A stretch of DNA of 64,000 nt, taken from an uncultured Verrucomicrobiota bacterium. Its GTDB lineage: Bacteria > Verrucomicrobiota > Verrucomicrobiia > Limisphaerales > UBA1319. The notes beneath the pieces were generated by a model. It ran no database searches, was not told the DNA's origin, and worked only from the letters and a program-made list of their open reading frames with translations. Positions 1 through 64,000 of this stretch are shown piece after piece; within the stretch, counting starts at the first letter, position 1, and each line of letters opens with the position of its first letter. The position numbers were made by a program, and so were the translations under genes. Location of the stretch: NCBI GenBank assembly GCA_964538065.1, contig CAZIDG010000013.1:1488-65487 (forward strand), written 5' to 3'.

Positions 1-1399
1 CGCGCTTGAGTGGCGGCTGCTTCCACTTCCCGTTCAACGCCTCATCCCTCGGCCAGTAGAGGCGCAGGGCGGCCATGAACGGGCCGCTGGGCGCGGGCAG
101 CCAGTTCGACTCCTTGTCATTGCCGGGCGACTCGTGCTGGATGTAAAGCGTCAGTCCGCCGTCGGCGTCGTGTTTCAGATCGGGCAGCATCGGCGAGTTG
201 ATGAGATAGCGGTTGAGCGGATTGGCGACGAGCTGACTGGAGGGCATCTCATACATCGTCAGCGACCAGAACGCATTGACGGGTGGCAATTGGCCCGGCG
301 CAAACCGCAGCGCGTAGCGGTTCTTCGATGCATCCAGCTTCTCTCCCAGGGCATCCATCGAGTAGATCGGATATATCGCTTCCAACTTCGAGTTGCCATA
401 GATGCCGAGGACGGCGGCGGCCATGCGGTAGAGATAATTGTTATTTAAATATTCCCGCGTGCCGAAAATATCGCCGCTGGTGACTTCGCCGGAATCCATC
501 TTGGTTTTCCTGAACTCGGCCAGGGCCTGCCAGGCGTCCGCCATGCCGTCCTCCACGGCCTGGCGCACTTCGGGAGTGAGTTTTCCCGCGTCGAAGGTCC
601 GCCCCGCGCCGATGCCCAGCGTGGCGAAGCGCGTCATCAACGCCTTCTCAGAGGGATGCGTGGGGCAGAATTGGAGGACGAAGTTGAGGATGTTGAAGAA
701 TTCGGGCGAGGTCTTCTGTTGTTCCGGGGTGAGCGGCTTCACGAATTCAATCGCCGGCGCGGGCGCGGGCGCAGGCGTTCCGAGGAATTGCGAAAGGGTC
801 TGTACCCGATAGCCCGCTTGAACCTTCTTCACGTTGTCGAGGTCAGCGGGATTGAAGAGTTGGGTGCGATATAAGGCCAAAGCGATCTCAGTCTCCGATT
901 CGATCACCTTCTTGACGCCCCTGGGCGTTGCGGCCCTCCAGTTCGGGCCGGCGATGAGAAAACTGCCGCCCTCATTGCCCGTGGCGCGGCTGCCCAGGTA
1001 GGCGAAGTTATGCGTGTAGGAGTCAATCAATTGCACCGAGAAATACCGTGTCTTCTCGATGGGCGGCACAGTGAGCACGATCGGCTCAGCCCGCAGATCA
1101 AGCCCAAGCATCGAATAGGGAGTGTCGGAGTTGGGCGTTTGGACCGCTCTGTCTTCGGATGTGAAGACGCGCGGCATGTTGCGGATTTCGTTCCACGGCG
1201 CCTTGAACTCGCGATTGTTGCGGTCCACGTAGTAGGCGTATTGGATGCGGTAGCCGTCCACCATCGGGAAGCCGTAGATGTAAGCTTCCTTGGCAACGGC
1301 GCGGGCTTCGGCGGGCGTGATGTCCGCCGCGCGGCTGGGAATGGTTGTTGCGGCCAGCGCACAGGCAAGTGCGGTGGTGAGAAGTCTGTTCGGTTTCAT
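1..1399 (-). CDS. DUF1254/DUF1214 domain secreted protein (3' end beyond the left window edge, so it is absent from the ORF track)
   Basis: I translated the minus strand from the ATG at 1399-1397. It begins MKPNRLLTTALACALAATTIPSRAAD (signal peptide). Later motifs are YIYGFPMVDGYR, TPNSDTPYSMLGLDLRAEPIVLTVP, PPVNAFWSLTMYE and ESNWLPAPSGPFMAALRLYWP. The frame stays open to position 1 and is collinear with the paralog at 1420..2865. Confidence 0.85.
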   Translation of the reverse strand, partial: MKPNRLLTTALACALAATTIPSRAADITPAEARAVAKEAYIYGFPMVDGYRIQYAYYVDRNNREFKAPWNEIRNMPRVFTSEDRAVQTPNSDTPYSMLGLDLRAEPIVLTVPPIEKTRYFSVQLIDSYTHNFAYLGSRATGNEGGSFLIAGPNWRAATPRGVKKVIESETEIALALYRTQLFNPADLDNVKKVQAGYRVQTLSQFLGTPAPAPAPAIEFVKPLTPEQQKTSPEFFNILNFVLQFCPTHPSEKALMTRFATLGIGAGRTFDAGKLTPEVRQAVEDGMADAWQALAEFRKTKMDSGEVTSGDIFGTREYLNNNYLYRMAAAVLGIYGNSKLEAIYPIYSMDALGEKLDASKNRYALRFAPGQLPPVNAFWSLTMYEMPSSQLVANPLNRYLINSPMLPDLKHDADGGLTLYIQHESPGNDKESNWLPAPSGPFMAALRLYWPRDEALNGKWKQPPLKR

Positions 1400-1419
1400 A
1401 CGGTTTGTCTCATGGGTTG

Positions 1420-2865
1420 TTATTGGGTTGGCATAAGGATTGGCTCCTGAACCTTCGTCACCACAGGCGGATTCCACTTGCCGGCAAGCGCATCGAGCTT
1501 CGGGCCATAGAGCCGCATCGTCAGGTTGAAGGGACCCTTCGGTGAAGGCAGCCAGTTGGCTTCGTTGTCTTTGCCGGGGCTTTCATGTTGGAAGTAAAGG
1601 TCCAGCGAGCCGTCGGCGTTGTATGTGAAGGGCATCCAACTGCTCACAGCGAACCGGTTTAACACGTTCGCCACCTGGAAGCCTTCGACGTCATACATGG
1701 TGATGGACCAAAAGGCATTGACCGGCGGCTGGGCCGTCTTGTCGAAGTGGATCGTGTATTTGTTGGATCCATCGAGCGGCTTCCCGGTATCGTCAGCGAG
1801 ATTCAACGGGTAAATGGCATCCTCTGGCAGATTCGCCCCAAGTCCAACCTGTGCGATGATGGCGCGCTTCAGATAGTAATTGCCGTAAACGCCCATCATC
1901 TCGGTGTTCATGGACCAGGCGTTGGCCACCCGCGCCAGCGTGGCGACTTTCCATTTCATCAGCTTGAGCGCGTCCTCCGGCACGCTTGCCAGCGCCTCTT
2001 GAATTGCCGGATCAAGCCTGGCGAAATCGAAGCTCTTGCCGGGTTCGATGCCGATGCGTTTCATTTGGGCAATAATCGGCTGGTCGGTCAGGTGCGGCGG
2101 ATTAACTTTCAGAAGCTCGGCGGCGTAGGTGAAGTATTTGTTCGCGGGCATGGTGTCCACCTGGATCTTGGGTGGCGTTTTCATGTCCACGGTGGGATCA
2201 ACCTCCACTGTGGGCGCGACAGGAGTCTGGCCCCATTGCGACAACGGCGTCACCTTGTAGCCGGCCTGCACCTTGTGAACGGCGTCGTAGTCAGCCGGGC
2301 CGTCGGTTTTGGTGCGGCCAATGATCCAGACGTAAGGCGTGGGGGCTTTGATCTCCGTCATGTCCGCGGGCACGTTCCCGTTCCAACCGGGAGGCGTGAC
2401 GAGGAAGTTGCCCGCCTGCGTGCCGGTGGTGCGCCAGCCCGGCGAGGCGAACACATCCGTCCACATGTCGAGCATGGGCAACAGGTAGAACCGCCCGGCT
2501 GTGTCGGGCACAGAGACGACGACTGGCTCCCTGGCAAGATCAAGCCACGCCGATGAATACAGCGTGTCGAAATTAGGCCGCACGACTGATCTGAACTCCG
2601 CCGGAGGAAACGCGGGCATGTGGGCAAACGTATTCATCGGTCCCTTGGCGACCTCTTTCCCAGCCTCGACATTCGAAAGTTGCTTGCGGGTCAGGTCCAT
2701 CGAAAGCAGTGGATAAAAATAGAGGTAGGCGTCAACACCGATGGCATGAGCCTCCTCCGGTGTTGGTTTGGCTGGAGGCTGCCCTAAAACAGACGGGTAA
2801 CCGCTTGCCAGCACGATGGAAGTTATGAGCGCCAATGCCAGTTTCATGGATGTCTGTGTCTTCAT
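1420..2865 (-). CDS. DUF1254/DUF1214 domain secreted protein
   Basis: ORF 1420..2964. The internal ATG at 2865 gives MKTQTSMKLALALITSIVLASG (signal peptide). DUF1254-like block: RPNFDTLYSSAWLDLAREPVVVSVPD. DUF1214-like block: PPVNAFWSITMYD...EANWLPSPKGPFNLTMRLYGP. Confidence 0.9.
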   Translation of the reverse strand: MKTQTSMKLALALITSIVLASGYPSVLGQPPAKPTPEEAHAIGVDAYLYFYPLLSMDLTRKQLSNVEAGKEVAKGPMNTFAHMPAFPPAEFRSVVRPNFDTLYSSAWLDLAREPVVVSVPDTAGRFYLLPMLDMWTDVFASPGWRTTGTQAGNFLVTPPGWNGNVPADMTEIKAPTPYVWIIGRTKTDGPADYDAVHKVQAGYKVTPLSQWGQTPVAPTVEVDPTVDMKTPPKIQVDTMPANKYFTYAAELLKVNPPHLTDQPIIAQMKRIGIEPGKSFDFARLDPAIQEALASVPEDALKLMKWKVATLARVANAWSMNTEMMGVYGNYYLKRAIIAQVGLGANLPEDAIYPLNLADDTGKPLDGSNKYTIHFDKTAQPPVNAFWSITMYDVEGFQVANVLNRFAVSSWMPFTYNADGSLDLYFQHESPGKDNEANWLPSPKGPFNLTMRLYGPKLDALAGKWNPPVVTKVQEPILMPTQ

Positions 2866-2908
2866 TGTCTGGTTACCATTGAGTTGTTCATGGGGTTGGC
2901 TTGAAAAG

Positions 2909-3790
2909 TCATCTGGGGAACAGGAACGTAAAAGTGAACCGCACACCCCAATCCGGCCCGCCACTGGGACCCTCGGCGTAATACTTGGCGCCGACGCCGA
3001 AGCTGACCGGCAGTTTGCTGATCTTGAACAATTGGCTCACTTGCGCGACGAGTGGCACAGTCCACTGGCTGTTTTGCCAGTCATAGGTGGCCTCGGTTTG
3101 CACCCCCATCGTCGTGGATGTCTTGGTGGTGTAGGAAAGGAACGGCTGGAGGAACGTGGCGTTCACATTTGCGCGGCTGCCCTCGCCAGCGACTGACCAG
3201 ATATGATTCGCCAGCAAGCCGTAGGTCCAGCCCTTCTCCTGCTTGAGCAGCACGGCCGTTGGCCCGAGGCCGAATTTCTCGCTGCCCAGCGCGTCGTCGG
3301 TGGCGGTTGGATAAAGCAACACCGGGCCGGCGCCCCAAATCAAGCCGCCGGAGGTCGGCGCCTTGGGCGATAAAAAGAAACTCTGGGTAATGTCGCCCAG
3401 GCCGAACTTGTCACTACCCCCCTGGACCGGCGATTCCGCATAGATGATCGGCATGATGGTGCGCGTGATGAGATTCCAATCCTCACTGATGGAAAACGGG
3501 ATGACCGGCTGAACGTTGGCGGTGTAACGCATGGCGTTGGCGGAGCCGATGCCGAAGTCCCAGTTGTTTTGAATGGGAATGCTGATGAGGCTGGCGACGG
3601 GATTGGAGAGTTTTTTGGCGAGCTCGGCCGCCTTGGCATTCTCATCATCGCTCGAGCTGTCCCCGCTGGAGGAGGCAGCGTCGGCGGGCGCGAGGGTGAG
3701 CGATGGCGAGAAACCCGGTTGGTTTTGAGCGGTTGCAGTTGACACTGCGAGCGTGCAGGCGAATGCGAGGAGGAGACGTTTTGGTTTCAT
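2909..3790 (-). CDS. outer-membrane beta-barrel protein (MetA-pathway/phenol-degradation-like transporter family)
   Basis: ORF 2909..3808, with a likely start at 3790 (MKPKRLLLAFACTLAVSTATAQ signal peptide). It has alternating beta-strand patterning, a low-complexity acidic linker, and ends in aromatic FTFTFLFPR, typical of OM barrels. It lies 44 nt upstream of the DUF1254/1214 gene on the same strand. Confidence 0.8.
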   Translation of the reverse strand: MKPKRLLLAFACTLAVSTATAQNQPGFSPSLTLAPADAASSSGDSSSDDENAKAAELAKKLSNPVASLISIPIQNNWDFGIGSANAMRYTANVQPVIPFSISEDWNLITRTIMPIIYAESPVQGGSDKFGLGDITQSFFLSPKAPTSGGLIWGAGPVLLYPTATDDALGSEKFGLGPTAVLLKQEKGWTYGLLANHIWSVAGEGSRANVNATFLQPFLSYTTKTSTTMGVQTEATYDWQNSQWTVPLVAQVSQLFKISKLPVSFGVGAKYYAEGPSGGPDWGVRFTFTFLFPR

Positions 3791-4067
3791 GGTAATGCTG
3801 GGGGTCATGGTTCAGATTCGTGATTTCCCGGCCTGACTGGCTTTATTTTTGGGGGGGGCACAAGGGTGTCGGACGGGTGTTCGACGGCGTTGGTGATTGC
3901 GTCCAGCAAGGCTTTCGATTCCGGGAACGCAACCCCAAATGCGCCCGCCCCAGCGTCAGACTCGCTGATTCATTTATGCAGCAGATGGCGGTGGCCCAGA
4001 TCATGCGGCAATAAGAATTGAACTCTCTGTATTTCGAATACTCCTTGGGCTTATTCTACTATCGAAA

Positions 4068-4289
4068 TCAAAGCATCACAAGCGTGATTTGCAGATTTGC
4101 GCTCTCCGCGTCTCTGAAAACGCCCCCTGTGGGCTCGATTAGGGCGCTGGCAACGATCAAGTCGCTGAGCCGGGGTTCGATCCTGGACATCCTTCGGCGG
4201 GGCGTGGTTCTGCCGGAAGGATGGGCCAACAAAGAGGAGATGCGGTTGATAGAGGGCGGGAAAGTGCGGTCGGGGATGATCTTGGTCAA
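4068..4289 (-). CDS. possible divergent or truncated DUF5615-like (PIN-like) partner of the DUF433 gene
   Basis: 73-aa ORF with a TTG start, 68 nt downstream of the DUF433 gene. TKIIPDRTFPPSINRISSLL...LSDLIVASALIEPTGGVFRDAESANL loosely follows the DUF5615 pattern K-x-L-x-D-E-N-L-P-x-R-L...SD-x-x-I-x-x-A...T-x-D-x-DF. It is short, and the acidic DEN is replaced by DRT. Confidence 0.25.
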   Translation of the reverse strand: MTKIIPDRTFPPSINRISSLLAHPSGRTTPRRRMSRIEPRLSDLIVASALIEPTGGVFRDAESANLQITLVML

Positions 4290-4357
4290 TCTGCGTTCCG
4301 ATCTTCGTCCTCAATAACCTTCAGATAAGGCGGGCGACAGATGGGCGTCCACCCAAA

Positions 4358-4588
4358 TCATGCGGGAGCCAGGACGGGATGGTTGAGCTTGCGGCTGGCG
4401 TACTGGAGGCAGGCTTGAATGTCTTCGGCCTCAAGGTCCGGCAACTCCTCCAGAACCTGTTCGGGGGTCAATCCGTGTCCCAACAAGTCCAGCACGTCAA
4501 TGACACGGATGCGCATGCCCCTGATGCAAGGGCGGCCGCCGCACTGCTCCGGATCAATCGTAATTCGATTCACATCAGTATTGTACAT
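4358..4588 (-). CDS. DUF433 domain protein (antitoxin-like)
   Basis: 76 aa. ITIDPEQCGGRPCIRGMRIRVIDVLDLL...GLTPEQVLEELPDLEAEDIQACLQYA matches the DUF433 hallmark GG-x-P-x-I-x-G-x-R-I plus the C-terminal helix-turn-helix-like segment. Confidence 0.85.
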   Translation of the reverse strand: MYNTDVNRITIDPEQCGGRPCIRGMRIRVIDVLDLLGHGLTPEQVLEELPDLEAEDIQACLQYASRKLNHPVLAPA

Positions 4589-4809
4589 CTTTAAAGCCGG
4601 GCTTGCATATCCAAATTAGCGAGTCCCTTCAGGAGGAGGTAAACCAGCCAGGGGAAGCTGCACCTGGGCGCTTTTCCCGGCCTTTCATCCCTTGCGGAAG
4701 GTTTCGATCATGCGCCCGGGGATGGCTGGTCAGTAAAATGAAGCTTGTTCTCCACCAGTTAATGGAGTATAAACGCGTTGTGAGGCAACAGACGCAACGT
4801 CGGTGCCGA

Positions 4810-6000
4810 ATGCCACATGCGCTGCACTTTTTATCCTGGGTGTTTGGAGCGCTTTGGAGTCTGCTTCTCTTGCCTTCGTGCGCATCCGAGCCCCCCGTTC
4901 AGCCCAAACTGCCCGTGTCCGCCGCCTTCAACAAGGACGCCGGGTGCCCAGGCCCGCTGGTGGTCATGGTGGGGCTGCGGAGCGGCGAGAAACTGCCCTT
5001 TCTATTGGACACCGGGGCCCCGGTCACCAGCCTCGACAAGTCCCTGGTGCCAAGGCTGGGAAAACGGCTTTGCTCGGTCACTGCAGTCAATTTCGGTGAC
5101 GAGTACGAAGTGGATGTGTATGCAGCGCCGCAGCTTTACATGGGCTCAGTGCCCCTGGCCATGATCGGCACCAATGTGGTGGTGTATGACCTAAGCCGGG
5201 CATGGGGCTCGAAAGGCCCCCGTCCCTACGTTGGGATTCTCGGGATGCATGTCCTCCTGAACTACTGCATCCAACTGGACTTCACCGCGCATCGCATGCG
5301 CTTCCTCCCCAACACCGTTTCGGATAAACGTGCCTGGGGCACGCCGTTTCCCCTGGTCGGCCTGGGTGATGGCTGTGTCGTTATCGAGCAAAACGCCCTG
5401 GGCGTCGCTGGCCCGCCCTCGCTCATTGACACGGGCTACCGCTCCGATGGATTTCTGATGCCCGAGCTCTTTCATTGCTGGACCAACCAGGCGACGCTTG
5501 CCCAGCCTGGCCAGGCGCGTTTCCCAGACGCCCGGCTTGGGGGTGAATCCTACCCCGACGCCCTCCTGAGGGCCGAGTCCTTTATCACTGGCGAGCCGCC
5601 ACGCCAGTTCAACGGGATCGGTCTCCGTCTCCTGGCGCGGCACCTGGTCACCTTTGATTTCCCTCATCAAACCATGTATCTCAAGAGAACCCGCCTGGGC
5701 CCTTTGGTGGATAAGGCGTCCCAATCGGTGGCAAATGACGCAGGCAGGCATCTGGATCGCTTGAGGAAAAGGGGGCAGCTTCCCGGTTGGTCCAGGAAGG
5801 ATGAGTTCGCCAACGCCACGGAGACCATTCAGCTTTACTATCCGAACGCGGTTCTTTTTAAAAATGTGCGCAAGAAGGGGGACGCCTCGCTCTACCACTA
5901 CGAGTTTTCCCGTGCCGCTCAGGACCAGCCGTGGACCCTGCAGAAGGCCTGGAGAACGGATCAGCATGCCGCTACGCTCGAAGAATACCCTGTCCGTTAG
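4810..6000 (+). CDS. retropepsin-like aspartyl protease lipoprotein with two DTG motifs
   Basis: ORF 4603..6000. The ATG at 4810 gives MPHALHFLSWVFGALWSLLLLPSC (lipobox-like LPSC). DTG motifs: LLDTGAPVTSLD (D-T-G-A at 5008..5019) and SLIDTGYRSDG (D-T-G at 5428..5436). Confidence 0.8.
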   Translation: MPHALHFLSWVFGALWSLLLLPSCASEPPVQPKLPVSAAFNKDAGCPGPLVVMVGLRSGEKLPFLLDTGAPVTSLDKSLVPRLGKRLCSVTAVNFGDEYEVDVYAAPQLYMGSVPLAMIGTNVVVYDLSRAWGSKGPRPYVGILGMHVLLNYCIQLDFTAHRMRFLPNTVSDKRAWGTPFPLVGLGDGCVVIEQNALGVAGPPSLIDTGYRSDGFLMPELFHCWTNQATLAQPGQARFPDARLGGESYPDALLRAESFITGEPPRQFNGIGLRLLARHLVTFDFPHQTMYLKRTRLGPLVDKASQSVANDAGRHLDRLRKRGQLPGWSRKDEFANATETIQLYYPNAVLFKNVRKKGDASLYHYEFSRAAQDQPWTLQKAWRTDQHAATLEEYPVR

Positions 6001-6215
6001 TTCCAACATCCTCAGCTTGAAGGCCTCCTGCGGTTAATCCGTCCTGGCCCCGTTCACAAGAGCGGGCCCGTTTGGACGGGGCGTTTGGGCTCCAGGGCCA
6101 CTTCACGAGGTGAAATCCTCCAAAAGGGGACATTTCCAAAGAGTTATGGCAGCAGCGATTGGCAAAGGGGCTTTGACCCTGGAGGCGGAATCACGTAGCG
6201 TGCTGGCATTGGTTC

Positions 6216-8828
6216 ATGAAAGAGTTAAGTAAGACAACAGCCGGCAAAGTCAGCGCCTCAAGAACTCAGACCCGTGTGGACGAGCCCACGGGTGCCCGGG
6301 CCTCGGCCGCCTCCCTGGGCCTGGAACTGCTTTCGCCCGCGGGAGACTGGGAATGCGCCCACGCCGCCGTGGAGAACGGGGCGGACGCCATTTATTTCGG
6401 TTTGGAGAAATTCAACGCCCGCATGCGCGCGCAGAATTTCACCGTCGCTGACCTGCCGCCGCTCATGGCGTACCTGCATCAGCGCGGGGTCAAGGGCTAT
6501 GTCACGTTCAACACCCTCGTGTTTGACGACGAGCTGGCCGAGGCCGAGACCTATCTCAAGGCCATCATCGGCGCCGGTGTGGACGCCGCCATCGTCCAGG
6601 ATGCCGGCATCTGCCGCATGATCCGGGCGTTGTCTCCCGATTTCCCCATCCATGCCTCGACCCAGATGACCATCAGCAACGCGGGTGGCCTGACCATGGC
6701 CCGCCAGTTGGGCTGCCGCCTGGTGGCGCTGGCCCGGGAGTGTTCGATCCACGAGATCGAACAGATGCGCCAGGAGTCTGCCGCGGCGCAAAAGCCAGAG
6801 ACTCCGCCGGTCGATTTGGAGGTGTTTATCCATGGCGCCCTGTGCGTTTCCTATTCCGGCCAATGCCTGACCAGTGAGGCCCTGGGGGGGCGTTCCGCGA
6901 ATCGCGGCGTGTGCGCCCAGGCGTGTCGGCTCCCGTATGAACTGATTGTGGATGGACGCACCCTTGAGCTGGGGGATCGTCGGTATCTCTTAAGCCCCAA
7001 GGACTTGGCGGGTCTCGCAGAGCTGCCTGCCCTGATTCGCGCCGGTGTGAAGGTGTTCAAAATCGAAGGCCGCCTCAAGAGCCCCGAGTATGTGGCCAAC
7101 ATGACGCGGATTTACCGCGAGGCCATCGACCAGGTGGTGGACGCCATGGGCCAGCCCCAGGGCGATTCTGCGGGCGAGCAGGTGGCCAGCCGCCTTCAGC
7201 GCGAGCACCAGTATGAGATGGAGATGGCCTTTTCCCGCGGGCTCTATACGGGTTGGCTGCACGGGGTCAACAACCGGGAACTGGTCCATGCGCGTTTCCC
7301 CAAGAAACGCGGTGTGTATCTGGGACGGGTCATTCGCATCTACGGGGGGAATGTCGTGGTGGCCCTGGAAGGCCAGGTCAAACCCGGGGATGGTTTGGTG
7401 TTTGATGCCGGGCGTCCGGACATGAAAGAGGAGGGGGGGCGCGTCTATGAGGTCACGCCTCGCGGCTCTGAAACGGTGCTTGGCTTTGGGATGGGCGACC
7501 TCGATCTCGCCCGCATCCATCCTGGCGATCGTTTGTGGAAAACCAGCGATCCCGCCCTGGAAAAGAAGTGGCGGCAGTCCTTTGACCAGCCCGCCCACCC
7601 CTTCCAGCGCCCGGTGCGCATGCACGTTGCCGGGGCCGAAGGCGCCCCCATGGTTTTGAAGATTCAGGACGATTTTGGGCACGAGGTGGTTGTCCAATCC
7701 TCCCGTCCCCTGGAACGCGCTCAAAAGCAGCCCCTGACCCCGGAGCGGTTGCGCGAGCAGTTGGGCCGCCTGGGCGGCACGTGTTACATGCTGGGCGACT
7801 TGGATTGTGCCTTGCAGGGAGCGGTGATTGTGCCGATCAGTGAACTCAACCGGATGCGGCGCGAGGCGGTGGAGTTGCTGGACAAGGCGAGGTCGCTTCC
7901 CCTTCGATGGACGCTGAACGCACCGTCGGGTGTGACGGCAGCCCAAAGGACCCCGTCGGTTGGCGATGCCGCGGCCCATGAACCACCCCAGTTGGTCGTG
8001 CTGGTGCGCACCCTGGTGCAGTTGGAAGCCGCGTTGTCCTGCGGTTCCAAGGTTGTTTATTGCGATTTTGAGGAGCTGCGCCGTTACCCGGATGCGGTCA
8101 AGATGGTGGCCGAGTCATGTTCCTGCCAGGGGGAAAGACCCAAATTGTTTGTGGCCCCGCCGCGCATTCACAAGCCGGGCGATGAATGGATGCTCCGCCA
8201 GGTGGCCGAATGCGGCGCCGATGGCATTCTGGTCCGGAATTTCGAGCACCTGGAGCGTTTCAAGGGGCAACCCATGGTGGGCGATTACTCGCTCAATATT
8301 GCCAACCACATGGCCGCGGATTTCTTTGTGCGCCAATGCGGTTTGGCGCGTGTCACGCCCTCGTTTGACCTTGATGGGCCTCAGCTTGAGGCCCTGCTGC
8401 GGGCGGCCCCGGCATCGTGGTTCGAGGTTTCCATCCACCATCACATGCCCATGTTCCACATGGAGCATTGCGTGTTCTGCGCATTTCTTTCCGAGGGAAC
8501 GGATTACACGAACTGCGGGCGGCCCTGCGAGAAACATGATGTCCAATTGCGTGACCGCGTCGGGGCCCGGCATCCCTTGAAGGCCGATGCGGGCTGTCGC
8601 AACACCGTGTTTCATGCCCGTCCCCAGACCGGGGCCCGTCACGCTGACCGTTTGCGGGCCATGGGCGTGCGCTGGTTCCGGGTGGAGATGCTCGATGAGA
8701 ATCGGGAACAGACCGTCAAGACCCTGGCGAACTATCGCGCCCTGCTGCGGGGTGAGCTTGCGCCGGAACAGCTCGGGCGCGAGTTGAACTGCCTTGACCA
8801 GCTCGGGATCACCAAGGGACCGGAGTAG
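6216..8828 (+). CDS. long-form peptidase U32 family protein
   Basis: 870 aa. U32 signature-like EVFIHGALCVSYSGQCLTSEALGGRSANRGVCAQACRLPY in the N-terminal half. A second Cys cluster HCVFCAFLSEGTDYTNCGRPCEKH sits in the C-terminal half. Confidence 0.9.
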   Translation: MKELSKTTAGKVSASRTQTRVDEPTGARASAASLGLELLSPAGDWECAHAAVENGADAIYFGLEKFNARMRAQNFTVADLPPLMAYLHQRGVKGYVTFNTLVFDDELAEAETYLKAIIGAGVDAAIVQDAGICRMIRALSPDFPIHASTQMTISNAGGLTMARQLGCRLVALARECSIHEIEQMRQESAAAQKPETPPVDLEVFIHGALCVSYSGQCLTSEALGGRSANRGVCAQACRLPYELIVDGRTLELGDRRYLLSPKDLAGLAELPALIRAGVKVFKIEGRLKSPEYVANMTRIYREAIDQVVDAMGQPQGDSAGEQVASRLQREHQYEMEMAFSRGLYTGWLHGVNNRELVHARFPKKRGVYLGRVIRIYGGNVVVALEGQVKPGDGLVFDAGRPDMKEEGGRVYEVTPRGSETVLGFGMGDLDLARIHPGDRLWKTSDPALEKKWRQSFDQPAHPFQRPVRMHVAGAEGAPMVLKIQDDFGHEVVVQSSRPLERAQKQPLTPERLREQLGRLGGTCYMLGDLDCALQGAVIVPISELNRMRREAVELLDKARSLPLRWTLNAPSGVTAAQRTPSVGDAAAHEPPQLVVLVRTLVQLEAALSCGSKVVYCDFEELRRYPDAVKMVAESCSCQGERPKLFVAPPRIHKPGDEWMLRQVAECGADGILVRNFEHLERFKGQPMVGDYSLNIANHMAADFFVRQCGLARVTPSFDLDGPQLEALLRAAPASWFEVSIHHHMPMFHMEHCVFCAFLSEGTDYTNCGRPCEKHDVQLRDRVGARHPLKADAGCRNTVFHARPQTGARHADRLRAMGVRWFRVEMLDENREQTVKTLANYRALLRGELAPEQLGRELNCLDQLGITKGPE

Positions 8829-8835
8829 GGGGCGT

Positions 8836-9864
8836 TCACCACGGGGCGGAAGCGCGTTGAAGACGGTCGGCCACGGCCTGCCAGGCCGATGCCTCCGGAG
8901 GCGCCTCCACCACAATGCACTCCGCTCCCATCTCATCGCAGCGGTGCAGCTCGGCGTAAAGCGCCCGCGCAAACGAGGCGGGATCGTGGGCAAGCCGGCA
9001 GATGTTGGCGCAACCGCTGGCAATGGGGACGCTGGTGTGCACCAACACATGGGTCTTCTGAGGCGCCATGCCCTGCGAGGCCAGCAGACGCTGGAGTTCC
9101 TCCGCGCTTTGCCATTTCAACACCACCAGGCGCGCCCGTGGCGAATAGTGTTTCTTGAGCATGCCCGGGCTTTTGAGGGCGCCCGTCCCGGTGCCCGCCT
9201 GCGTGGCGAGCTGGCCCGTGATGGCCTTGATGGATTCGGCATGGATCATGCCCGGACGCAATATCCGGGGCGGTGTCTGGGTCAGGTCCAGCACGGTGGA
9301 TTCCACGCCCACCTGGGCGGGGCCGCCATCGAGGATCAGTCGGATCCGCTTGCCCAGGTCCTTGGCGACATGGGCGGCAGTAGTCGGTGAAATGCGGTTC
9401 GATAGGTTGGCGCTGGGGGCCGCCAGGGGGAAACCGCACGCCTGGATGACCTTCTGCATCACCGGATGGCTCGGCCAGCGAATCCCCACTGTATCCCCTC
9501 CTGCCGTGACCCGGTCGGGGATCAAGGCGGACCGTTTCATCACCATCGTCAACGGCCCCGGCCAGAATGCGCGTGCCAGGGCGTCTGCCATTGCGGGCCA
9601 ATGACTTACACATTGGTGTGCCATTTCAAATGAGGCCACATGCACGATGATGGGATTATTGGAAGGACGTCCCTTGGCGGTATATATTTGTTCGACGGCC
9701 TGGGCGTTTAAGGCGTTGGCCGCCAAACCATAAACGGTCTCGGTGGGGAGGGCGACCAATGCGCCCTCGCGTAACAACGCCGCTGCCCTGGCCACGGCCT
9801 CCTGGAGCGAGGCCGGGTTGCCGGTCGCCAATACTTCGGCTATTGCTGGTGTCAATTTCGACAT
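8836..9864 (-). CDS. tsaC: L-threonylcarbamoyladenylate synthase, Sua5 type (YrdC domain plus Sua5 C-terminal domain)
   Basis: ORF 8836..9930. The ATG at 9864 gives MSKLTPAIAEV. Motifs: LPTETVYGLAANA, KGRPSNNPIIVHV, RWPSHPV, APSANLSNRISPT. Confidence 0.9.
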   Translation of the reverse strand: MSKLTPAIAEVLATGNPASLQEAVARAAALLREGALVALPTETVYGLAANALNAQAVEQIYTAKGRPSNNPIIVHVASFEMAHQCVSHWPAMADALARAFWPGPLTMVMKRSALIPDRVTAGGDTVGIRWPSHPVMQKVIQACGFPLAAPSANLSNRISPTTAAHVAKDLGKRIRLILDGGPAQVGVESTVLDLTQTPPRILRPGMIHAESIKAITGQLATQAGTGTGALKSPGMLKKHYSPRARLVVLKWQSAEELQRLLASQGMAPQKTHVLVHTSVPIASGCANICRLAHDPASFARALYAELHRCDEMGAECIVVEAPPEASAWQAVADRLQRASAPW

Positions 9865-9952
9865 GACGCCCCACTTGTAAGACTTGGGGAGTGGGCAATC
9901 AAGTGTTGGAATGAAGTGACAACATGCCAAAGGCCCTTATAATTTGCGTGCA

Positions 9953-11002
9953 ATGCAACAATGGATCCAACAAGTCGAATCGGGTGTCGAATTGACTGAG
10001 GCCCAGGTGGTTGAAGTCGTCGATGCCCTGGTGGCCGATGAGGTGTCGGTGGAACATAAGGGGATGTTTCTGACCGCCCTGGCCCGGAAGGGCGAAACCG
10101 TGGCCGAGATTGCTGCATTCGTTAAAGCCTTGTGCGACAAGAGTATCCGTCCAAGGCTGGACCCCCGTGTGTCGTCGGGCATCGTCATCGATGTCTGCGG
10201 TACGGGCGGGGATCACTTTAACACGTTTAACATATCGACGACCGTGGCGATCATCGTGGCTGCGGCAGGGGTTCCCGTGGCCAAACACGGCAACCGCGCC
10301 GTCACGTCGCAGTCGGGGAGTGCGGATGTCCTGGAGGCCCTGGGGATCCGGACCGATCTGAGCCCTGAGGAGGTGGGGCAATGGCTTGTCAGGCACAACT
10401 TTGCATTTCTGTTTGCGCCTCTGTTTCATCCGGCGTTCAAAAACATTGCTCCGGCCCGCAAATGGTGCGCCCAAAAGGGACAACGCACGGTGTTCAACTA
10501 CCTGGGGCCGCTCCTGAATCCTGTCCGGCCCGCCCTGCAGCTCATTGGTGTTCCCAATCCCAAAATGTGCGAACCCATCGCCCAGGTGCTTCAGTTGATT
10601 GGCGTGCGCAGGGCGATGGTGGTGTCCGGTCAGGTGGGGGACCGCTTTTTGGATGAGCTGTCCATCCTGGGGGATAATACGATTGCGGAATTCCAAAAGG
10701 AGCGGGGGATTCAGTTAACCAACGTTCCGTTGCGGGAGTTGAACATCCCCCCGGCCGATCTGGGCTCATTGACAGGCGGAGACAAGGTGGTCAATGCAGG
10801 CATCATCCGCGCGATCCTCGCCGGTCAGGAGACGGGGGCCAGGAGGAACGCGGTCCTGCTCAATGCGGGCGCGGCCTTGTGCGTGGCGGGGATGGCGCAG
10901 ACGTTGACCCAGGGATGGGATCTGGCTGCAGAATTGATCGACTCGGGCCGCGCCACGGCCAAGCTGGAGGAACTGGCAGCCGCTTCCAGCGCGCATGAAT
11001 GA
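9953..11002 (+). CDS. trpD: anthranilate phosphoribosyltransferase
   Basis: ORF from TTG 9944, first ATG at 9953. Motifs: VIDVCGTGGDHFNTFNISTTVAIIVAAAGVPVAKHGNRAVTSQSGSADVLEALG. Confidence 0.92.
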   Translation: MQQWIQQVESGVELTEAQVVEVVDALVADEVSVEHKGMFLTALARKGETVAEIAAFVKALCDKSIRPRLDPRVSSGIVIDVCGTGGDHFNTFNISTTVAIIVAAAGVPVAKHGNRAVTSQSGSADVLEALGIRTDLSPEEVGQWLVRHNFAFLFAPLFHPAFKNIAPARKWCAQKGQRTVFNYLGPLLNPVRPALQLIGVPNPKMCEPIAQVLQLIGVRRAMVVSGQVGDRFLDELSILGDNTIAEFQKERGIQLTNVPLRELNIPPADLGSLTGGDKVVNAGIIRAILAGQETGARRNAVLLNAGAALCVAGMAQTLTQGWDLAAELIDSGRATAKLEELAAASSAHE

Positions 11003-11054
11003 GGATGCGCTCTGGCCGCAGGCAGGGGGCGTGAGTGTTTGTTTCTGCTGACCC

Positions 11055-11582
11055 TTACGGCTGGACAAAGTCGTGTTCTTCCTTGCGCACGACAAGCACA
11101 GGGCAGGGGGAATGCCGCACCACACGCTCCACGGTGCTGCCCAGCAGCACATGGGTCAGGCTCGAATGACCGTGTGTGGCGATGATGATCAGATCGGCAT
11201 GTTCATCCCGGGCGGCCTGGGTGATTTCAGCATAGGGTCGCCCGCAGGTGATCAGCGTCTTGCAGGCGTCTGGCATGCCAAAGTGAACCTTCACCAGGTC
11301 TTCCATCTGCTTGCGCGCGCTCTCACGAAGGTCGGCTTCGATCTGGCTCAACTCAGCCGCGCCAAACTCCGAACCCGCAAAGCTGAACTCGACCACATGG
11401 ATGAGGGTCAACCCTGACTTGAACTGGCTTGCGAAGGCGATGCCGTAGCGCAGGGCCTTGAGGGATGAGGGTGAGAAATCGATCGGGATCAGGATTTTGC
11501 ACAGTTGAATGACGGGCGTTTGCAGGGTGGGAACGGCGCTGGGCGTCTGGCTCGCATTGGGAGTTGCATTTGGATCACTCAT
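11055..11582 (-). CDS. universal stress protein (UspA family)
   Basis: ORF 11055..11828. The ATG at 11582 gives MSDPNATPN. Motifs: ILIPIDFSPSS, DLIIIATHGHSSLTHVLLGSTVERVVRHSPCPVLVV. Confidence 0.85.
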   Translation of the reverse strand: MSDPNATPNASQTPSAVPTLQTPVIQLCKILIPIDFSPSSLKALRYGIAFASQFKSGLTLIHVVEFSFAGSEFGAAELSQIEADLRESARKQMEDLVKVHFGMPDACKTLITCGRPYAEITQAARDEHADLIIIATHGHSSLTHVLLGSTVERVVRHSPCPVLVVRKEEHDFVQP

Positions 11583-11675
11583 GTTTACCTCGCTTTCCGT
11601 CAGCCTTGACCGCCTCCTCAAGCGATTTCGGCCTTGGCTCTTTACACCTTTAGTATAGCCATAAAACCACCCTCT

Positions 11676-11705
11676 CTCAAGCCGAAGTTGCTCAAGCCGA
11701 AGTTG
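11676..11705. repeat. perfect 2 x 15-bp tandem duplication, CTCAAGCCGAAGTTG
   Basis: Read directly: copy 1 at 11676..11690 and copy 2 at 11691..11705. It lies in the divergent usp/Rieske intergenic region, 36 nt upstream of the Rieske ATG. Confidence 0.9.
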
Positions 11706-11740
11706 CTTTTTGGTGCCGGGTTTGGAATGCTCCCCGGCGC

Positions 11741-12091
11741 ATGAGTCGCACCGTGAAAATCTGTGATGCCACGGCCCTGGGGGAGGGATGCGCAAGGTCC
11801 TTCGACGCCCCTGCCGCCAGCCCCACAAGCCAGGGCAATGGAATCGTCATCCGGTTTGAGGGGCGCATCCATGCCTACGAAAACCGTTGCCAGCACCTGC
11901 CCCTGCCGCTGGATTATGGCGATGGCCAATTCCTGACCCCCGATGGCCGGCATTTGATCTGCCGCAACCATGGCGCCTTGTACGATCCCGCCACCGGCCT
12001 CTGTGTGCATGGGCCCTGCCTGGGGGCATCCCTGCGCCCGCTGCCCATCCGTGTCGAGGAGGGCGAGGTCAGGCTCGTCCTCGGGGATTGA
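11741..12091 (+). CDS. Rieske (2Fe-2S) domain protein
   Basis: 116 aa. CQH...CRNHGALY provides the two Cys-His pairs of a Rieske centre. Confidence 0.85.
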   Translation: MSRTVKICDATALGEGCARSFDAPAASPTSQGNGIVIRFEGRIHAYENRCQHLPLPLDYGDGQFLTPDGRHLICRNHGALYDPATGLCVHGPCLGASLRPLPIRVEEGEVRLVLGD

Positions 12092-12100
12092 GCAGGCCGC

Positions 12101-13525
12101 TCAGGAGAGTTTCAGGATCAGGGATTGCAGGGTGACGGTTGAGGCGACCTGTTTCTCGGCCTGGCGAATCTGGTTGATTTCCTGGCGGATCACGTCGCGT
12201 GAGGGATCGTTGGCCGTGGGAGGTTCGATGCCCTGGCTGGATCGCAGGGCGATCAGGATGTCCTGGATCGAAATCTTGTCGAGGGGACGGGCCGGGGAGT
12301 AGGTGGTTTCCTGTCCGGCCACTTCAACCAGCAGTCTAGCCTTGACGAGGATCGCCGCCAGTTGCTGGGTCAGACGCGATGGGACGGCCAGGAGATCGCT
12401 CGATTCCCGGGTGCTGATGGCCTTTTCCCCCAGGTGGAAGCGCTTGCCGGCAATCACCATCATGCGCACGGCCACAAATTCCCTCCCCGACATGTTGATG
12501 CTGTCCAGCAGGCGGCCCTGGATATAGGAGCTTTGATTCTGAACGGCATAGGCCACCTGGGCGCCGAAGAGCAGGATCAGCCAGGAGAAATACAGGCCGA
12601 CCAGGAACACCGGCAGCATGCCGAAGCTTCCGTAGATCTTGCTATAGGAGACGACCTTTGAAACGTAAATGACGTTGAACAGGTTGTTCAACTGCCATAA
12701 CAGACCGCCCACCGCCCCGCCCACCAGGGCCGCATTCCAGTGCACCTTGGTGTTGGGCATGAGCTTGTAAAAGAGGGTGAAAAAGAGGATCAGGATGCAG
12801 AAGGGCAGGAAACGGAACACCAGGTTGCCCAATATGGGCATGTAGGACAAGAGCTTCTGCACCACCTGCAAGTGCGCGCTGGAGGTCAGACCGATGGCCG
12901 CAAAGATGAAGATGGGTCCCAGGGTGATCGTGGTCCAGTAAAGCACGACTCGACTGGTCCAACTGCGTCCCTTGGCCACATCCCAGATGTCATTGAAGGT
13001 TTTTTCGATGTTGCTCAACAGCAGAATGGTCACCAGCACCAGCGATATGAACCCCGTGATGCCCAGTGTGCCGCTGTGGATGTTGGCGATGTATTCAGTG
13101 ATTTTTCGCGCCACTTCATGCCTTCCAGCCAGATCATCCTTGGGGGCGACAGCGCCTTCCCCATTGACCCGGGTGACGACATTGGTTTTGGCGACCAGGT
13201 CCAACTGCGGGGCGACGCTGGCCACCACCGTGTCGATCATTTGCTGGATGGGCTTCTCCCCCTGGCTTTTCAAAAAGGTGGTTGAGATGCCCACCACGAC
13301 CGCCAGCAGGGGGATCAAGGCCAGGAGGGTCGTGTAGGCAAGGGCCGTCGCCCTCACCGGACAGCGGTTCTTGAAGAAGCTCTTGATGAGCAGCACGCAG
13401 AAATAGGCCGCGCGACGCCCCTTGGACATCACACGCTCATCCTGCGTCTCGATATCCTTTTCCTCAAAGAATTCCTGCGCCTGTTTCTGTAATTGCTTAA
13501 TTTTGCTAATTGGTTCGCTGCCCAT
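12101..13525 (-). CDS. YihY/BrkB family inner-membrane protein with a C-terminal Rrf2-like winged-helix domain
   Basis: This is the C-terminal 475 codons of the 910-aa ORF 12101..14833. The ATG at 13525 (MGSEPISKIK) is in frame; 13429 is an alternative start. YihY core: RATALAYTTLLALIPLLAV plus multiple TM segments. The last ~130 aa resemble Rrf2 wHTH proteins. The rest of the ORF is antisense to pstS. Confidence 0.75.
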   Translation of the reverse strand: MGSEPISKIKQLQKQAQEFFEEKDIETQDERVMSKGRRAAYFCVLLIKSFFKNRCPVRATALAYTTLLALIPLLAVVVGISTTFLKSQGEKPIQQMIDTVVASVAPQLDLVAKTNVVTRVNGEGAVAPKDDLAGRHEVARKITEYIANIHSGTLGITGFISLVLVTILLLSNIEKTFNDIWDVAKGRSWTSRVVLYWTTITLGPIFIFAAIGLTSSAHLQVVQKLLSYMPILGNLVFRFLPFCILILFFTLFYKLMPNTKVHWNAALVGGAVGGLLWQLNNLFNVIYVSKVVSYSKIYGSFGMLPVFLVGLYFSWLILLFGAQVAYAVQNQSSYIQGRLLDSINMSGREFVAVRMMVIAGKRFHLGEKAISTRESSDLLAVPSRLTQQLAAILVKARLLVEVAGQETTYSPARPLDKISIQDILIALRSSQGIEPPTANDPSRDVIRQEINQIRQAEKQVASTVTLQSLILKLS

Positions 13526-13737
13526 AGCTTTGGCCCTCAAACCTAGCCCTTTTGTGTGCAGCCCGTCAACGACAGGCATGGGCTCCAGCCGTGACGCCAG
13601 ACGCTGTGTGACAGAAAAGTGACCGGGGCCAGGCCAGGTCGCCAGGGGCATGGCGTCAGGATGTAAGAGGCTCATGGTCAATTGGTAATGTCGATCTGGA
13701 TGGCCTCCTCCCCCGGCTGGTCTGGTTCGGCCCCACC

Positions 13738-13803
13738 AATCGTAACACAATCGTAACATTCGTGTCACGAGACGGTAACATGCTTGTCGCATAGTGGTTA
13801 CAT
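13738..13803 (+). promoter_or_regulatory. six phased 11-bp direct repeats (Pho-box-like array) upstream of pstS
   Basis: The units are AATCGTAACAC, AATCGTAACAT, TCGTGTCACGA, GACGGTAACAT, GCTTGTCGCAT and AGTGGTTACAT. GT at positions 5-6 and C at position 9 are invariant. The core GT(A/C)ACAT resembles the E. coli PhoB half-site CTGTCAT and shares its 11-bp periodicity. The array ends 55 nt before the pstS ATG. Confidence 0.6.
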
Positions 13804-13858
13804 TCCAGGAAGGAATGACGGACGAGGCACGGTACGAGATGTTGATTTGAAAGCACTT

Positions 13859-14791
13859 ATGAAACAAATACGCGGCATGGAATCGAAGGTGGCCAGGGCG
13901 TTTGCGCTCCTGCTTGGCTGTCTCACCGTGGTGATGGTCCTCACACAAACCGGCTGCAAACGTTCCGGTGAGGGTTCCACCACGTCCCAGGAAAAAACCA
14001 TGATCCAGAACACGGGTTCGGACACCATGGTGAACCTGGCCCAGGCCTGGGCGGAGGAATATACCAAAGTGGACCCCAGCACCTCCGTGGAGGTGAGCGG
14101 TGGGGGATCGGGCACCGGCATTGCCGCCCTGATCGCGGGCACCGTGGATATTGCCAATTGCAGCCGCAAGATCGAGCCGGAGGAGGTGGACAAGGCCCGC
14201 AAGAACACCCAGAAGGAACCCAGGGAATTCATCCTGGGATACGACGCCCTGGCGGTCTATGTATCCAAGGCCAACCCGCTGGATGAGATCACCATTGAGC
14301 AGTTGGCCGGGATTTACGGGGAGGGTGGCCGGATTGCCAAATGGTCCGATCTGGGCGTGAAGATGCCTGAAGGGGCCAGCGACGAGATCATCCGGGTCAG
14401 CCGCCAGTCCAATTCCGGCACCTACGCCTACTTCCGTGAGTCCATCCTGGGCAAGGGCCATGACTTCAAGCTGGGTTCGCGGGATATGCATGGGTCCAAG
14501 GATGTGGTGGAGCTTGTGGCCAAGACTCCCGGGGCCATTGGCTACAGCGGCATGGGCTACGCCACGCATGATGTGAAAATGCTGAAGATCGCCCGCAAGG
14601 CCGGTGACACCGCGTATGCCCCCACCGTGCAAAACACGTTGAACAAGACCTATCCCATCTCCCGCCCGCTCATCATGTACACCCTGGGCGAACCCACGGC
14701 TCATGTGAAAAAGTATCTCGACTGGCTGCATTCTGAGGCCGGTCAAAAGATCGTCGGAGAGAGTGGCTATGTCCCGTTGCCGCACCCATGA
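13859..14791 (+). CDS. pstS: phosphate ABC transporter substrate-binding protein
   Basis: ORF 13784..14791, ATG at 13859 (MKQIRGMESKVARAFALLLGCL). Motifs: NTGSDTMVNLAQAWAEEY, VSGGGSGTGIAAL, SNSGTYAYF. Confidence 0.9.
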   Translation: MKQIRGMESKVARAFALLLGCLTVVMVLTQTGCKRSGEGSTTSQEKTMIQNTGSDTMVNLAQAWAEEYTKVDPSTSVEVSGGGSGTGIAALIAGTVDIANCSRKIEPEEVDKARKNTQKEPREFILGYDALAVYVSKANPLDEITIEQLAGIYGEGGRIAKWSDLGVKMPEGASDEIIRVSRQSNSGTYAYFRESILGKGHDFKLGSRDMHGSKDVVELVAKTPGAIGYSGMGYATHDVKMLKIARKAGDTAYAPTVQNTLNKTYPISRPLIMYTLGEPTAHVKKYLDWLHSEAGQKIVGESGYVPLPHP

Positions 14792-14824
14792 TCCCAGAGC
14801 CAGGAAGGATTTGTTCAGGTCATT

Positions 14825-15718
14825 ATGACGCATCGATCACGCATTGAGACGCTCGGGGAACGGTTGATTGAATGGATCATCCGCCTGTGTGGGATTAGCG
14901 CCATCCTGTTCGTCTTTGGCATCTTCTTCTTCGTGTTTCGTGAAGGATCGGAGTTCCTGTTCACGAAGTTCAAGCCGGTCGAGTTCTTTACCAGCATCGA
15001 ATGGTATCCCACCTCGCAGAGCAACGTGCGCTATGGCGTGCTGGCGCTCATCGTGGGGACCTTGAGTGTCACGGTCCTGGCCATGGCCATTGCCGTGCCC
15101 TTTGGGCTGGGGGCCGCGGTGTTCATTTCCGAGTTCTGCCCGGCCCGGATCAAGGAGGTGCTCAAAATCGTGATCGAGTTGCTGGCGGCCATCCCCTCGG
15201 TGGTGTGGGGATTTGTCGGGCTCACGGTCATGAACCCCTTGATCATCTCAGTCTTCCACGCGCCCATCGGCCTCAACGTGCTCAATGGTGGCATCATCCT
15301 GGCCCTCATGAGCGTGCCCATCATTGTGTCGATCGGGGAGGATGCCCTGAAGGCGGTGCCGGATTCCTACCGGGAGGCCGCGGTCTCCCTGGGGGCGACC
15401 CGCTGGCAACTGGTGTACCGGGTCCTTTTGCCCGCCGCCCGCAATGGCTTGCTCGCCGCTGTCTTGCTGGGCGTGGGCCGCGCGGTCGGGGAGACCATGG
15501 CGGTGCTCATGGCCACCGGGCATGCCGTGGCGATTCCAACAAGCCCCCTGGATTCAGTGCGCACGCTTACCGCCACCATTGCCGCCGAACTGGGTGAAGC
15601 CCCGGTCCACTCGGATCATTACCAGGTGCTGTTTGTCATCGGCATCCTCCTCTTTGTCATCACCTTCCTGGTCAACCTCATCGCCGATCTGGTGGTGAAA
15701 GGAATACGCTCCAAATGA
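14825..15718 (+). CDS. pstC: phosphate ABC transporter permease
   Basis: 297 aa, multi-TM. EAA loop: GEDALKAVPDSYREAAVSLGATRWQ. Confidence 0.9.
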   Translation: MTHRSRIETLGERLIEWIIRLCGISAILFVFGIFFFVFREGSEFLFTKFKPVEFFTSIEWYPTSQSNVRYGVLALIVGTLSVTVLAMAIAVPFGLGAAVFISEFCPARIKEVLKIVIELLAAIPSVVWGFVGLTVMNPLIISVFHAPIGLNVLNGGIILALMSVPIIVSIGEDALKAVPDSYREAAVSLGATRWQLVYRVLLPAARNGLLAAVLLGVGRAVGETMAVLMATGHAVAIPTSPLDSVRTLTATIAAELGEAPVHSDHYQVLFVIGILLFVITFLVNLIADLVVKGIRSK

Positions 15719-16698
15719 ACCTTCTTGAGGGTCAACCTGTGGTGAACACGCGGCCGGAACCCCGGGCCGTCCAGGCTTCGTCGGAAGACCGCACCGCGTT
15801 CCCGGACGGCAATCCCTTTGCCGAAACCCGCCACAGCCGGCGCAAGCTTCGCCATGAGCGATGGGCCAGGGTGGTGTTCCTGGGGATGACCTTGATGATG
15901 ATCATCCCGCTCCTGCTCATTGTGGGATATTTGGTGTATCATGCCATGCCCAGCCTTTCGCTCGACTTCCTGCTGACCAGCCCCAAGCGCGGCATGAGGG
16001 CAGGGGGCATCTGGTCGCCGCTGCTGGGCACCATCTACCTGGTGATCATCTCCCTGGCGGTGGCGGCGCCCATCGGCGTGCTGGCGGCCGTGTATCTCAA
16101 TGAATATGCCCGGGAGAACTGGTTTACGCGGATCATCAACCTGGCCGTGGTCAACCTCGCCGGCGTGCCCAGCATCGTCCACGCCCTGTTCGGCCTCGGG
16201 GCGTTTGTCATGTTCGCCGGCATGGGGCGATCCATCCTGGCCGCCTCGCTGACCCTGGCCATCATGACCTTGCCGGTGATCATCGCCAGCACGAAGGAGG
16301 CCCTGGCCTCGGTGCCGATGTCCTTTCGCGAGGCCTGCTGGAGCGTGGGGGCGACCCGCTGGCAGACCATCTGGGCGGTGGTGCTGCCCAATTCCATCAG
16401 CGGCATCCTCACGGGCATCATCCTGCAGGTGTCCCGCGCCGCAGGCGAAACCGCCCCCATCATGTTTACCGGGGCCGTGTTCTACAAGGCCGTCCAGGAC
16501 GGCAATGTGTTCGCCTACGGTCTGTTTGACCAATGCATGGCCCTCTCGATGCACCTCTTCACCATTTCCACGCAGGTGCCCGATGTCCCGCCGTCCCTCC
16601 CGTATGCCATCGCGGTGGTGCTCCTGGGGACGGTCCTTGTGGTCAACGCCCTGGCCATTGCCTTGCGCATGTTTTTAAGGTCACGTAAAAAATGGTGA
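15715..16698 (+). CDS. pstA: phosphate ABC transporter permease
   Basis: 327 aa. ATGA overlap with the pstC stop. EAA loop: TKEALASVPMSFREACWSVGATRWQ. Confidence 0.9.
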   Translation: MNLLEGQPVVNTRPEPRAVQASSEDRTAFPDGNPFAETRHSRRKLRHERWARVVFLGMTLMMIIPLLLIVGYLVYHAMPSLSLDFLLTSPKRGMRAGGIWSPLLGTIYLVIISLAVAAPIGVLAAVYLNEYARENWFTRIINLAVVNLAGVPSIVHALFGLGAFVMFAGMGRSILAASLTLAIMTLPVIIASTKEALASVPMSFREACWSVGATRWQTIWAVVLPNSISGILTGIILQVSRAAGETAPIMFTGAVFYKAVQDGNVFAYGLFDQCMALSMHLFTISTQVPDVPPSLPYAIAVVLLGTVLVVNALAIALRMFLRSRKKW

Positions 16699-17447
16699 AC
16701 AAGATTGAAATCTCAAGCCTGAGTGTCTCCTATGGCACGGTTCAGGCCCTCAAAAGGGTGTCCCTCAACATCCCGCCTCACTGCATTTACGCCATCATTG
16801 GCCCTGCGCAGTCGGGCAAAACCACGCTGCTCAAGGCCCTGAACCGCACGCTGGAGTTGACCGCGGGCGCCACGGTGGAGGGCTGCATCAAGGTGGACGG
16901 CGAGGACATCATGAAGATAGCCGATGTGTTCACGCTGCGCCGGAAGGTTGGCATGGTGGCTCCCTTGCCCGTGGGGTTGCCGATGTCCATTTTTGACAAT
17001 GTTGCCTTTGCGCCCCGCCAGGCCGGCGTGCGCAAGGCGAAGGATCTCGAGCACCGCGTGGAGCGCTGCCTGCGCCAGGCGGCCTTGTGGGATGAGGTCA
17101 AGGACCGCCTTCACAGCCTGGGCACCAAGCTCTCCGGCGGCCAGCAACAGCGTTTGACGATTGCCCGCGCCCTCTCGCACGATCCCCAGATCCTGTGCCT
17201 GGATGAGTTTTCCATCGCCATCGATCCCGTGACCACCATGCGCATTGAGGAGGCGCTCAAGGAGCTGCGCAAGACCATGACCATTGTCCTGGTGACCAAC
17301 CTCGTGCAGCAGGCGCGCCGCCTGGCCAGCCGCACCGCCTTCATGCTCAACGGGGAGCTGGTCGAGGAGAACACCACCGAGATCATCTTTTCTGACAAGC
17401 CTGCCCACCGCAAAACCTACGAATACGTGAACGGCATTTTCGGATGA
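16692..17447 (+). CDS. PstB-like ATPase paralog 1 (signature intact; Q-loop and H-loop degenerate)
   Basis: Walker A GPAQSGKTT. Q-loop position VGMVAPLP (no Gln). Signature LSGGQQQRL. Walker B region LCLDEFSIAIDP. H-loop position VTNLV (no His). PstB-like C-terminus YEYVNGIFG. Overlaps the pstA stop. Confidence 0.85.
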   Translation: MVNKIEISSLSVSYGTVQALKRVSLNIPPHCIYAIIGPAQSGKTTLLKALNRTLELTAGATVEGCIKVDGEDIMKIADVFTLRRKVGMVAPLPVGLPMSIFDNVAFAPRQAGVRKAKDLEHRVERCLRQAALWDEVKDRLHSLGTKLSGGQQQRLTIARALSHDPQILCLDEFSIAIDPVTTMRIEEALKELRKTMTIVLVTNLVQQARRLASRTAFMLNGELVEENTTEIIFSDKPAHRKTYEYVNGIFG

Positions 17448-18220
17448 ACGAAGAACGGCGCAATTCCATCGAGACCCGCGATCTCTGCCTCTGGTACGGT
17501 CAGTTCCAGGCGCTGAAGCATGTGAACGTCCGCATTGGCCATGGGCTGATCACCTCGCTCATCGGGCCCTCGGGCTGCGGCAAGACCACCCTGTTGCGGT
17601 GCTTTAACCGCGTGAATGAGCGTTACGGGAATGTCACCACCCAGGGCGAAATCACCATCCTGGGCAAGAATATCTACGATCCCGATGTCTCGCTCATCGA
17701 GCTGCGCAAGTCCGTCGGCATGGTGTTCCAGCGGCCCAATCCGCTGCCCATTTCCGTTTACGAGAACGTCGTCTTCGGCTTGCGCATCCATTCCGAGCTT
17801 GGATCCGTCAAGCGGAGCGATCTGGACGATGTGGTCGAAAAGTCGCTCCGGGAGGTGTTCCTGTGGGACGATCTCAAGGACCGCCTGGATGAGAAGGCGA
17901 CCCGCCTCCAGCTTGAGCAGCAGCAGAAGCTGTGCATCGCGCGGCTGCTTCCCCTCAAGCCCGAGGTCATCCTCATGGATGAGCCATGCTCGGCCCTGGA
18001 TGCCAAGGCCACCCTCGCCGTGGAGGAGCTCATGCACACCCTGGTGGGACGCTACACCATCGTCATTGTCACGCACAACATGGCCCAGGCCCGGCGCGTC
18101 AGCCATGAGTGCCTGTTCATGTTGATGGGCGAGTTGGTCGAGCACAGCCCCACTCGCGAGCTGTTTTTAAAACCTCGCGAAGCCCGGACAGCCGAGTACA
18201 TTGAAGGCCGATATGGTTGA
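17444..18220 (+). CDS. pstB: phosphate import ATP-binding protein PstB (catalytic motifs intact; signature degenerate)
   Basis: Walker A GPSGCGKTT. Q-loop VGMVFQRP. Walker B ILMDEPCSALD. H-loop VTHNM. The signature position reads LQLEQQQKL instead of LSGGQQQRL. C-terminus AEYIEGRYG. ATGA overlap with paralog 1. Confidence 0.9.
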   Translation: MNEERRNSIETRDLCLWYGQFQALKHVNVRIGHGLITSLIGPSGCGKTTLLRCFNRVNERYGNVTTQGEITILGKNIYDPDVSLIELRKSVGMVFQRPNPLPISVYENVVFGLRIHSELGSVKRSDLDDVVEKSLREVFLWDDLKDRLDEKATRLQLEQQQKLCIARLLPLKPEVILMDEPCSALDAKATLAVEELMHTLVGRYTIVIVTHNMAQARRVSHECLFMLMGELVEHSPTRELFLKPREARTAEYIEGRYG

Positions 18221-18992
18221 TCGCCCCATGAATCACGATCCTGTCCCCTTGATGGACGTGGAGCATTTCCGTGCCAGCTATGGCAAACGCGAGGTGCTCC
18301 ATGGCGTGTCGCTGTCCATTCAGCGCACGGAACGGCTGGCGCTCATCGGCCCGCTCGGCAGCGGGCGCACCACCTTGTTGCGCAGTCTCAACCGGCTCAA
18401 CGACATGGATCCCGAATATGCCTGCTCAGGGCGCATCCTCTTCGAGGGCAGGGACATCCGGGATAAGACGTGCGATCCGGCCGAGCTGCGGCATCGCGTG
18501 GCCTTCCTCAATGCCGCGCCATCGCCGTTGCCCAAGTCGATTCATGACAACATCTCGTTTGGGCTGAAGACGGCCGGTCTGCGCAATGCATCCGGCCAGG
18601 AGGCTGCCATTGAAAACAGCCTGCGCGTCGTGGATCTGTGGGAGCAGTTGAAGGATCACCTGCACGAGCCTGCGCTGGGCCTGAACCGGGGGCTTCAATA
18701 CCGGCTGTGCCTTGCGCGGCTGCTGGCCCTTGATCCGGTCATCATCCTGCTGGATGAACCGTGTGCGGGGCTTGATCCCATCTCAACCGCACAGATTGAG
18801 CAGATCTTTGCCGTGCTCAAACAGCGCCTCACCATCGTGTTCGCCACCAATGATAACAAGCAGGCGGCCCGCTCTTCGGACCGGGTTGCCTATTTGGATG
18901 CAGGTGAATTGGTGGAAATCGGGCCCACGTTCGAGGTGTTCCGCAACCCCAAAAACCAGCGCACCGACGATTATCTCACCGGGCGCGGCTGA
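18213..18992 (+). CDS. PstB-like paralog 3, predicted catalytically inactive
   Basis: ORF from TTG 18201. The ATG at 18213 overlaps the pstB stop (ATGGTTGA). Walker A GPLGSGRTT (Lys to Arg). Q-loop position VAFLNAAP. Signature position LNRGLQYRL. Walker B ILLDEPCAGLD. H-loop position ATNDN. PstB-like tail DDYLTGRG. Confidence 0.8.
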   Translation: MVDRPMNHDPVPLMDVEHFRASYGKREVLHGVSLSIQRTERLALIGPLGSGRTTLLRSLNRLNDMDPEYACSGRILFEGRDIRDKTCDPAELRHRVAFLNAAPSPLPKSIHDNISFGLKTAGLRNASGQEAAIENSLRVVDLWEQLKDHLHEPALGLNRGLQYRLCLARLLALDPVIILLDEPCAGLDPISTAQIEQIFAVLKQRLTIVFATNDNKQAARSSDRVAYLDAGELVEIGPTFEVFRNPKNQRTDDYLTGRG

Positions 18993-19020
18993 GGGTCCTC
19001 CCTTTCTTTGGACCATCCAT

Positions 19021-19050
19021 CCCCCGAGCGAACATCGGGGGACTTTTTTT
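19021..19050 (+). terminator. rho-independent terminator of the pst operon
   Basis: CCCCCGA-GCGAACA-TCGGGGG (7-bp perfect stem, 7-nt loop), then AC plus T7. It lies 29 nt after the stop at 18992. Confidence 0.8.
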
Positions 19051-19122
19051 GATCCGCATGCGGTGGAATTTTGGTCTCGCCAAGCGCTGGAAGCCCATGC
19101 AGGATGATTTGCCTATTTTTGC

Positions 19123-20664
19123 ATGACAGAACAAATTGTCATTTTGGATTTTGGATCGCAATACACGCAGGTCATTGCGCGTCGCATTCGCGAATGCAGC
19201 GTTTATTGCGTCATCATGCCCTTCAATACGCCGGCATCCGAACTGGCGCAGTTGCGTCCACAGGGGATCATCCTCTCGGGTGGTCCGGCCAGCGTGTATT
19301 CAGACAGGGCGCCCCTGCCTGATCCGGCCATCTTCGATTTGGGGGTGCCCATGCTGGGCATCTGCTTCGGGCTGCAGCTGGTCGCCCAGTTCATGGGCGG
19401 CAAGGTCGAGCGCGGCGATAAACGCGAATATGGAAAGGGCACCCTGAGTGTCAAGGATCGCGGCTGTCACTTGTTCCGGAAGCTGCCCGCCTCGCTCCAG
19501 GTGTGGAACTCCCATGGCGATAAGCTGACCCGGCTGCCCAAGGGGTTCAAGTCGGTGGCCATCACCGAGAACTCCGCCTTTGCGGCCATCGAGCACAAGT
19601 CCAAGAAGATTTACGGCCTCCAGTTCCATCCCGAGGTGGTGCACACCCCCCGGGGCAAGGAAATCATCAGCAATTTCGTCCATGGCATTTGCGGGTGCGG
19701 ACGCGACTGGAACATGCGCAATTACATCGACCAGGCGGTCGAGCAGATCCGCAAACAGGTGGGCGGGGAACACGTCATTCTCGGCCTGAGCGGGGGCGTG
19801 GATTCCAGCGTGGCGGCCGCCTTGATTCACAAGGCCATCGGCGACCAGCTGACCTGCATCTTCGTCAACAACGGCCTGCTCCGGGCTGGCGAGGAGGACG
19901 TGGTCCAGCAGGTCTTTGGCAAGAATTTCAAGATCAAGCTCCAGTACGAGGATGCCAGCGCCCTCTTCCTGCGGAAGCTCAAGGGAGTCACCGATCCGGA
20001 ACGCAAACGCAAGATCATCGGCGGCACCTTCATTGAGGTGTTTCAGGATGCCACCAAGCGGGTGGGCAAGGCCCGGTTTCTGGCCCAGGGAACCTTGTAT
20101 CCGGATGTCATCGAATCGGTTCCGATCGCGGGCAATCCGGCGTCCATGATCAAGAGCCATCATAATGTCGGCGGCCTGCCCAAGAAGATGAAGCTCAAGC
20201 TCGTTGAGCCCCTGAAGTGCCTCTTTAAGGACGAGGTGCGCCAGTTGGGAATCGAGTTGGGGCTTCCCAAGGAGATTGTCTATCGACAGCCCTTCCCGGG
20301 CCCAGGCCTGGCCGTGCGCATTCTGGGGGATGTTTCAGACAGCCGTCTGGCCATCCTGCGCAATGCCGATGCCATCGTGGTCGATGAAATGAAGAAGAGC
20401 GACATGTATTACAAAATCTGGCAGAGCTTCGCGGTCCTTCTGCCGGTGCGTAGCGTCGGGGTCATGGGGGATGAACGAACCTATGATTACACCATCGCCG
20501 TGCGTGCGGTCGAATCCCAGGACGGCATGACGGCCGATTGGGCCAAATTGCCGTATGACCTTCTTGAGCGGATATCCAACCGCATCATTAATGAGGTGAA
20601 GGGCGTCAATCGCGTGGTGCTCGACATTTCGAGCAAGCCACCGGCCACCATTGAGTGGGAATAG
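19123..20664 (+). CDS. guaA: GMP synthase (glutamine-hydrolysing)
   Basis: 513 aa. GATase nucleophile region [11 protein letters not shown]-PPase P-loop [12 protein letters not shown]-terminal KPPATIEWE. Confidence 0.95.
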
Positions 20665-20726
20665 ACGTTACCCACACGACCCAAGTCTTGAGATTCAAGA
20701 CCTGAGACCACAGACCTTTTATCATG

Positions 20727-20755
20727 CGCGCGCCGGGAGACTGGCGCGCGTTTTT
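20727..20755 (+). terminator. rho-independent terminator after guaA
   Basis: CGCGCGCC-GGGAGACT-GGCGCGCG (8-bp perfect GC stem), followed by TTTTT. It starts 63 nt after the guaA stop. Confidence 0.75.
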
Positions 20756-20928
20756 CGTCCCCTGATCGATGGGGCAGGACCCCATCGCAAGACTTCCAAG
20801 ACTTTCTTAACCTGAGCGGATGGAAATAGTGAAAATAATTTGAATGAAAACGCAGGTTTGAACGTCAAATTTATCTTTTTACTACTTGCCAGGACTTTGA
20901 TTTTAGGAGAGATTCACCCCACTGACGC

Positions 20929-20964
20929 AAAAAAATCTGGCGGTCCGATTTCTCAGACCGCCAG
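20929..20964 (-). terminator. orphan rho-independent terminator on the minus strand
   Basis: The minus strand reads CTGGCGGTC-TGAGAAATCG-GACCGCCAG-A-TTTTTTT (9-bp perfect stem, 10-nt loop, U7). It lies about 470 nt downstream of the hscB-like stop, with no convincing ORF in between. Confidence 0.7.
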
Positions 20965-21436
20965 CCAACCTACAGCTTGTGAAGAACGTCAGGCTCTAAA
21001 GCCCAACGCAGGATTTTAGAGGCTTTTTGCTTCTACCATTGATGGCGGAAGCGGTATGCGTTTTTTCAATGATCCGTATCACCGGACCATTGCGTTGTTC
21101 CCATATTCTTTTAAGCAACCCCCGTGCCAGTTATTAAGGCGATCGCGTGCCGCTCCATGCTGTATGATGATGCAAAATGTGAACTATCAGCATGATCCGT
21201 GGTTCGATTACGGCCTGTTTCGTGAGGCGGAATTGCGTGATTTGGACCTTTTGACACGAACGCAAACGTTATCGTTCCCAAAACGTGATTCCAAGGCCCC
21301 CAAACGCGGGCGGAGGTGTCAAATCGGTGTAAGGTGAATTGACTCAAAACAGGACAAACCTGGCTGGGACCTTTTAAAGTGAGAGAACTGCGATTTTTGA
21401 AAAAAACGCATGGGCGTGTGAAATTCGCGCATCGGG

Positions 21437-22057
21437 TCACCCGATTTCCAACTGAACGGACTGCTCCTTTAACTGAGCCATCCACCGGCTTATGTAGCTC
21501 ATAATGCGATAGATATGCTCGATTTTGTCCAACGGAAGAAAGGCGCGCCGGGAGGTGGATTCCTGGGGTGCCTGCGCCCACAAAGGGTTGATGGATTGCA
21601 GTTCATGCAGCAATTCCAAGCGTTTTGCGTGAATTTTTTGACTTAACGCGTGTAATTGATCGACGAGCTCCATCCCTTGGTGGAGGTATTTGACCTTCAA
21701 AAGCGGGGAGGTCTCCTTCTGTCGGGCCTGGGTAAAGGCCTCAATTTTGTGGCAAAGCTGACCCACTTCCATGAAGAAATCCATGGTGCCAGGGGGGATG
21801 CGCTGAACGTCCCTGGGCTTTTCTCCCGTTTCGAGCATGAGGAGATGCAAAAGACGTTCCTTGGGATCGACCAGGCAGTTGAAGGCCCGGTTCAGTTCCG
21901 CAAATTTCTGGTTGGCCAGTTCTTTATCGGATTCGCTGGCCGTGTGAAAACGATCGGGATGAAACTCGGCTGAGAGTTGAAGGAATTTGGTTTTCAGGGC
22001 CTCTTCATTGAGCCAGGGGCCACGAGGTTCATTCAGTAAAGTAAAGTAGTCCGTCAT
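21437..22057 (-). CDS. hscB: HscB-like J-domain Fe-S co-chaperone
   Basis: 206 aa. J-domain: DYFTLL...LSAEFHPDRF (HPD motif)...LNRAFNCLVDPKER, followed by a helical C-terminal domain. Its start shares one nucleotide with the upstream iscA-like stop (TAATG). Confidence 0.75.
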   Translation of the reverse strand: MTDYFTLLNEPRGPWLNEEALKTKFLQLSAEFHPDRFHTASESDKELANQKFAELNRAFNCLVDPKERLLHLLMLETGEKPRDVQRIPPGTMDFFMEVGQLCHKIEAFTQARQKETSPLLKVKYLHQGMELVDQLHALSQKIHAKRLELLHELQSINPLWAQAPQESTSRRAFLPLDKIEHIYRIMSYISRWMAQLKEQSVQLEIG

Positions 22058-22443
22058 TAGGCGCTAAAGCTTTCCCCGCACGAGCAGGTATTGGTGGCGT
22101 TGGGGTTCTTGACCTTGAAACCGCCTCCCATCAGGGCGTCCACAAAATCCAATTCCGAACCGCTTACATACAAGGCGCTTTTAGGATCCACAACGACACG
22201 CACGCCTTTGGATTCCACAAGGAAATCGCGGTTGGCCGGTCCTTCCTGCAAATCCATCTTGTATTGAAGCCCTGAGCACCCGCCGCCCACCACCGCAATG
22301 CGCAACACACCGTGGGGCCTGCCCTGTTTTTGGAGGAGATCCAGGATTTTCGCGGCCGCTGCATCGGTAATGCGCACCAATCGCTCGTCTCCCACACGAT
22401 ACGAGGGCTTGGACTGGCTGTTGTTGGCGGTGTCAGATGTCAT
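22057..22443 (-). CDS. A-type Fe-S cluster carrier (IscA/ErpA/HesB family)
   Basis: 128 aa. GGGCSGLQYKM and C-terminal NPNATNTCSCGESFSA give the C-x(n)-C-x-C ligand pattern. Confidence 0.9.
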   Translation of the reverse strand: MTSDTANNSQSKPSYRVGDERLVRITDAAAAKILDLLQKQGRPHGVLRIAVVGGGCSGLQYKMDLQEGPANRDFLVESKGVRVVVDPKSALYVSGSELDFVDALMGGGFKVKNPNATNTCSCGESFSA

Positions 22444-22769
22444 TCAAATCGTCGGAAACAAAATATGCGTGCCCGTCTGCATCGTCAATGCCGCATCCAC
22501 GGATCGTTGTCTCTGGGCGCCATGCAAGCCTTTGGCCTGGACGCGGGCAAAACGCCCCAGGGAGGTCCGTTCCCGTGGTCGAAAGGGAAGGAGAGAGGGT
22601 CGCGTCTTCACGAATGACGGTCGAAATGTCAGTCCTGCCTTGCATTGCCAGAAAGTGTCGGGTTACAAATCAGGTGTTCCACGTGTCCAACCGATTGAGT
22701 GCCCCGGAGGAGTCCGGTCAACATGATGATACAACCAAAGTTGAATCAGAATGGGTCAATGCGACACCG

Positions 22770-24113
22770 ATGACCCATCACGACAAGGCCAACATGAACG
22801 CAACCCATGATCACCAGACCAGGTCCGCCCTATCGCGGAGGTCATTCCTCAAAAGCGCCACCCTTGCTGCGTCTGCAGGCAGCGCCCTTGCATTGGATAT
22901 CAGCCGCAATGCCTGGGCAGCCGGAAGCGACGTGATAAAGGTGGGGATGATTGGATGTGGGGGACGCAACACCGGCGCAGGCGGCCAGGTGTTAAATGCT
23001 GACAAAGGCGCCAGGCTGGTGGCCATGTGTGATGTGCTCCCTGAGAGGGTGGAGACGGCCCGGGAGACCTTGAAAAAGGCCCATCCGGACCAGGTGGATG
23101 TGCCCAAAGAACGGTGCTTTTCGGGGTTTGATGGCTACAAGAAGGTCATTGAGTGTTCGGATGTGGTGTTGATTGCCAACGGCGCCAAGTTCCATCCGTT
23201 CCATGCCATGGCCGCCATCCAGGCGGGCCGGCATGTCTTTGTCGAGAAACCCCATGGGATCGACCCCCGTGGTGTCAAACTGATGCAGGCGGCCTGCGAT
23301 CTCGCCAAACAGAAGCAGTTGTGCGTGGTGTCGGGGCTCCACAGCCGCTATCACCCGGGCTACATCGAGACCGTCAAACGCATTCACGATGGCGACATTG
23401 GGGAGGTCGTGTCGATTGAGGAGAATTTCCTTCGTCCGCCGTATGTGATCGTATCGAGGGAACCCGAATTGAACGAAGTCCAGTGGCAGTGCAGCACGCA
23501 ATACCACTTCACATGGATCTCGGGGGATGACGTGGTGCAATCGCTGGTGCATAACCTGGATCGGGCAAGCTGGGTGATGAGGGAGCAAGTGCCGGTGAGG
23601 TGCCATGGATTGGCCGGTCGTTCCTCCATGACCGCGCCGATCTACGGCAATGTCTTCGACCATCATTCCGTGGTTTATGAATATGCCAATGGCGTGCGCA
23701 TCTACGCGTTTTGTCGCACAACCACAGGGTGTTACAATGAATACTCAAGCCTGATCTTCGGCACCCGGGGCAAGGCCGATCTCATGGCCTGCACCATTCG
23801 CGGAGAGAAAAATTGGACCGGCAATCCCAATGCCGACGCACATCAGATCGAACAAATCAAATTCATGGAGGCAATCCGAGCCGGCAAAGTCATCAATAAT
23901 GGGGACTACATGGCGCGAAGCACCATGATCGGGGTGATGGGACAGATCTCGTGCTATACCGGCAGGGAAGTGACCTGGGAGCAGATCAACAAATCGGACT
24001 TTGCCTACCTGCCACTGCCGGAGGACTGCCACGATGACATGGAACCGCCCACCAAGCCGGGCCCGGATGGGACGTATCCGGTTTACATTCCAGGCAAGAC
24101 CGTCCTGATCTAG
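22770..24113 (+). CDS. Tat-exported Gfo/Idh/MocA family oxidoreductase (ThuB-like)
   Basis: ORF 22437..24113, in-frame ATG at 22770 (alternative 22794). Twin-arginine signal SRRSFLKSATLAASAGSALA. Rossmann start IKVGMIGCGGRNTGAG. Also HVFVEKP. Confidence 0.85.
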   Translation: MTHHDKANMNATHDHQTRSALSRRSFLKSATLAASAGSALALDISRNAWAAGSDVIKVGMIGCGGRNTGAGGQVLNADKGARLVAMCDVLPERVETARETLKKAHPDQVDVPKERCFSGFDGYKKVIECSDVVLIANGAKFHPFHAMAAIQAGRHVFVEKPHGIDPRGVKLMQAACDLAKQKQLCVVSGLHSRYHPGYIETVKRIHDGDIGEVVSIEENFLRPPYVIVSREPELNEVQWQCSTQYHFTWISGDDVVQSLVHNLDRASWVMREQVPVRCHGLAGRSSMTAPIYGNVFDHHSVVYEYANGVRIYAFCRTTTGCYNEYSSLIFGTRGKADLMACTIRGEKNWTGNPNADAHQIEQIKFMEAIRAGKVINNGDYMARSTMIGVMGQISCYTGREVTWEQINKSDFAYLPLPEDCHDDMEPPTKPGPDGTYPVYIPGKTVLI

Positions 24114-24165
24114 CCAGCATGCCCGCCAAGTCCATGCACGTGAACATGTTTTGAAGGAGGCAGTA

Positions 24166-25038
24166 ATGAGGACTTTTTATCCAATTGGCCGCCGGATTGT
24201 CCTGGGGCTGGGCATTTTGGCAGGTGTGGTGGGGCTCTGGCCTCTGCTGGTTGAGGGGGGCGATGGCCAGGCCGCTCAGGGAAAAAACTCTGACACCCCG
24301 TCGCTCCCGCGCAAGGAAATCGACATGACCCCACCCAGCCAGGGAATCAGGGTGTGTTTGGTCACGGGCATGGATTATCCGGGGCATCTCTGGCGGCAAA
24401 CAGCGCCCGCGCTCAAGGATATCCTGGAGAAGGACGGGCGATTGAAGGTGCAGATCATCGATCAGCCCAACGCCCTGGCATCACCAAAGTTAAAGGAGTG
24501 GGATGTTGTCATCCTGCATTTCCAAAACTGGGAGACGCCAGGGCCGGGCCCTGAGGCCCGGGAAAACCTGCGGCGATTTGTCAGTGAAGGGAAGGGACTC
24601 ATGCTTACCCATTTTGCCTGCGGTGCCTGGTATGGGGAGTGGCCGGAATTCAAGAACCTTGCGGGTCGTGCCTGGTTTGGCAGCCAGGGGGGACGCCAGC
24701 ATGATCCCCATGGTCCGTTTCGGGTTGAAATAGCGGACCCTGATCATCCGATCACCCAGGGGATGCAGGCATTTGACACCACAGACGAGCTGTATACCTG
24801 TCTGGAGGGGGATGCTCCCATCCATGTGGTGGCCAGGGCGAAATCGAAGGTGGATGGCCGGTATTATCCCATGGCCTTTGTGCTCCAATATGGCAAGGGG
24901 CGGGTGTTTCATACCGTCCTGGGACATGATGTCACAGCGTTCACCAATGCGGCGGTGCCTGAGCTCATGCGGCGTGGTTGCGCCTGGAGTGCCGGGATAC
25001 CACCCGTGCCCAAAAAAGAATCCGGAGCCGGGCAGTGA
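24166..25038 (+). CDS. ThuA domain protein with an N-terminal signal or anchor
   Basis: ORF from TTG 24151. The ATG at 24166 is preceded by the Shine-Dalgarno sequence GAAGGAGG. Motifs: IRVCLVTGMDYPGH, VVILHFQNWE, LMLTHFA, DPDHPIT, FDTTDELY, GKGRVFHTVLGHD. Confidence 0.85.
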   Translation: MRTFYPIGRRIVLGLGILAGVVGLWPLLVEGGDGQAAQGKNSDTPSLPRKEIDMTPPSQGIRVCLVTGMDYPGHLWRQTAPALKDILEKDGRLKVQIIDQPNALASPKLKEWDVVILHFQNWETPGPGPEARENLRRFVSEGKGLMLTHFACGAWYGEWPEFKNLAGRAWFGSQGGRQHDPHGPFRVEIADPDHPITQGMQAFDTTDELYTCLEGDAPIHVVARAKSKVDGRYYPMAFVLQYGKGRVFHTVLGHDVTAFTNAAVPELMRRGCAWSAGIPPVPKKESGAGQ

Positions 25039-25072
25039 GCCCTGGCCCCGGATTCCATGATGGGACGGTGTG

Positions 25073-25516
25073 TTATTTGGCCGGTGGGGCGAGCAATGGA
25101 CACGTGCCGTCCTGCGCGCGAGGCCCGGTTGCATTCCGCAGACCCCGCCCTGAGCCGCCGTAGCCGCCTTTACCACCTTTTCCAGAGAAACCGCCAGCGG
25201 CCCAGCAAGCGCCGCGTCCACGCCCCATCCCTGGGCCGCGGGGGACGCCGTTGATGCACAGACCGCCCATCTTCTCCAGACGATCAAGCCGGGAAGCCTC
25301 CGCCTCGGTCAAGGTGCCGCTGGCCTTTTTGGCGCGAAGCTCAGCCACGTACTCCTGCATGACCTGGCGCCGTGCGGACCATTCCTCCGCGCTCAATTGC
25401 CTGCCCTGGCGGGCCATGGGAGGCTGGGGTTGATTGGTATTCTGCCCATACACCGGGGTCAGCATGGCCACGGTCATCAGGGATGCCATCAGTGTTACTA
25501 AAAGCTTTTGATTCAT
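25073..25516 (-). CDS. small secreted protein, CpxP/Spy-like by position, with a Gly/Arg-rich Cys-containing tail
   Basis: ORF 25073..25582. The ATG at 25516 gives MNQKLLVTLMASLMTVAMLTPVYG (signal peptide). The helical part carries LSAEEW and LTEAEA, reminiscent of LTxxQ. The tail is GPGMGRGRGACWAAGGFSGKGGKGGYGGSGRG. It is divergent from the CpxR-like gene. Confidence 0.55.
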   Translation of the reverse strand: MNQKLLVTLMASLMTVAMLTPVYGQNTNQPQPPMARQGRQLSAEEWSARRQVMQEYVAELRAKKASGTLTEAEASRLDRLEKMGGLCINGVPRGPGMGRGRGACWAAGGFSGKGGKGGYGGSGRGLRNATGPRAQDGTCPLLAPPAK

Positions 25517-25647
25517 ACGTTTTTCCTCAGTTTGTTGTTCTTTAAGCCGCCCGTTGAGCCAGGCGCCCCGCGCGGCGGCCATCTCGATCTACACCATAAA
25601 TAGACTCCCCCAGTGTTAAGCTTCCGTGTGGATGAAGGGGGAAAATT

Positions 25648-25663
25648 GTAAAGGAATGGTAAA
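25648..25663 (+). promoter_or_regulatory. GTAAA-N6-GTAAA direct repeat (CpxR-box-like) in the divergent promoter region
   Basis: GTAAAGGAATGGTAAA read directly. It lies 65 nt upstream of the response-regulator ATG. A TATGAT -10-like hexamer is at 25691..25696. The E. coli CpxR consensus is GTAAA-N5-GTAAA. Confidence 0.4.
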
Positions 25664-25727
25664 AGTTGGCGCAGGGCGGCCCCAATCAGGTATGATGGGG
25701 ATCAGAAAGACGTTGATCCGTAATCAC

Positions 25728-26462
25728 ATGACCCCGACTGGACAGGACCGTGAAGATAGGCCCCGGGTGCTGATCATCGATGATGATCGCAAGCTCTGCC
25801 GCTTGATCAAAGAGTATCTGGAACCGATGGGCTATGCCATCGTGCCGTCTCACACGGGGCCCGAGGGGTTGGCTCTCGCGACGTCCGAGCCCTGGCAGGC
25901 GGTGATCCTCGATGTCATGCTGCCTGGCATGGACGGCTTTGAGGTGCTGCGTCAACTGCGTCAAAAGTCCAGGGTGCCCGTCCTCATGCTCACCGCCCGT
26001 GGCGAGGAACCCGACCGGATTGTGGGCCTGGAAATGGGGGCTGATGATTATTTGCCCAAGACCTTTTCATCCCGTGAATTGCTGGCTCGCCTGCGAGCCG
26101 TCATCCGCCGCTCGTCCCAATCCGCCGAGGAGAAGCCCGAGGCGGCCGAAGTCGTGGTCGGCGACCTGCGCATCAACACGGGGGCGCGGGTGGCGGTGAT
26201 GCATGACCAACCGCTGATCCTGACGCCGGTGGAGTTTGACCTGCTGCTCTCGCTGGCGAAGGCGCGGGGCAGGGTCAAGACCCGCGAGCAGTTGCTTGAG
26301 GAGATACGGGAGCGCAACTACGAGGTGTTCGATCGTTCGATCGATGTTCACATATCGGCGTTGCGCAGGAAGCTGGGAGACGACCCCAGGACGCCCCAGT
26401 TCATCAAGACGGTGCGTGCGGTGGGGTACAGGATGGTCATTCCCGGACAGGAGGATTTCTAG
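25728..26462 (+). CDS. OmpR-family response regulator, CpxR-like
   Basis: ORF 25626..26462, ATG at 25728. Receiver domain: VLIIDDD...ILDVMLPGMDG...MLTARGEEPDRIVGLEMGADDYLPKTFSSRELLARLRAVIRRS, close to the E. coli CpxR pattern. Winged-helix C-terminus: FIKTVRAVGYRM. Confidence 0.9.
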   Translation: MTPTGQDREDRPRVLIIDDDRKLCRLIKEYLEPMGYAIVPSHTGPEGLALATSEPWQAVILDVMLPGMDGFEVLRQLRQKSRVPVLMLTARGEEPDRIVGLEMGADDYLPKTFSSRELLARLRAVIRRSSQSAEEKPEAAEVVVGDLRINTGARVAVMHDQPLILTPVEFDLLLSLAKARGRVKTREQLLEEIRERNYEVFDRSIDVHISALRRKLGDDPRTPQFIKTVRAVGYRMVIPGQEDF

Positions 26463-27905
26463 ATGCGATTTCCGTTGTATGCCCGCATTCTGACCTGGTT
26501 CGTGCTGAACCTTCTCTGGTTGTCGCTGGCGGGATTTTTTCTGGTGCGGCTCCAGTTCCATGGGACGGTTCCCTCGTTTTATGCCACGCAGGCGGGGAAT
26601 CGCCTGATGGGCGTGGGGGAGATGATGGCGGATGAGCTGCGGCAAACGACGGATCGCAATGCGGTTCTTCATCAATATGGCCAGGCCTACGGGGTTGAAT
26701 TCCTGCTCTTCTCCACCGATGGAATTCAACTGGCAGGCAAGGCCACGACTTTGCCTGCGGAAATCACCCGTTCCCTGGCCGGCATGCGCGGGCAGGCGAT
26801 GGCCAGGGCCCGCGGCTGGGGAGGCCCACCCGCCTGGGCTCGCAGCAGCACCGGCACCAATGTGGCCGGGCAGCGTTCATTCTTCCTCCGCACCACCTCG
26901 CCGGTGTGTTACTGGGCGGGCATGTGCCTGCCTTCCCTGGATGCCGATTTGCGCGGCCCGCGACGCACGGTGCTTCTGGCCAAGTCAGCCTCCTTCAGCG
27001 GGGGCGGTCTTTTCTTTGATGTCACGCTGTGGGGGGGCGTGGCCCTGGGGGTGTTTCTGCTGTCCGCCCTATGGTGGTTTCCCCTGGTGCATGGGATGAC
27101 GCGGGCCGTTCGCAAAATGACGCTCGTGGCCGCCGAGATTGCCCGTGGCCGCCTGGAATCAAGGGTGGATGTGCGGCGACGCGATGAATTGGGACAATTG
27201 GGCGATGGCATCAATTCGATGGCGCAGCAGTTGTCTGACTATTTGAACCACCAACGCCGGTTCCTGGGCGACATCGCCCACGAGCTCTGCTCGCCCCTGG
27301 CCCGGATGCAGATGGCGCTGGGCATCATCGAACAAAAGGCCGACCCGGCTGCCAGAAGCCAGATCGCCGACCTGCGTGAGGAGGTCGATCAAATGTCCTC
27401 GCTGGTCAATGAGCTGCTGTCCTTTTCCAAGGCGTCGATGGGAGGGGCCAACATCCAATTGCGCGAGGTGTCACTATCGGAATTGGTCGATCATGTCATC
27501 AACCGTGAAGCCCCCAATGACGCGCGCATTGTCCGGCGGGTGGCCTCGGACGTGCGGGTCATTGCCGAGGCTGAATTGCTGGGCCGGGCCATCGCGAATG
27601 TGTTGCGAAACGCTCTTCGCTACACGGACACCCATGGCCACATCAGCATCGAGACGGCTCTGACCCATGGACAGGTTCTGTTGACGATTGCCGATGATGG
27701 TCCGGGGGTGCCCGAAGACGCTCTGCCGCATTTGTTTGATGCGTTCTATCGTCCCGACAGTGCTCGAAGGCGCGAGACTGGAGGCACGGGCCTGGGATTG
27801 GCGATTGTGAAGACCTGCGTGGAATCCTGCAAGGGACAGGTGCTGTGCCGCAACCGATCCCCGCATGGATTTGAGGTCGTGTTCACCCTGGTGGGGGTGG
27901 CCTGA
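26463..27905 (+). CDS. sensor histidine kinase (two TM segments, HAMP, HisKA, HATPase), CpxA-like
   Basis: Abuts the response-regulator stop. H-box FLGDIAHELCSPLARM. N-box VLRNALRY. G-boxes DDGPGVP and GGTGLGLAIVK. Confidence 0.9.
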   Translation: MRFPLYARILTWFVLNLLWLSLAGFFLVRLQFHGTVPSFYATQAGNRLMGVGEMMADELRQTTDRNAVLHQYGQAYGVEFLLFSTDGIQLAGKATTLPAEITRSLAGMRGQAMARARGWGGPPAWARSSTGTNVAGQRSFFLRTTSPVCYWAGMCLPSLDADLRGPRRTVLLAKSASFSGGGLFFDVTLWGGVALGVFLLSALWWFPLVHGMTRAVRKMTLVAAEIARGRLESRVDVRRRDELGQLGDGINSMAQQLSDYLNHQRRFLGDIAHELCSPLARMQMALGIIEQKADPAARSQIADLREEVDQMSSLVNELLSFSKASMGGANIQLREVSLSELVDHVINREAPNDARIVRRVASDVRVIAEAELLGRAIANVLRNALRYTDTHGHISIETALTHGQVLLTIADDGPGVPEDALPHLFDAFYRPDSARRRETGGTGLGLAIVKTCVESCKGQVLCRNRSPHGFEVVFTLVGVA

Positions 27906-27990
27906 GAACACCCGTCCAGGACCATGCAGGCCTTGCCCAGTGGGCATTTTATTCGCTCGTCATTGGGCACCAGATGATTAGGATACGGGC

Positions 27991-28932
27991 ATGAAGTGGC
28001 TTGCTGGTCTGCTGATTTTGCTGGGTTGCGGCACCATCTCCGTGGCGCAGGAGGAGTCCCTGTCTCTCGATCAAATGGTGGAGGCGGGGCAGCAATGGGT
28101 GCAGGAGAATGTCGATGACGATGTGCTCAACTCGCTGCCCGAGGTGGATCATCAAAAGGTCCTCGAGGTTCTCAATGCCCTGGAGGAGAAGCTCCGCGGC
28201 GGCCAGGTGCTCGATCTGGCATCCCTGAAGGAACCGGCCGAGAGCATCCTGCCCATCCTGGATCGATACGAGGAGACCTCCCCCTACGCCGCCTGGCTTC
28301 GTGCGCGTTTGGATTATTTGGAGGCGGCCAGCGATTTGAAGAAAATCACGCCGCCTGTGGTGGTTGAACCCGGCAAACCTGCGAAACCGCTGCCCAACCC
28401 GACCGTGGAGGCCCAAAACAAGGAATGGTCGAAGATCGTATCGCAACGGACAGCCCCGAAAGGGGGCGAGTTGCTGGCCACCCGTCTCAAGCCCATTTTT
28501 GCCGCTCAAAAGGTGCCCACCGAACTGGTTTGGGTGGCTGAGGTGGAGTCCGGCTTTAATCCCACCGCGAAAAGTCCTTCTGGCGCAGTGGGTTTGTATC
28601 AGTTGATGCCCACCACAGCCCGGAATCTCGGGTTGTCGCTTCGCCCACGGGATGCGCGGACGGATCCCGAAGCCAGCGCCCGGGCTGCGGCCAAGTACTT
28701 TAACTACCTGCATGGCAAGTTTAAGGACTGGCCACTGGCACTGGCCGCGTACAATGTGGGCGAGGGGAACGTCCAGAAGCTGCTTACCCGTTACAAAGCC
28801 AAATCCTTTCAGGAAATAGCCACGAAGCTCCCGGCGGAAACGCAGATGTATGTGCCCAAAATCAACGCCACGATCCAAAAACGGGAAGGCGTGAGTCTTG
28901 CCCAATTGCAGTCCCCTCAGAGCGTGCGTTGA
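27991..28932 (+). CDS. lytic transglycosylase (SLT domain) lipoprotein
   Basis: MKWLAGLLILLGCG lipobox. Catalytic region VWVAEVESGFNPTAKSPSGAVGLYQLMPTTA and AYNVGEGNV. Confidence 0.85.
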   Translation: MKWLAGLLILLGCGTISVAQEESLSLDQMVEAGQQWVQENVDDDVLNSLPEVDHQKVLEVLNALEEKLRGGQVLDLASLKEPAESILPILDRYEETSPYAAWLRARLDYLEAASDLKKITPPVVVEPGKPAKPLPNPTVEAQNKEWSKIVSQRTAPKGGELLATRLKPIFAAQKVPTELVWVAEVESGFNPTAKSPSGAVGLYQLMPTTARNLGLSLRPRDARTDPEASARAAAKYFNYLHGKFKDWPLALAAYNVGEGNVQKLLTRYKAKSFQEIATKLPAETQMYVPKINATIQKREGVSLAQLQSPQSVR

Positions 28933-29059
28933 TATGGCCTGCTGCTGAAGGCTTTGTGCATGGAGCATGCCGTCCTGTCCTCCCATGCCGTTGTGGGGTC
29001 AGATCCTGTGAAAAACCACTTCGCGGCGGCCCTGGTTTACGGTATGACTATCAGGGTTT

Positions 29060-31597
29060 ATGGCCGATCGTTTGCCCATTTATGACATCGAACAGGACAT
29101 TGTGGCCCGTCTGCGACAATGTCCCCGACTGGTTTTGCAAGCCCCCACGGGCTCCGGCAAGTCCACGCAGGTGCCCCAGATGCTCCTCAAAAACGGCCTC
29201 CTTGGGGAGGGGCAGATCGTGGTGCTGCAACCCCGGCGGTTGGCGGCGCGGTTGCTGGCCGCTCGTGTGGCCCAGGAATGTGAAAGCGAGCTGGGTCGCC
29301 TGGTCGGATACCAGATCCGTTTTGAAAACCACTCAGGCACGGATACGCGCATCAAGTATGTGACCGAGGGCATTCTCCTGCGTCAGATGATCCAGGATCC
29401 TGATCTGCGCGGCATTCAGGCCCTGGTGTTTGATGAATTTCATGAACGCCATCTGTATGGCGACATCTCACTCGCGCGCGCCCTGGACATCCAGGAGACC
29501 CGGCGTCCCGATTTGTTGATCATCGTCATGTCCGCCACCCTGCAGGCGGGCGAGCTGGAGCAATACCTCAAGCCCTGCACCGTGTTGCGATCGGAGGGGC
29601 GCGTTTTTCCCGTGGAAACGGAGTATGTGGATCGGAGGTCGCTCTATCAAAATGTCCCCATCTGGGACCAGGCTGCCGAGGCATTCCAAAGCTATGTGCG
29701 GCAGGAAGGCCCGGGCGATGTGCTGGTGTTCATGCCCGGCGGCTTCGAGATCCAGCAGACGATTGAAAGCATCCGGTATTGTTCGGAATCCAAGGGGTAT
29801 CTGCTCCTGCCATTGCATGGCGAGCTGCCCCCTCAGGACCAGGATGCGGCGGTGGCCCGATATCAGAGGCCCAAGGTGGTGGTTTCCACCAACGTGGCCG
29901 AGACGTCGCTCACCATCGATGGGGTTCGCCTGGTCATTGATGGCGGGCTGGCGCGCATTCCACGCTATGATGCCAATCGTGGGATCAACACCCTTTTGAT
30001 CGAGAAGATCAGCCGGGCGGCGGCCGATCAACGGGCGGGCCGGGCCGGGCGCACCGCCCCCGGCAAATGCATCCGGCTCTGGTCCCAGAAGGAGCACCTG
30101 GAGCGCCCGTTGCATGAGCTGCCCGAGATCAAGCGGCTGGATCTGGCCGAAGTGGTCCTGACGCTCAAGGCGGCCGATGTGGTGGATCTGCGCCGCTTTC
30201 GCTGGCTTGAGCCGCCGACCGAGCAGAGCCTTGTCGATGCCGAATCGCTGCTGGGCGACCTGGGCGCCCTCGACCATGCCGGGCGGATCACATCCCTGGG
30301 GCGCAAAATGCTCGCCCTGCCGGTACACCCGCGCTATTCCCGGATGCTGCTGGCTGCCCAGGATTATGGTTGTGTGCACCAGGCGGCGCTGATCACGGCG
30401 TTGACCCAGGGACGGGATCTTTTGATCCGCAATCCTGGCCGTGATGTGGAATCCTTCCGTGAGGACTTGTGCGGTCCACATGCCACTTCGGATTTTTGGA
30501 ACATGATGCGGCTCTGGAGCTACGCGAATAAGAACGGTTTCCGGATGGATGCCTGTCGAAGGGCGGGCGTGCATGCGGTGACGGCACGGCAGGTCGGTCC
30601 GCTGTTGCAGCAGTTCCTGGCCATTGCCGGGCGCGAGGGGCTGGATGTGGCGCCCCGGAATGTTCCTGACGAGGTCATACAGAAATGTGTCCTGGCTGGT
30701 TTTTCCGATCGTGTGGCCCGGCGGCTCGATGCCGGTACGTTGCGCTGCGAGCTCGTTCATGGACGCCGTGGTGTGCTGGCCCGCGAAAGCGCCGTCCAGA
30801 AGAGTCCCTTGCTGGTGGCCGCCGAGGTCAAGGAGATCGAGGGGGCCGAAAAAACGGTCAATACGCTCCTTTCGCTGGCCACGGGCATCGAGCCCGAATG
30901 GCTGAGTGAACTATTTCCCGAGGACATCAAGGCGAAGATGCACGTATCGTATGATACTGCGGCCAAACGTGTTGTCGCTGAGGAGCAAATCTGTTTCCGC
31001 GACCTTGCTGTCGGTTCCCGTCATATCGAACCTGCGCCCCTGGATGATGCGGCCCGCATCCTGGCCGAGGAAATCCTTCAAGGCCGGTTGTCCCTCGTGA
31101 ATTGGGATCATACGGTGGATCAATGGATTCTGCGCCTGAACCTGGTCAGCAAATGGTGTCCCGAGTTGAACCTGACGCCCATTACGGAGGACGATCGGCG
31201 ACACATCATCGAGCAAATCTGTCACGGGTGTCTATCCTATCGCGACGTCAAGGAGCGGGACGTCAAAGGGATCGTGAAATCCTGGCTGGGTGAAGCGCAG
31301 CGTGGCTTGCTCGAAAAGCATGCGCCCGAACGTCTTAATCTGCCCAATGACCGCCATCCCAAGGTGGTTTATGTGGCGGATGGCAATCCTTACATAGCCC
31401 TCCGGATCCAGGAACTCTACGACGTGACCACGACGCCCAAGGTTGGCATGGGCCGGGTTCCTGTGGTGGTTCATATCCTGGCCCCGAGCATGCGTCCGGT
31501 GCAGATCACCCAGGACCTTGCCGGTTTCTGGAAGGAGCATTATCCGCGCATCAAGCAGGAGCTCCAGCGCAAGTATCCCAAGCACAAGTGGCGTTGA
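29060..31597 (+). CDS. hrpB: ATP-dependent RNA helicase HrpB (DEAH box)
   Basis: 845 aa. Walker A APTGSGKSTQVPQ. DEAH-type box VFDEFHERH. Also SATL and TNVAETSLTIDGV. HrpB C-terminal region ending KYPKHKW. Confidence 0.92.
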   Translation: MADRLPIYDIEQDIVARLRQCPRLVLQAPTGSGKSTQVPQMLLKNGLLGEGQIVVLQPRRLAARLLAARVAQECESELGRLVGYQIRFENHSGTDTRIKYVTEGILLRQMIQDPDLRGIQALVFDEFHERHLYGDISLARALDIQETRRPDLLIIVMSATLQAGELEQYLKPCTVLRSEGRVFPVETEYVDRRSLYQNVPIWDQAAEAFQSYVRQEGPGDVLVFMPGGFEIQQTIESIRYCSESKGYLLLPLHGELPPQDQDAAVARYQRPKVVVSTNVAETSLTIDGVRLVIDGGLARIPRYDANRGINTLLIEKISRAAADQRAGRAGRTAPGKCIRLWSQKEHLERPLHELPEIKRLDLAEVVLTLKAADVVDLRRFRWLEPPTEQSLVDAESLLGDLGALDHAGRITSLGRKMLALPVHPRYSRMLLAAQDYGCVHQAALITALTQGRDLLIRNPGRDVESFREDLCGPHATSDFWNMMRLWSYANKNGFRMDACRRAGVHAVTARQVGPLLQQFLAIAGREGLDVAPRNVPDEVIQKCVLAGFSDRVARRLDAGTLRCELVHGRRGVLARESAVQKSPLLVAAEVKEIEGAEKTVNTLLSLATGIEPEWLSELFPEDIKAKMHVSYDTAAKRVVAEEQICFRDLAVGSRHIEPAPLDDAARILAEEILQGRLSLVNWDHTVDQWILRLNLVSKWCPELNLTPITEDDRRHIIEQICHGCLSYRDVKERDVKGIVKSWLGEAQRGLLEKHAPERLNLPNDRHPKVVYVADGNPYIALRIQELYDVTTTPKVGMGRVPVVVHILAPSMRPVQITQDLAGFWKEHYPRIKQELQRKYPKHKWR

Positions 31598-31713
31598 TAT
31601 CCTGTTGCACGCCAACAGGGGACAGGGGAACTGCGTCCCCACCGGTCCAGGGGTGCCCCTGGGGGGCAATATCCTGCTGTTCAAGATCACGATTTTGGGC
31701 ACATAATGCCTGA

Positions 31714-32724
31714 GTGAACTGTTTTGTGACCGGTGTTAGCGGATTTGTAGGCGCCAATCTGGCGCATGAGTTGGTGGCGCAAGGCCACAGGGTCAAGGCG
31801 CTGGTGCGCGAGGGAAGCGATTTGCGCGGGACGAAGGGGCTGGATTTCGAGATCATCCGCGGGGATGTTGGCAATAGAGCCCTGCTCGAGCAGGCGATGC
31901 GTGGATGCGATTGGTGTTTCCATGTGGCGGCCAGCTATTACCTGTGGATGAAGGATTATGCCCCCATGTATGCCGCGAATGTGGAGGGCACGAGGAATGT
32001 CCTCGAAGCCGCCGCCGCCGCCGGTTGCCAGCGCATTGTCCATACCAGCACCGTTGGGTGCATTGGCCTGCCCAAAAAAGGCCTCAATGCCGGCCAGTTC
32101 GGCAATGAATACACGCCGCTCTCTCCGGGGCAGCTCAGCAATCATTACAAGCGCTCGAAATGGCAGGCCGAACAAATCGCCTTGGAGCTTGCCGGCAAGG
32201 GGCTTCCGGTGGTGATTGTGAATCCGAGCACCCCCGTCGGCCCCCGCGATGTCAAACCCACGCCCACGGGCAAAATCATCGTGGATTTTCTGAATCGTAA
32301 AATGCCCGCCTTTGTGGATACGGGACTCAATTGGGTTCATGTCCGGGACGTGGCCATGGGACACATCCTGGCAGCCGAGAAGGGCAAGGTGGGTGAACGG
32401 TACATTCTGGGGCATGCCGAAGGCAACTGGACCCTGGAACAGATGTTCAAGGTGCTCGAAGAGTTGACGGGTGTGCCTGCCCCCCGTGTCAGGATCCCAT
32501 ACTGGGTCGCCTTTGGGGCGGGTTGCGTCGATGAATGCCTCTCGAAGATCACCGGCAAGGAGCCCCGGGCTCCCTTGGGAGGCGTGCGCATGGCCCGTTA
32601 CAAGATGTTTTTTGATCCGGAGAAGGCAGTCCGGGAGCTGGCGATTCCACAGACCTCACCCCGCCAGGCGCTGCAGGAAGCCGTCGAGTGGTTTCAGGAC
32701 AACGGATACGTTGTCAAACGATAG
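31714..32724 (+). CDS. NAD-dependent epimerase/dehydratase (hopanoid-associated HpnA-like or dihydroflavonol-reductase-like SDR)
   Basis: GTG start. VTGVSGFVGANL Rossmann motif. Catalytic YKRSK (YxxxK). VNPSTPVGPRD. Confidence 0.8.
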   Translation: MNCFVTGVSGFVGANLAHELVAQGHRVKALVREGSDLRGTKGLDFEIIRGDVGNRALLEQAMRGCDWCFHVAASYYLWMKDYAPMYAANVEGTRNVLEAAAAAGCQRIVHTSTVGCIGLPKKGLNAGQFGNEYTPLSPGQLSNHYKRSKWQAEQIALELAGKGLPVVIVNPSTPVGPRDVKPTPTGKIIVDFLNRKMPAFVDTGLNWVHVRDVAMGHILAAEKGKVGERYILGHAEGNWTLEQMFKVLEELTGVPAPRVRIPYWVAFGAGCVDECLSKITGKEPRAPLGGVRMARYKMFFDPEKAVRELAIPQTSPRQALQEAVEWFQDNGYVVKR

Positions 32725-32849
32725 ACCGAGGTTGGATCCTCAGGCTCGGGGCAGGAGAGGTTTGGCCACGGGAAAGGCCCCGACCCGCATCGCGATGCGA
32801 CGCAAGCCGAGGCCTTTGTTCAAGAGGCCACGGGTGTGGTCAGATGCCC

Positions 32850-34964
32850 TTATTTGCGCAGGCGATAAAACGCGGGCGTTGAGCCTGGCGCCACCGAGAC
32901 AGAGTTGTTCGCGACCCCGCTCACGGTCTTCCAATCGGCGGGATTGAAACTGGCTGTGGATTCCAGGGTGTAGCCGCTGGCATCCGCTGGCCAGGAGATG
33001 ACCACGTTGGCTCCCGACCGGCCAATCGTCAGGCTGGGCGATTGGACGGGTGTGGGATTGATGGCATAGAGGCCGAAATCATCGATGCCAAAATACCAGC
33101 TATCGCTTCCGGCGTGGGCAAAACGGAAGCGGACTTTGGACTTCTTGTCCGCCTGGGTCAACCGGAACAATTCCACCCGCTTGGAGTCGACAGAATTATC
33201 GTCCAGCCGGCCGCTGATGAAGGGAGCCAGGTCCTGGGTGACGGCCGCCCCAATAAAGGTGGCATAGGTTCCGCCCTTTTCCTCGCCGTTTTCATCGGTG
33301 TAAAAGGGAAGATCCGAGTATTGAGTCGTCAGCGTGGCCACGGCATCCACAGTGATTTCACCCGTGGATTCATTGGTTTGGTGGAGTACCCACCGGCTAT
33401 CAATCATATAAACCACCGGCAGCCAGGTCGCGCCTTGATCCACGGAGTATTCCACAGCGCCGATGCTGTCCTGGTTTTGCTCCCAGAGGGAATGGAACGA
33501 AAGGTAGACATTCGTCCTGCTGGAGAGGTCGAAATCAGGTGTGAAGACATAATCCACCTGGCTGCGGCCATTGCGATACCCCGAGGTGCTGAAGAGAAAA
33601 CGCCCGCTGGCCAGGGGGACATCGAGCACCTTGCCATTGACCACATTGTTGGGATTCGGGTTCAACACACGGTGGTAGTCCTCCTGCTGGCTCAGCGGCG
33701 CATCAGGAAGGCTGTAGGGGATGAAGGTCCCGGTGAACCGCTGGGCATCCACCACCACCCATGACGCGTAGGATGCGGAGTCCAGATTGCCCAGGTCAAG
33801 ATCCGTGTTGAGGACCTCGGTGTAGTTCGTCTGAGTCCATCCCGTGGGCAGTTGTCCTTCGGGAGTGCTGTCGAAGTTCTCAAAGTAAATCGGTGCCGGC
33901 AGGACGATGTTGCGGTACTCAATCACGGAGAACGCCACCTCGTTGGTGAAGCGGTTGCTGGGAGTTGCGTTGTCGGCAAACACCAGCCGCGCGACGTGGC
34001 TTGAGCCGGGCGCATAGAGGGTCTGGTTGGTATAGGTGACGGTTACCAGATCGGCTTCCTGCTGGACGATGCAGGATGCAGGGGTCCCATCGATCGTCAA
34101 TGCAACGGAGTTGGTGACGACTTTCGATGTCCCGTTGGTGATGGCCGCCATATAGGGGACCACCGGCGGCTGGTTGCTGCTGTTGTTGGCGGGCTTGAGC
34201 GTCAGAATCCGCGGCGTGAGGGAGGCCGACTCGGCCACCGTGATGGTGTTGCTGGCAATGATTTCATAGCTGTCATTGACCATCAGGTAGGCGACGTACC
34301 TGCCGACCTGGGACAAGCCTGTGGAAAAGCTGATCGAGCCCTCGGTCACAGCGCTGTTGCCCGCCTGTGTGCCGTCCAGATAGCACCACAACGTGGACGT
34401 TGGACCGCCGCCAGGGGTCTGACCTTCCTGGTAAATGCCGATCCAATCCTTGACATTGCCAGGGGCATTATTGAACGAAATGGTGATCGGCTGGCTGGGT
34501 GTATATTTCCTGTTATCAGCCCGAATCCGGGGACTGTAGGGGTCCACCACCATGAAGGTATTGGTGGCCAATATGGTGTAGCCGTCGTTTTCGAGGAGAT
34601 AGGTGTACCAAAGCCCGGGAGCAGTAAGCCCCCCGGTAAAGGTCACTGCGCCTTCCTTGAGACCGGTCGTTCCACTCTTGGTGTTATCGACATAAAGCCA
34701 CAAGGTCGAAGGCGTGGGGCCCGGTTCAACCCCTTCGGGGTATACGCCAATCCAATCCTTGCTGTTGCCAGGACCGTTGTTGAAACTGATGGAGATGTCT
34801 TCATCGGTGAAATAGGTTTCGTAAGTGGACTCCAGGGCTGGTGTCTGGGCCTGGGCGGACCATAGGCTGGCAAGAGACAGGCACAGAGCCGACACGAGTG
34901 GCTGCCAGCGCCTTGATCGACGCCGGACATCCAGGTGGGAGACAGTGGTCGTTTTTACATTCAT
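32850..34964 (-). CDS. large secreted protein: two DWIG(I/V)Y beta-sandwich repeats, a choice-of-anchor-J/MAM-like domain, and a C-terminal FYRLRK domain
   Basis: ORF 32850..35147, ATG at 34964 (MNVKTTT..., signal ending AQAQ). Tandem ~105-aa repeats share ISFNN(G/A)PGNxKDWIG(V/I)Y. The central part has FENFDSTPEGQLPTGWTQ. It ends in PAFYRLRK. Confidence 0.7.
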   Translation of the reverse strand: MNVKTTTVSHLDVRRRSRRWQPLVSALCLSLASLWSAQAQTPALESTYETYFTDEDISISFNNGPGNSKDWIGVYPEGVEPGPTPSTLWLYVDNTKSGTTGLKEGAVTFTGGLTAPGLWYTYLLENDGYTILATNTFMVVDPYSPRIRADNRKYTPSQPITISFNNAPGNVKDWIGIYQEGQTPGGGPTSTLWCYLDGTQAGNSAVTEGSISFSTGLSQVGRYVAYLMVNDSYEIIASNTITVAESASLTPRILTLKPANNSSNQPPVVPYMAAITNGTSKVVTNSVALTIDGTPASCIVQQEADLVTVTYTNQTLYAPGSSHVARLVFADNATPSNRFTNEVAFSVIEYRNIVLPAPIYFENFDSTPEGQLPTGWTQTNYTEVLNTDLDLGNLDSASYASWVVVDAQRFTGTFIPYSLPDAPLSQQEDYHRVLNPNPNNVVNGKVLDVPLASGRFLFSTSGYRNGRSQVDYVFTPDFDLSSRTNVYLSFHSLWEQNQDSIGAVEYSVDQGATWLPVVYMIDSRWVLHQTNESTGEITVDAVATLTTQYSDLPFYTDENGEEKGGTYATFIGAAVTQDLAPFISGRLDDNSVDSKRVELFRLTQADKKSKVRFRFAHAGSDSWYFGIDDFGLYAINPTPVQSPSLTIGRSGANVVISWPADASGYTLESTASFNPADWKTVSGVANNSVSVAPGSTPAFYRLRK

Positions 34965-35025
34965 GGCATTTATTTCTTTTGTTGAGTGTGAGTTATGGAA
35001 AATCATCCCCGCATGGAGCGTGGTT

Positions 35026-35517
35026 TCAGGGCGTGCATATGACGGCTGGCGTTCCATCCTGTCCCATGTGCAGCCATTCACTGACGATGGCTTCCCCTTC
35101 GGGTGTGGCGAGGGAATACCAGTTGGTTTGCGACGCCCGGCAGACAAATCGATGTGCTTGTGCCAGACCCCGCCCCATCTGCGGCGAGGTGCCCGTGGCC
35201 TGGGCCTGCTCCATTTGTTGCTTCAACTCCGGTGAGTACTTTTCGAGGTAGGCGATGGTCCAGGACGCCTTGTCCCTGGGATTTCCAGTGGTGGACACGA
35301 CCACGGCTCTCACAGCGTCGCACTCCGTGCCGTGCAGGCCGCGGATGGGGGGAATGGCGTTGCGAGGGCCGGTAAAAAGTTGTTTTTCCGAAAGATCATA
35401 AAAGAAGGTTTTATCCTCCTTGTCCACGCCCCCCAGGAAATGCCTGGCCACGAGGCAGACGGCTCCTGCCAGCAACACCGTGGTGGCAATCACCTTCAAT
35501 CGCTCAGAATTTGCCAT
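35026..35517 (-). CDS. hypothetical membrane-anchored protein
   Basis: 163 aa with a single N-terminal TM segment (VIATTVLLAGAVCLVA). It sits between the prepilin-like gene (15-nt gap) and the large secreted protein (61-nt gap). I recognise no family. Confidence 0.6.
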   Translation of the reverse strand: MANSERLKVIATTVLLAGAVCLVARHFLGGVDKEDKTFFYDLSEKQLFTGPRNAIPPIRGLHGTECDAVRAVVVSTTGNPRDKASWTIAYLEKYSPELKQQMEQAQATGTSPQMGRGLAQAHRFVCRASQTNWYSLATPEGEAIVSEWLHMGQDGTPAVICTP

Positions 35518-35531
35518 AGGAGACGATCATG

Positions 35532-36320
35532 TCATTTGTGAGGCCGGGCCTTGACGGACCACCAGCAGGCATTGGCGTTGCACGGAATGTTGGCCGCGCT
35601 CAGGAGGGTTGCGCTCCCATCCCCCATGCCATAATTGCCCTTGCGGTTATGCCGGACGGCGCCTTTGTCCCCCTGTGCGAGCCGGTTGAATCCTGCGCTG
35701 TTGGCGTTGCCAATCTCCTTCCAGATCCACCATCGATCCTGCGGCCAGACCCCAAAAACATCGCTGTTCCCATCGCCAAAGAGAATCAGCCGGGAGGGAG
35801 CTTCGATGCTCGTGGATTTGCACAGGTTGTTCTCGTAACCTTCAGGGCGTCCAAATGGTGGAGGGGCGCCTCCGGAGAGCCAATGGACATTGACGGCCCC
35901 AATGCCGCTGGGGATGTCAATTTCACCCGAGGTGAATTGTCCCAAAACGGCCGGGGTGGGCGTTTTGGAATTTGAAGGCTTGGCATTCGCATAGACTTCC
36001 TGCTTTTCCGAGGGGCAGTCATACATGCGGGAGTTTTTGCCCAGATAGGGGTATAAATAAGGACGCCAGCTCGATTCAAACCCGGAAAACCTGGCCTGTA
36101 TGGGAGGGAAATACTCCCGGTTGTCCTGGGAATAAACCTGTGTCGCCAGCACGAGCTGGCGCATCCCATTCAGGCAGGCGATCTGCTGTCCTTTGGCCTT
36201 TGCCTGGCTCAACGTTGGCAAAAGCATCGATGCCAGGATCGCGATAATGGCGATAACCACCAAAAGCTCAATAAGGGTAAAACCTCCGACGTCCTGGCCT
36301 TTCTGTGGAGACATGGGCAT
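35532..36320 (-). CDS. prepilin-type N-terminal cleavage/methylation protein of the DUF1559 / H-X9-DG type
   Basis: ORF 35532..36413, ATG at 36320. [23 protein letters not shown] prepilin motif. C-terminal [16 protein letters not shown] gives H-x9-DG. Confidence 0.88.
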
Positions 36321-36541
36321 GCTTCTGCGGAGTGTACTGTTCCCAACGCATGCCAAACCCAATGGGCGAGGGGTGATTGCCTTACGCTGCATAGGTTTAC
36401 TATGCAGTCTCATCTACAGGACTGTCATTGAATTGTCCAATATATAATGAAAATAACGGCGGGCCTGGTTGCGGGGAAAATTCCTCTCAATGGCGGACGG
36501 GTTGGCGGCCATGGGCTCGATCTACAATTCCAGCGCCGTGC

Positions 36542-39370
36542 CTAGTTTTTCGCTGTGGCCACGCCCGGACGATCCATTCGATATCGGTAGTCGGGCCACA
36601 GGGGGCAATTCAAATCAATCCAGCACTTGATCCGCTGCATTTCGTCGTTACTTAAACGGACGTCATGATGCCCGGCATCTAAAATCCGCCACAACTTGCT
36701 CTTGAGCGTGCCGAAACTCATCGGCTCGGCCAGACGATGCTCCTGGCCCCAGGTGTAGTCGAAATAATGCACCCAGCCGCCCTCGACCAATGTCCGGTAC
36801 GAGGCGGGCACGCCTTCGGCATCGCACTTTCTGGTCAAATCCATGCGCGGACTGTCTTGGGCGTTGTGACAGCGGACGCACTGTGACTCCCATACCGGTT
36901 GGACCACGTGTTCATACGCGAAGGGTCCTGCACCCCAGGGAGGCGGTTGCAGTTCGCTCGGAGCGCGATTGAGAGCCATCAAGCGTTTGGAGGCGGCGGG
37001 GGGAGTGGTCGAGCGCGGTTCGTGGCAACCCACGCAACTCCGCTGCTCGCCCGGTTGGAGTTGCACCACGCTGCGCATGCGCTGGAGCTCGTTGAAGTCC
37101 TTATCCAGGGCCTGAAAATAGAGCACCTTGCCCGCGGGCGCGTGGAAGCTGGCCGAGCCATCGTCCTCGACCGGGACGGTCCCCCAAACGCTTTTGGCCA
37201 CATAGCTTGGCCAGCCATTGGGACCGGCGACCTTATGGGTGGGGGAGGCATACCAGTCCTGGAAGGCCTCGTGGTCCTTCTGGTATTCCCCGCTGGGCAG
37301 CTGCTGCAGGTCCGACCGCAATTCCTGGCAGACGCGCAGGTATTTTACGCTGCCACGCGGGACTTCAGACCCCAATCCCTCGTAGACATTGGCGACCATG
37401 AAATGTCCCTGTTCCGGGTGGTCGGTCCGGGATTCCTGGAGGCGCCCTAGAATGGGAGGGGATGCTGTGGGACGCAAGAGAGTGGGCGACATGCTGCCGA
37501 TGGCAGGATCCAGGTACAATATCTCACGATTGCCATAACGATCGATGACATAAAGGCCAAATTTGTCCCAGGGCGCATGGCTGCAGAGGAAATAATCCTG
37601 GCTGATGGGCACGGGATCGCGGAAACACTGTTTGCGAAGCCAGGTCATGTGATATTGGGGCTTGATGTCCGGCGTGATGTTTCGGATGGCCTGGGGATTG
37701 GATCGCCCCATGGCGGGATTAATCAGGGCAATCGGCCCGTTGAGGTCGCCCCCGTGGGACACGAGGGTGCAGACGATCTCGGATGACCCGGGAACTTCAT
37801 GGCCATTGGCATAGCAATTCAGCGTGTTGTTGCCAAAGATCATCTCCGGATGAGTCCCATCGGGCCGGATGGCCCACAGGGTGTGGCCGAAATCAGCGCC
37901 TTTATCCAGATATTCCGAGCGCATCCACAAAATGCGGCCATCGTTCATCAACGAGGGCGTCCATTCGCTCAAATTGGCATGGGAGAGAGGCTGAATCCCT
38001 GAGCCGTCCAGTTCCATTCGAAAGAGCACAAACGCCTGAGGGCGCCAGCAGAGAAACCGCGCCTTGCAGCGTGTGCTGATGAAGGCCATGCCGCCATCAG
38101 GCAGCGGACGCGGGAAGAAATCATGAAACGGACCGCTGGTGATGGGCGTGGCCGCCGTGCCATCGGCATTCATGGCCCAGAGATGAAAATAATCCTCCTT
38201 GGTTGTTCGATAAGCAAAATAGACGCGGCGCGAATCAAAGCTGGCCACGGGATCGCGGGCGATGCCATTGGTCGCATCAAACAGGACCTTGATTTGTGCA
38301 CGGCCGGGGTCCAGTCGTTGCTGGGCACGGGGAATGGTCAGGAGGCATACCCCGCCGCCAGGGCCTCCCGCAGCATCCAGAATGACGCTGTAGTTGTGCG
38401 ACGGCTCATAGGGGTGGCGTTTGACAAACAGGATGTGTTTCAGTGGCGCCAGTTGAGGCTCGCGAAGGAAAAGCTGGCGTTTGGCCAGGCGCGCACGGAA
38501 ATAGAGGTCCTGCTGCCTGCTCGCGGTGTCCGCCACGCGAGGCAGGGCGAGCGACTCCTCCCGCAAGGCTGCCAGCATGGTGCGTTCCTGGCCGGCCTCC
38601 ATGCCCTGCGCTTCAAAACGGGTGAGCATCTCCTCCATTTGATTGAGAACGCGGCGGATGGGGTCCTGCGAATCAACCGCCTGCCCTGTGGCTTTTTCGC
38701 AATCGAATGCGTAGTGAAGCAGATCCGATTCCTGAAGGGGGCCCTCGGGCAGGGAAGGGGCATTCCAGCCTGCATGGGCCACCGTTTCCCACTTTTCCCC
38801 ATCAAGGGAGACTCGGACCTCGACATTGCCGGGATGGCGATCGGTGAAGGATCCATTGCGGTCGCGGGAGAACACAACCCTGCCGATGCGCGATGTCCCG
38901 GGAAATTCGATCTGAACCCATTCCTTTTGGGCCCCGGCTGCGATCCAACTGTGACTGTTGCCCTGGAGGCCGTCATTGAGATGCGGGACTTGATGAATGG
39001 CGTAGCCGGGAAGACACGAGGATGCTGTGGCCTTTCCTCCGTTGGCCGACAAGGCCAGGTTGCGTTCTCCTTCGGGGGCGTACACCTCCAACTCGTCAAT
39101 GCAGGGCTGTCCCGCAGGACTGTCCGTCAGGATTAGCCGGATGAAGCGGGCGTCTTTGCCGGGGAAGGACAGCACGTTGGCCTTGTTAGGCTCAAAGGAC
39201 ATGACCTGTGCGGGAATGGTTGGACACGCCAGCAGCAGGGGCAAAAGGCATCCGAGCCATTGTGCCAGGCGGCGGTGCGACCATCGGCGTGCCCCGGCCA
39301 GGATCGTGGTTGGCCACAAACGGCCCTCAAACACGATCGAGCATCTCCGCCTGGAGTTCACAGTCCTCAT
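36542..39370 (-). CDS. secreted discoidin-domain, beta-propeller, C-terminal di-heme c protein (HzsA-related architecture)
   Basis: 942 aa. Signal-like LGCLLPLLLACPTIPAQV. F5/8-type-C-like segments: IDELEVYAP, WVQIEFP, VEVRVSLDGEKW. A long propeller-like region follows. Two CxxCH motifs: CVGCH at 37022..37036 and CVRCH at 36866..36880. The start overlaps the GH2 stop (ATGA). Confidence 0.7.
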   Translation of the reverse strand: MRTVNSRRRCSIVFEGRLWPTTILAGARRWSHRRLAQWLGCLLPLLLACPTIPAQVMSFEPNKANVLSFPGKDARFIRLILTDSPAGQPCIDELEVYAPEGERNLALSANGGKATASSCLPGYAIHQVPHLNDGLQGNSHSWIAAGAQKEWVQIEFPGTSRIGRVVFSRDRNGSFTDRHPGNVEVRVSLDGEKWETVAHAGWNAPSLPEGPLQESDLLHYAFDCEKATGQAVDSQDPIRRVLNQMEEMLTRFEAQGMEAGQERTMLAALREESLALPRVADTASRQQDLYFRARLAKRQLFLREPQLAPLKHILFVKRHPYEPSHNYSVILDAAGGPGGGVCLLTIPRAQQRLDPGRAQIKVLFDATNGIARDPVASFDSRRVYFAYRTTKEDYFHLWAMNADGTAATPITSGPFHDFFPRPLPDGGMAFISTRCKARFLCWRPQAFVLFRMELDGSGIQPLSHANLSEWTPSLMNDGRILWMRSEYLDKGADFGHTLWAIRPDGTHPEMIFGNNTLNCYANGHEVPGSSEIVCTLVSHGGDLNGPIALINPAMGRSNPQAIRNITPDIKPQYHMTWLRKQCFRDPVPISQDYFLCSHAPWDKFGLYVIDRYGNREILYLDPAIGSMSPTLLRPTASPPILGRLQESRTDHPEQGHFMVANVYEGLGSEVPRGSVKYLRVCQELRSDLQQLPSGEYQKDHEAFQDWYASPTHKVAGPNGWPSYVAKSVWGTVPVEDDGSASFHAPAGKVLYFQALDKDFNELQRMRSVVQLQPGEQRSCVGCHEPRSTTPPAASKRLMALNRAPSELQPPPWGAGPFAYEHVVQPVWESQCVRCHNAQDSPRMDLTRKCDAEGVPASYRTLVEGGWVHYFDYTWGQEHRLAEPMSFGTLKSKLWRILDAGHHDVRLSNDEMQRIKCWIDLNCPLWPDYRYRMDRPGVATAKN

Positions 39371-42300
39371 GGTTTGGAGGGATAGCCAAGTTCCCGGAGC
39401 GTTGCCGCAAAATCCGTGGGCAGCGGAAGGGCCGGACCCTGGGCGGCGGCCTGGGCGCAGGACACAATATTGAGCAGCAGGCGGCCGGCGGCAGGATGAC
39501 GGTCCACCTGGTCCAGCACGTTAAAGGTATTGAGGTAGAATTTCCCATGCCCCAGCGGATACGCCCCCAACATCAGGCCCGAAGCATAGCCATCGGGGCG
39601 GCTCGAGTGGCAAATGGCAAACGCGGCTGCGGCGACCTCCTGAGGGGTGTCCTGGCCTTCGTAAAACACACTGGTGATCAAGGGGCCATAGTAATCCCAA
39701 TCCATGATGCCCGGCGCAGGCATGTGCGCGAACAGGGAATGGCGGGCGGCCACGCATTCCTTGTGATACAGCCAGTCGGAGAACTGTGTTAAACGGCCCT
39801 TGTTCTTCAAGGGGAGCCAGCCAACGGGATCATTGTCCTTCCGAAAGACACCGGGATCGAGAAAGACGGCCGCACAGCCCTGGGCAATCTGTTGGAGGAG
39901 ATGGGCGCGATCCTCGTCCGTCAGTGTGGGAGCCCCCACCAGCAACACCTGCCGCGCATCGTTGCCGGCCGGTTTCCATGGGGTTACCGTGACGCCGCGA
40001 GCCGCAAGCCAGGCTTGAACCCGGGCGTCGATTCCCAAGCCTGCAACCGGAATGGCCGGAGTGGCGGCCTGGGTTGCTTCAGGCTCGGACAGGTGGAATG
40101 TGAGGCGGCCAGCAGCCGGAGCCCCACCATGCTCGAAGGTGGCAACAAGGGTGTATCGGCCTGCCGGACCGGCGAGTGTGACGTCCTCACTGAACACGGG
40201 AAAGGCCAGTGGGCCCTCCTCTCCGCTGGCAGGCTGGGGAACGACCGCCTCGAGCTTTTTCTCCCAGGCGACCCCTTGAGGCCCCATGACTCGCAAACAA
40301 ACCGGATAGCGACCGGGCTTCAGCACATCCTCGTTCGCGAGGATGGCCTCGAGCTTGACGGGGCGTCCTGCATAAGCATGCATGGGGGAAGCGAAAAGAC
40401 ACCAGCGCAGGGGGGCAAACCCCTCCTGAAGCGCATCGACGATGCCAGGCTTGAACTCGCGCCAGAAGGTCCACAAGCCCTCGCCTGTATAGCCATGGTC
40501 GAGCATCCCGGTCAGATTGTACCCGCAAATCTTCGGATTCGAGCGAATCAGGCTTAATCCCAGCTCGCGCTGCCGGACGTGCAGACGTTGACTTTCCCGG
40601 AGCATGTCCTCAGGAAAGGCGTACACGCCATTCATGCCAAGACGGCGCCAGTCTGCGGCGAGCTTCTCCTCGGTCTGTTTGAAGTATTTAAAGTCATCCC
40701 AATCCGGATTGGCTCCAATCTGCTCGTAGTGGCGCAGTTCCCGAATGGCATTCATCAGGCTGCCGATGCCGTACTCGGAAAGAAACACGGGCTTGGAATC
40801 CCTGCCAAGATTGCGGATGCCGGCCTCGATGGCGGGTGTATGGGGTGTGCTTGGATAAACATGGGCGTCCCCTGCGCCTTCAAAGTAACCTCCCCAAGGG
40901 CCTCCCTTGGCGGTGCCCGCATAGTTGGGATTCTCCACGCCCCACATGTGCTGCCATTGGGTCTGGCCCGGGTTGCAGACCGACCCGACGTTATATTGGC
41001 CATCCCAGCGACCGCTTTGCTGAAGCACCAGACGCGTGTCGTCCAGCGATCGCAGCAGCCCCAGACTTGCCTGGGCATGCTGGGACATGGGGCCGTTTCC
41101 CATTTCATTCACCAGGCCAAAGATGACGATGCTGGGGTGATTCCGGTCACGCAGAATCATTTCGCGCAAATTGGCGTCGAAGCGCTCGGCCATTTTGGGG
41201 GAATCCGCCAGGAGCCATGAGGCCAGGTTTTCCTCATAGACCATCAATCCCAGCTCGTCGCAGAGGTCGAGTTGATAGGGGTGAGCCATGCCGGCGATGA
41301 AACGCACGGTGTTGAAGCCGCAAGCCTTCATGTAAACCAGATCCTTGCGCAGCAGGTCGAGAGCCTCCGCTGGCGGGAGGATGGCGCCGACAGGGCAGTG
41401 GTTCCCGGTATGCGCGCTTTTGAGGAACAATCGCTTGCCGTTGAGCCTGAAATACCCCTTCTCAACCCTCAGTTCCCGGAAGCCAAACCGCGTCAGGCGC
41501 TCGTCTCCTTCGGGGTGGCCATCATAGGCGGCGCGCGTCGTGAGGTGGTACAAATAAGGGTCCTCCGGCCCCCAGAGATGAGGCTGGGGAACGGTCAAAA
41601 GACAATCCACGACGCTGACCCCTGGGGGAATCGGCCGTTCGAGGTTCAATCGAGCCATGGCCTCGCCGGAGGTCGCGGGGGCGATGGTCCAGTGCAGCCG
41701 CCCGGCCACCGCAGAAGGGGTGGCGTTGGAGAAAGTCACCTGGACGCGCACCTCGCCATTGGTCCAGTTCGGCCGCGCAAATACATCGGTGATGCGAAGG
41801 GCGGGGACCCAGAACACCTCGACGGATTCGGTGATGCCGCCACTGTTATAGGAACCGCCCACGCCGATGCCGCTGGGCACCTTGTTTCGGTGAGGCGTCT
41901 GGTCGAGCACGATGCCATCAATGGGTTCGGCCTTGGGATTCAACACCCGGACCGCCAGCCGATTGGTCTGTCCGGGTTTGATCGAGGAAGTCACGTCCAG
42001 GGTGAAGGGCGTCTCTCCGCCTTCGTGCCCTCCCACGTCGATGTCATTCAGCCACACCCGGGCCAGATAATCGACGGCGTGAAATCGGATCAGGCAACGA
42101 TCCTGAGAGCGGGGAGCGGGTGGAATGACAAATTCGCGCCAATACCATGCCACACCATGGTAGCCCGGGAGCGATTCCTGCAGAATCCCTGGAACACGGG
42201 CTGGTTTGGCCCCGTCAGCCGGTTTTTGAAACCAGGCCTGGTTCTGGCCGGCGTTGGCAGGATCGCCCGCCACCCGCCAGTCCCCGCCATCCAGGGAAAC

Positions 42301-42399
42301 ATACGAGGATGTCGAGGTCGCGGGTTCCCCGGACCAAACGGACATGGTGACCGCCGCGATCAGGACACAACATGCGAGCCCAAATATTTTCACATTCAT
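39367..42399 (-). CDS. glycoside hydrolase family 2 with a long C-terminal extension
   Basis: ORF 39367..42558, ATG at 42399 (MNVKIFGLACCVLIAAV signal peptide). GVAWYWREF...FHAVDYLARVWLND...GGETPFTLDVT sugar-binding domain. NHPSIVIFGLVNEM (acid/base NE) and VFLSEYG (nucleophile E). Confidence 0.85.
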   Translation of the reverse strand: MNVKIFGLACCVLIAAVTMSVWSGEPATSTSSYVSLDGGDWRVAGDPANAGQNQAWFQKPADGAKPARVPGILQESLPGYHGVAWYWREFVIPPAPRSQDRCLIRFHAVDYLARVWLNDIDVGGHEGGETPFTLDVTSSIKPGQTNRLAVRVLNPKAEPIDGIVLDQTPHRNKVPSGIGVGGSYNSGGITESVEVFWVPALRITDVFARPNWTNGEVRVQVTFSNATPSAVAGRLHWTIAPATSGEAMARLNLERPIPPGVSVVDCLLTVPQPHLWGPEDPYLYHLTTRAAYDGHPEGDERLTRFGFRELRVEKGYFRLNGKRLFLKSAHTGNHCPVGAILPPAEALDLLRKDLVYMKACGFNTVRFIAGMAHPYQLDLCDELGLMVYEENLASWLLADSPKMAERFDANLREMILRDRNHPSIVIFGLVNEMGNGPMSQHAQASLGLLRSLDDTRLVLQQSGRWDGQYNVGSVCNPGQTQWQHMWGVENPNYAGTAKGGPWGGYFEGAGDAHVYPSTPHTPAIEAGIRNLGRDSKPVFLSEYGIGSLMNAIRELRHYEQIGANPDWDDFKYFKQTEEKLAADWRRLGMNGVYAFPEDMLRESQRLHVRQRELGLSLIRSNPKICGYNLTGMLDHGYTGEGLWTFWREFKPGIVDALQEGFAPLRWCLFASPMHAYAGRPVKLEAILANEDVLKPGRYPVCLRVMGPQGVAWEKKLEAVVPQPASGEEGPLAFPVFSEDVTLAGPAGRYTLVATFEHGGAPAAGRLTFHLSEPEATQAATPAIPVAGLGIDARVQAWLAARGVTVTPWKPAGNDARQVLLVGAPTLTDEDRAHLLQQIAQGCAAVFLDPGVFRKDNDPVGWLPLKNKGRLTQFSDWLYHKECVAARHSLFAHMPAPGIMDWDYYGPLITSVFYEGQDTPQEVAAAAFAICHSSRPDGYASGLMLGAYPLGHGKFYLNTFNVLDQVDRHPAAGRLLLNIVSCAQAAAQGPALPLPTDFAATLRELGYPSKP

Positions 42400-42630
42400 G
42401 CGACAGGAAACGGGTTGGAATTCACGGGACGGCTTGTAGTATAGCCCCCCGGCAAGGGAACACAACCTAAACCCGAGCAGGAATTTTGGAAACAGCCGCG
42501 CCGGGCGGATGTGGGCTCCCATGCTGGTCTCCATGGAGCTCTTGTCGAGAAGGCCCATTTAATGATAATGGAGACGTCACAATGACAGAGCATCGAAACG
42601 TTGGCATGTCGATTATTTGAACGATCCAAT

Positions 42631-43956
42631 ATGAAAGCCCGTATTTTATTATGGTCCATTACCTCGGCGCTGGCCGGGTTCCTGTTCGGCTTTGATACCG
42701 TGGTCATCTCCGGGGCCGAGCAAACCATCCAGGCTCTCTGGAATCTCAGCCCGGGACTCCACGGCATTGCCATGGCCTCGGCGCTCTACGGCACCGTGCT
42801 GGGCTCCATGCTGGGAGGATGGCCTTCCGATCGTTTTGGCCGAAAGGCCACGCTCCTTTGGGTCGGGGTCCTGTACGTCATATCGGCCGTGGGTTGCGGT
42901 TTTGCCAGTGGCATAGGCGTTTTCATTGCCGCCCGGTTTATCGGGGGACTCGGCATTGGCATCTCGACAGTGGCGGCGCCGCTCTACATATCCGAGATTT
43001 CGCCACCGGCCTATCGCGGGCGCCTGGCGGGCATGTTCCAGTTTAATATCGTCTTCGGCATCCTGATCGCCTTCGCCTCCAACTTTCTGCTCAGGGATGT
43101 GGGCGAAAATGCCTGGCGATGGATGCTCGGGGTGGCTGCATTTCCATCCATCCTTTACACGGTCATGTGCATGGGGATACCGGAGAGCCCGCGCTGGCTC
43201 ATTGGCCGCAAAGGGGACCGCCAGGCTGGCATCAAGGTGCTCCGGCTCATCGAGCCGGATGCTGCTCCTGCACAGATTGAGGCGCATGCAGATGCCATTC
43301 AGTCGGCCTCTTCCGAACACGTGGTGGCCTCGAAATTCTGGACAATCCGTTTGCGCGTTCCCATCCTGCTGGCCTTCTTGATCGCCTTTTTCAACCAGCT
43401 TTCCGGCATTAATGCGATTCTGTACTTCGCCCCGCGCATCTTCGAGTTGACTGGCCTCGGTGCAAAAGCTGCACTGCTTCAATCCGTGGGCATCGGTGTT
43501 ACAAACCTCATTTTCACCTTTGTTGGGCTGTGGTTGATTGACCAGCTCGGACGACGAACCCTCCTGTTTATTGGATCCCTGGGATACATCATTTCGCTGG
43601 GGCTGACGGCCTGGGCATTTTTTACGCAGCATTATGCCATTGTCCCCGTGTGCATCTTTGCCTTCATCGCGGCTCATGCCGTGGGGCAGGGGGCCGTCAT
43701 CTGGGTGTTCATCTCGGAAATATTCCCCAACCGGCATCGTGCTGAGGGCCAGGCCCTGGGAAGCTTTACCCACTGGATCTTTGCCGCCCTCCTCACAACC
43801 TTTTTCCCCAAGATGGTTACTTCCCTGCCTCCGGGATATGTGTTTCTCTTCTTCTGCGGCATGATGGTGCTTCAACTGGTCTGGGTGCGGTTCATGATGC
43901 CTGAGACCAAGGGGGTCCCGCTTGAGGAGATGCAAAAGAAACTCGGCATTCAATAA
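42631..43956 (+). CDS. MFS sugar porter (sugar:H+ symporter family)
   Basis: ORF 42601..43956, ATG at 42631. Motifs: GFLFGFDTVVISGA, DRFGRK, PESPRWL, PETKG. Confidence 0.9.
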   Translation: MKARILLWSITSALAGFLFGFDTVVISGAEQTIQALWNLSPGLHGIAMASALYGTVLGSMLGGWPSDRFGRKATLLWVGVLYVISAVGCGFASGIGVFIAARFIGGLGIGISTVAAPLYISEISPPAYRGRLAGMFQFNIVFGILIAFASNFLLRDVGENAWRWMLGVAAFPSILYTVMCMGIPESPRWLIGRKGDRQAGIKVLRLIEPDAAPAQIEAHADAIQSASSEHVVASKFWTIRLRVPILLAFLIAFFNQLSGINAILYFAPRIFELTGLGAKAALLQSVGIGVTNLIFTFVGLWLIDQLGRRTLLFIGSLGYIISLGLTAWAFFTQHYAIVPVCIFAFIAAHAVGQGAVIWVFISEIFPNRHRAEGQALGSFTHWIFAALLTTFFPKMVTSLPPGYVFLFFCGMMVLQLVWVRFMMPETKGVPLEEMQKKLGIQ

Positions 43957-43970
43957 AGGGAGCTGACTGC

Positions 43971-44870
43971 ATGAACAAACACCTGAAGATCGTCGGCATG
44001 GGCGAGCTGTTGTGGGATTTGCTGCCGGGCGGGAAGCAGCTTGGCGGCGCACCTGCGAACTTCGCCATTCATGCCCGCCAATTGGGTGCCGAGGGCCTGG
44101 TCGTTTCCTCGGTGGGGGCTGATCCGCTTGGACGCCAGATCCTTGAGCAACTCGGCTCCTGCGGCGTTCCGACCGATGCCATCACGATCCATCCCACGCT
44201 GCCCACCGGCACGGTGACCGTGGCTGTGGCTGAGGATGGCCAGCCGCGATTCACGATCCACGAGAATGTTGCCTGGGATGATATCCAGCCCAACCACGCT
44301 GCCCTTGAGGCGATCCGCCATGCCGATGCGGTGGTTTTCGGCAGTCTGGCGCAACGAACCGCGAAATCGCGCCAGGCGCTTCGCGATCTGCTTGCGCTCG
44401 TGCCATCGAAGGCCGTGTGCGTGTTTGATATCAACCTGCGCCAGCACTACTATTCACTCGAAACGATTGAGTACGGTCTTCGGCGCGCGAATGTGCTCAA
44501 AATCAATCACGAGGAACTGGCTGTGTTGGGCAGCATTCTGGGCATGCGTGGGGATGAACGTGAGCAGGTCAGCCATTTGGCCTCGCGGTACGACTTGAAA
44601 GTGGTGTCATTGACCCGGGGAGCCAGCGGCAGTCTGCTCCATGCCGAAGGCAGGTTCTCTGAGCATCCCGGCTTCCCTGCCAGGGTGGTCGATACGGTTG
44701 GAGCGGGGGACGCCTTCACGGCCTGCCTGACCCTGGGGTTGCTCCATGGTTGGGATCTTGAGCGCATCAACGGTCGCGCCAACGAGATTGCCGCCTATGT
44801 CTGTGCCTGCCCGGGTGCCACACCTGCCTTGCCCGAAACGATGCGTGGCTGGTTTCGTGGCGATGACTGA
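43971..44870 (+). CDS. PfkB-family carbohydrate kinase (fructokinase-like)
   Basis: 299 aa. GELLWDLLPGGKQLGGAPANFA and the catalytic or anion-hole motif VVDTVGAGDAFTA. Confidence 0.85.
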   Translation: MNKHLKIVGMGELLWDLLPGGKQLGGAPANFAIHARQLGAEGLVVSSVGADPLGRQILEQLGSCGVPTDAITIHPTLPTGTVTVAVAEDGQPRFTIHENVAWDDIQPNHAALEAIRHADAVVFGSLAQRTAKSRQALRDLLALVPSKAVCVFDINLRQHYYSLETIEYGLRRANVLKINHEELAVLGSILGMRGDEREQVSHLASRYDLKVVSLTRGASGSLLHAEGRFSEHPGFPARVVDTVGAGDAFTACLTLGLLHGWDLERINGRANEIAAYVCACPGATPALPETMRGWFRGDD

Positions 44871-44940
44871 CCTGGTGGCCAGGCCATCGCAAGGGGGGAC
44901 GGTGGCAGACCCATTCCAGAGCAGTGTCACCCGATGCTGA

Positions 44941-47463
44941 TCAGTTGCCCGTTTCCTGGATGACGATGTTTCTGAAGGATATCTCGGCGTTGGAATTACC
45001 GTGAATTTGGAGTGCCACAAGCCCGCTCAGGGGAATGGCAGAATCGGTTTCGGTGTAATCCACTGTCTTGACCCCGTTGAGCACGATCTGGATTCGCGGC
45101 CCCATGCAGCGCACTTCGTAACGGTTCCAATCGTTGGCCTTTTCGAGCTCGGCGACCTGTGATTCCGCAGGACGTGACAGGAATTTGTTCCGGCGCGATT
45201 CGTCATAAAGACAGCCCGAATAGCCAGCGCCAATGTCCGCCTGGAAACCGGCCATCTCGTGGGCCGGGTCCTTGAGCCTTACGCTGTGGAACTGGACGCC
45301 GCCATTGATGAAGCCCGAGGTTCCGACCAGCTTGTACTCCAGGCTCAAAACGAAGTTGGTGTAGCCGCGCAATGTTGCCAGGAATTCATTTTGCGCGTTG
45401 CCCTGCAGGGAACCTCCCACGATGACACCGTCGCGCACCTTCCAGACATTCGTGTTGCCTTCCCAGCCAGCCATGGAATGGCCGTCAAAGATCGGGGTCA
45501 ACAGGCCTTGTTTGAGAAGATTGGCGGCCGCGTTGCCGGCTTTGTCGCGGAGGTCTGCATGGGTGGCGGTTGCGGCGATTTTATCAAGCACGTCCCTGGC
45601 TTCAGAGGCACATCCTTGTCTGGCAACCGCGGGAGCCATGTTGATGATTGGTATCACGGCCTCCTTTTCCAGTTCGGGATCCGCCACATGCCGCGCCAGC
45701 AGACGATAGCTCTCGATGGTGTTCAACCGGCCCAGTGCGGACAGGATCAGACGGCGGTCCTTGGTGGTCTGGGCCATCTTGTCAGCCCTTCGCATCCATT
45801 CGACGATGACACCATCGGGTTGCTGATGATTCTCGGCCGTGGCCATGGCCAGGCGGATCCCGGCCTCCAGGGCGCTCGCCCGATGAGCCTCATTGGACTC
45901 TGCGAAGGCGAGAAGGTCTTCGATGGGTGCCGGATCCGGCCAGTTGCCCAAAAGCTCGATGGCGTTGGCTGATGCCCTGTCATTGGTGCTTCGCAAATCG
46001 GCTTTCAGGACAGGCAGGACTTTCGGACAGCCAAGAGTTGCCAGAACCCTGAGCCAGCAGAATTTCTGATTGAGCTCGGAGGTTTGGCTGAGCTGAGCCA
46101 GCAGGAGTTCAGCCTCCTTTTCGGGCGCTGTGCTTTTCTGGCAAATGCGGATGATCGCCACTCCGGCATGGTTCAGGTCGGCTTCGTCCGTATAGGTGCG
46201 CGTGAGTGAGATCATCCCAGGCAATTCGGGCGGACCGGCCAGCACACCCAGGGCATCGAGGGATGCCGTGCGGAGGCTTTTGTCCGATTGGGCTGCCTGT
46301 TTGAGAAGCTCTGCGGTGGCATTGGTCATGCCACGCGCACTCGCAAGACGGACCAGCCGGAGCCGGTATGGCGCCTCGCTGGCCGAGGACAATGCCTCCA
46401 TGATGGGTTTGTCCACAGCAGTTCCTTCCATGCGTTCGAGAATGCGCAGCGCCAGGGCTGTTTCCTCGGGAGCGCGATTTCTCTGCAGGGCCTCGAGAAA
46501 GACCCCGGCATCCGCAGGGCCGCCCAGTTGCCCAAGAACCCCCAAGGCTGTTTTGCGAACCTCACCCTCGTTGCTGCTTGCCTTGGTCTTGATCGCGGCA
46601 AGGGACTCATGATTATGACAATCCAGCAATGCAGTGAGCAGCTGCACCTGGAGCTCGGGGCTGGCCTTGTCCAATTCGGCGTTCAAGGCGCTGGCCAGGG
46701 CGTCACTGGGAATTTCACGTATGGTCAACAGGGCCACATTGCGGATGGCGCGATCCTTCGATCTTAATTGCTCCATGAGAAAGGCCGGCGCCTTGGATTT
46801 TCTGGCCAGGATGGCGCCCCGTGTTGCCGCTGCGCGGGTGTTCATGGGAACCCTGGCCTTGCATACCGCATCGTAGAGTTGCACGGCCGTTGCCGCATGG
46901 CCCTCGGCAAGCTGCTGCTCGGCCGCCAACAGGCAGGCGCTTGCGGATTCACCCCGAAGCGTGTCGGCTCCGTTGCTAAGCGACTGCTTGAGGATATGGA
47001 CCGCCTTGGTGTCGGCAATGCGTCCCAAGGCCAGCAAGGCTTCCTTGGCGACGCCGGAATCTGGATGGGTGGCCAGTGGTTCAAGCAGGGGGACCGACCT
47101 GGCATCGCGCAAAACGCCAAGGGAATTGATCACGCCTGCAAGCTGCCTGCCTTTAAGGGAACCTGCAGCCGTGCGGAGGGCTTCCGCCGCACTCGGATCA
47201 GGGATGCCTTCGAGTCCACTGCGCGCGTAGGCGCCCAGTTGCTCGTCGCCCAGGAGCATGGCCAGGGCAGGGACGGCTTCCTTGCCGCCGATTTCTCCAA
47301 GCTGCTGGCAAGCGCGCGCCTTTTCATAGAGCCCGGCATTCGAACGCAGGACCGCGATGAATCCTTCGGTTGAGTCAGAACGGTCGGCTGCGCAGATGTT
47401 GTAATGCATCCAACATGCCGAAGCCATCGCCAGGAGAAGAAGTCGTTTGAACATGGTGGTCAT
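44941..47463 (-). CDS. secreted HEAT-repeat protein with a C-terminal DUF1080 (3-keto-disaccharide-hydrolase-like) domain
   Basis: ORF 44941..47586. Candidate starts are 47490, 47463 and 47454 (signal MFKRLLLLAMASA). A long Ala/Leu-rich HEAT-like region is followed by PIFDGHSMAGWEG...WKVRDGVIVG...NEFLAT...YTNFVLSLEYK...GNSGV-type DUF1080 pattern, ending ISFRNIVIQE. Confidence 0.8.
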   Translation of the reverse strand: MTTMFKRLLLLAMASACWMHYNICAADRSDSTEGFIAVLRSNAGLYEKARACQQLGEIGGKEAVPALAMLLGDEQLGAYARSGLEGIPDPSAAEALRTAAGSLKGRQLAGVINSLGVLRDARSVPLLEPLATHPDSGVAKEALLALGRIADTKAVHILKQSLSNGADTLRGESASACLLAAEQQLAEGHAATAVQLYDAVCKARVPMNTRAAATRGAILARKSKAPAFLMEQLRSKDRAIRNVALLTIREIPSDALASALNAELDKASPELQVQLLTALLDCHNHESLAAIKTKASSNEGEVRKTALGVLGQLGGPADAGVFLEALQRNRAPEETALALRILERMEGTAVDKPIMEALSSASEAPYRLRLVRLASARGMTNATAELLKQAAQSDKSLRTASLDALGVLAGPPELPGMISLTRTYTDEADLNHAGVAIIRICQKSTAPEKEAELLLAQLSQTSELNQKFCWLRVLATLGCPKVLPVLKADLRSTNDRASANAIELLGNWPDPAPIEDLLAFAESNEAHRASALEAGIRLAMATAENHQQPDGVIVEWMRRADKMAQTTKDRRLILSALGRLNTIESYRLLARHVADPELEKEAVIPIINMAPAVARQGCASEARDVLDKIAATATHADLRDKAGNAAANLLKQGLLTPIFDGHSMAGWEGNTNVWKVRDGVIVGGSLQGNAQNEFLATLRGYTNFVLSLEYKLVGTSGFINGGVQFHSVRLKDPAHEMAGFQADIGAGYSGCLYDESRRNKFLSRPAESQVAELEKANDWNRYEVRCMGPRIQIVLNGVKTVDYTETDSAIPLSGLVALQIHGNSNAEISFRNIVIQETGN

Positions 47464-47494
47464 GAATGGGGTGAAAGATTGGGTGTTCATGGGC

Positions 47495-48847
47495 TTAGAT
47501 GTGAAAACACCATGGTTCCCGCGTGGCCCGTGTCCGCATGCGGTTGGCTTCTTCATCGCCGACAAACTGTTCCTTGACGGGATCAAAGGTCAGTTTGCGC
47601 CCCAACTGCCAGGAGAGTTGGGCGGCAAAACAGGCCAGATGCGAATGGCGCATGATATCCTGATTGCAGACCGGCCTGGCCCTGGATCTCATGCAATCGA
47701 AGAAATTGCGCCCATGTCCCGCTGCGCTGAGCCCGTTGCCGCCGACATTCGATTTCACTGATTTTTGGAGACTCTCCGAAAGAATGATCTGGCCATTGTC
47801 TCCGGTCTCGACCCATCCTTCGTCCCCCTCAAAGCGCACCGGGCAGGTGCCTGTTGAGGTGTGGTATTGCGGATCACGGTTGCCGAAGGCAGTCGGGAGA
47901 AAATCACACACCAATTTAACCCCATTGGCATACCTGGCGGTCACGGAGGTCGCCGACGCCTCGTACTCCACAGGGGTGGTGTTGTCAGCAGAGTTGGCCC
48001 ATTGGCAGAGGTCCACCGTATGGGCGCCCCAATCGAGGAAATTCCCCCCGGCTTCAAAATCATGATGACCACGCCAGCCACCGCTCACATACCGGCTGTT
48101 ATACGGCCGCCATGGGGCGGGACCCACCCAGCGATCCCAGTCGCATTCGGTCCTGGGCGGTTCAGGCTCAGCAGGCAGCCAGGCGTAGCCCTTGGTGGGA
48201 ACGTAAACCGAGGCATGGAGAGTGTGAAGACGTCCCAGTTTGCCGCTTTGCGCCAGCCAGACTGCATATTGAAAATTGCTCACACTACGCCGCTGGGTGC
48301 CGGCCTGGAACACGCGACCATGGCGATGGATGCCGTCGGCCAGCGATTGAATCTCACCGATGGTCATGCCGCACGGTTTTTCGCTATAGACGTCCTTGCC
48401 GGCCTTGGCGGCGAGCAGCGACGCCAGGGCATGCCAATGATCGCCCGTCGCAATCAGGACTGCATCAATGTCAGGTCTGTCCAGCAGTTCCAGCATGTCC
48501 GAATACATCTGGCAGTCCTTGTTGTTATAGAAGGCATCCACCGTTTGCTTGACCTGCTCACGGCGGCCTCGTTGCACATCGCAGATGGCGACGAACTGGA
48601 CATCTTTCTCGGGGAGCATCACGCTCAAGTCGTACTGGCCACGGGGGCCAAGGCCGATGCCCGCCAGCACGATCTTCTCGCTGGGCGCCACAGCGCCATC
48701 GCGTCCCAGGGCGCGTGCGGGAATGAACATGGGTACGCCCAGTGCGCTTGCGGTGATCGTTGCCCTGGCAAGAAAATCCCTTCGGCTCATCCCTGCGGGC
48801 TTTACATCCTGTTTGCTCTGATGTGGTTGCGGAATCGGCGTACTCAT
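47495..48847 (-). CDS. Tat-exported Gfo/Idh/MocA family oxidoreductase
   Basis: ORF 47495..48964, ATG at 48847. MSRRDFLARATITASALG twin-arginine signal. IVLAGIGLGPRG Rossmann start. DVYSEKP. Confidence 0.85.
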   Translation of the reverse strand: MSTPIPQPHQSKQDVKPAGMSRRDFLARATITASALGVPMFIPARALGRDGAVAPSEKIVLAGIGLGPRGQYDLSVMLPEKDVQFVAICDVQRGRREQVKQTVDAFYNNKDCQMYSDMLELLDRPDIDAVLIATGDHWHALASLLAAKAGKDVYSEKPCGMTIGEIQSLADGIHRHGRVFQAGTQRRSVSNFQYAVWLAQSGKLGRLHTLHASVYVPTKGYAWLPAEPEPPRTECDWDRWVGPAPWRPYNSRYVSGGWRGHHDFEAGGNFLDWGAHTVDLCQWANSADNTTPVEYEASATSVTARYANGVKLVCDFLPTAFGNRDPQYHTSTGTCPVRFEGDEGWVETGDNGQIILSESLQKSVKSNVGGNGLSAAGHGRNFFDCMRSRARPVCNQDIMRHSHLACFAAQLSWQLGRKLTFDPVKEQFVGDEEANRMRTRATREPWCFHI

Positions 48848-49136
48848 ATCGATTTGGTTTGGAATCCCAAACCTAGCGAAGGTGACCCAGGTGGTCAATG
48901 GGCGTTTTCTGTGCCCCCAGGTGAAACGGTTGCAAAGCTCTTGTGGGGGCATGACTCCGGCCATCGGAACGTCTGATAGACCGCTCCCGTTGTCATCCCA
49001 GGACCGCGGGATACGCGGCTCGTAAACCCAGTCAGTTCAATCCTGATCATGTTGTGGTCGAACGGCCTCTGGGAGTGGAACCGCAAATGGGGTTGAGAAC
49101 TGTTCAAAATGGTGGCAGGAGTATCTTGAAAAGACA

Positions 49137-49880
49137 ATGATCGTCAAAGAAATCATAGCCAGGTCAATCCTCTCGAAATCCCAGATCAATGATTACGCGC
49201 TGAATGCCTACGTGGGGTGTGAACATGGGTGTGTGTATTGCTACGCAAGATTCATGAAGCGGTTCAGCGGACATCCCGAGCCCTGGGGGGAGTTTGTGGA
49301 TGTCAAAGTCAATGCTGCTGAACTCCTTGCCAGGGAGATTTTCAAAAGGAAGGTGGGCACTGTGTGGATAAGCGGCGTCTGCGATGCGTATCAGCCCCTT
49401 GAGGAGAAATACAGACTCACCCGGCAATGTCTTGAAATACTCGTGGGGCAGGGATGGCCGGTGACCATTCAGACAAAATCACCCTTGGTGTTGCGCGACC
49501 TGGATCTTTTAAGGAAATCACCGGCCGCGCAGGTCGGATTCACCATAACCACCGCGGATGAGAGGATGCGCAGGATCTTTGAACCGGGAGCGCCGCCCAT
49601 CGAACAACGGCTTGAAGCCCTGCGAAGGCTCCATGCCGAGGGGATCAAAACCTTTGCCATGATTGCGCCCCTGCTTCCAGGGGCGGATAAGCTGGCGGAA
49701 CTGTTGAAGGGCACTGTGGATCATGTCCTGATTGACCGGTACAATTATTATTACGCGCACTGGGCCTACAAAAAATACGGAATGGAATGGGCCATGAGCG
49801 AGACCTTCTTCCAGGAAAAGGGGGAACAGTTGCGGGCCGCCTTTGAAAAGGCTGGGATATCCTGTCAGAAGCTGTATTGA
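49137..49880 (+). CDS. radical SAM protein (SplB/DNA-photolyase-like COG1533 type)
   Basis: 247 aa. YVGCEHGCVYCYARF gives the Cx3Cx2C cluster motif near the N-terminus. Confidence 0.8.
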   Translation: MIVKEIIARSILSKSQINDYALNAYVGCEHGCVYCYARFMKRFSGHPEPWGEFVDVKVNAAELLAREIFKRKVGTVWISGVCDAYQPLEEKYRLTRQCLEILVGQGWPVTIQTKSPLVLRDLDLLRKSPAAQVGFTITTADERMRRIFEPGAPPIEQRLEALRRLHAEGIKTFAMIAPLLPGADKLAELLKGTVDHVLIDRYNYYYAHWAYKKYGMEWAMSETFFQEKGEQLRAAFEKAGISCQKLY

Positions 49881-49949
49881 GGCATGCCATTTCCTCCTGG
49901 AGAAGGCTGCGCGTCCTCAAACAAGGGCCATGTTTTTCATGGCCCTCAT

Positions 49950-51116
49950 TCATTTCACACGTCCACGCCGTTCCAGGGGTGGCAGGGTGGGGAATGGCGC
50001 GTGTGGTTCGGTTTGATACCAATAAGCGACTGATGCGATGTCGTCCGAGAGAAGTTTGTACTTGCCGTCATCTCCCCAGCCCAGCGCTTGTATGGTCACC
50101 TTTAGTTCATGATCATAGCAGATGGGGTCCATGATGTGCCAGCGATAGAGACTCCAATAGTTGGGTGGCTCATGGCCGTCGTTGGTGGGAAGTGTTGTCC
50201 CGGAATACGCGGTCGTGAATGGCTCGGGAAAACCGTAACTGCCGCAGAAATAATCTTCTGTGCCTGTGCCGCAAATGGTGGGAAATGCCGTGTCGCCATC
50301 CATGAAGAATTTGATTTCACCCTCCCCAAACCAGCCCTTGCGGCGTTGCGTCCAGGCCAGGAATGTGCCGACATATCGTCCCTTGCCTTTGACGCCATCG
50401 AGGATGATGTATGGATTCTGTTGGGCCGTGTCAGCCCGGCGCCATTGCGCATGGAAGTAGCCCGTCTGTTTCGGCAACGGGACCAGCGCATAGGTGATTT
50501 GGAATGCCAGCAGTTCCAGGTCCTTGCCGGACTCATTGGTGAAGGTCACGCGGGCGTGGCGCTTGAACGGCATCGGCCAGTAACAGTTCATGGCGTTGGC
50601 GGGGTTCACGACCACCACCTGCGAATTCACGCGGCCAAACATTTCATGCCCGACGGCGAAGAAATCCGGCGCCGGGACTTCCACCGAAGGGGTGGTTTCG
50701 TTGTCCCAGTAGATCCTCACGATATTGGCGCGGCTCAACCCTTCCACCATCCAGATATGCTGAATCACGCCCGGTCCATCCACATCCATGAGGGTGACCG
50801 TTTCGCCGGCGTTCACACGGAGAAAAGGTTTGACCTTCCACCCCTGGCCGAGGTTGTCGGCAGCACGGGCACTGGCTGCAGGCTTGGGTTCGGCCGGGTT
50901 CGGAATGGCCATCCCTCCCTGGCCCTTGGCACCGGTGAGATTTTCGGCTGAGATTGAGCGCGTCTGGGCGTTGTCCAGGACGGGCAAACTGGCCAGGCCG
51001 CCATTCAGGGACGGTGGCGACAGGCAGACCGTTGTTTTTTGGGAGGGAGTGCCGCATCCTGCAATGCAGGCAACCAGCACGACCGAAATAAAGGCCACAA
51101 ATTTCCGAGTGTTCAT
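49950..51116 (-). CDS. DUF2961 / glycoside hydrolase family 172 lipoprotein
   Basis: MNTRKFVAFISVVLVACIAGCG lipobox. Motifs: SISAENLTGAKGQGG, PGVIQHIWM, CGTGTEDYFCGSYGF. Confidence 0.85.
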   Translation of the reverse strand: MNTRKFVAFISVVLVACIAGCGTPSQKTTVCLSPPSLNGGLASLPVLDNAQTRSISAENLTGAKGQGGMAIPNPAEPKPAASARAADNLGQGWKVKPFLRVNAGETVTLMDVDGPGVIQHIWMVEGLSRANIVRIYWDNETTPSVEVPAPDFFAVGHEMFGRVNSQVVVVNPANAMNCYWPMPFKRHARVTFTNESGKDLELLAFQITYALVPLPKQTGYFHAQWRRADTAQQNPYIILDGVKGKGRYVGTFLAWTQRRKGWFGEGEIKFFMDGDTAFPTICGTGTEDYFCGSYGFPEPFTTAYSGTTLPTNDGHEPPNYWSLYRWHIMDPICYDHELKVTIQALGWGDDGKYKLLSDDIASVAYWYQTEPHAPFPTLPPLERRGRVK

Positions 51117-51271
51117 GGAAATACAATGATTTGTCCCGGATCTTCACCTCAAACCACGCCTGCACGGCGACTCTCATCAACGAGTCCAGGCAGATGGCTT
51201 GCCTGACTCTGATGATAAATCACCGGTCTGTCGACTCCTTTTATGACGGAATTCCCCACCTGGGACGGGCA

Positions 51272-54088
51272 TCACTGGAGCCGATCCCGGCACCAGGCGC
51301 GCAATTCCTCCGCCAGCCCGTCGGAACCGGGCGCGGCCACGAGCCTGTCCACCTTCTGCGAGAGTTCCGTCAGATCGGGGGTGCGATTTTCAGCCTTGAG
51401 CTTGCGCCTGGTCAACTCCAGGAGGCAGTAATCCTGCACGCCACGGCGCCAGGCCTCCCAGCGACGCGAGGGAATGGGTCCCTCCGCCGTCGGGTACACC
51501 AGCGAGGTGTCATAGGCCTTCGTGGTTTTGCATCGGAGCCAGGGGTCGCCATAGTACTGCTGGGCCCAGTAGCCAAGGCCGCCCAGGTTGTTCTTGTAGG
51601 ACCACCAGAATTTGAAGAGGTAATGCAGGGTGGGATCCTGCCATTTCTCGTTTTGCCCCTCACTGTAGTAATAAACCCAGCGTGACTTCCCGGAGTCGAT
51701 GAGCATCTTGTGGAAGGCCGCCATGTTTTCGGGGAAGAATTGCTTGAAGTGGGGCACCCAGATGTCCGTGTAGCGGTCAATGCGCCTGGCTTCATCCGGA
51801 TCGGGGGTGCTGCAATCGATGATGATTTTAACCTCCGGACAGGCCTCCTTCATCAGGGCGGCCAATCGCACGGCGCGTTCCCCCACCGATTCATCGTAGG
51901 GGCAGGCCATGAGGCGGCTGGCGGCGACCCCATCCTCCACAATGCGGTTGATCATGGCCCGGTACCACGTTTTGAAGGCCTTGCCGTATTCCGGCGAGTT
52001 GAAATCGAGCCCGATGAGATCATCCCGCAGCACGCCCGGGTGTTCCCATACATCCACATTCACGTAATAGTATGGAAAGATATCCTTCGTGCGGGCCAGA
52101 ATGCGATCGAGGGTCGTGAAATCGAATTTCTGTTCGAATTCACCGGCGGCATTGGCCTTGACGCGGGGGAATTGCCGCAGGGCGGAGAGCATGAAGACAT
52201 CCACCCCGTGGCTGGCCAGGTCGCGCAGATGGAGTTCGGCCCATTCGACCTCGCGATGGCTTTCCCCATGCCCCACATAGTTCCAGGTAAAGGTGTGGAA
52301 ATTGCGGTCGGCATGGATGTCCTGCCGGCCGACATCCACCGCCAGTGGGACCCGCAATGGCTCTCGTGCCACACCGTCAATGACCTCAAATTCAATCGTC
52401 CCTTCGGCCTTGCCCGGCGTGACAGCCTTGAGGGCGAGCCAGATTTGTGCGGTTTCTGCAGGGGCGATGCGAACGATGCCCGACGGAATTGGGACCAGCG
52501 GATCACACACCGGTCGCCCATCTCCGGCAGGAACGGGAACGGCTTCGCGCCAGAGGCATTCGAGCCCTTCGCAGCCGAAGCTGGTGAACTCGGTGGAGGC
52601 ATTCTGTCTCAACGCACAGCGGAGCATGACGGTTTTCTCCCCCAGGTTTGTCACGTTCCATGCGAGATCGAGATTTTCGCCGACCAGCAGGCTGGTCTTT
52701 TCAGCCTCCGGGGCCTTGTCCGCCTTGCTGCCTTTGCCCGCAAACAGGGCGTAGGGATGGGCCTTGGCGATGGCCACGGGCAGGCCGCTTTTCAAGGCGG
52801 CGGCCTGCATGGAGATGTGTTCGTATTCGAGGGCCAGGGCATCGATTTCCTGGATCGTCGCAATGCAGCTTTTGGCCGCCGACGCCTCATCCAGTTTCTC
52901 CAGTCTCGAGGCAAGGTTGGCACGGGCGGTGGCGTATTCCTGTGTGCGCGCCTTGAGCTTGGCCGGGACCTCACCCTGGATTTGTGGCAACGCGGCCAGT
53001 TTCCGGGTGAGAAGGGCAACAAGGGAGTCGAAGGCCACGGGTTTGAACTTGGAGGTCAGGTTGAAGCTGCCCCCGCTGGGACTCCAGGCGCTGGCTTCGG
53101 CTGTGCCGCCTGCGTGACGGTTCCGATAGAGGTTTATGTACCAGGCATCACCCGCTTCTGCCGGTTTTGTGCCGAGGGATGAGAAAGGCAGGGCGATTTC
53201 AACCGACCAGGCGTTTTCCGATCTGGAGACGGCGCTCTTCCAGTCAGGGTTGAATCCGTGGGAATCGGCGCCCAGAGCGTCGTAGTGCTGGTTGAGCATG
53301 TCGACAATGAAGTGGAGGTAACTGGCATGGTCTTCGCCTGGACTGAGGAAGACTTCGACACTTTCGTTCTCCCACGCCCGCGGATCGCGTTCTTCAAATC
53401 GGGTCTGTTTGGCCTTGGCCATGGCGGGTTCGCTGCATTCGATGGCGATATACAGCATCTTGTCATCATGCCCGACTCTCGCGGAGGTGACGGGTTGTGC
53501 CGGGGCGCCGGCGGCGTTCTGGACAAATGCGGGGATCTCCAGGGTGCCTTGCCATTCGTTGGGGGCCTGTTTCCCATCAATGGCCGGTGGGGCAGCCATT
53601 TTGGGAATGACCGCCGGGGGAGTGGACAGGGTGCCGTCCGCCCTGGCCACCACTGTCTTCCAGTGAAATTCGGTGCCACTCGTGCCATCGGGTGCAGAGA
53701 GATTGGCAAAGCTCCAATCCTTATCGATCACCTTGCCAACGATGAAGACCAGTTCCGCGTCCCCCAGGGGAAAGTCCTCCGGAATATCCACTGCAAAGGC
53801 CACGTCCACCTTGCCTCCCACCGCGGTCGTGGCGGGAAGCTTCCATGGCGTGAAGCGATCGGCTGGAACGTCGATCACGGTTCCTGGATTGGCCAGGGAG
53901 TGAAAAGTGCCGGCCGGACGATCAAATTGAACAGCACCCTGATGCCGCACTTCGAGAGTGATGTTCCCGGAAAACTTGCCGCCCTGGCAGGGAGCACTTT
54001 GAAGTTTCAGTGCCGCCACCGAGTAATCAACGTCTGCGGCACACAAGGAGGATGCCCATACGCAAAGGGCCAGGAGGAATGCCGCCAT
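51272..54088 (-). CDS. large secreted protein with a CBM9/DOMON-like module and a C-terminal DUF4091 (GH123-like) region
   Basis: ORF 51272..54184. The ATG at 54088 gives MAAFLLALCVWASSLCAAD. The CBM9-like part has PAIDGKQAPNEWQG...MLYIAIEC...ESVEVFL...WSVEIALPF. The C-terminal part has DIWVPHF...WVYYY...GGLGYWAQQYY...PSRRWEAWRRGVQDY. Confidence 0.7.
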   Translation of the reverse strand: MAAFLLALCVWASSLCAADVDYSVAALKLQSAPCQGGKFSGNITLEVRHQGAVQFDRPAGTFHSLANPGTVIDVPADRFTPWKLPATTAVGGKVDVAFAVDIPEDFPLGDAELVFIVGKVIDKDWSFANLSAPDGTSGTEFHWKTVVARADGTLSTPPAVIPKMAAPPAIDGKQAPNEWQGTLEIPAFVQNAAGAPAQPVTSARVGHDDKMLYIAIECSEPAMAKAKQTRFEERDPRAWENESVEVFLSPGEDHASYLHFIVDMLNQHYDALGADSHGFNPDWKSAVSRSENAWSVEIALPFSSLGTKPAEAGDAWYINLYRNRHAGGTAEASAWSPSGGSFNLTSKFKPVAFDSLVALLTRKLAALPQIQGEVPAKLKARTQEYATARANLASRLEKLDEASAAKSCIATIQEIDALALEYEHISMQAAALKSGLPVAIAKAHPYALFAGKGSKADKAPEAEKTSLLVGENLDLAWNVTNLGEKTVMLRCALRQNASTEFTSFGCEGLECLWREAVPVPAGDGRPVCDPLVPIPSGIVRIAPAETAQIWLALKAVTPGKAEGTIEFEVIDGVAREPLRVPLAVDVGRQDIHADRNFHTFTWNYVGHGESHREVEWAELHLRDLASHGVDVFMLSALRQFPRVKANAAGEFEQKFDFTTLDRILARTKDIFPYYYVNVDVWEHPGVLRDDLIGLDFNSPEYGKAFKTWYRAMINRIVEDGVAASRLMACPYDESVGERAVRLAALMKEACPEVKIIIDCSTPDPDEARRIDRYTDIWVPHFKQFFPENMAAFHKMLIDSGKSRWVYYYSEGQNEKWQDPTLHYLFKFWWSYKNNLGGLGYWAQQYYGDPWLRCKTTKAYDTSLVYPTAEGPIPSRRWEAWRRGVQDYCLLELTRRKLKAENRTPDLTELSQKVDRLVAAPGSDGLAEELRAWCRDRLQ

Positions 54089-54483
54089 GCCGGGCCGAAG
54101 CGATGTCGATGGATTCGGTCTTCCCATCCATGCCATAGGGAGTAGGCTCAAGAAGGATTTCATAACGTATAGATGTTCAAGCATTTCGGTGTAACCTGTT
54201 TAAGGAAATCCACTCACGGAGTCCTTATATGCATGTTCTGTGCGAATGAGGTCAAGGTTTACAGCCAGCGTGGGTTGGGGGAGTCAGGAGTGGAACGGCT
54301 GTGTTTCCTGGTGTTTGAGTCGTCCCACTCCATACGCTTGTTTATCTCGTGCGGCCAATGACAGGAGAATGCCATCGATTCAGGCGACGCATATGTGTCA
54401 GGCTGCCATTATTTGCTCCAACCGAAGCCATATGGGCTGATCGTTGCTGCTTATTGTGTTGAGTCGGTGTCAGGGCAAGCTCC

Positions 54484-55422
54484 TCAAGCAAGGGCCTCCT
54501 TGCAGTATTGAACACACTTGGCCACTTCGGCGACCGAATTGGAGCCTGGTGGTATTTGGTATTCCAGCTCGATGTCGGCGGGGAAGGTCCATTTTTCTTT
54601 GCGCATGAGTTGCAGCACTTCCTTGATCGGGGTCTTACCTGTGCCCCACGGGAGGTTCCCGCCTTCGGCAGTGCGGTCCTTGAGGTGAAGGCTCACTATC
54701 CGGTCGTGGTATTTTTCAAGCACCGGAATCGGCGACAGCCCCTTGGTGCCGGCGAAGTAATGGCCAATGTCGAAGTTGAATCCGATGTATTGCCCATGGG
54801 AGAGGATGGGGTCTTCCTTGTCCATCACGGGGTAGTTGTCTGTGTGGTTGTGGAATCCAACCCAAATCTTATGTTTGTCGGCAAAGGGCGCGACTCTTTT
54901 GGCCAGGGATTCGGAGCGCTCCGTGGTGATGCCCACACAGCCCAGGGCCTTGGCAACCTGGAAACAAAAATCAATCTCCTCATCTGATTGGCCAAAGGGG
55001 ATCTTATGGATGTGAATATTGACCCCTGCGTCGTTATACATTTTGCGCAATTCCTTGCATTTTGCGAGCTGGGCGGCGCGTTGGGCGTCCGTGGGCTTGG
55101 AAGGGGGATTCCCGTCATTATTGCCACGCCGTCCGCCACGATCCATGCCGGCATAGGTCATGATGGCTCCATCCATAAGCTCCACTTCGCTGAGACCATC
55201 CTGGATGAGGGCTTTCAACGAATCCTCCGCGGTGCTGATCCCGTCGCGATAGCTGTAGGTGATGCAGCCGATGCGGACGCCGTTGAAGACGGAGTTGGGC
55301 TTGCCAGCGGGCCTGGACACGCTGGTGTGTTCAGCCGCCCAGACGTGCGGGGACACGAGGGCACATGCGGCAAGTGAGGTTGTTCTGCCGAGAAAGGATC
55401 GGCGCGAGATCGGGTTTTGCAT
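54484..55422 (-). CDS. Tat-exported sugar phosphate isomerase/epimerase (xylose-isomerase-like TIM barrel)
   Basis: ORF 54484..55584, ATG at 55422. MQNPISRRSFLGRTTSLAACA twin-arginine signal. TIM-barrel motifs: VELMDG, VNIHIHKIPFG, GFHNH, FNFDIGHYF, SLHLKD. Confidence 0.85.
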   Translation of the reverse strand: MQNPISRRSFLGRTTSLAACALVSPHVWAAEHTSVSRPAGKPNSVFNGVRIGCITYSYRDGISTAEDSLKALIQDGLSEVELMDGAIMTYAGMDRGGRRGNNDGNPPSKPTDAQRAAQLAKCKELRKMYNDAGVNIHIHKIPFGQSDEEIDFCFQVAKALGCVGITTERSESLAKRVAPFADKHKIWVGFHNHTDNYPVMDKEDPILSHGQYIGFNFDIGHYFAGTKGLSPIPVLEKYHDRIVSLHLKDRTAEGGNLPWGTGKTPIKEVLQLMRKEKWTFPADIELEYQIPPGSNSVAEVAKCVQYCKEALA

Positions 55423-55711
55423 GATACTTGATGTGTTAATGGTTTTAATTCTCTGAAAATGGGGCTTCAGAACGAAATGAGTATGATGACTGTGGCGTGC
55501 CTGCACCGCTTCGGACGCAGAAGCGTGGCCATGACTGCCCCGTGGTGGGCCTTGAGGCCGGCCAGGATTCGCCACCGGGTCCATTCCACAGTTCGTGCAT
55601 GACGTTGGACATTATTCCGTGCAACGTGGCCATAATATAGTGGAAAAATTCCCCTGTCGACTTCTGCCATTTGATGAATTACATAATGCCCCTGGTAAGG
55701 ATATATCGCGC

Positions 55712-56383
55712 ATGTGGTATGATATGGGTCAACTGGTGGGTGCCGTTTTGCTGATTGTGGGTGCCATGCTTCCAGTGGTTAATCCGCTGGGGGACGCTCC
55801 TATATTTCTTGCCATGACAGCCGGTTACGATCGGTCCACTCGTGCCGAGCTGGCCAAGCGCATCTCCCTTTACTCCTTCAGCTTGATGCTTGGATCCATG
55901 CTGCTGGGTTCGTTTGTCCTGCGCCTGTTCGGTCTGTCGATTCCCCTGGTGCAGGTTGCCGGCGGTGCCGTCGTGTGCTCGCTGAGTTGGGCGCTTTTGA
56001 CGGATAATCCGAAGCCTGCTGATGCCAACTCAAGCCATGCCAACGCCAGGGATGTTGCCTTGGGACGTGCCTTCTATCCCATGACGATGCCCATAACAAT
56101 CGACGCAGGAGTCATTTCGGTGGCGATTACCGTGGGCGCAAATCATTCGTACACGGTCGAGCATATGTTGATTCAGCTGATTGCCGCCATCATTGGTGCG
56201 GCGATTCTCACACTGACCATATTAGTGACCTATCTCTATGCAGAGCCGGTCAGTGAACGGATCGGACGCACCGGCATGATGGTCGTGTTGCGCCTGTCGG
56301 CGTTCATCATGCTGTGCATCGGAGTGGGCATTTGTTGGAACGGAATCAAGTCGTTGCTCGTGGAAGTGGGAATCCAGCGCTGA
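55712..56383 (+). CDS. MarC family (UPF0056) integral membrane protein
   Basis: ORF 55595..56383, ATG at 55712. LPVVNPLGDAPIFLAMT, with about six TM segments. Confidence 0.85.
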   Translation: MWYDMGQLVGAVLLIVGAMLPVVNPLGDAPIFLAMTAGYDRSTRAELAKRISLYSFSLMLGSMLLGSFVLRLFGLSIPLVQVAGGAVVCSLSWALLTDNPKPADANSSHANARDVALGRAFYPMTMPITIDAGVISVAITVGANHSYTVEHMLIQLIAAIIGAAILTLTILVTYLYAEPVSERIGRTGMMVVLRLSAFIMLCIGVGICWNGIKSLLVEVGIQR

Positions 56384-56564
56384 CCCGCTCCTGCCGCAAA
56401 GGGAAGGCGACCTGTTCATCATCCTTCCCGAAGCCGAAGCTGGTGGGGGTGCGAATACCCTGACGTTTCCAATCAAGAGTTGGGGGGGACACGTTTAGAA
56501 GCTGCATGACATGTTCTGTTATTTTCCTTGCCGCCTCTTTGGCTTTTGGTTTGATGACGGTGTT

Positions 56565-57473
56565 ATGAAGAAAATCCACCTTGGTGCCGGGTTCCTTGGC
56601 GCATGCGCCGTTCTCTTTTTTGTTGGCCTGAGCGCTCCGTTGTTGGCGGCGGAGGTCAGTCAAGGCGTGGCGGCATCCAATGTTCAGACGTGCCAGTACG
56701 ACAGCTCGGCCCTGGGCCAGCAGCGTTCCTTCAACATCATCCTGCCCACGAACTATGCCCATTCCACTCATCGCTATCCCGTGCTCTACCTTTTGCATGG
56801 ATACGGGGATGATCATACGGCGTGGTCTTATATGACCGATCTTTCCGGCTGCGCGGCAGATCTGAACGTCATTATTGTCATGCCCGACGCCTCGCGCAGT
56901 TTCTATGTGAACAGTGCCACGGATCCCAAGGCCCGTTTTGAGGATATGATGATCAAGGACCTTATTCCCTATGTGGACAGCCATTTCAGGACCATTCCAT
57001 TGCCGCGCTGCCGTGCCGTGGCAGGTCTTTCCATGGGAGGATATGGCGCGGCGTTTTTGGGGCTGAAACATTACCGTCAATTTGCGGCCATTGGCTCATT
57101 CAGCGGTGCTGTGGCTCGTGCGCACATTGATCCGGTCGATGAATCGAAGCTGGACGACAATGGCAAAAGGAAACAGCAGGAGATGGTGGCGCTGTTTGGC
57201 GCTGCGGGTTCCAATGAACGCAAGGAGCGCGATCCTTTTGCATTAATCGAGAAAATACCCCCTGGCCAGGTCCCGGCGCTCTATATCTGTTGCGGTGGCC
57301 AGGATTTCCTTCTTAATGAGAATCGCCTGTTTGTCGATCATCTGTCCAAACTCAAGGTACCGTATGAGTATCGTGAAATATCACCGAAGAGTCATTCCTG
57401 GGATTTTTGGAATGACCATGTGAAGGAGTTTTTGGAGTTTTTGAAGGGCTGTGAAGGATTTCGATCCCTCTAG
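56565..57473 (+). CDS. secreted esterase (esterase D / putative esterase family, alpha/beta hydrolase)
   Basis: ORF 56511..57473, ATG at 56565 (MKKIHLGAGFLGACAVLFFVG). YPVLYLLHGYGDDH and the nucleophile elbow GLSMGGYGA. Confidence 0.85.
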   Translation: MKKIHLGAGFLGACAVLFFVGLSAPLLAAEVSQGVAASNVQTCQYDSSALGQQRSFNIILPTNYAHSTHRYPVLYLLHGYGDDHTAWSYMTDLSGCAADLNVIIVMPDASRSFYVNSATDPKARFEDMMIKDLIPYVDSHFRTIPLPRCRAVAGLSMGGYGAAFLGLKHYRQFAAIGSFSGAVARAHIDPVDESKLDDNGKRKQQEMVALFGAAGSNERKERDPFALIEKIPPGQVPALYICCGGQDFLLNENRLFVDHLSKLKVPYEYREISPKSHSWDFWNDHVKEFLEFLKGCEGFRSL

Positions 57474-57488
57474 CCAACACCCTTGCTC

Positions 57489-59567
57489 ATGATGCGCCTG
57501 ACGGCCTTATTGAAGTGTGCGTTGGGGATGGCCCTTGTGGGGGTGTGTGCCCTTGTGGTGTGCCATGCTGACGCCGTGCGGGAGATGGTCATCACCAACG
57601 ATTACGTCTTTGAAAAGGACGCCCATATCCAGGCGCGGGTCGTGGTTCAAGCCAGCCATGCCATCATCGATGGGAATGGCGCCACATTGGAGGGCTCGGG
57701 GCGACCTGGGGATACCAACAGCCTGGCGGCGGCAGGGATCGGCATCTTCCTGAACGGGTGCACGGGTGTTACCATTCGGAATCTCAAGGTCACTGGCTTT
57801 GAGGTGGCCCTATCGGCTCAGGATTCAACCGCCTTGGTGCTTCAGGGATGTGATTTTTCGCGTAACTACCACAACCCCAAGCATGGGTGGGGTGAAATGC
57901 CTCCCCGGGGAGGTATTTACCTTAAGCGGGTCCACCAAGGCGTGATTGAGCAATGCCGCGCGAGCGAGAATTGGAATGCGCTGGAGATGGTGGAATGTAA
58001 CGATAATCTGGTCTCCAGCAACGACTTCTCGCATTGTTCCAATACCTGTGCCAAGCTGTGGAATGCCTCGCGTAACCGATTCCTCTACAACAATTTATCG
58101 TATGGAATCCGCATCGATCGCGCTGCGGGCGAGGTGCATGCGCGTGACAGCACCGGCGTGCTGATCGAGAGTGGCTCCGACGATAATTATTGGTATCGGA
58201 ATGATGTGACCCAAGGGGGGGATGGCATATTCATCCGGGTGCTCAATGGCTGGGTGTCGCGTGGCAACGTCTTCGTGGAGAACGATGCATCCTATGCCAA
58301 CAATAACTGTTTTGAGGCCTGGAGCCCCGGCAACACCTATATCCGTAATAAGGCCAATCATGGTAGTTATGGCTTCTGGCTGGGGGCAAGCGATCAGACC
58401 GTGGTTGTTGATAATGAGGCGGCCTTTAACGGTCGTCCGGAGGGTTATCATAACGCGCCCGAATCCGGGTTTGGCCATGGAGGGATTGTCTTTGTGAACG
58501 GTCCCTCAAGCCATACGAGGGTGGAGGGAAATGACTGCCATGATAACAACGGTGGCGGCATAGTGTTCCGTGGCGATGCTGCCAGCAAGGGTGCTCAATG
58601 GCGTGCCTTTCATTGGGTGATTCAGAATAATCGCCTCGAGCGCAATAAATGGGGGATCTGGGGCCGCTGGGCGGATTGGATCCATTTGGCCAATAACACG
58701 TTCAAGGACAATGAGCAGGATACCTGGTTCCAGGATGTGTCCAATCTGACGGTGAAACCCTCCAACCCTCAGGTATGGCATCGCCCCCATATTGTCATGA
58801 CGGCCCCCATGCGTGCCACGGTGGGCCAGCCTGTTACCTTTGACGCCTCCTCCAGCTACGATCCCGCTGGCAAAACACTCTCCTTCCGCTGGGATCTCTC
58901 CGACCGCATTTCCACGTTGCCTGGCTTTTCTCATACCTTTCGCCAACCAGGCTTCCATCGCGTGGGCCTCACCGTTGATAATGGCACTCTGGCCGATCTC
59001 GCCTTTTGTGATCTCGTGGTCACGGCTCCAGTGGAGGAAACAGGCACCGAAGGACAGGCCGCCCTGTGGGGTGGGGAGTTGGAAAACAATGCCGAAGGAA
59101 AGGGCCGCATTGTTTTTGCCAATGATTCCGATTCTGCCGTGGGCGCGTATTCGCTGAAATTCAGTCCGTCGCCGTACCCTGGCGATTATGCGGAAGCCGT
59201 CTTTCCACAGAGAAAGGACGCCTGCTGGAACCTAAAGGACAAGACTTGCTGCAGCTTTTGGATCAAAGTGCAAAATCCAAACATGCCCACCTTCCAGAAC
59301 GCCGGGCCTGTAATCCGTCTTTATGGACCCAGGGGACAGATTCAATTGACCCCCGCCAAGGGGGGCAACCTGTTGGTCAATCCACCCTATAGCGAGGCAC
59401 GCTGGTCGTGGATGCGTTTAACCGTGCCACTGACTGGAAACGACGCCTGGACGATGGAAAAGACAGGGGACATATCGCTCGAGCAGATCACTGCCTTTGG
59501 CCTGGCGCTGGACTCATACGGTTATGAACCGTTTGTGGTGTGGCTGGATGGGCTCGCCTTTGAGTAG
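57489..59567 (+). CDS. secreted right-handed parallel beta-helix protein with a PKD domain and a C-terminal beta-sandwich
   Basis: ORF from TTG 57483, ATG at 57489. Repeated G-x-x-I-x-N beta-helix rungs (VTIRNLKV, LVLQGCDF, NLVSSNDF, FLYNNLS, NYWYRNDV). PKD-like VGQPVTFDASSSYDPAGKTLSFRWDL. Confidence 0.75.
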   Translation: MMRLTALLKCALGMALVGVCALVVCHADAVREMVITNDYVFEKDAHIQARVVVQASHAIIDGNGATLEGSGRPGDTNSLAAAGIGIFLNGCTGVTIRNLKVTGFEVALSAQDSTALVLQGCDFSRNYHNPKHGWGEMPPRGGIYLKRVHQGVIEQCRASENWNALEMVECNDNLVSSNDFSHCSNTCAKLWNASRNRFLYNNLSYGIRIDRAAGEVHARDSTGVLIESGSDDNYWYRNDVTQGGDGIFIRVLNGWVSRGNVFVENDASYANNNCFEAWSPGNTYIRNKANHGSYGFWLGASDQTVVVDNEAAFNGRPEGYHNAPESGFGHGGIVFVNGPSSHTRVEGNDCHDNNGGGIVFRGDAASKGAQWRAFHWVIQNNRLERNKWGIWGRWADWIHLANNTFKDNEQDTWFQDVSNLTVKPSNPQVWHRPHIVMTAPMRATVGQPVTFDASSSYDPAGKTLSFRWDLSDRISTLPGFSHTFRQPGFHRVGLTVDNGTLADLAFCDLVVTAPVEETGTEGQAALWGGELENNAEGKGRIVFANDSDSAVGAYSLKFSPSPYPGDYAEAVFPQRKDACWNLKDKTCCSFWIKVQNPNMPTFQNAGPVIRLYGPRGQIQLTPAKGGNLLVNPPYSEARWSWMRLTVPLTGNDAWTMEKTGDISLEQITAFGLALDSYGYEPFVVWLDGLAFE

Positions 59568-59615
59568 GATGTTTTGTGGTTTTCCGGTGAATGGGAATGG
59601 ATTACAATAGCCTGG

Positions 59616-60320
59616 ATGAAAACGTTTTTGAGGAGTTTCTGGCACGGCATGGCATGGCCGATGTGGATCATGGTTGCGCTGCTTTCCCTGAATATCGAGG
59701 CAGCCGTTGATGCCCTGTATCTCAAGGAAGGGAGGGTTTACACCAAAACCGGCGAGCAGGAACAACTACTCCCGGCGACGATTATCTTGCCAGACGATGT
59801 GGAGGTAAAGACGAACGGAGTTATCAAGGTGGCCAAGGGTGCCGAGCGCAAGCTCAAGGAGGGGCAGATCCTCCAATGGGACGGGACGATGATCAATCCT
59901 GATGGATCCGTGCTGCCCGTCATCGATCACATTGCCATCAAGGATGGCAAAGCCATGATGACAAAAGATGGCGAAACCACCCAGATCATTGCCCCCCTGG
60001 TCTGGCCGGTTGGCACAGTCCTGCCTGATGCAACTCTGGTGAAGCCCAGTGGCGTTCGAACCCGCTTGACTGACGGCCTGATGTTCAAGCTGGATGGAAC
60101 ACCCCTTCCGGCCAGGGATTCGATTACCCTGATGAAGGGGCAGGTGATTATCCAACGCGATGGCACCTTGCTCAAGCTCCTTGGTTGGCAGACGATGGGA
60201 ATGTCCGATGGCACCAAAGTCAAGGGAGATGGAACGGTCACCCGTCGGGATGGCCGCGAGATCAAACTCCACGAGGGCCAAACCCTCGTTGTGGAAGGGG
60301 CGGCCATCACAGTTCGTTAA
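59616..60320 (+). CDS. hypothetical signal-anchored protein with DGT/KDG repeats (DUF6799-like)
   Basis: ORF 59574..60320, ATG at 59616 (MKTFLRSFWHGMAWPMWIMVALLSL). Repeats: LKEGQILQWDGTMINPDGS, IKDGKAMMTKDGETT, FKLDGTPL, IQRDGTLL, MSDGTKVKGDGTVTRRDGREIKLHEGQTL. Confidence 0.6.
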   Translation: MKTFLRSFWHGMAWPMWIMVALLSLNIEAAVDALYLKEGRVYTKTGEQEQLLPATIILPDDVEVKTNGVIKVAKGAERKLKEGQILQWDGTMINPDGSVLPVIDHIAIKDGKAMMTKDGETTQIIAPLVWPVGTVLPDATLVKPSGVRTRLTDGLMFKLDGTPLPARDSITLMKGQVIIQRDGTLLKLLGWQTMGMSDGTKVKGDGTVTRRDGREIKLHEGQTLVVEGAAITVR

Positions 60321-60366
60321 ACAGCCCACCGTCGCTGCCAATCAGGAGCAGGGCCTCGTTTTTGAA

Positions 60367-61722
60367 TCAGAGAACCCAGCCCTTGCGGAACGTTGGCGTT
60401 AAGAGTTGATTCGCCTCGGGACAGTTCGTGAATTGGAGTTTCTTCGTATCCCATTCCAGCTTTTGTCCCTTGAAACGAATCGCCATGAGGCCCAGCAGGG
60501 CAGTCTCGACCATGGGCCCACCATATTCGAAGTTGGATCCCGCAGGCGCCCCTCCCTTGCAGGCAGCGATCCATTCCTCGTGATGACCGGGCGAACGCGG
60601 CAGCTTCTGGGCCGGTTGTGGATATTCCTTCATTTTGGCGGCGGGTATGATTTGAGCGCCACCTGCGCCATGCGAACCATACAGGATTTTGCCTTTGTCA
60701 CCGATGACAACCGCACCGATGCCAGGCAGTTGACGATTGGCTTCCAGTTCTTCAGGACGAGGGGGCAGCTGTTTTCCATCAAACCATTTGATTTTTACGG
60801 CGGGCCGGTCTCCCTGGGCTGGAAAATCGTACGTGATGACGGTGCCTTGTGGAAAAGTCTCGCCATGGGTTGCGGGGTCATAATCACCCGTGTCGGCTTG
60901 AATCGCAGATGGATGCCCCAAGTGGAGTGCCCAAAACACCGGATCCAACACATGGCAGGACCAATCGCCGGGTACGCCTGTTCCAAAGGCCGCCCATGAC
61001 CTCCATTTGCCAGGCACATAGAGTGAATGATAGGGCCGTTCAGCGACCGGTCCAAGCCAGAGGTCCCAGTTCAGGCCCTCGGGCACCGGTGGCCGTTCCT
61101 TGAGCAGCTCAAGCCGATTCATCCCACTGTACACACTGTTGCAGAAGGCATGGACTTCACGGACATTGCCAATGGCCCCATCCCATATGTACTCGCAAAA
61201 GGTGCGGATGGAATCAAAGGAATGCCCTTGATTGCCCAATTGGGTGGCCACTTTGTGCTCGCGAGCCGCCGTCATGAGGGCGCGAACCTCGTGGATCGAA
61301 TGGGCAAGCGGTTTCTCGCAATAGACATGCTTGCCCATCTTGATGGCTCGGCAGGCTGCGACGGCGTGGGTGTGGTCGGGCGTCGAGACAACCACGGCAT
61401 CGATTTCCTTATCCATCTCATCCAGCATTTTCCGGTAATCCTGAAAACGCCGGGCCTTGGGATACTGGCCAAAAGCGCCCGCAGCTCGCTTTTCATCGAC
61501 ATCGCACAAGGCGACAATGCTTTGCCCCTTTATGCTCTGCAGGTTGTCAAAGCCGCGCCCCCCGACACCAATGCAGGCAATATTCAAGCGTTCATTGGCA
61601 GGCGGGGCGCCACGCAACCCCAATACGCCCGATGGCACGAATTGTATGGTGGCAAAGGTGGCTGCGGCGCTGCCTATAAAGTGGCGGCGGCTCATGCTGG
61701 AAAGTGACTTGTTCATGGCCAT
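60367..61722 (-). CDS. Tat-exported Gfo/Idh/MocA family oxidoreductase (GH109-like is an alternative)
   Basis: ORF 60367..61788, ATG at 61722. MSRRHFIGSAAATFATIQF twin-arginine signal. LNIACIGVGGRG Rossmann start. HVYCEKP. Confidence 0.85.
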   Translation of the reverse strand: MAMNKSLSSMSRRHFIGSAAATFATIQFVPSGVLGLRGAPPANERLNIACIGVGGRGFDNLQSIKGQSIVALCDVDEKRAAGAFGQYPKARRFQDYRKMLDEMDKEIDAVVVSTPDHTHAVAACRAIKMGKHVYCEKPLAHSIHEVRALMTAAREHKVATQLGNQGHSFDSIRTFCEYIWDGAIGNVREVHAFCNSVYSGMNRLELLKERPPVPEGLNWDLWLGPVAERPYHSLYVPGKWRSWAAFGTGVPGDWSCHVLDPVFWALHLGHPSAIQADTGDYDPATHGETFPQGTVITYDFPAQGDRPAVKIKWFDGKQLPPRPEELEANRQLPGIGAVVIGDKGKILYGSHGAGGAQIIPAAKMKEYPQPAQKLPRSPGHHEEWIAACKGGAPAGSNFEYGGPMVETALLGLMAIRFKGQKLEWDTKKLQFTNCPEANQLLTPTFRKGWVL

Positions 61723-61787
61723 GGTCCGTTGTTTGCTATTGTTTTGAGATCTTGTGTTTAAAAAAGGCGCTTTGCAAATGGAAATCA

Positions 61788-62696
61788 TTACCGCCGGCTG
61801 AGTTGGATGAATCTTTCCGGAGGGATTTCATACACCTTTTTGAAAACACGCGAGAAATGGTAGGGATCTTCAAAACCCATCTCCGACGCAACTTCCTTAA
61901 CCAATCGGCCTGGTTCCATCAATTTCTGTGCAGCGGATCGCATGCGCAATCGCAGGATCTGCTGATAAGGGCTGTACTGGCCGAAACGTCGAAACAGCCT
62001 GCAGAGATAGGCTTGATCAATATGGCATGCCTTGGCGGCCTGCTCCACGCTATGAATTTCCTCGATGTGATCGGCAAGGTAGTTCACACAGCGCTGATAG
62101 GTGGCACGGGCCCGCGCATCGGGTTCGCCATAGGCGCTTTGGTTGTCGGCACACCGAATCATGAGGCATTCAAGCAGCAGCGAGCACAGTCGATCAACAT
62201 GCTGGGATACACTGGCGCCCGTGGTGATCAGTGCGTCAAAATTCTCCGTGACCGGTGCGATGTTGGTGATTTGCTTGATGGACCCCGGCGCCAGTTCCCA
62301 GCGGGTCAGCATGCGACGGGCCGCGGTGCCCACGAAATCGACAAAGTATTTAACCAGGGGCGTCGATGGATCACACGCAATGTTGTGGGACATGCCGGGT
62401 CCATAGGAAAACACGGCGCCTGGTTGAAGGGGGTACTCGTGGCCGTTCAGGACGAGGGTGCCCTTGCCGTGGACAACAAACTCGATGCAGTAAAAGGAAA
62501 AACCCTTGCGAACGATATGGTAATCCGATGCACAGTGCTCACACCCTCCGCATACCACACGCAGCGGGGCGGAGGATGCAGGTTTCATATCCAGGAAAAA
62601 ACGTCGTGCCCTGGATACCTGGGTGGAGAAAAAACCGGGTTGGAGCTTCTGCCCAGCCTGAGTCGGCGTTCGCATATATGAGTCAATTATGTCCAT
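61788..62696 (-). CDS. AraC family transcriptional regulator (cupin sensor plus HTH)
   Basis: 302 aa. N-terminal cupin-like FYCIEFVVHGKG. C-terminal AraC HTH: VEQAAKACHIDQAYLCRLFRR...VASEMGFEDPYHFSRVFKKVYEIPPERF. Confidence 0.9.
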   Translation of the reverse strand: MDIIDSYMRTPTQAGQKLQPGFFSTQVSRARRFFLDMKPASSAPLRVVCGGCEHCASDYHIVRKGFSFYCIEFVVHGKGTLVLNGHEYPLQPGAVFSYGPGMSHNIACDPSTPLVKYFVDFVGTAARRMLTRWELAPGSIKQITNIAPVTENFDALITTGASVSQHVDRLCSLLLECLMIRCADNQSAYGEPDARARATYQRCVNYLADHIEEIHSVEQAAKACHIDQAYLCRLFRRFGQYSPYQQILRLRMRSAAQKLMEPGRLVKEVASEMGFEDPYHFSRVFKKVYEIPPERFIQLSRR

Positions 62697-62858
62697 CTGG
62701 CGGTCAAAAGTGACTATGGTCGCGCAGGTGGATTACGGCGATACTTTGAACCCGCATGGGAAGATTGGCAACAGGATAACGACATGGTAGATGTGGAAGG
62801 ACATCGTGAATCCGCCTCAGCGATCAAAAAGGGGTGGGTTCGGGAGAAAAGGATCCTT

Positions 62859-63248
62859 ATGCTGAAAACAGGAATATTGAATCCGCAATTGAATTCGCTG
62901 CTGAGCCGGGTGCGCCACACCAATCTGCTGGTGATTGCTGACCGGGGATTTCCCTTCTGGCCTCAGATCGAAACGGTCGATCTGTCGCTGGTCGATGACA
63001 TTCCCACGGTTCTGCAAGTGTTGCAGGCGATTCGTGGGAATTTTAGCCTCGGGCGTGCCTGGATGGCTCGTGAGTTCTCCCGGCATAATGACACGACGGT
63101 TATCAATCATTTTCGCGAGGCCTTGGACGACGTTCCTGTGTTTTTCGAGCCCCATGTTCAGTTTAAAAAGCGTGTGCCTGGGGCCATAGGACTGGTCCGT
63201 ACGGGCGACACCATTCAATATGCCAATATGATTCTGGAATCCGCCTAG
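62859..63248 (+). CDS. RbsD/FucU family sugar mutarotase (L-fucose mutarotase or D-ribose pyranase)
   Basis: ORF 62784..63248, ATG at 62859. MLKTGILNPQLNSLLSRVRHTNLLVIADRGFP matches the family N-terminus. Confidence 0.8.
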   Translation: MLKTGILNPQLNSLLSRVRHTNLLVIADRGFPFWPQIETVDLSLVDDIPTVLQVLQAIRGNFSLGRAWMAREFSRHNDTTVINHFREALDDVPVFFEPHVQFKKRVPGAIGLVRTGDTIQYANMILESA

Positions 63249-63324
63249 GCGTTCATGCTTTGGATCGATTCATGAAGGCAGGATCTCGGACGGCATCAGG
63301 GCACATCATCCAGGAAGGAAATAC

Positions 63325-64000
63325 ATGTTTCAACCGTGGGATTATTTGATTGTAACGGCTTCGAATGAGATTCAAGCCTCGGCGTATCGCCGCCAGTTGG
63401 ATCTTCGCCGCCAGCTTGGTCTGCTTGCCGATATCGGCCATGTTCTGGTGGTGAGCGATCTTCAAGGAAAGCGCATTGGCAGTGGTGGCAGCACCCTTTT
63501 ATGCCTGATGCATGTGCTCTCACGTGAATTACGGGAGGCGAACGGAGACGCGGATGTGCATTCCTGGAACGATCTCCAGACGATCCTGGGCGGAAGACGG
63601 ATTCTCATCATTCACGCGGGAGGAGATTCGCGCCGTCTGCCTGCATACAGCCCCGCCGGAAAGCTCTTCGTGCCCGTTCCTGGTGAAAACGACTGTGTTT
63701 TGGGACAGACATTATTTGACCGACAGCTTTCCACCTACATGAAGCTTCCCGCGCCGCCCGTTGGCAAAGGTCAAATCCTGGTGACCTCCGGGGACGCGTT
63801 GATTTTGGCGGATTTTGACCAGGTGTGCCTGGATGCGTCCGGAATGACTGCGCTGGGTTGCCTGGCGTCGGTGAATGACTCAAGCAAGCATGGTGTGTTC
63901 TGTGCGGACGACAAGGGCGTGGTGCGCCTCTATCTTCAAAAGCCCTCACCTGAAGAACAGGCGCGCCAGGGGGCGGTGAACTCGTTTGGACAAAGTGTGC
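63325..64000 (+). CDS. bifunctional L-fucokinase/GDP-L-fucose pyrophosphorylase (FKP-like), N-terminal part; continues beyond the window
   Basis: I translated from the ATG at 63325, which is preceded by the Shine-Dalgarno sequence AGGAAGGA. The product reads MFQPWDYLIVTASNEIQASAYRRQLDLRR...DLQGKRIGSGGSTLLCL...RILIIHAGGDSRRLPAYSPAGKLF...ILVTSGDALI. The frame is open to 64000 and absent from the ORF track because there is no stop. Confidence 0.75.
   Translation, partial: MFQPWDYLIVTASNEIQASAYRRQLDLRRQLGLLADIGHVLVVSDLQGKRIGSGGSTLLCLMHVLSRELREANGDADVHSWNDLQTILGGRRILIIHAGGDSRRLPAYSPAGKLFVPVPGENDCVLGQTLFDRQLSTYMKLPAPPVGKGQILVTSGDALILADFDQVCLDASGMTALGCLASVNDSSKHGVFCADDKGVVRLYLQKPSPEEQARQGAVNSFGQSV

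Follow-up and report, generated by a model that had tools for sequence, protein, structure and literature searches.

Complementary motif losses in two paired PstB paralogues suggest an asymmetric ATPase in a pst operon that also encodes a third, apparently non-catalytic PstB-fold subunit

Introduction

The PstSCAB phosphate importer of Escherichia coli is powered by a PstB homodimer, seen in the cryo-EM entries 9k3x and 9k3s, and PhoU, whose gene closes the pst operon, is cited in the same source as binding PstB and as restraining or reporting the activity of the transporter (PMC12976172). This motor has two identical PstB subunits and two consensus ATP sites; each permease carries one ATPase subunit, docked on a coupling helix, and phoU comes after pstB.

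Two adjacent pstB genes in one operon are known from cyanobacteria (pstB/pstB'). The Firmicutes likewise carry adjacent pstB genes in a single pst operon, PstB1/PstB2 in Enterococcus faecalis and PstBA/PstBB in Bacillus subtilis; such paralogues are functionally non-equivalent (PMC12096839), and the B. subtilis proteins have been modelled as a PstBA-PstBB heterodimer (PMC11466899). Outside phosphate import, heterodimeric ABC exporters are well known to work with one consensus ATP site and one that is degenerate (PMC3971661, PMC7756269); their degenerate site joins the catalytic face of one domain to the non-canonical signature of the other (PMC3971661, PMC7756269, PMC12038006). Among ABC importers, RbsA and NupO have one naturally degenerate ATP site (PMC11466899).

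Here we analyse a pst locus within a 64-kb stretch of DNA from an uncultured Verrucomicrobiota bacterium, the whole of which we call the window. With E. coli PstSCAB it has in common the operon core of pstS, pstC and pstA, the ATPase fold and, presumably, the docking of one ATPase subunit per permease. It differs in encoding three different ATPase subunits (c1, c2 and c3), none of them fully canonical and with at most one consensus site between them, and in having no phoU in the 64 kb.

Results

Genes were identified from the list of open reading frames together with NCBIfam and Pfam scans, and all those given here lie on the + strand. The locus is a high-affinity phosphate ABC importer. The gene for the periplasmic phosphate-binding protein, pstS (13877..14791), scores 232 bits with TIGR02136 (cut-off 206.6), matches Pfam PBP_like_2 and encodes a lipoprotein-like signal; a longer ORF begins at the alternative start 13784, and the gene call in identical Logan contigs puts the start at 13877. 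The permease subunits are encoded by pstC (14825..15718; TIGR02138, 295.6 bits, cut-off 196.45) and pstA (15715..16698; TIGR00974, 256.1 bits, cut-off 193.45), which overlap by 4 nt. Both permeases are importer subunits of the BPD_transp_1 family, the Pfam match recorded for pstC.

Three ABC_tran genes for free proteins of 251-258 aa follow. The first, c1 (16692..17447), overlaps pstA in the sequence ATGGTGA and is itself overlapped by c2 (17444..18220) in the sequence ATGA; only 7 nt separate the c2 stop from the start of c3 (18228..18992), the final gene of the operon. The original prediction had placed copy 3 at 18213..18992: the gene and its end hold, and the start moves to the conserved ATG at 18228 (254 aa), the ATG at 18213 being ACG in the orthologous locus L007 of a sister species. 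A terminator-like hairpin, TCCCCCGAGCGAACATCGGGGGA followed by the T-run CTTTTTTTG (19020..19051, + strand, from a consensus scan only), lies 28 nt past the c3 stop codon and is probably the end of the pst operon; the next gene listed is guaA (19123..20664). Since start and stop codons overlap or nearly abut along the contiguous, same-strand run 13877..18992, and a terminator-like hairpin lies past c3, we consider these genes to form one pst operon. PstB (TIGR00972) is the top NCBIfam family for all three ATPases, with 278.6 bits for c1, 328.4 for c2 and 262.7 for c3, each below the equivalog cut-off of 343.2, and the 64-kb window has no further ABC ATPase beyond these three. The three ORFs are full-length homologous genes and not a chance pattern.

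Hydrolysis by ABC ATPases depends on the Lys of Walker A, the His of the H-loop and the Ser and Gly of the signature. We located the corresponding columns in a MAFFT alignment of c1, c2 and c3 to E. coli PstB (46%, 47% and 39% identity, respectively), done twice, and each motif call of the original prediction was borne out. In c1 (type 'KqSEh'), the Walker A Lys (GPAQSGKTT), the LSGGQ signature (LSGGQQQRL) and the Walker B Asp-Glu (LCLDEF) are present, the D-loop reads IAID, and both the Q-loop Gln (VGMVAPLP, Gln to Pro) and the H-loop His (VTNLV, His to Asn) are lost. In c2 (type 'KQsEH'), which matches the PstB chain 9k3x_C with an E value of 1.5e-73, Walker A (GPSGCGKTT), Q-loop (VGMVFQRP), Walker B (ILMDEP) and H-loop (VTHNM) are canonical, the D-loop reads SALD, and LSGGQ is replaced by LQLEQQQKL. 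As for c3 (type 'kqsEh'), the Walker A Lys has become Arg (GPLGSGRTT), the Q-loop has no Gln (AFLNAAP), the signature reads LNRGLQYRL and the H-loop His is Asn (ATNDN), leaving the Walker B Asp-Glu (ILLDEP) and the LD of the D-loop (AGLD). Not one of the three polypeptides carries the full catalytic set of Walker A Lys, Q-loop Gln, LSGGQ, Walker B Asp-Glu and H-loop His.

The losses in c1 and c2 are not peculiar to this locus. In the best 120 homologues of c2, which are 76-84% identical to it apart from its own cluster, Walker A, Q-loop, Walker B and H-loop are always canonical and the signature is always degenerate, reading exactly LQLEQQQKL in 114 of them. The c1 type keeps LSGGQ and lacks the Q-loop Gln and the H-loop His throughout its family, and within each family the degenerate motifs are nearly invariant. 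A pattern search of a species-representative genome collection listed 600 matches, at least 587 of which encode a c2 relative. At 80 out of 80 loci from this collection the c2-type gene has a c1-type gene upstream of it, directly abutting in 71, and the same order is found in loci L009, L090, L101 and L103. According to the record titles, the 80 loci come from Verrucomicrobiota, Acidobacteriota, Myxococcota, Poribacteria and KSB1, as well as from Fibrobacterota, Methylomirabilota and Thermoanaerobaculia. The window proteins are thus typical representatives of two conserved families of large size: of the 127 columns with at least 90% conservation among 78 family members, c1 retains 125, c2 retains 150 of 151 family-conserved columns, and dN/dS against L007 is 0.049 for c1 and 0.044 for c2. 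Furthermore, a second, more distant type of pair has an equal complementarity of losses, one partner combining VGMVYAVP, SGLD and VTNNT with LSGGQ, and the other having LSPEQ but no loss in its catalytic motifs.

The third ATPase has another history. It is only 38-39% identical to c1 or c2, and its nearest relatives (52-55% identity) belong to another signature-donor family among the PstB paralogues; we considered a tandem or recent duplication of c1 or c2 and rejected it on these figures. Compared with its nearest family, c3 retains 96 of 135 conserved columns, and the 39 changes concentrate at the Walker A Lys, the Q-loop, the signature, the D-loop Ser and the H-loop. The AlphaFold2 model of c3, the one copy that was modelled, has a pLDDT of 94 and is superimposed by Foldseek on E. 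coli PstB (9k3x_C) with TM scores of 0.94/0.97 and an rmsd of 1.2 A. Its GC and GC3 resemble those of the neighbouring genes. Against the 86%-identical orthologue of L007, dN/dS is 0.098 at a dS of 0.85, similar to pstS (0.096) and pstA (0.108); the c3 frame has no stop codons in the window species or in L007. Thus c3 is under purifying selection and is not decaying.

Among 5.8 billion proteins searched, orthologues of c3 with an identity of at least 86% came up in only two clusters. We defined a wider third-subunit clade by a PstB-fold gene directly 3' of a c1-type/c2-type pair, with an [AT]TND H-loop and neither the signature nor the Q-loop Gln; the window, L007, L017, L090, L101 and L103 have such a gene, the H-loop being of the ATND type in the first four of the other loci and TTND in L103. 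The three-copy arrangement, of which the original prediction knew no description, is rare, yet it is not unique, as it occurs in four other lineages (L017, L090, L101 and L103). Third subunits are 43-59% identical to one another, except for the window and L007 (86%), whereas over equal distances c1 and c2 are 71-81% identical: the clade is rare and fast-evolving. What the five further members share is the glycine scaffold of Walker A, the Walker B Asp and the LD of the D-loop, while the interior of the signature and the Q-loop are completely free to vary. Such a pattern would be expected of a non-catalytic subunit that folds, contacts a partner and maybe binds nucleotide. A different third copy, followed by phoU, is found in Poribacteria.

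Discussion

From their motifs, it is very likely that c1 and c2 form a heterodimer with a single active site. The two ATPases are non-identical and co-occurring, and c2 would bring the whole catalytic face, with Walker A, Walker B, the Q-loop Gln and the H-loop His, while c1 would bring the sole intact LSGGQ signature, the two together making one consensus site for ATP hydrolysis. The second site would be deviant on both halves, joining the Walker A of c1, on a side that has neither Q-loop Gln nor H-loop His, to the LQLEQ signature of c2; it probably binds ATP without hydrolysing it, although residual activity is possible because c1 keeps the catalytic Glu (LDEF). A c1:c1 or c2:c2 homodimer would have no complete site at all. 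The fact that the c1 type precedes the c2 type at 80 of 80 loci with complementary losses indicates that the heterodimer would be obligate, with one consensus and one degenerate site. The asymmetric dimer first proposed from the window thus gains strong comparative support, the complementary types being adjacent at all 80 loci.

The design resembles that of the exporters TM287/288, TmrAB, BmrCD, PatAB, Rv1273c/72c, TAP1/2 and CFTR, which also have two different ATPase domains and one degenerate site, and the degenerate site of yeast Pdr5 has a similar signature, LNVEQ. However, in the exporters the ATPase domains form part of a fusion with membrane domains of the exporter type, whereas the window encodes its ATPases as separate subunits of a type I importer, which are hence not of the TM287/288 type; exporters also usually lose the catalytic Glu, whereas c1 retains it and has lost the Q-loop Gln and the H-loop His. 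We know of no heterodimeric ABC exporter with a third, fully dead subunit. In RbsA and NupO, the two ATPase domains are fused and belong to another importer class, unlike the separate PstB-family subunits found here.

As predicted, c3 looks catalytically dead, every catalytic and signature determinant being gone except Walker B; judged by its sequence, it has the ability neither to hydrolyse ATP nor to complete the site of a partner. It is likely that c3 functions as a subunit without taking part in catalysis, and it would represent a lineage-restricted addition, descended from a signature-donor type of paralogue and co-transcribed last in the operon. The explanation that we favour as a whole, a c1:c2 motor with c3 as a regulatory subunit, has in our estimation a probability of about 0.6. 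How c3 would act is far more tentative. It could replace c1 as the partner of c2 on PstCA, perhaps kept in place by an ATP site of the degenerate type, and the c3:c2 complex, having no consensus site, would be in a transport-off or signalling state overlapping functionally with the role that PhoU has elsewhere. Such a mimic of c1, or brake, competing with it for c2, is possible but rather doubtful. A constitutively co-transcribed inhibitor would be an odd design unless further regulated, which speaks against the brake mechanism. Moreover, since third subunits evolve fast over long distances, relaxed constraint fits as well as a regulatory role.

Could c3 instead be a surrogate of PhoU, in a lineage that lost phoU, relaying the state of the transporter to a histidine kinase or gating the transporter? 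An HMM made with the PhoU sequences of related loci (71 proteins) found no phoU in the six frames of the 64-kb window at E <= 10, so that the absence originally noted holds for the entire window, and none is present within +/-10 kb in L007, whereas phoU adjoins the operon in 67 of the 68 related loci whose flanking DNA is sufficiently long. The Lys to Arg change in Walker A, an extra loss, is restricted to the third subunit of the window lineage and is not seen in those of L017, L090, L101 and L103. Like E. coli phoU, c3 stands at the operon end, and copy 3 had accordingly been said to sit where phoU usually lies; this reading is E. coli-centred, because in the c2 subfamily phoU is normally upstream of pstS and not after pstB (53 loci). 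In the window that position is taken by a minus-strand gene of the YihY/BrkB family. The suggestion that a third copy replaces phoU has weakened: two of the four other three-copy loci, L017 and L103, still have an adjoining phoU (grouped with phoB and phoR in L103), hence the third subunit is not generally a phoU substitute, and phoU comes after the poribacterial third copies. PhoU is a helical-bundle domain, whereas c3 has an ABC ATPase fold, matching ABC_tran only, with no PhoU domain (PF01895). In addition, phoU may lie elsewhere in the genome, and the window's sole two-component system, generic and OmpR/CpxA-like, falls short of the PhoB and PhoR cut-offs. Altogether, a PhoU surrogate seems unlikely.

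Less likely still, c3 might work outside the Pst transporter, as the ABC-fold module of another complex in the manner of PhnK/PhnL on C-P lyase, and be merely co-transcribed. Non-transport ABC ATPase subunits are known in phosphorus metabolism, PhnK/PhnL structures are among the fold matches of c3, and the signature and the Q-loop, the region that contacts the coupling helix of the permease, are where third subunits are constrained least. Nevertheless, the third subunit directly follows the c1-type/c2-type pst genes in every locus found, no other conserved candidate partner gene is nearby, and the stretch P-x-P-L-P-x-S-I-x-D-N past the Q-loop is mostly retained in c3.

The motif deviations might also be tolerated, c1, c2 and perhaps c3 all being active in interchangeable dimers, much as with the pair of canonical PstB paralogues in Firmicutes. 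In c1, the Lys of Walker A and the Asp-Glu of Walker B are indeed present, and in E. faecalis both adjacent PstB paralogues take part in Pi import and one can replace the other (PMC12096839). Yet the losses are strictly complementary and kept across phyla, which is unexpected for dispensable residues. Mutation of the H-loop His or of the signature Gly abolishes hydrolysis in well-studied ABC ATPases, which further counts against tolerance. Unlike the Firmicute genes, the pair in the window has complementary losses and an added dead third copy, and when compared with PstB1/PstB2 (PMC12096839) the window copies do not belong to that tandem type. We regard interchangeable active dimers as very improbable. 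Finally, the idea that c3 is a functionless duplicate turning into a pseudogene, which could appeal to the loss of all catalytic motifs but Walker B, to a rate of evolution about twice that of c1 and c2 and to the narrow distribution in two clusters, is already largely refuted by a dN/dS as low as that of pstS and pstA, by a frame intact in the window species, L007 and four distant relatives, by the very confidently predicted fold and by degenerate motifs that are themselves identical between the two species.

In conclusion, with c3 most plausibly an added regulatory subunit, the motor of this importer would be an obligate heterodimer of two PstB paralogues and not a PstB homodimer. We found no published description of such complementary pairing of c1-type and c2-type PstB proteins. 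It is not special to the window: the c1/c2 pairing is the standard, inherited state of a large PstB subfamily in many phyla.

Results

The ORF list, together with NCBIfam and Pfam, gives seven genes on the forward strand at 13.8-19.0 kb: pstS (13877-14791), pstC (14825-15718), pstA (15715-16698), three PstB-like genes that we call c1 (16692-17447), c2 (17444-18220) and c3 (18228-18992), and guaA (19123-20664). The gene junctions of the pst operon are overlapping or near-abutting, and a terminator-like hairpin followed by a T-run lies 3′ of c3 (19020-19051). Three overlapping PstB-like ORFs had been predicted; all three are genes, but the start of c3 is better placed at 18228, after the end of c2 (18220), than at 18213, where the ATG is an ACG in the syntenic contig of a sister species (L007). 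The top NCBIfam family of c1, c2 and c3 is TIGR00972 (PstB), with 278.6, 328.4 and 262.7 bits, respectively, all under its curated cut-off of 343.2 bits. Within the 64-kb window we found no other ABC ATPase, no further pstB and no Rfam family match. Contigs of two Logan runs (SRR9674389 and SRR9590233) share the locus and encode an identical c2. The best named matches to guaA are Verrucomicrobiota MAGs at 81% identity, so that the window probably belongs to this phylum.

Divergent from pstS is a gene for a YihY/BrkB-family membrane protein (12101-13525, reverse strand) with a weak Rrf2-like match, and past it lie a Usp gene (11055-11582, reverse strand) and a gene for a small Rieske protein (11741-12091, forward strand). 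A response regulator and a HAMP histidine kinase are encoded 6.6 kb downstream of the operon (25626-27905, forward strand). We rejected this two-component system as PhoB/PhoR: its top scores are to OmpR/CpxR and CpxA, and those to PhoB and PhoR do not reach the curated cut-offs.

Alignment with E. coli PstB bore out every motif call of the original prediction. The signature donor c1 retains the Walker A Lys, the signature LSGGQQQRL and the Walker B Asp-Glu, its Q-loop Gln being replaced by Pro and its H-loop His by Asn. In the catalytic paralogue c2, Walker A, Q-loop, Walker B and H-loop are all canonical and the signature reads LQLEQQQKL. The third protein, c3, has the Walker A Lys changed to Arg, no Q-loop Gln, LNRGL in place of the signature and ATNDN at the H-loop, with the Walker B Asp-Glu retained.

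These states of c1 and c2 are those of two conserved families. With c2 as query, 5.8 billion proteins yielded thousands of relatives. The best 120, apart from c2's own cluster, are 76-84% identical to it, and every one of them combines a degenerate signature with canonical Walker A, Q-loop, Walker B and H-loop; LQLEQQQKL itself is exact in 114. One c2-type protein (P0122, 79% identity to c2) has 386 aa as compared with about 258 aa, and its extra length may reflect a fusion or a mis-called start. When one genome per bacterial species was scanned, 587 of the 600 pattern matches listed encoded a c2 relative; among the matches listed in this species-representative collection, the closest is at most 79% identical to c2. 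The best 80 loci of the scan were fetched, and their ORFs were called by a simple longest-ORF method and sorted by motif. Their titles, which are those of MAG records and may be wrong as to taxon, name Verrucomicrobiota, Acidobacteriota, Myxococcota, Poribacteria, KSB1, Fibrobacterota, Methylomirabilota, Thermoanaerobaculia and others; Chthoniobacter, Prosthecobacter and Fibrobacter also appear as MAG titles among carriers of the pair. A c1-type ORF, defined by the retention of the Walker A Lys, LSGGQ and Walker B and by the loss of the Q-loop Gln and H-loop His, stands ahead of the c2-type ORF in 80/80 loci, and the two genes abut directly in 71. In L010 (5743-8001), L052 and L056, 1.4-2.6 kb separate them. 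Among the columns at least 90% conserved within their own family, c1 retains 125 of 127 and c2 150 of 151, and dN/dS against the sister species is 0.049 for c1 and 0.044 for c2.

A second, more distant pair type follows the same complementary scheme. Its donor, which occurs in MAGs labelled Planctomycetes, Phycisphaerae, Bacillota and others, carries VGMVYAVP, SGLD, VTNNT and LSGGQ, and its catalytic partner, readable in one locus (L009), has canonical catalytic motifs with the signature LSPEQ. At L009 (8001-12054), genes for PhoU_div and PHO4 (a PiT-type phosphate permease) lie between the donor and catalytic ATPases, and a phoU follows. Two loci entitled Limisphaerales and Verrucomicrobia MAGs (L014, 4-8777, and L016) hold two pst systems in tandem. 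The first is a canonical pstC-pstA-pstB set with all motifs intact and a phoU; directly after it comes phoU-pstS-pstC-pstA with a c1-type/c2-type pair. Some genomes therefore carry a homodimer-type as well as a heterodimer-type Pst.

The third gene is far rarer than the other two. In the 5.8 billion proteins, the c3 search found its own cluster and a single orthologue (P0002) at 86% identity, the next relatives being at about 55%. P0002 is encoded in L007, which has the same three genes with identical degenerate motifs. Between the window and L007, dN/dS of c3 is 0.098 at a dS of 0.85, comparable to that of pstS (0.096) and pstA (0.108); the values of c1 and c2 are about half of it. The AlphaFold2 model of c3 has a pLDDT of 94 and superposes on E. 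coli PstB with TM scores of 0.94/0.97 and an rmsd of 1.2 Å (Foldseek). From this constraint, the intact frames and the confident fold we reject a pseudogene, so that the decay considered in the original prediction is not what the locus shows. By its motifs c3 is a dead, full-length ATPase-fold subunit; it is under selection and has few relatives.

Nor is c3 a recent tandem duplicate of its neighbours. Its identity to c1 and c2 is 38-39%, as against 52-55% to the second signature-donor family (VTNNT type), with which it also groups in a neighbour-joining tree of 254 columns. It retains 96 of the 135 conserved columns of that family, and the 39 changed columns are concentrated at five motifs, namely Walker A (its Lys), Q-loop, signature, D-loop (its Ser) and H-loop. 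Its composition (GC 0.61, GC3 0.76) is like that of its neighbours and gives no sign of recent horizontal acquisition.

Other third subunits exist. The H-loop DNA pattern A-T-N-D-x-K-Q-A-A-R, which is c3-specific among the fetched loci, had 12 matches in metagenome contigs, two of them true third subunits (L090 and L101) in the order pstA, c1-type, c2-type, third gene; no Pst-related ORF was detected at the other 10. The same order occurs in L017, entitled an Acidobacteria MAG, and in L103, which came from a search of 1.84 billion cluster representatives. Including those of the window and L007, the six third subunits are 43-59% identical pairwise, except for the window and L007 (86%), and their c1/c2 partners are 71-81% identical. 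All six have the Walker A glycine scaffold, the Walker B Asp, the D-loop Leu-Asp and a clade-specific 'TND-K-AAR-SD' stretch, while the signature interior and the Q-loop are wholly variable. Among the six, the Walker A Lys to Arg change is confined to the window lineage.

Among the best 150 cluster representatives related to c3, about 20 are further 'dead' PstB-like proteins, which suggests repeated origins of inert PstB paralogues. Members such as P0366, P0371, P0390, P0397, P0408 and P0417 have neither a signature nor the H-loop His, and in many of these clusters the Q-loop Gln or the catalytic Glu is missing as well. P0408 has Walker A Lys to Arg, as in c3. In L102 (162-944) and L105 (181-945) a dead PstB-like gene follows the C-terminus of an apparent membrane protein, and in L105 an apparent PhoU start comes next. 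A different arrangement is found in Poribacteria, where the c1-type/c2-type pair is followed by a permease-like gene, a different third ATPase and phoU (L048, 8872-11289; also L049, L052, L056, L067, L070, L071, L073, L076, L077, L079, L082, L086 and L087). The permease-like product has 243 aa, matches BPD_transp_1 and is weakly PstA-like; the ATPase retains Walker A and has LSxGQ as signature, IFDEP as Walker B and TNKR at the H-loop. In the tree this copy branches on its own, which suggests an origin separate from that of c3.

The predicted absence of phoU holds for the 64-kb window, where no PhoU is encoded. In the c1/c2 subfamily, phoU lies directly upstream of pstS in 53 loci, on the same strand in 52 and divergent in one (L017), and in the 14 Poribacteria loci it lies downstream, past the extra permease-like gene and ATPase. 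L051 is the sole fully covered locus without it. Since an adjacent phoU is the norm, a phoU-less locus is unusual. In the window and L007 the opposite-strand YihY/BrkB-family gene upstream of pstS holds the spot that phoU has in most relatives. Thus c3, which had been thought to sit at the usual place of phoU, does so by the gene order of E. coli but not by the one normal for this subfamily.

Discussion

The textbook system for high-affinity phosphate import, Pst is also a hub of Pho signalling, and its motor is assumed to be a PstB homodimer in which both sites are active. The design with one degenerate site is well studied in exporters. Because the motif losses of c1 and c2 are strictly complementary, only the c1:c2 heterodimer would have a complete ATP site, made of the catalytic face of c2 and the signature of c1; a c1:c1 or c2:c2 homodimer would have none. 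From this motif logic and the co-occurrence of the pair in 80/80 loci, we infer that PstSCA is probably driven by a c1:c2 heterodimer with one consensus and one degenerate site, in agreement with the original prediction. The degenerate site would bind ATP without turnover, as in heterodimeric exporters. Our sequence comparisons further indicate that, in a large PstB subfamily of broad phylogenetic range, the motor would be an obligate heterodimer in which one site alone is of the consensus type.

This putative motor differs from that of E. coli PstSCAB, which has two identical PstB subunits (PMC12976172). It also differs from the two adjacent pstB genes of Firmicutes, both with canonical motifs (PMC12096839), whereas those of c1 and c2 are complementary-degenerate; a 2025 study of E. 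faecalis notes that tandem pstB paralogues had not been addressed by earlier work (PMC12096839). Pairs of a consensus and a degenerate site are frequent in exporters (PMC3971661), and the only importer examples of a degenerate site that we found are the fused double ATPases RbsA and NupO (PMC11466899). Neither PstB paralogues with complementary degenerate motifs nor a third, dead PstB turned up in the open-access full texts that we searched. The locus joins two known kinds, the Pst importer and the ABC motor with one degenerate site, and makes no new category.

What, then, does c3 do? Its descent from signature donors would make the catalytic subunit its natural partner. Paired with c2, it would give no consensus site, because c3 has no signature, and would retain a degenerate-type site built from the Walker A scaffold of c3 and the LQLEQ of c2. 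We tentatively favour, at a probability of roughly 0.3, c3 as a non-catalytic regulator that competes with c1 to give a transport-off or signalling complex. A more specific form, in which c3 swaps for c1 beside c2, the resulting zero-site motor switches off or signals Pi uptake, and the job of PhoU is thereby taken over in the window lineage, appears doubtful. That c3 is simply a PhoU surrogate is also rather unlikely: the window and L007 are without phoU, which is unusual for the subfamily, but L017 and L103 have both a third subunit and phoU, in L103 together with phoB and phoR, so the origin of the third subunit does not lie in the replacement of phoU. Indeed, the expected anticorrelation between a third copy and phoU fails in these two loci and in all Poribacteria loci. 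We regard it as improbable that c3 is a module for another complex, and as more improbable still that the motif deviations are tolerated, with interchangeable active dimers. A neutral remnant is the least probable reading, given its low dN/dS, intact frames and confident fold.

Competition of c3 with c1 remains the reading that we tentatively favour. All of these PstB-like proteins share the annotation 'phosphate ABC transporter ATP-binding protein', which masks their distinction. The heterodimer subfamily would be common in Verrucomicrobiota, Acidobacteriota, Myxococcota and Poribacteria and, as its second form, in MAGs with the labels Planctomycetes and Phycisphaerae, and it offers a natural system for the number of ATP molecules used per type I importer cycle and for the role of a degenerate site in an importer. 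Furthermore, c3 and the roughly 20 dead clusters suggest that pst operons recurrently carry inert ATPase paralogues as an uncharacterised accessory, which may act in regulation.

Follow-up and report, generated by a model that had tools for sequence, protein, structure and literature searches.

Hydrazine synthase alpha (HzsA) of 'Ca. Kuenenia stuttgartiensis' (PDB 5C2V/5C2W, chain A) consists of a propeller, a middle domain and a cytochrome c domain, in this order, and carries two c-type heme motifs. In heme alpha-I the proximal ligand is Tyr591, and His587 of the CxxCH motif binds zinc together with Cys303 (PMC12607021, PMC12758564). The wider group of HzsA-related or HZS_alpha proteins (PF18582; clades I–IV, PMC12758564), found in Planctomycetota, Verrucomicrobiota and others, includes members from non-anammox bacteria to which no function has been assigned (PMC12758564). 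Some genomes have a fused beta-gamma-like gene directly downstream of the alpha-like one. Our literature search likewise found no paper assigning a function to HzsA-related proteins outside anammox bacteria, in agreement with what the initial annotation of the present DNA had stated.

Here we analyse a 64-kb stretch of DNA (64,000 nt, hereafter the window) from a probable Verrucomicrobiota heterotroph. It encodes a member of the HZS_alpha group in which PF18582 scores above cutoff and both heme motifs are present. The features of the locus, in window coordinates, are as follows.

36542..39370, minus strand: HzsA-related, discoidin-headed di-heme c protein, 942 aa from ATG 39370 (alternative starts 39361, 39334 and 39319)
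39203..39370, minus strand: N-terminal region with a predicted Sec-type signal peptide, an Arg-rich stretch followed by WLGCLLPLLLA (pLDDT <55)
38756..39196, minus strand: discoidin/F5-8 type C (CBM32-like) head, residues ~59–205 (Pfam PF00754, E 6.9e-9; PF22633, E 1.7e-5), a beta-sandwich in the model
38438..38731, minus strand: four-helix linker, residues ~214–311, from the model
37391..38437, minus strand: TolB/PD40-like beta-propeller, residues ~312–660, bearing the family-invariant C441, R484, Y487, D489, D504 and H539
37019..37354, minus strand: HZS_alpha middle domain, residues 673–784, closing with heme motif 1 (PF18582, E 4.5e-22)
37022..37036, minus strand: heme-c motif 1, C779-V-G-C782-H783 (residues 779–783), followed by a near-invariant E784
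36596..36913, minus strand: C-terminal class-I-type cytochrome c domain, residues ~820–925, from alignment and model, with an HzsA counterpart (PMC12607021)
36866..36880, minus strand: heme-c motif 2, C831-V-R-C834-H835 (residues 831–835)
36668..36670, minus strand: H901, candidate distal ligand of heme 2
39367..42399, minus strand: predicted exported GH2 glycosidase, 1010 aa from ATG 42399, with all three Pfam GH2 domains
42601..44870, plus strand: divergent MFS sugar porter (Sugar_tr, E 1e-102) and PfkB kinase (PfkB, E 1e-42), context only

Domain layout and kinship with HzsA

The initial annotation had reported the same 942-aa reading frame, read an HzsA-like architecture from it, and proposed a Pfam search and a comparison of a predicted structure with hydrazine synthase. 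In the Pfam search, HZS_alpha scored 78.9 bits (cutoff 26.6) with the whole model (positions 1–98) covered, and F5_F8_type_C matched residues 114–199 with 36.3 bits against a gathering score of 28.2. Foldseek with the AF2 model of the 942-aa protein (pLDDT 83, pTM 0.81) returned 5c2v_A as the top match (E 1.2e-26, target-normalised TM 0.61, 802 columns, 16% identity over the alignment) and TolB as the runner-up (8e-11). A profile of orthologues and paralogues found the same chain in the PDB at E 6e-41, covering chain residues 28–765. The three lines of evidence agree with the proposed architecture: the protein is a true homologue of HzsA across the propeller, the middle domain and the C-terminal heme domain, with the two heme motifs at equivalent positions. 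Similarity to TolB/PD40 propellers, including those of S9 peptidases, reflects the shared fold (Foldseek 1e-10; profile E 1e-4 to 1e-8), but is confined to the propeller, which here is fused to heme domains and has neither a Tol-Pal context nor a peptidase domain.

Unlike HzsA, the protein has an additional discoidin head, of the galactose-binding type, and a helical linker. The discoidin assignment made initially stands, as a single domain rather than the several segments then described, and this domain is rich in invariant positions across orthologues. The linker is part of the conserved family core, with the matches of distant relatives beginning near residue 234.

Within the HZS_alpha proteins, those with a discoidin head make up a clean orthogroup of their own that crosses phyla. 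It is tight (at least 55% identity) and spans 298 species genomes, mostly of Planctomycetota and Verrucomicrobiota; orthologues are 55–82% identical across phyla, and paralogues reach at most 35% identity. The superfamily around it falls into ~7,900 clusters at 50% identity; of these, 1,438 have E<=1e-30. Heads in the superfamily are mostly of lectin or CBM type: among 38 long relatives we found F5/8C (11), Laminin_G_3 (5), NPCBM (3), FGE-sulfatase (2), DUF1080 (2) and DUF642 (1).

Heme sites and the reaction

Both CxxCH motifs were recovered at coordinates identical to those first annotated, and their conservation in orthologues, on which the HzsA-like reading had been made to depend, is complete: the two occur together in 75 of 75 full-length orthologues, in 24 of 24 paralogues and, among 53 relatives with less than 45% identity, in 98%. 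H901 is invariant among orthologues, is found in 92% of distant relatives and lies one alignment column off His772, the distal ligand of heme alpha-II in HzsA. Heme 2 would then be a bis-His (H835/H901) electron relay. Heme alpha-II is missing from the published clades II and III (PMC12758564), whereas the orthogroup described here keeps the heme 2 site and the candidate distal His.

The site of heme 1 differs from that of HzsA. In the profile alignment to 5c2v_A, the HzsA sequence CSGCHYGSY stands opposite CVGCHEPRS, with a 2-residue gap at Ser590/Tyr591. Tyr591 has no counterpart in this alignment, and neither has Cys303, the zinc ligand, which falls in an HzsA-only insertion absent from the family. 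Because of the gap, heme 1 should have normal His ligation, presumably by His783. The loss of the HzsA-specific site agrees with PMC12758564. Conversely, HzsA lacks equivalents of R484, Y487 and D489 in the profile alignment, whereas all three are invariant in the family here. Our reading of the strand order places C441, Y487 and H539 in equivalent loops of three successive propeller blades. By analogy with HzsA, where the heme motif is in contact with the Cys303 loop, and judging from loop positions, heme 1 may lie against the propeller face that carries the six family-invariant residues, and catalysis or substrate binding would take place at this face.

These same features bear on the idea that the protein is not an enzyme at all but a surface adhesin or an electron-carrier cytochrome with the propeller as a scaffold. 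Both hemes could be six-coordinate, heme 2 through H901 and heme 1 through M765, which is present in 94% of distant relatives and, as a sixth ligand, could turn heme 1 into a plain electron carrier; a lectin head joined to a propeller is, moreover, a common adhesin layout. Such a role nevertheless seems very improbable to us given the extreme conservation across phyla and the invariant propeller residues, which are typical of a catalytic pocket and not of a scaffold.

Homology to HzsA, together with the occurrence of the organism in sludge and bioreactor metagenomes, could also be taken to indicate a true alpha subunit of hydrazine synthase in a non-anammox bacterium, or some other enzyme of the nitrogen cycle, for instance one that converts NO or hydroxylamine. 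Against this stand the missing counterparts of Tyr591 and Cys303 and the score of the NCBIfam equivalog NF052339 (hydrazine_alpha), 46.6 bits where the cutoff is 800, with residues 718–784 alone matched. In addition, hzsB and hzsC do not adjoin the gene: no beta-gamma-like gene occurs in the 64-kb window (best tblastn E 0.75), nor does a second CxxCH reading frame (1 of its 50 ORFs has the motif, the 942-aa protein itself). The context is one of sugar catabolism, unlike that of HzsA, and PMC12758564 concludes against a nitrogen role for related clades as well. A nitrogen-cycle function is therefore the least probable of the readings we weighed, close to dismissible; the protein is almost certainly not a hydrazine synthase, nor its reaction hydrazine synthesis. 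Of the initial proposal that the protein takes part in glycan redox rather than nitrogen chemistry, the half that disfavours nitrogen agrees with this; the clue it drew from the neighbouring GH2 gene is not supported, as set out below.

The GH2 neighbour

Upstream of the heme-protein gene, the ~1010-aa GH2 of the initial annotation is present at 1010 aa with PF02837, PF00703 and PF02836 (N-terminal sugar-binding, Ig-like and TIM-barrel domains) all above cutoff, and its best PDB match is 5t98 (2.5e-30). It contains the motifs VNEMG (E432) and LSEYG (E542), in which, from the motifs of LacZ and GUS, we take E432 to be the putative acid/base and E542 the putative nucleophile; ~450 aa of C-terminal sequence are unassigned. 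The MFS sugar porter and the PfkB kinase diverge from the pair as first described, and GFO/IDH/MocA, DUF1080 and GH172 genes are further sugar genes of the region.

The ATG of the heme-protein reading frame overlaps the GH2 stop codon (ATGA, 39367..39370), from which translational coupling had been proposed. Which codon starts the gene is ambiguous, and the overlap depends on it. In-frame alternatives are GTG 39361, GTG 39334 (GGAG 10 nt upstream) and TTG 39319 (GAGG 5 nt upstream), and a signal peptide would be retained from any of the three. Signal peptides of homologues are ~20 aa long and end directly before a conserved FEPxxxN. In an 82%-identical relative (L001), the heme-protein gene as called begins 83 nt after the GH2 stop. 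The overlap of the annotated ATG thus stands, and coupling itself is no more than possible. The sequencing runs labelled RNA are genomic assemblies.

A co-translated functional pair, with the GH2 hydrolysing a glycan and the heme protein carrying out a redox step on it, would fit the ATGA overlap, the shared strand, the predicted export of both proteins, the discoidin head, the sugar-gene-rich surroundings and the recurrence of the pair in L001. Adjacency in related genomes, however, which the initial annotation had made its functional clue and had named as decisive, is found by tblastn (E<=1e-10) in 1 of 82 other loci, and that one is L001, the nearest relative, which is simply syntenic with the window (82–90% DNA identity over 20 kb). 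ORF clustering adds one further, more distant GH2-like gene ~5 kb away from the orthologue in another locus (L018). Same-strand neighbours at the other loci are heterogeneous, and the ambiguous start and the 83-nt gap in L001 weigh against the pair as well. We conclude that the position of the GH2 gene is a local accident and not a conserved partnership, and we regard the functional pair as improbable. The two genes lie on a shared strand, and may share a transcript, in the lineage of the window alone; beyond that lineage the proposed coupling is without importance.

A recurrent di-heme neighbour and the favoured reading

The only recurrent neighbour of the orthogroup is not a glycosidase but an HzsB/C-like di-heme gene. 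Its product combines a propeller with CCP_MauG and cytochrome c domains, two CxxCH motifs and a signal peptide. Of the 53 loci that extend over 15 kb or more, 10 have this gene next to the orthologue. The adjacency is scattered over the orthologue tree, requiring at least five changes, and extends to L029, the sister of the pair formed by the window and L001 (SH-aLRT 87). In most genomes with an orthologue, including that of the window, the beta-gamma gene is not nearby, and ~80% of the long loci lack it within 10 kb.

Taken by itself, the lack of a nearby partner in ~80% of the long loci makes a stand-alone enzyme equally possible, namely a lectin-targeted heme-c oxidoreductase or peroxidase that works without a beta-gamma partner. 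Its electrons would be exchanged with either a soluble cytochrome or a small oxidant, and its substrate would derive from carbohydrate. The lectin- or CBM-type heads would suit such an enzyme, as would the 55 same-strand neighbours, among which GH172 (3), GH78 (2), a fucosidase, a sulfatase, gluconolactonase-like genes (2) and GFO (2) make up a loose excess, by raw count, of glycosidase, sulfatase and sugar-oxidoreductase genes. On the other hand, the scattered beta-gamma linkage, which includes the sister lineage, suggests one shared mode of action. Many hosts belong, by their labels, to Sedimentisphaerales, Anaerohalosphaeraceae or Kiritimatiellae, which are typically anaerobes, so that chemistry driven by O2 or H2O2 is less obvious. 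All in all, we consider the stand-alone enzyme a less likely alternative, albeit the strongest of those weighed here.

The reading that we favour, and hold to be probable, is that the protein is exported and serves as the alpha-type subunit of an HZS-like heme enzyme outside the anammox group, with its partner gene at another site and a chemistry unlike that of HzsA. The functional form might be a complex in which the protein joins a fused HzsB/C-like partner (a propeller and a CCP/MauG-like di-heme domain) from another part of the genome, a proposal to which we give somewhat less than an even chance. In such an enzyme the discoidin head may tether the complex to a glycan-bearing substrate or surface. 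That the substrate itself is glycan-related is a more tentative suggestion; the glycan link is plausible but unproven, resting on the lectin-type heads and the loose excess of neighbours.

More speculatively, and in our view rather unlikely as a general statement, the discoidin-headed orthogroup and the HZS_alpha superfamily with its swapped lectin/CBM heads could be a widespread set of exported heme-c enzymes in largely anaerobic polysaccharide degraders. With or without a MauG/CCP-like beta-gamma partner, they would oxidise or reduce glycans or glycoconjugates directly. The head types in most of the 38 long relatives and the glycosidases that recur among neighbours are compatible with this. 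Candidate reactions would be oxidation, oxidative deamination of amino sugars, or chemistry by a protein-derived cofactor around the invariant Cys441/Tyr487. If true, this class would be a heme counterpart of the copper LPMOs or of the quinohemoprotein dehydrogenases. The reaction, once worked out, would provide an annotation for thousands of PVC genes and would indicate the kind of enzyme from which hydrazine synthase evolved.

Architecture of P0001 and its homology to HzsA

The discoidin-headed heme protein P0001 is encoded on the minus strand of the window, and its two heme-c motifs lie exactly where the initial annotation had placed them (residues are numbered from ATG 39370).

Features of the P0001 gene
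36542..39370, minus strand: P0001 ORF, 942 aa
37022..37036, minus strand: heme-c motif 1, C779VGCH783
36866..36880, minus strand: heme-c motif 2, C831VRCH835

Pfam assigned residues 114–199 to F5/8 type C (discoidin; E 6.9e-9), a single domain where discoidin-like segments had been described, and residues 673–784 to the HZS_alpha middle domain (E 4.5e-22, 78.9 bits against a cutoff of 26.6); the TolB-propeller match in NCBIfam was weak. The AlphaFold2 model (mean pLDDT 83.1, pTM 0.81) contains a beta-sandwich head at about residues 59–205 and a four-helix linker at residues 214–311, which is part of the conserved core because the matches of distant relatives begin at about residue 234.

A single-sequence search of the PDB with P0001 barely detected HzsA, the hydrazine synthase alpha subunit of anammox bacteria (E 0.006). 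A profile built from orthologues and paralogues (A2) matched 5c2v_A at E 6e-41 across chain residues 28–765 of 782, and the same chain was the top Foldseek match of the model (E 1.2e-26, target-normalised TM 0.61, 802 columns), followed by TolB propellers at about 1e-10. The profile and structural matches therefore establish true homology across the propeller, middle domain and C-terminal cytochrome domain, with HzsA (5C2V) as the closest solved structure; together with the Pfam HZS_alpha match they bear out the HzsA-like architecture proposed earlier. P0001 belongs to the catalogued HZS_alpha or 'HzsA-related' family and falls outside hydrazine synthase proper. A true hydrazine synthase was rejected, as the NCBIfam hydrazine_alpha equivalog scored 46.6 bits against a cutoff of 800 and the Tyr/Zn site is missing.

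Residues were compared with HzsA in the profile alignment, where the published number equals the chain number plus 27; functional roles of HzsA Tyr591, His587, Cys303 and His772 are described in PMC12607021. The HzsA segment C-S-G-C-H587-Y-G-S590-Y591 is set against C-V-G-C-H783-E-P-R-S in P0001, with a two-residue gap, and as aligned P0001 has no Tyr to replace His as the proximal heme 1 ligand. The HzsA zinc ligand Cys303 ('GNCD') falls inside an HzsA-only insertion without a P0001 counterpart. In HzsA, His772 is the distal ligand of heme alpha-II, a bis-His heme; a shift of one alignment column separates it from the P0001 'GHH' at H901, a residue invariant among orthologues and shared by 92% of the relatives that are less than 45% identical. 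Loss of HzsA-specific residues in non-anammox clades was reported by Hagglund et al. (PMC12758564), with which P0001 agrees, and the same paper finds no protein of experimentally confirmed function among HzsA structural neighbours. Cultivable carriers of family members that it names include Opitutus terrae, Thermogutta terrifontis and Anaerohalosphaera lusitana. The literature that we searched gave no functional assignment for non-anammox HzsA relatives, as the initial annotation had supposed; P0001 adds a member to a kind that is known but uncharacterised.

The ATGA overlap between the stop of the upstream GH2 glycosidase gene and the P0001 ATG (39367..39370) is real, but the translational coupling deduced from it is less certain than assumed, as the start codon is ambiguous. 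Alternative in-frame starts are GTG 39361, GTG 39334 (GGAG 10 nt upstream) and TTG 39319 (GAGG 5 nt upstream), each of which leaves the signal peptide intact. Most homologues have N-termini much shorter than that of P0001, and in the nearest relative, L001, the called start of the orthologue is 83 nt past the GH2 stop. A lipoprotein reading was rejected because the 'LLAC' of the signal peptide is not kept in orthologues.

All sludge assemblies compared (from runs X1, X2 and X5) have A at 36887 where the window has C. This change produces E828D, D being the family consensus immediately before heme motif 2, and the difference looks like a strain polymorphism. Runs X1–X4, X6 and X9 are labelled 'METAGENOMIC RNA-Seq'. 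X1 is nevertheless DNA, because it yields a 142-kb contig of flat depth; X2 yields a 54-kb contig, and X6 duplicates the DNA run X5 by size and sample. X1 and X2 are genomic assemblies despite their label, and the labelled runs are unfit as expression evidence for the source genome.

Extent and conservation of the family

At least 1,226 homologues were scored in a 90%-clustered database, and the best 120 of these are 60–82% identical to P0001 and all carry PF00754 and PF18582; NCBI names for some homologues include 'HzsA-related protein' and 'discoidin domain-containing protein'. An exhaustive phmmer search with P0001 returned 7,942 clusters (50% identity) at E≤1e-3 and 1,438 at E≤1e-30. When genome contigs were scanned, P0001 alone as the query matched nothing because the search patterns were too specific; alignment-based patterns worked, revealing a relative in 298 GTDB species genomes. 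Planctomycetota and Verrucomicrobiota make up most of the best 80 of these 298; the labels Kiritimatiellota, Armatimonadota, Omnitrophota and Chloroflexota also occur. The orthologue is present in complete genomes as well, CP070678.1 among them.

Identity to P0001 is bimodal (≥55% or ≤35%) and delimits a clean orthogroup, with paralogues alongside in some loci. Both CxxCH motifs, whose loss in orthologues would by the terms of the initial annotation have refuted it, occur in 75/75 orthologues and 24/24 paralogues. Among 53 relatives below 45% identity, P424, C441, G478, Y487, G505, P527 and G545 are conserved in 100%, R484, D504, H539, D737-G-S739, D756, M765, Y858, W917 and D919 in 94–98%, and D489 in 91%. 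The heads vary across the superfamily, and most named modules are of lectin or CBM type: among 38 long relatives there are F5/8C (11), Laminin_G_3 (5), NPCBM (3), FGE-sulfatase (2), DUF1080 (2) and DUF642 (1), and one of the 38 has a CCP_MauG domain.

Genomic neighbourhoods

The upstream GH2 has the motifs VNEMG (E432) and LSEYG (E542), and the divergence of an MFS sugar porter and a PfkB kinase from the heme protein/GH2 pair was confirmed. Among 82 other orthologue loci, tblastn (E≤1e-10) found a homologue of this GH2 only in L001 (87.6% identity); L018 has a distant GH2-like gene about 5 kb away. GH2 adjacency, whose absence from related genomes the initial annotation had named as refuting, is not conserved, and the GH2 coupling that drew attention to P0001 is lineage-specific.

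L001 is a syntenic close relative (82–90% DNA identity over about 20 kb) that lacks two blocks of the window.

GH2 gene and blocks missing from L001
39367..42399, minus strand: GH2, 1010 aa from ATG 42399, all three GH2 Pfam domains and a signal peptide
32725–36566 (about 110 bp at L001 12760–12868): three genes 3′ of the heme protein, encoding a DUF1559/N_methyl prepilin-like protein, a 163-aa protein and a 765-aa secreted protein
48862–56498 (about 7.6 kb, against L001 350–423): radical SAM gene, GH172/DUF2961 gene and 970-aa CBM9-like gene

Because the three downstream genes are missing from L001, any operon running past 36542 is strain-specific; the surrounding sugar genes form a mosaic shaped by insertions and deletions. 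The neighbouring DUF1559-type prepilin gene points to a source that is probably Verrucomicrobiota. The P0001 gene is the most diverged of the syntenic block, with 81.9% DNA and 82% protein identity to L001 (window 36567–39199), and its flanking genes show 89–90% and 88–97%, respectively; the signal-peptide region (39200–39391) shows no alignment. This divergence could be allelic replacement or relaxed constraint. The family of P0001 is otherwise strongly conserved.

When 919 ORFs from 84 loci (83 plus the window) were clustered all against all, no conserved neighbour emerged. GFO/IDH/MocA genes occur in 16–17 of the 84 loci, about chance level by a rough estimate of their abundance in PVC genomes. 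Among 55 same-strand neighbours, GH172 recurred three times and GH78, gluconolactonase-like, GFO/IDH/MocA and IclR genes twice each; fucosidase, sulfatase, S15 peptidase, chorismate synthase and aminotransferase were single cases.

The sole recurrent and mechanistically meaningful neighbour, found in a minority of loci, is a beta-gamma-like gene (for example L029:6850–8691). Its product bears a signal peptide and two CxxCH motifs and joins a propeller to a CCP_MauG-like di-heme domain, the layout of fused HzsB/C. The gene lies within 10 kb of the orthologue in 10 of the 53 loci of at least 15 kb, directly downstream in several, and is often accompanied by extra HzsA-like paralogues and an IclR_C/AraC regulator; a regulator fusing an IclR C-terminal ligand domain to an AraC-type HTH adjoins HzsA-like arrays in L049, L055, L056, L057 and L063. 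On a maximum-likelihood tree of 74 orthologues the linkage needs at least five changes, and L029 (Armatimonadota label), which is sister to the pair formed by the window and L001 (SH-aLRT 87), shows it too. The window itself has no beta-gamma-like sequence (best tblastn E 0.75), and of its 50 ORFs P0001 alone has CxxCH. L035 and L036, titled 'uncultured Bifidobacterium sp.', hold multi-paralogue HzsA-like/HzsBC-like operons; their orthologue nests within a Verrucomicrobiota clade, and the two bins probably carry a wrong label or contaminating sequence.

In 4 of the 10 linked loci the beta-gamma-like gene adjoins one for a 335–398-aa RidA/L-PSP and chorismatase-like (FkbO/Hyg5 N-terminal) protein, with no signal peptide in the two copies read (L029 and L056).

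RidA/chorismatase-like genes
L029: 8738–9745
L056: 15016–16212
L035: about 9690–10568
L036: about 14364–15239

In L056, a Kiritimatiellae MAG, two radical SAM/SPASM genes and a NirDL-like gene of the siroheme decarboxylase type (16222–19585) directly follow the HZS-like operon. The radical SAM genes adjoin the NirDL-like gene, and we read the set as alternative heme biosynthesis beside heme-protein genes, in preference to a cofactor maturase. Neither these radical SAM genes nor the RidA/chorismatase-like neighbour is a usable functional lead.

Proposed mode of action

P0001 is an exported protein with two invariant heme-c motifs and an HzsA-type fold that has lost the HzsA-specific Tyr/Zn site. 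For heme 1 we infer normal His ligation, and for heme 2 bis-His ligation and a role in electron transfer. By the strand order that DSSP assigns to the AlphaFold2 model, C441, Y487 and H539 would occupy the B–C loops of three consecutive blades and hence one propeller face. HzsA Cys303, in contact with the heme alpha-I motif, also sits in a propeller loop, which we read as a D–A loop on that same face. Heme 1 (His783) would thus face a propeller-loop pocket bearing C441, R484, Y487, D489, D504 and H539, putatively specific to the family; R484, Y487 and D489 have no HzsA equivalents in the profile alignment. Alternatively, M765, a candidate sixth ligand, could make heme 1 a plain electron carrier.

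The discoidin head would tether the enzyme to a glycan, and a glycan-related substrate is conceivable, if somewhat doubtful. Heme 2 (H835/H901) would relay electrons to or from a partner protein, for which the beta-gamma-like di-heme protein is a serious, though still tentative, candidate and a soluble cytochrome would be the alternative. In the simplest reading, the orthologues share one mode of action, with a partner that is often unlinked.
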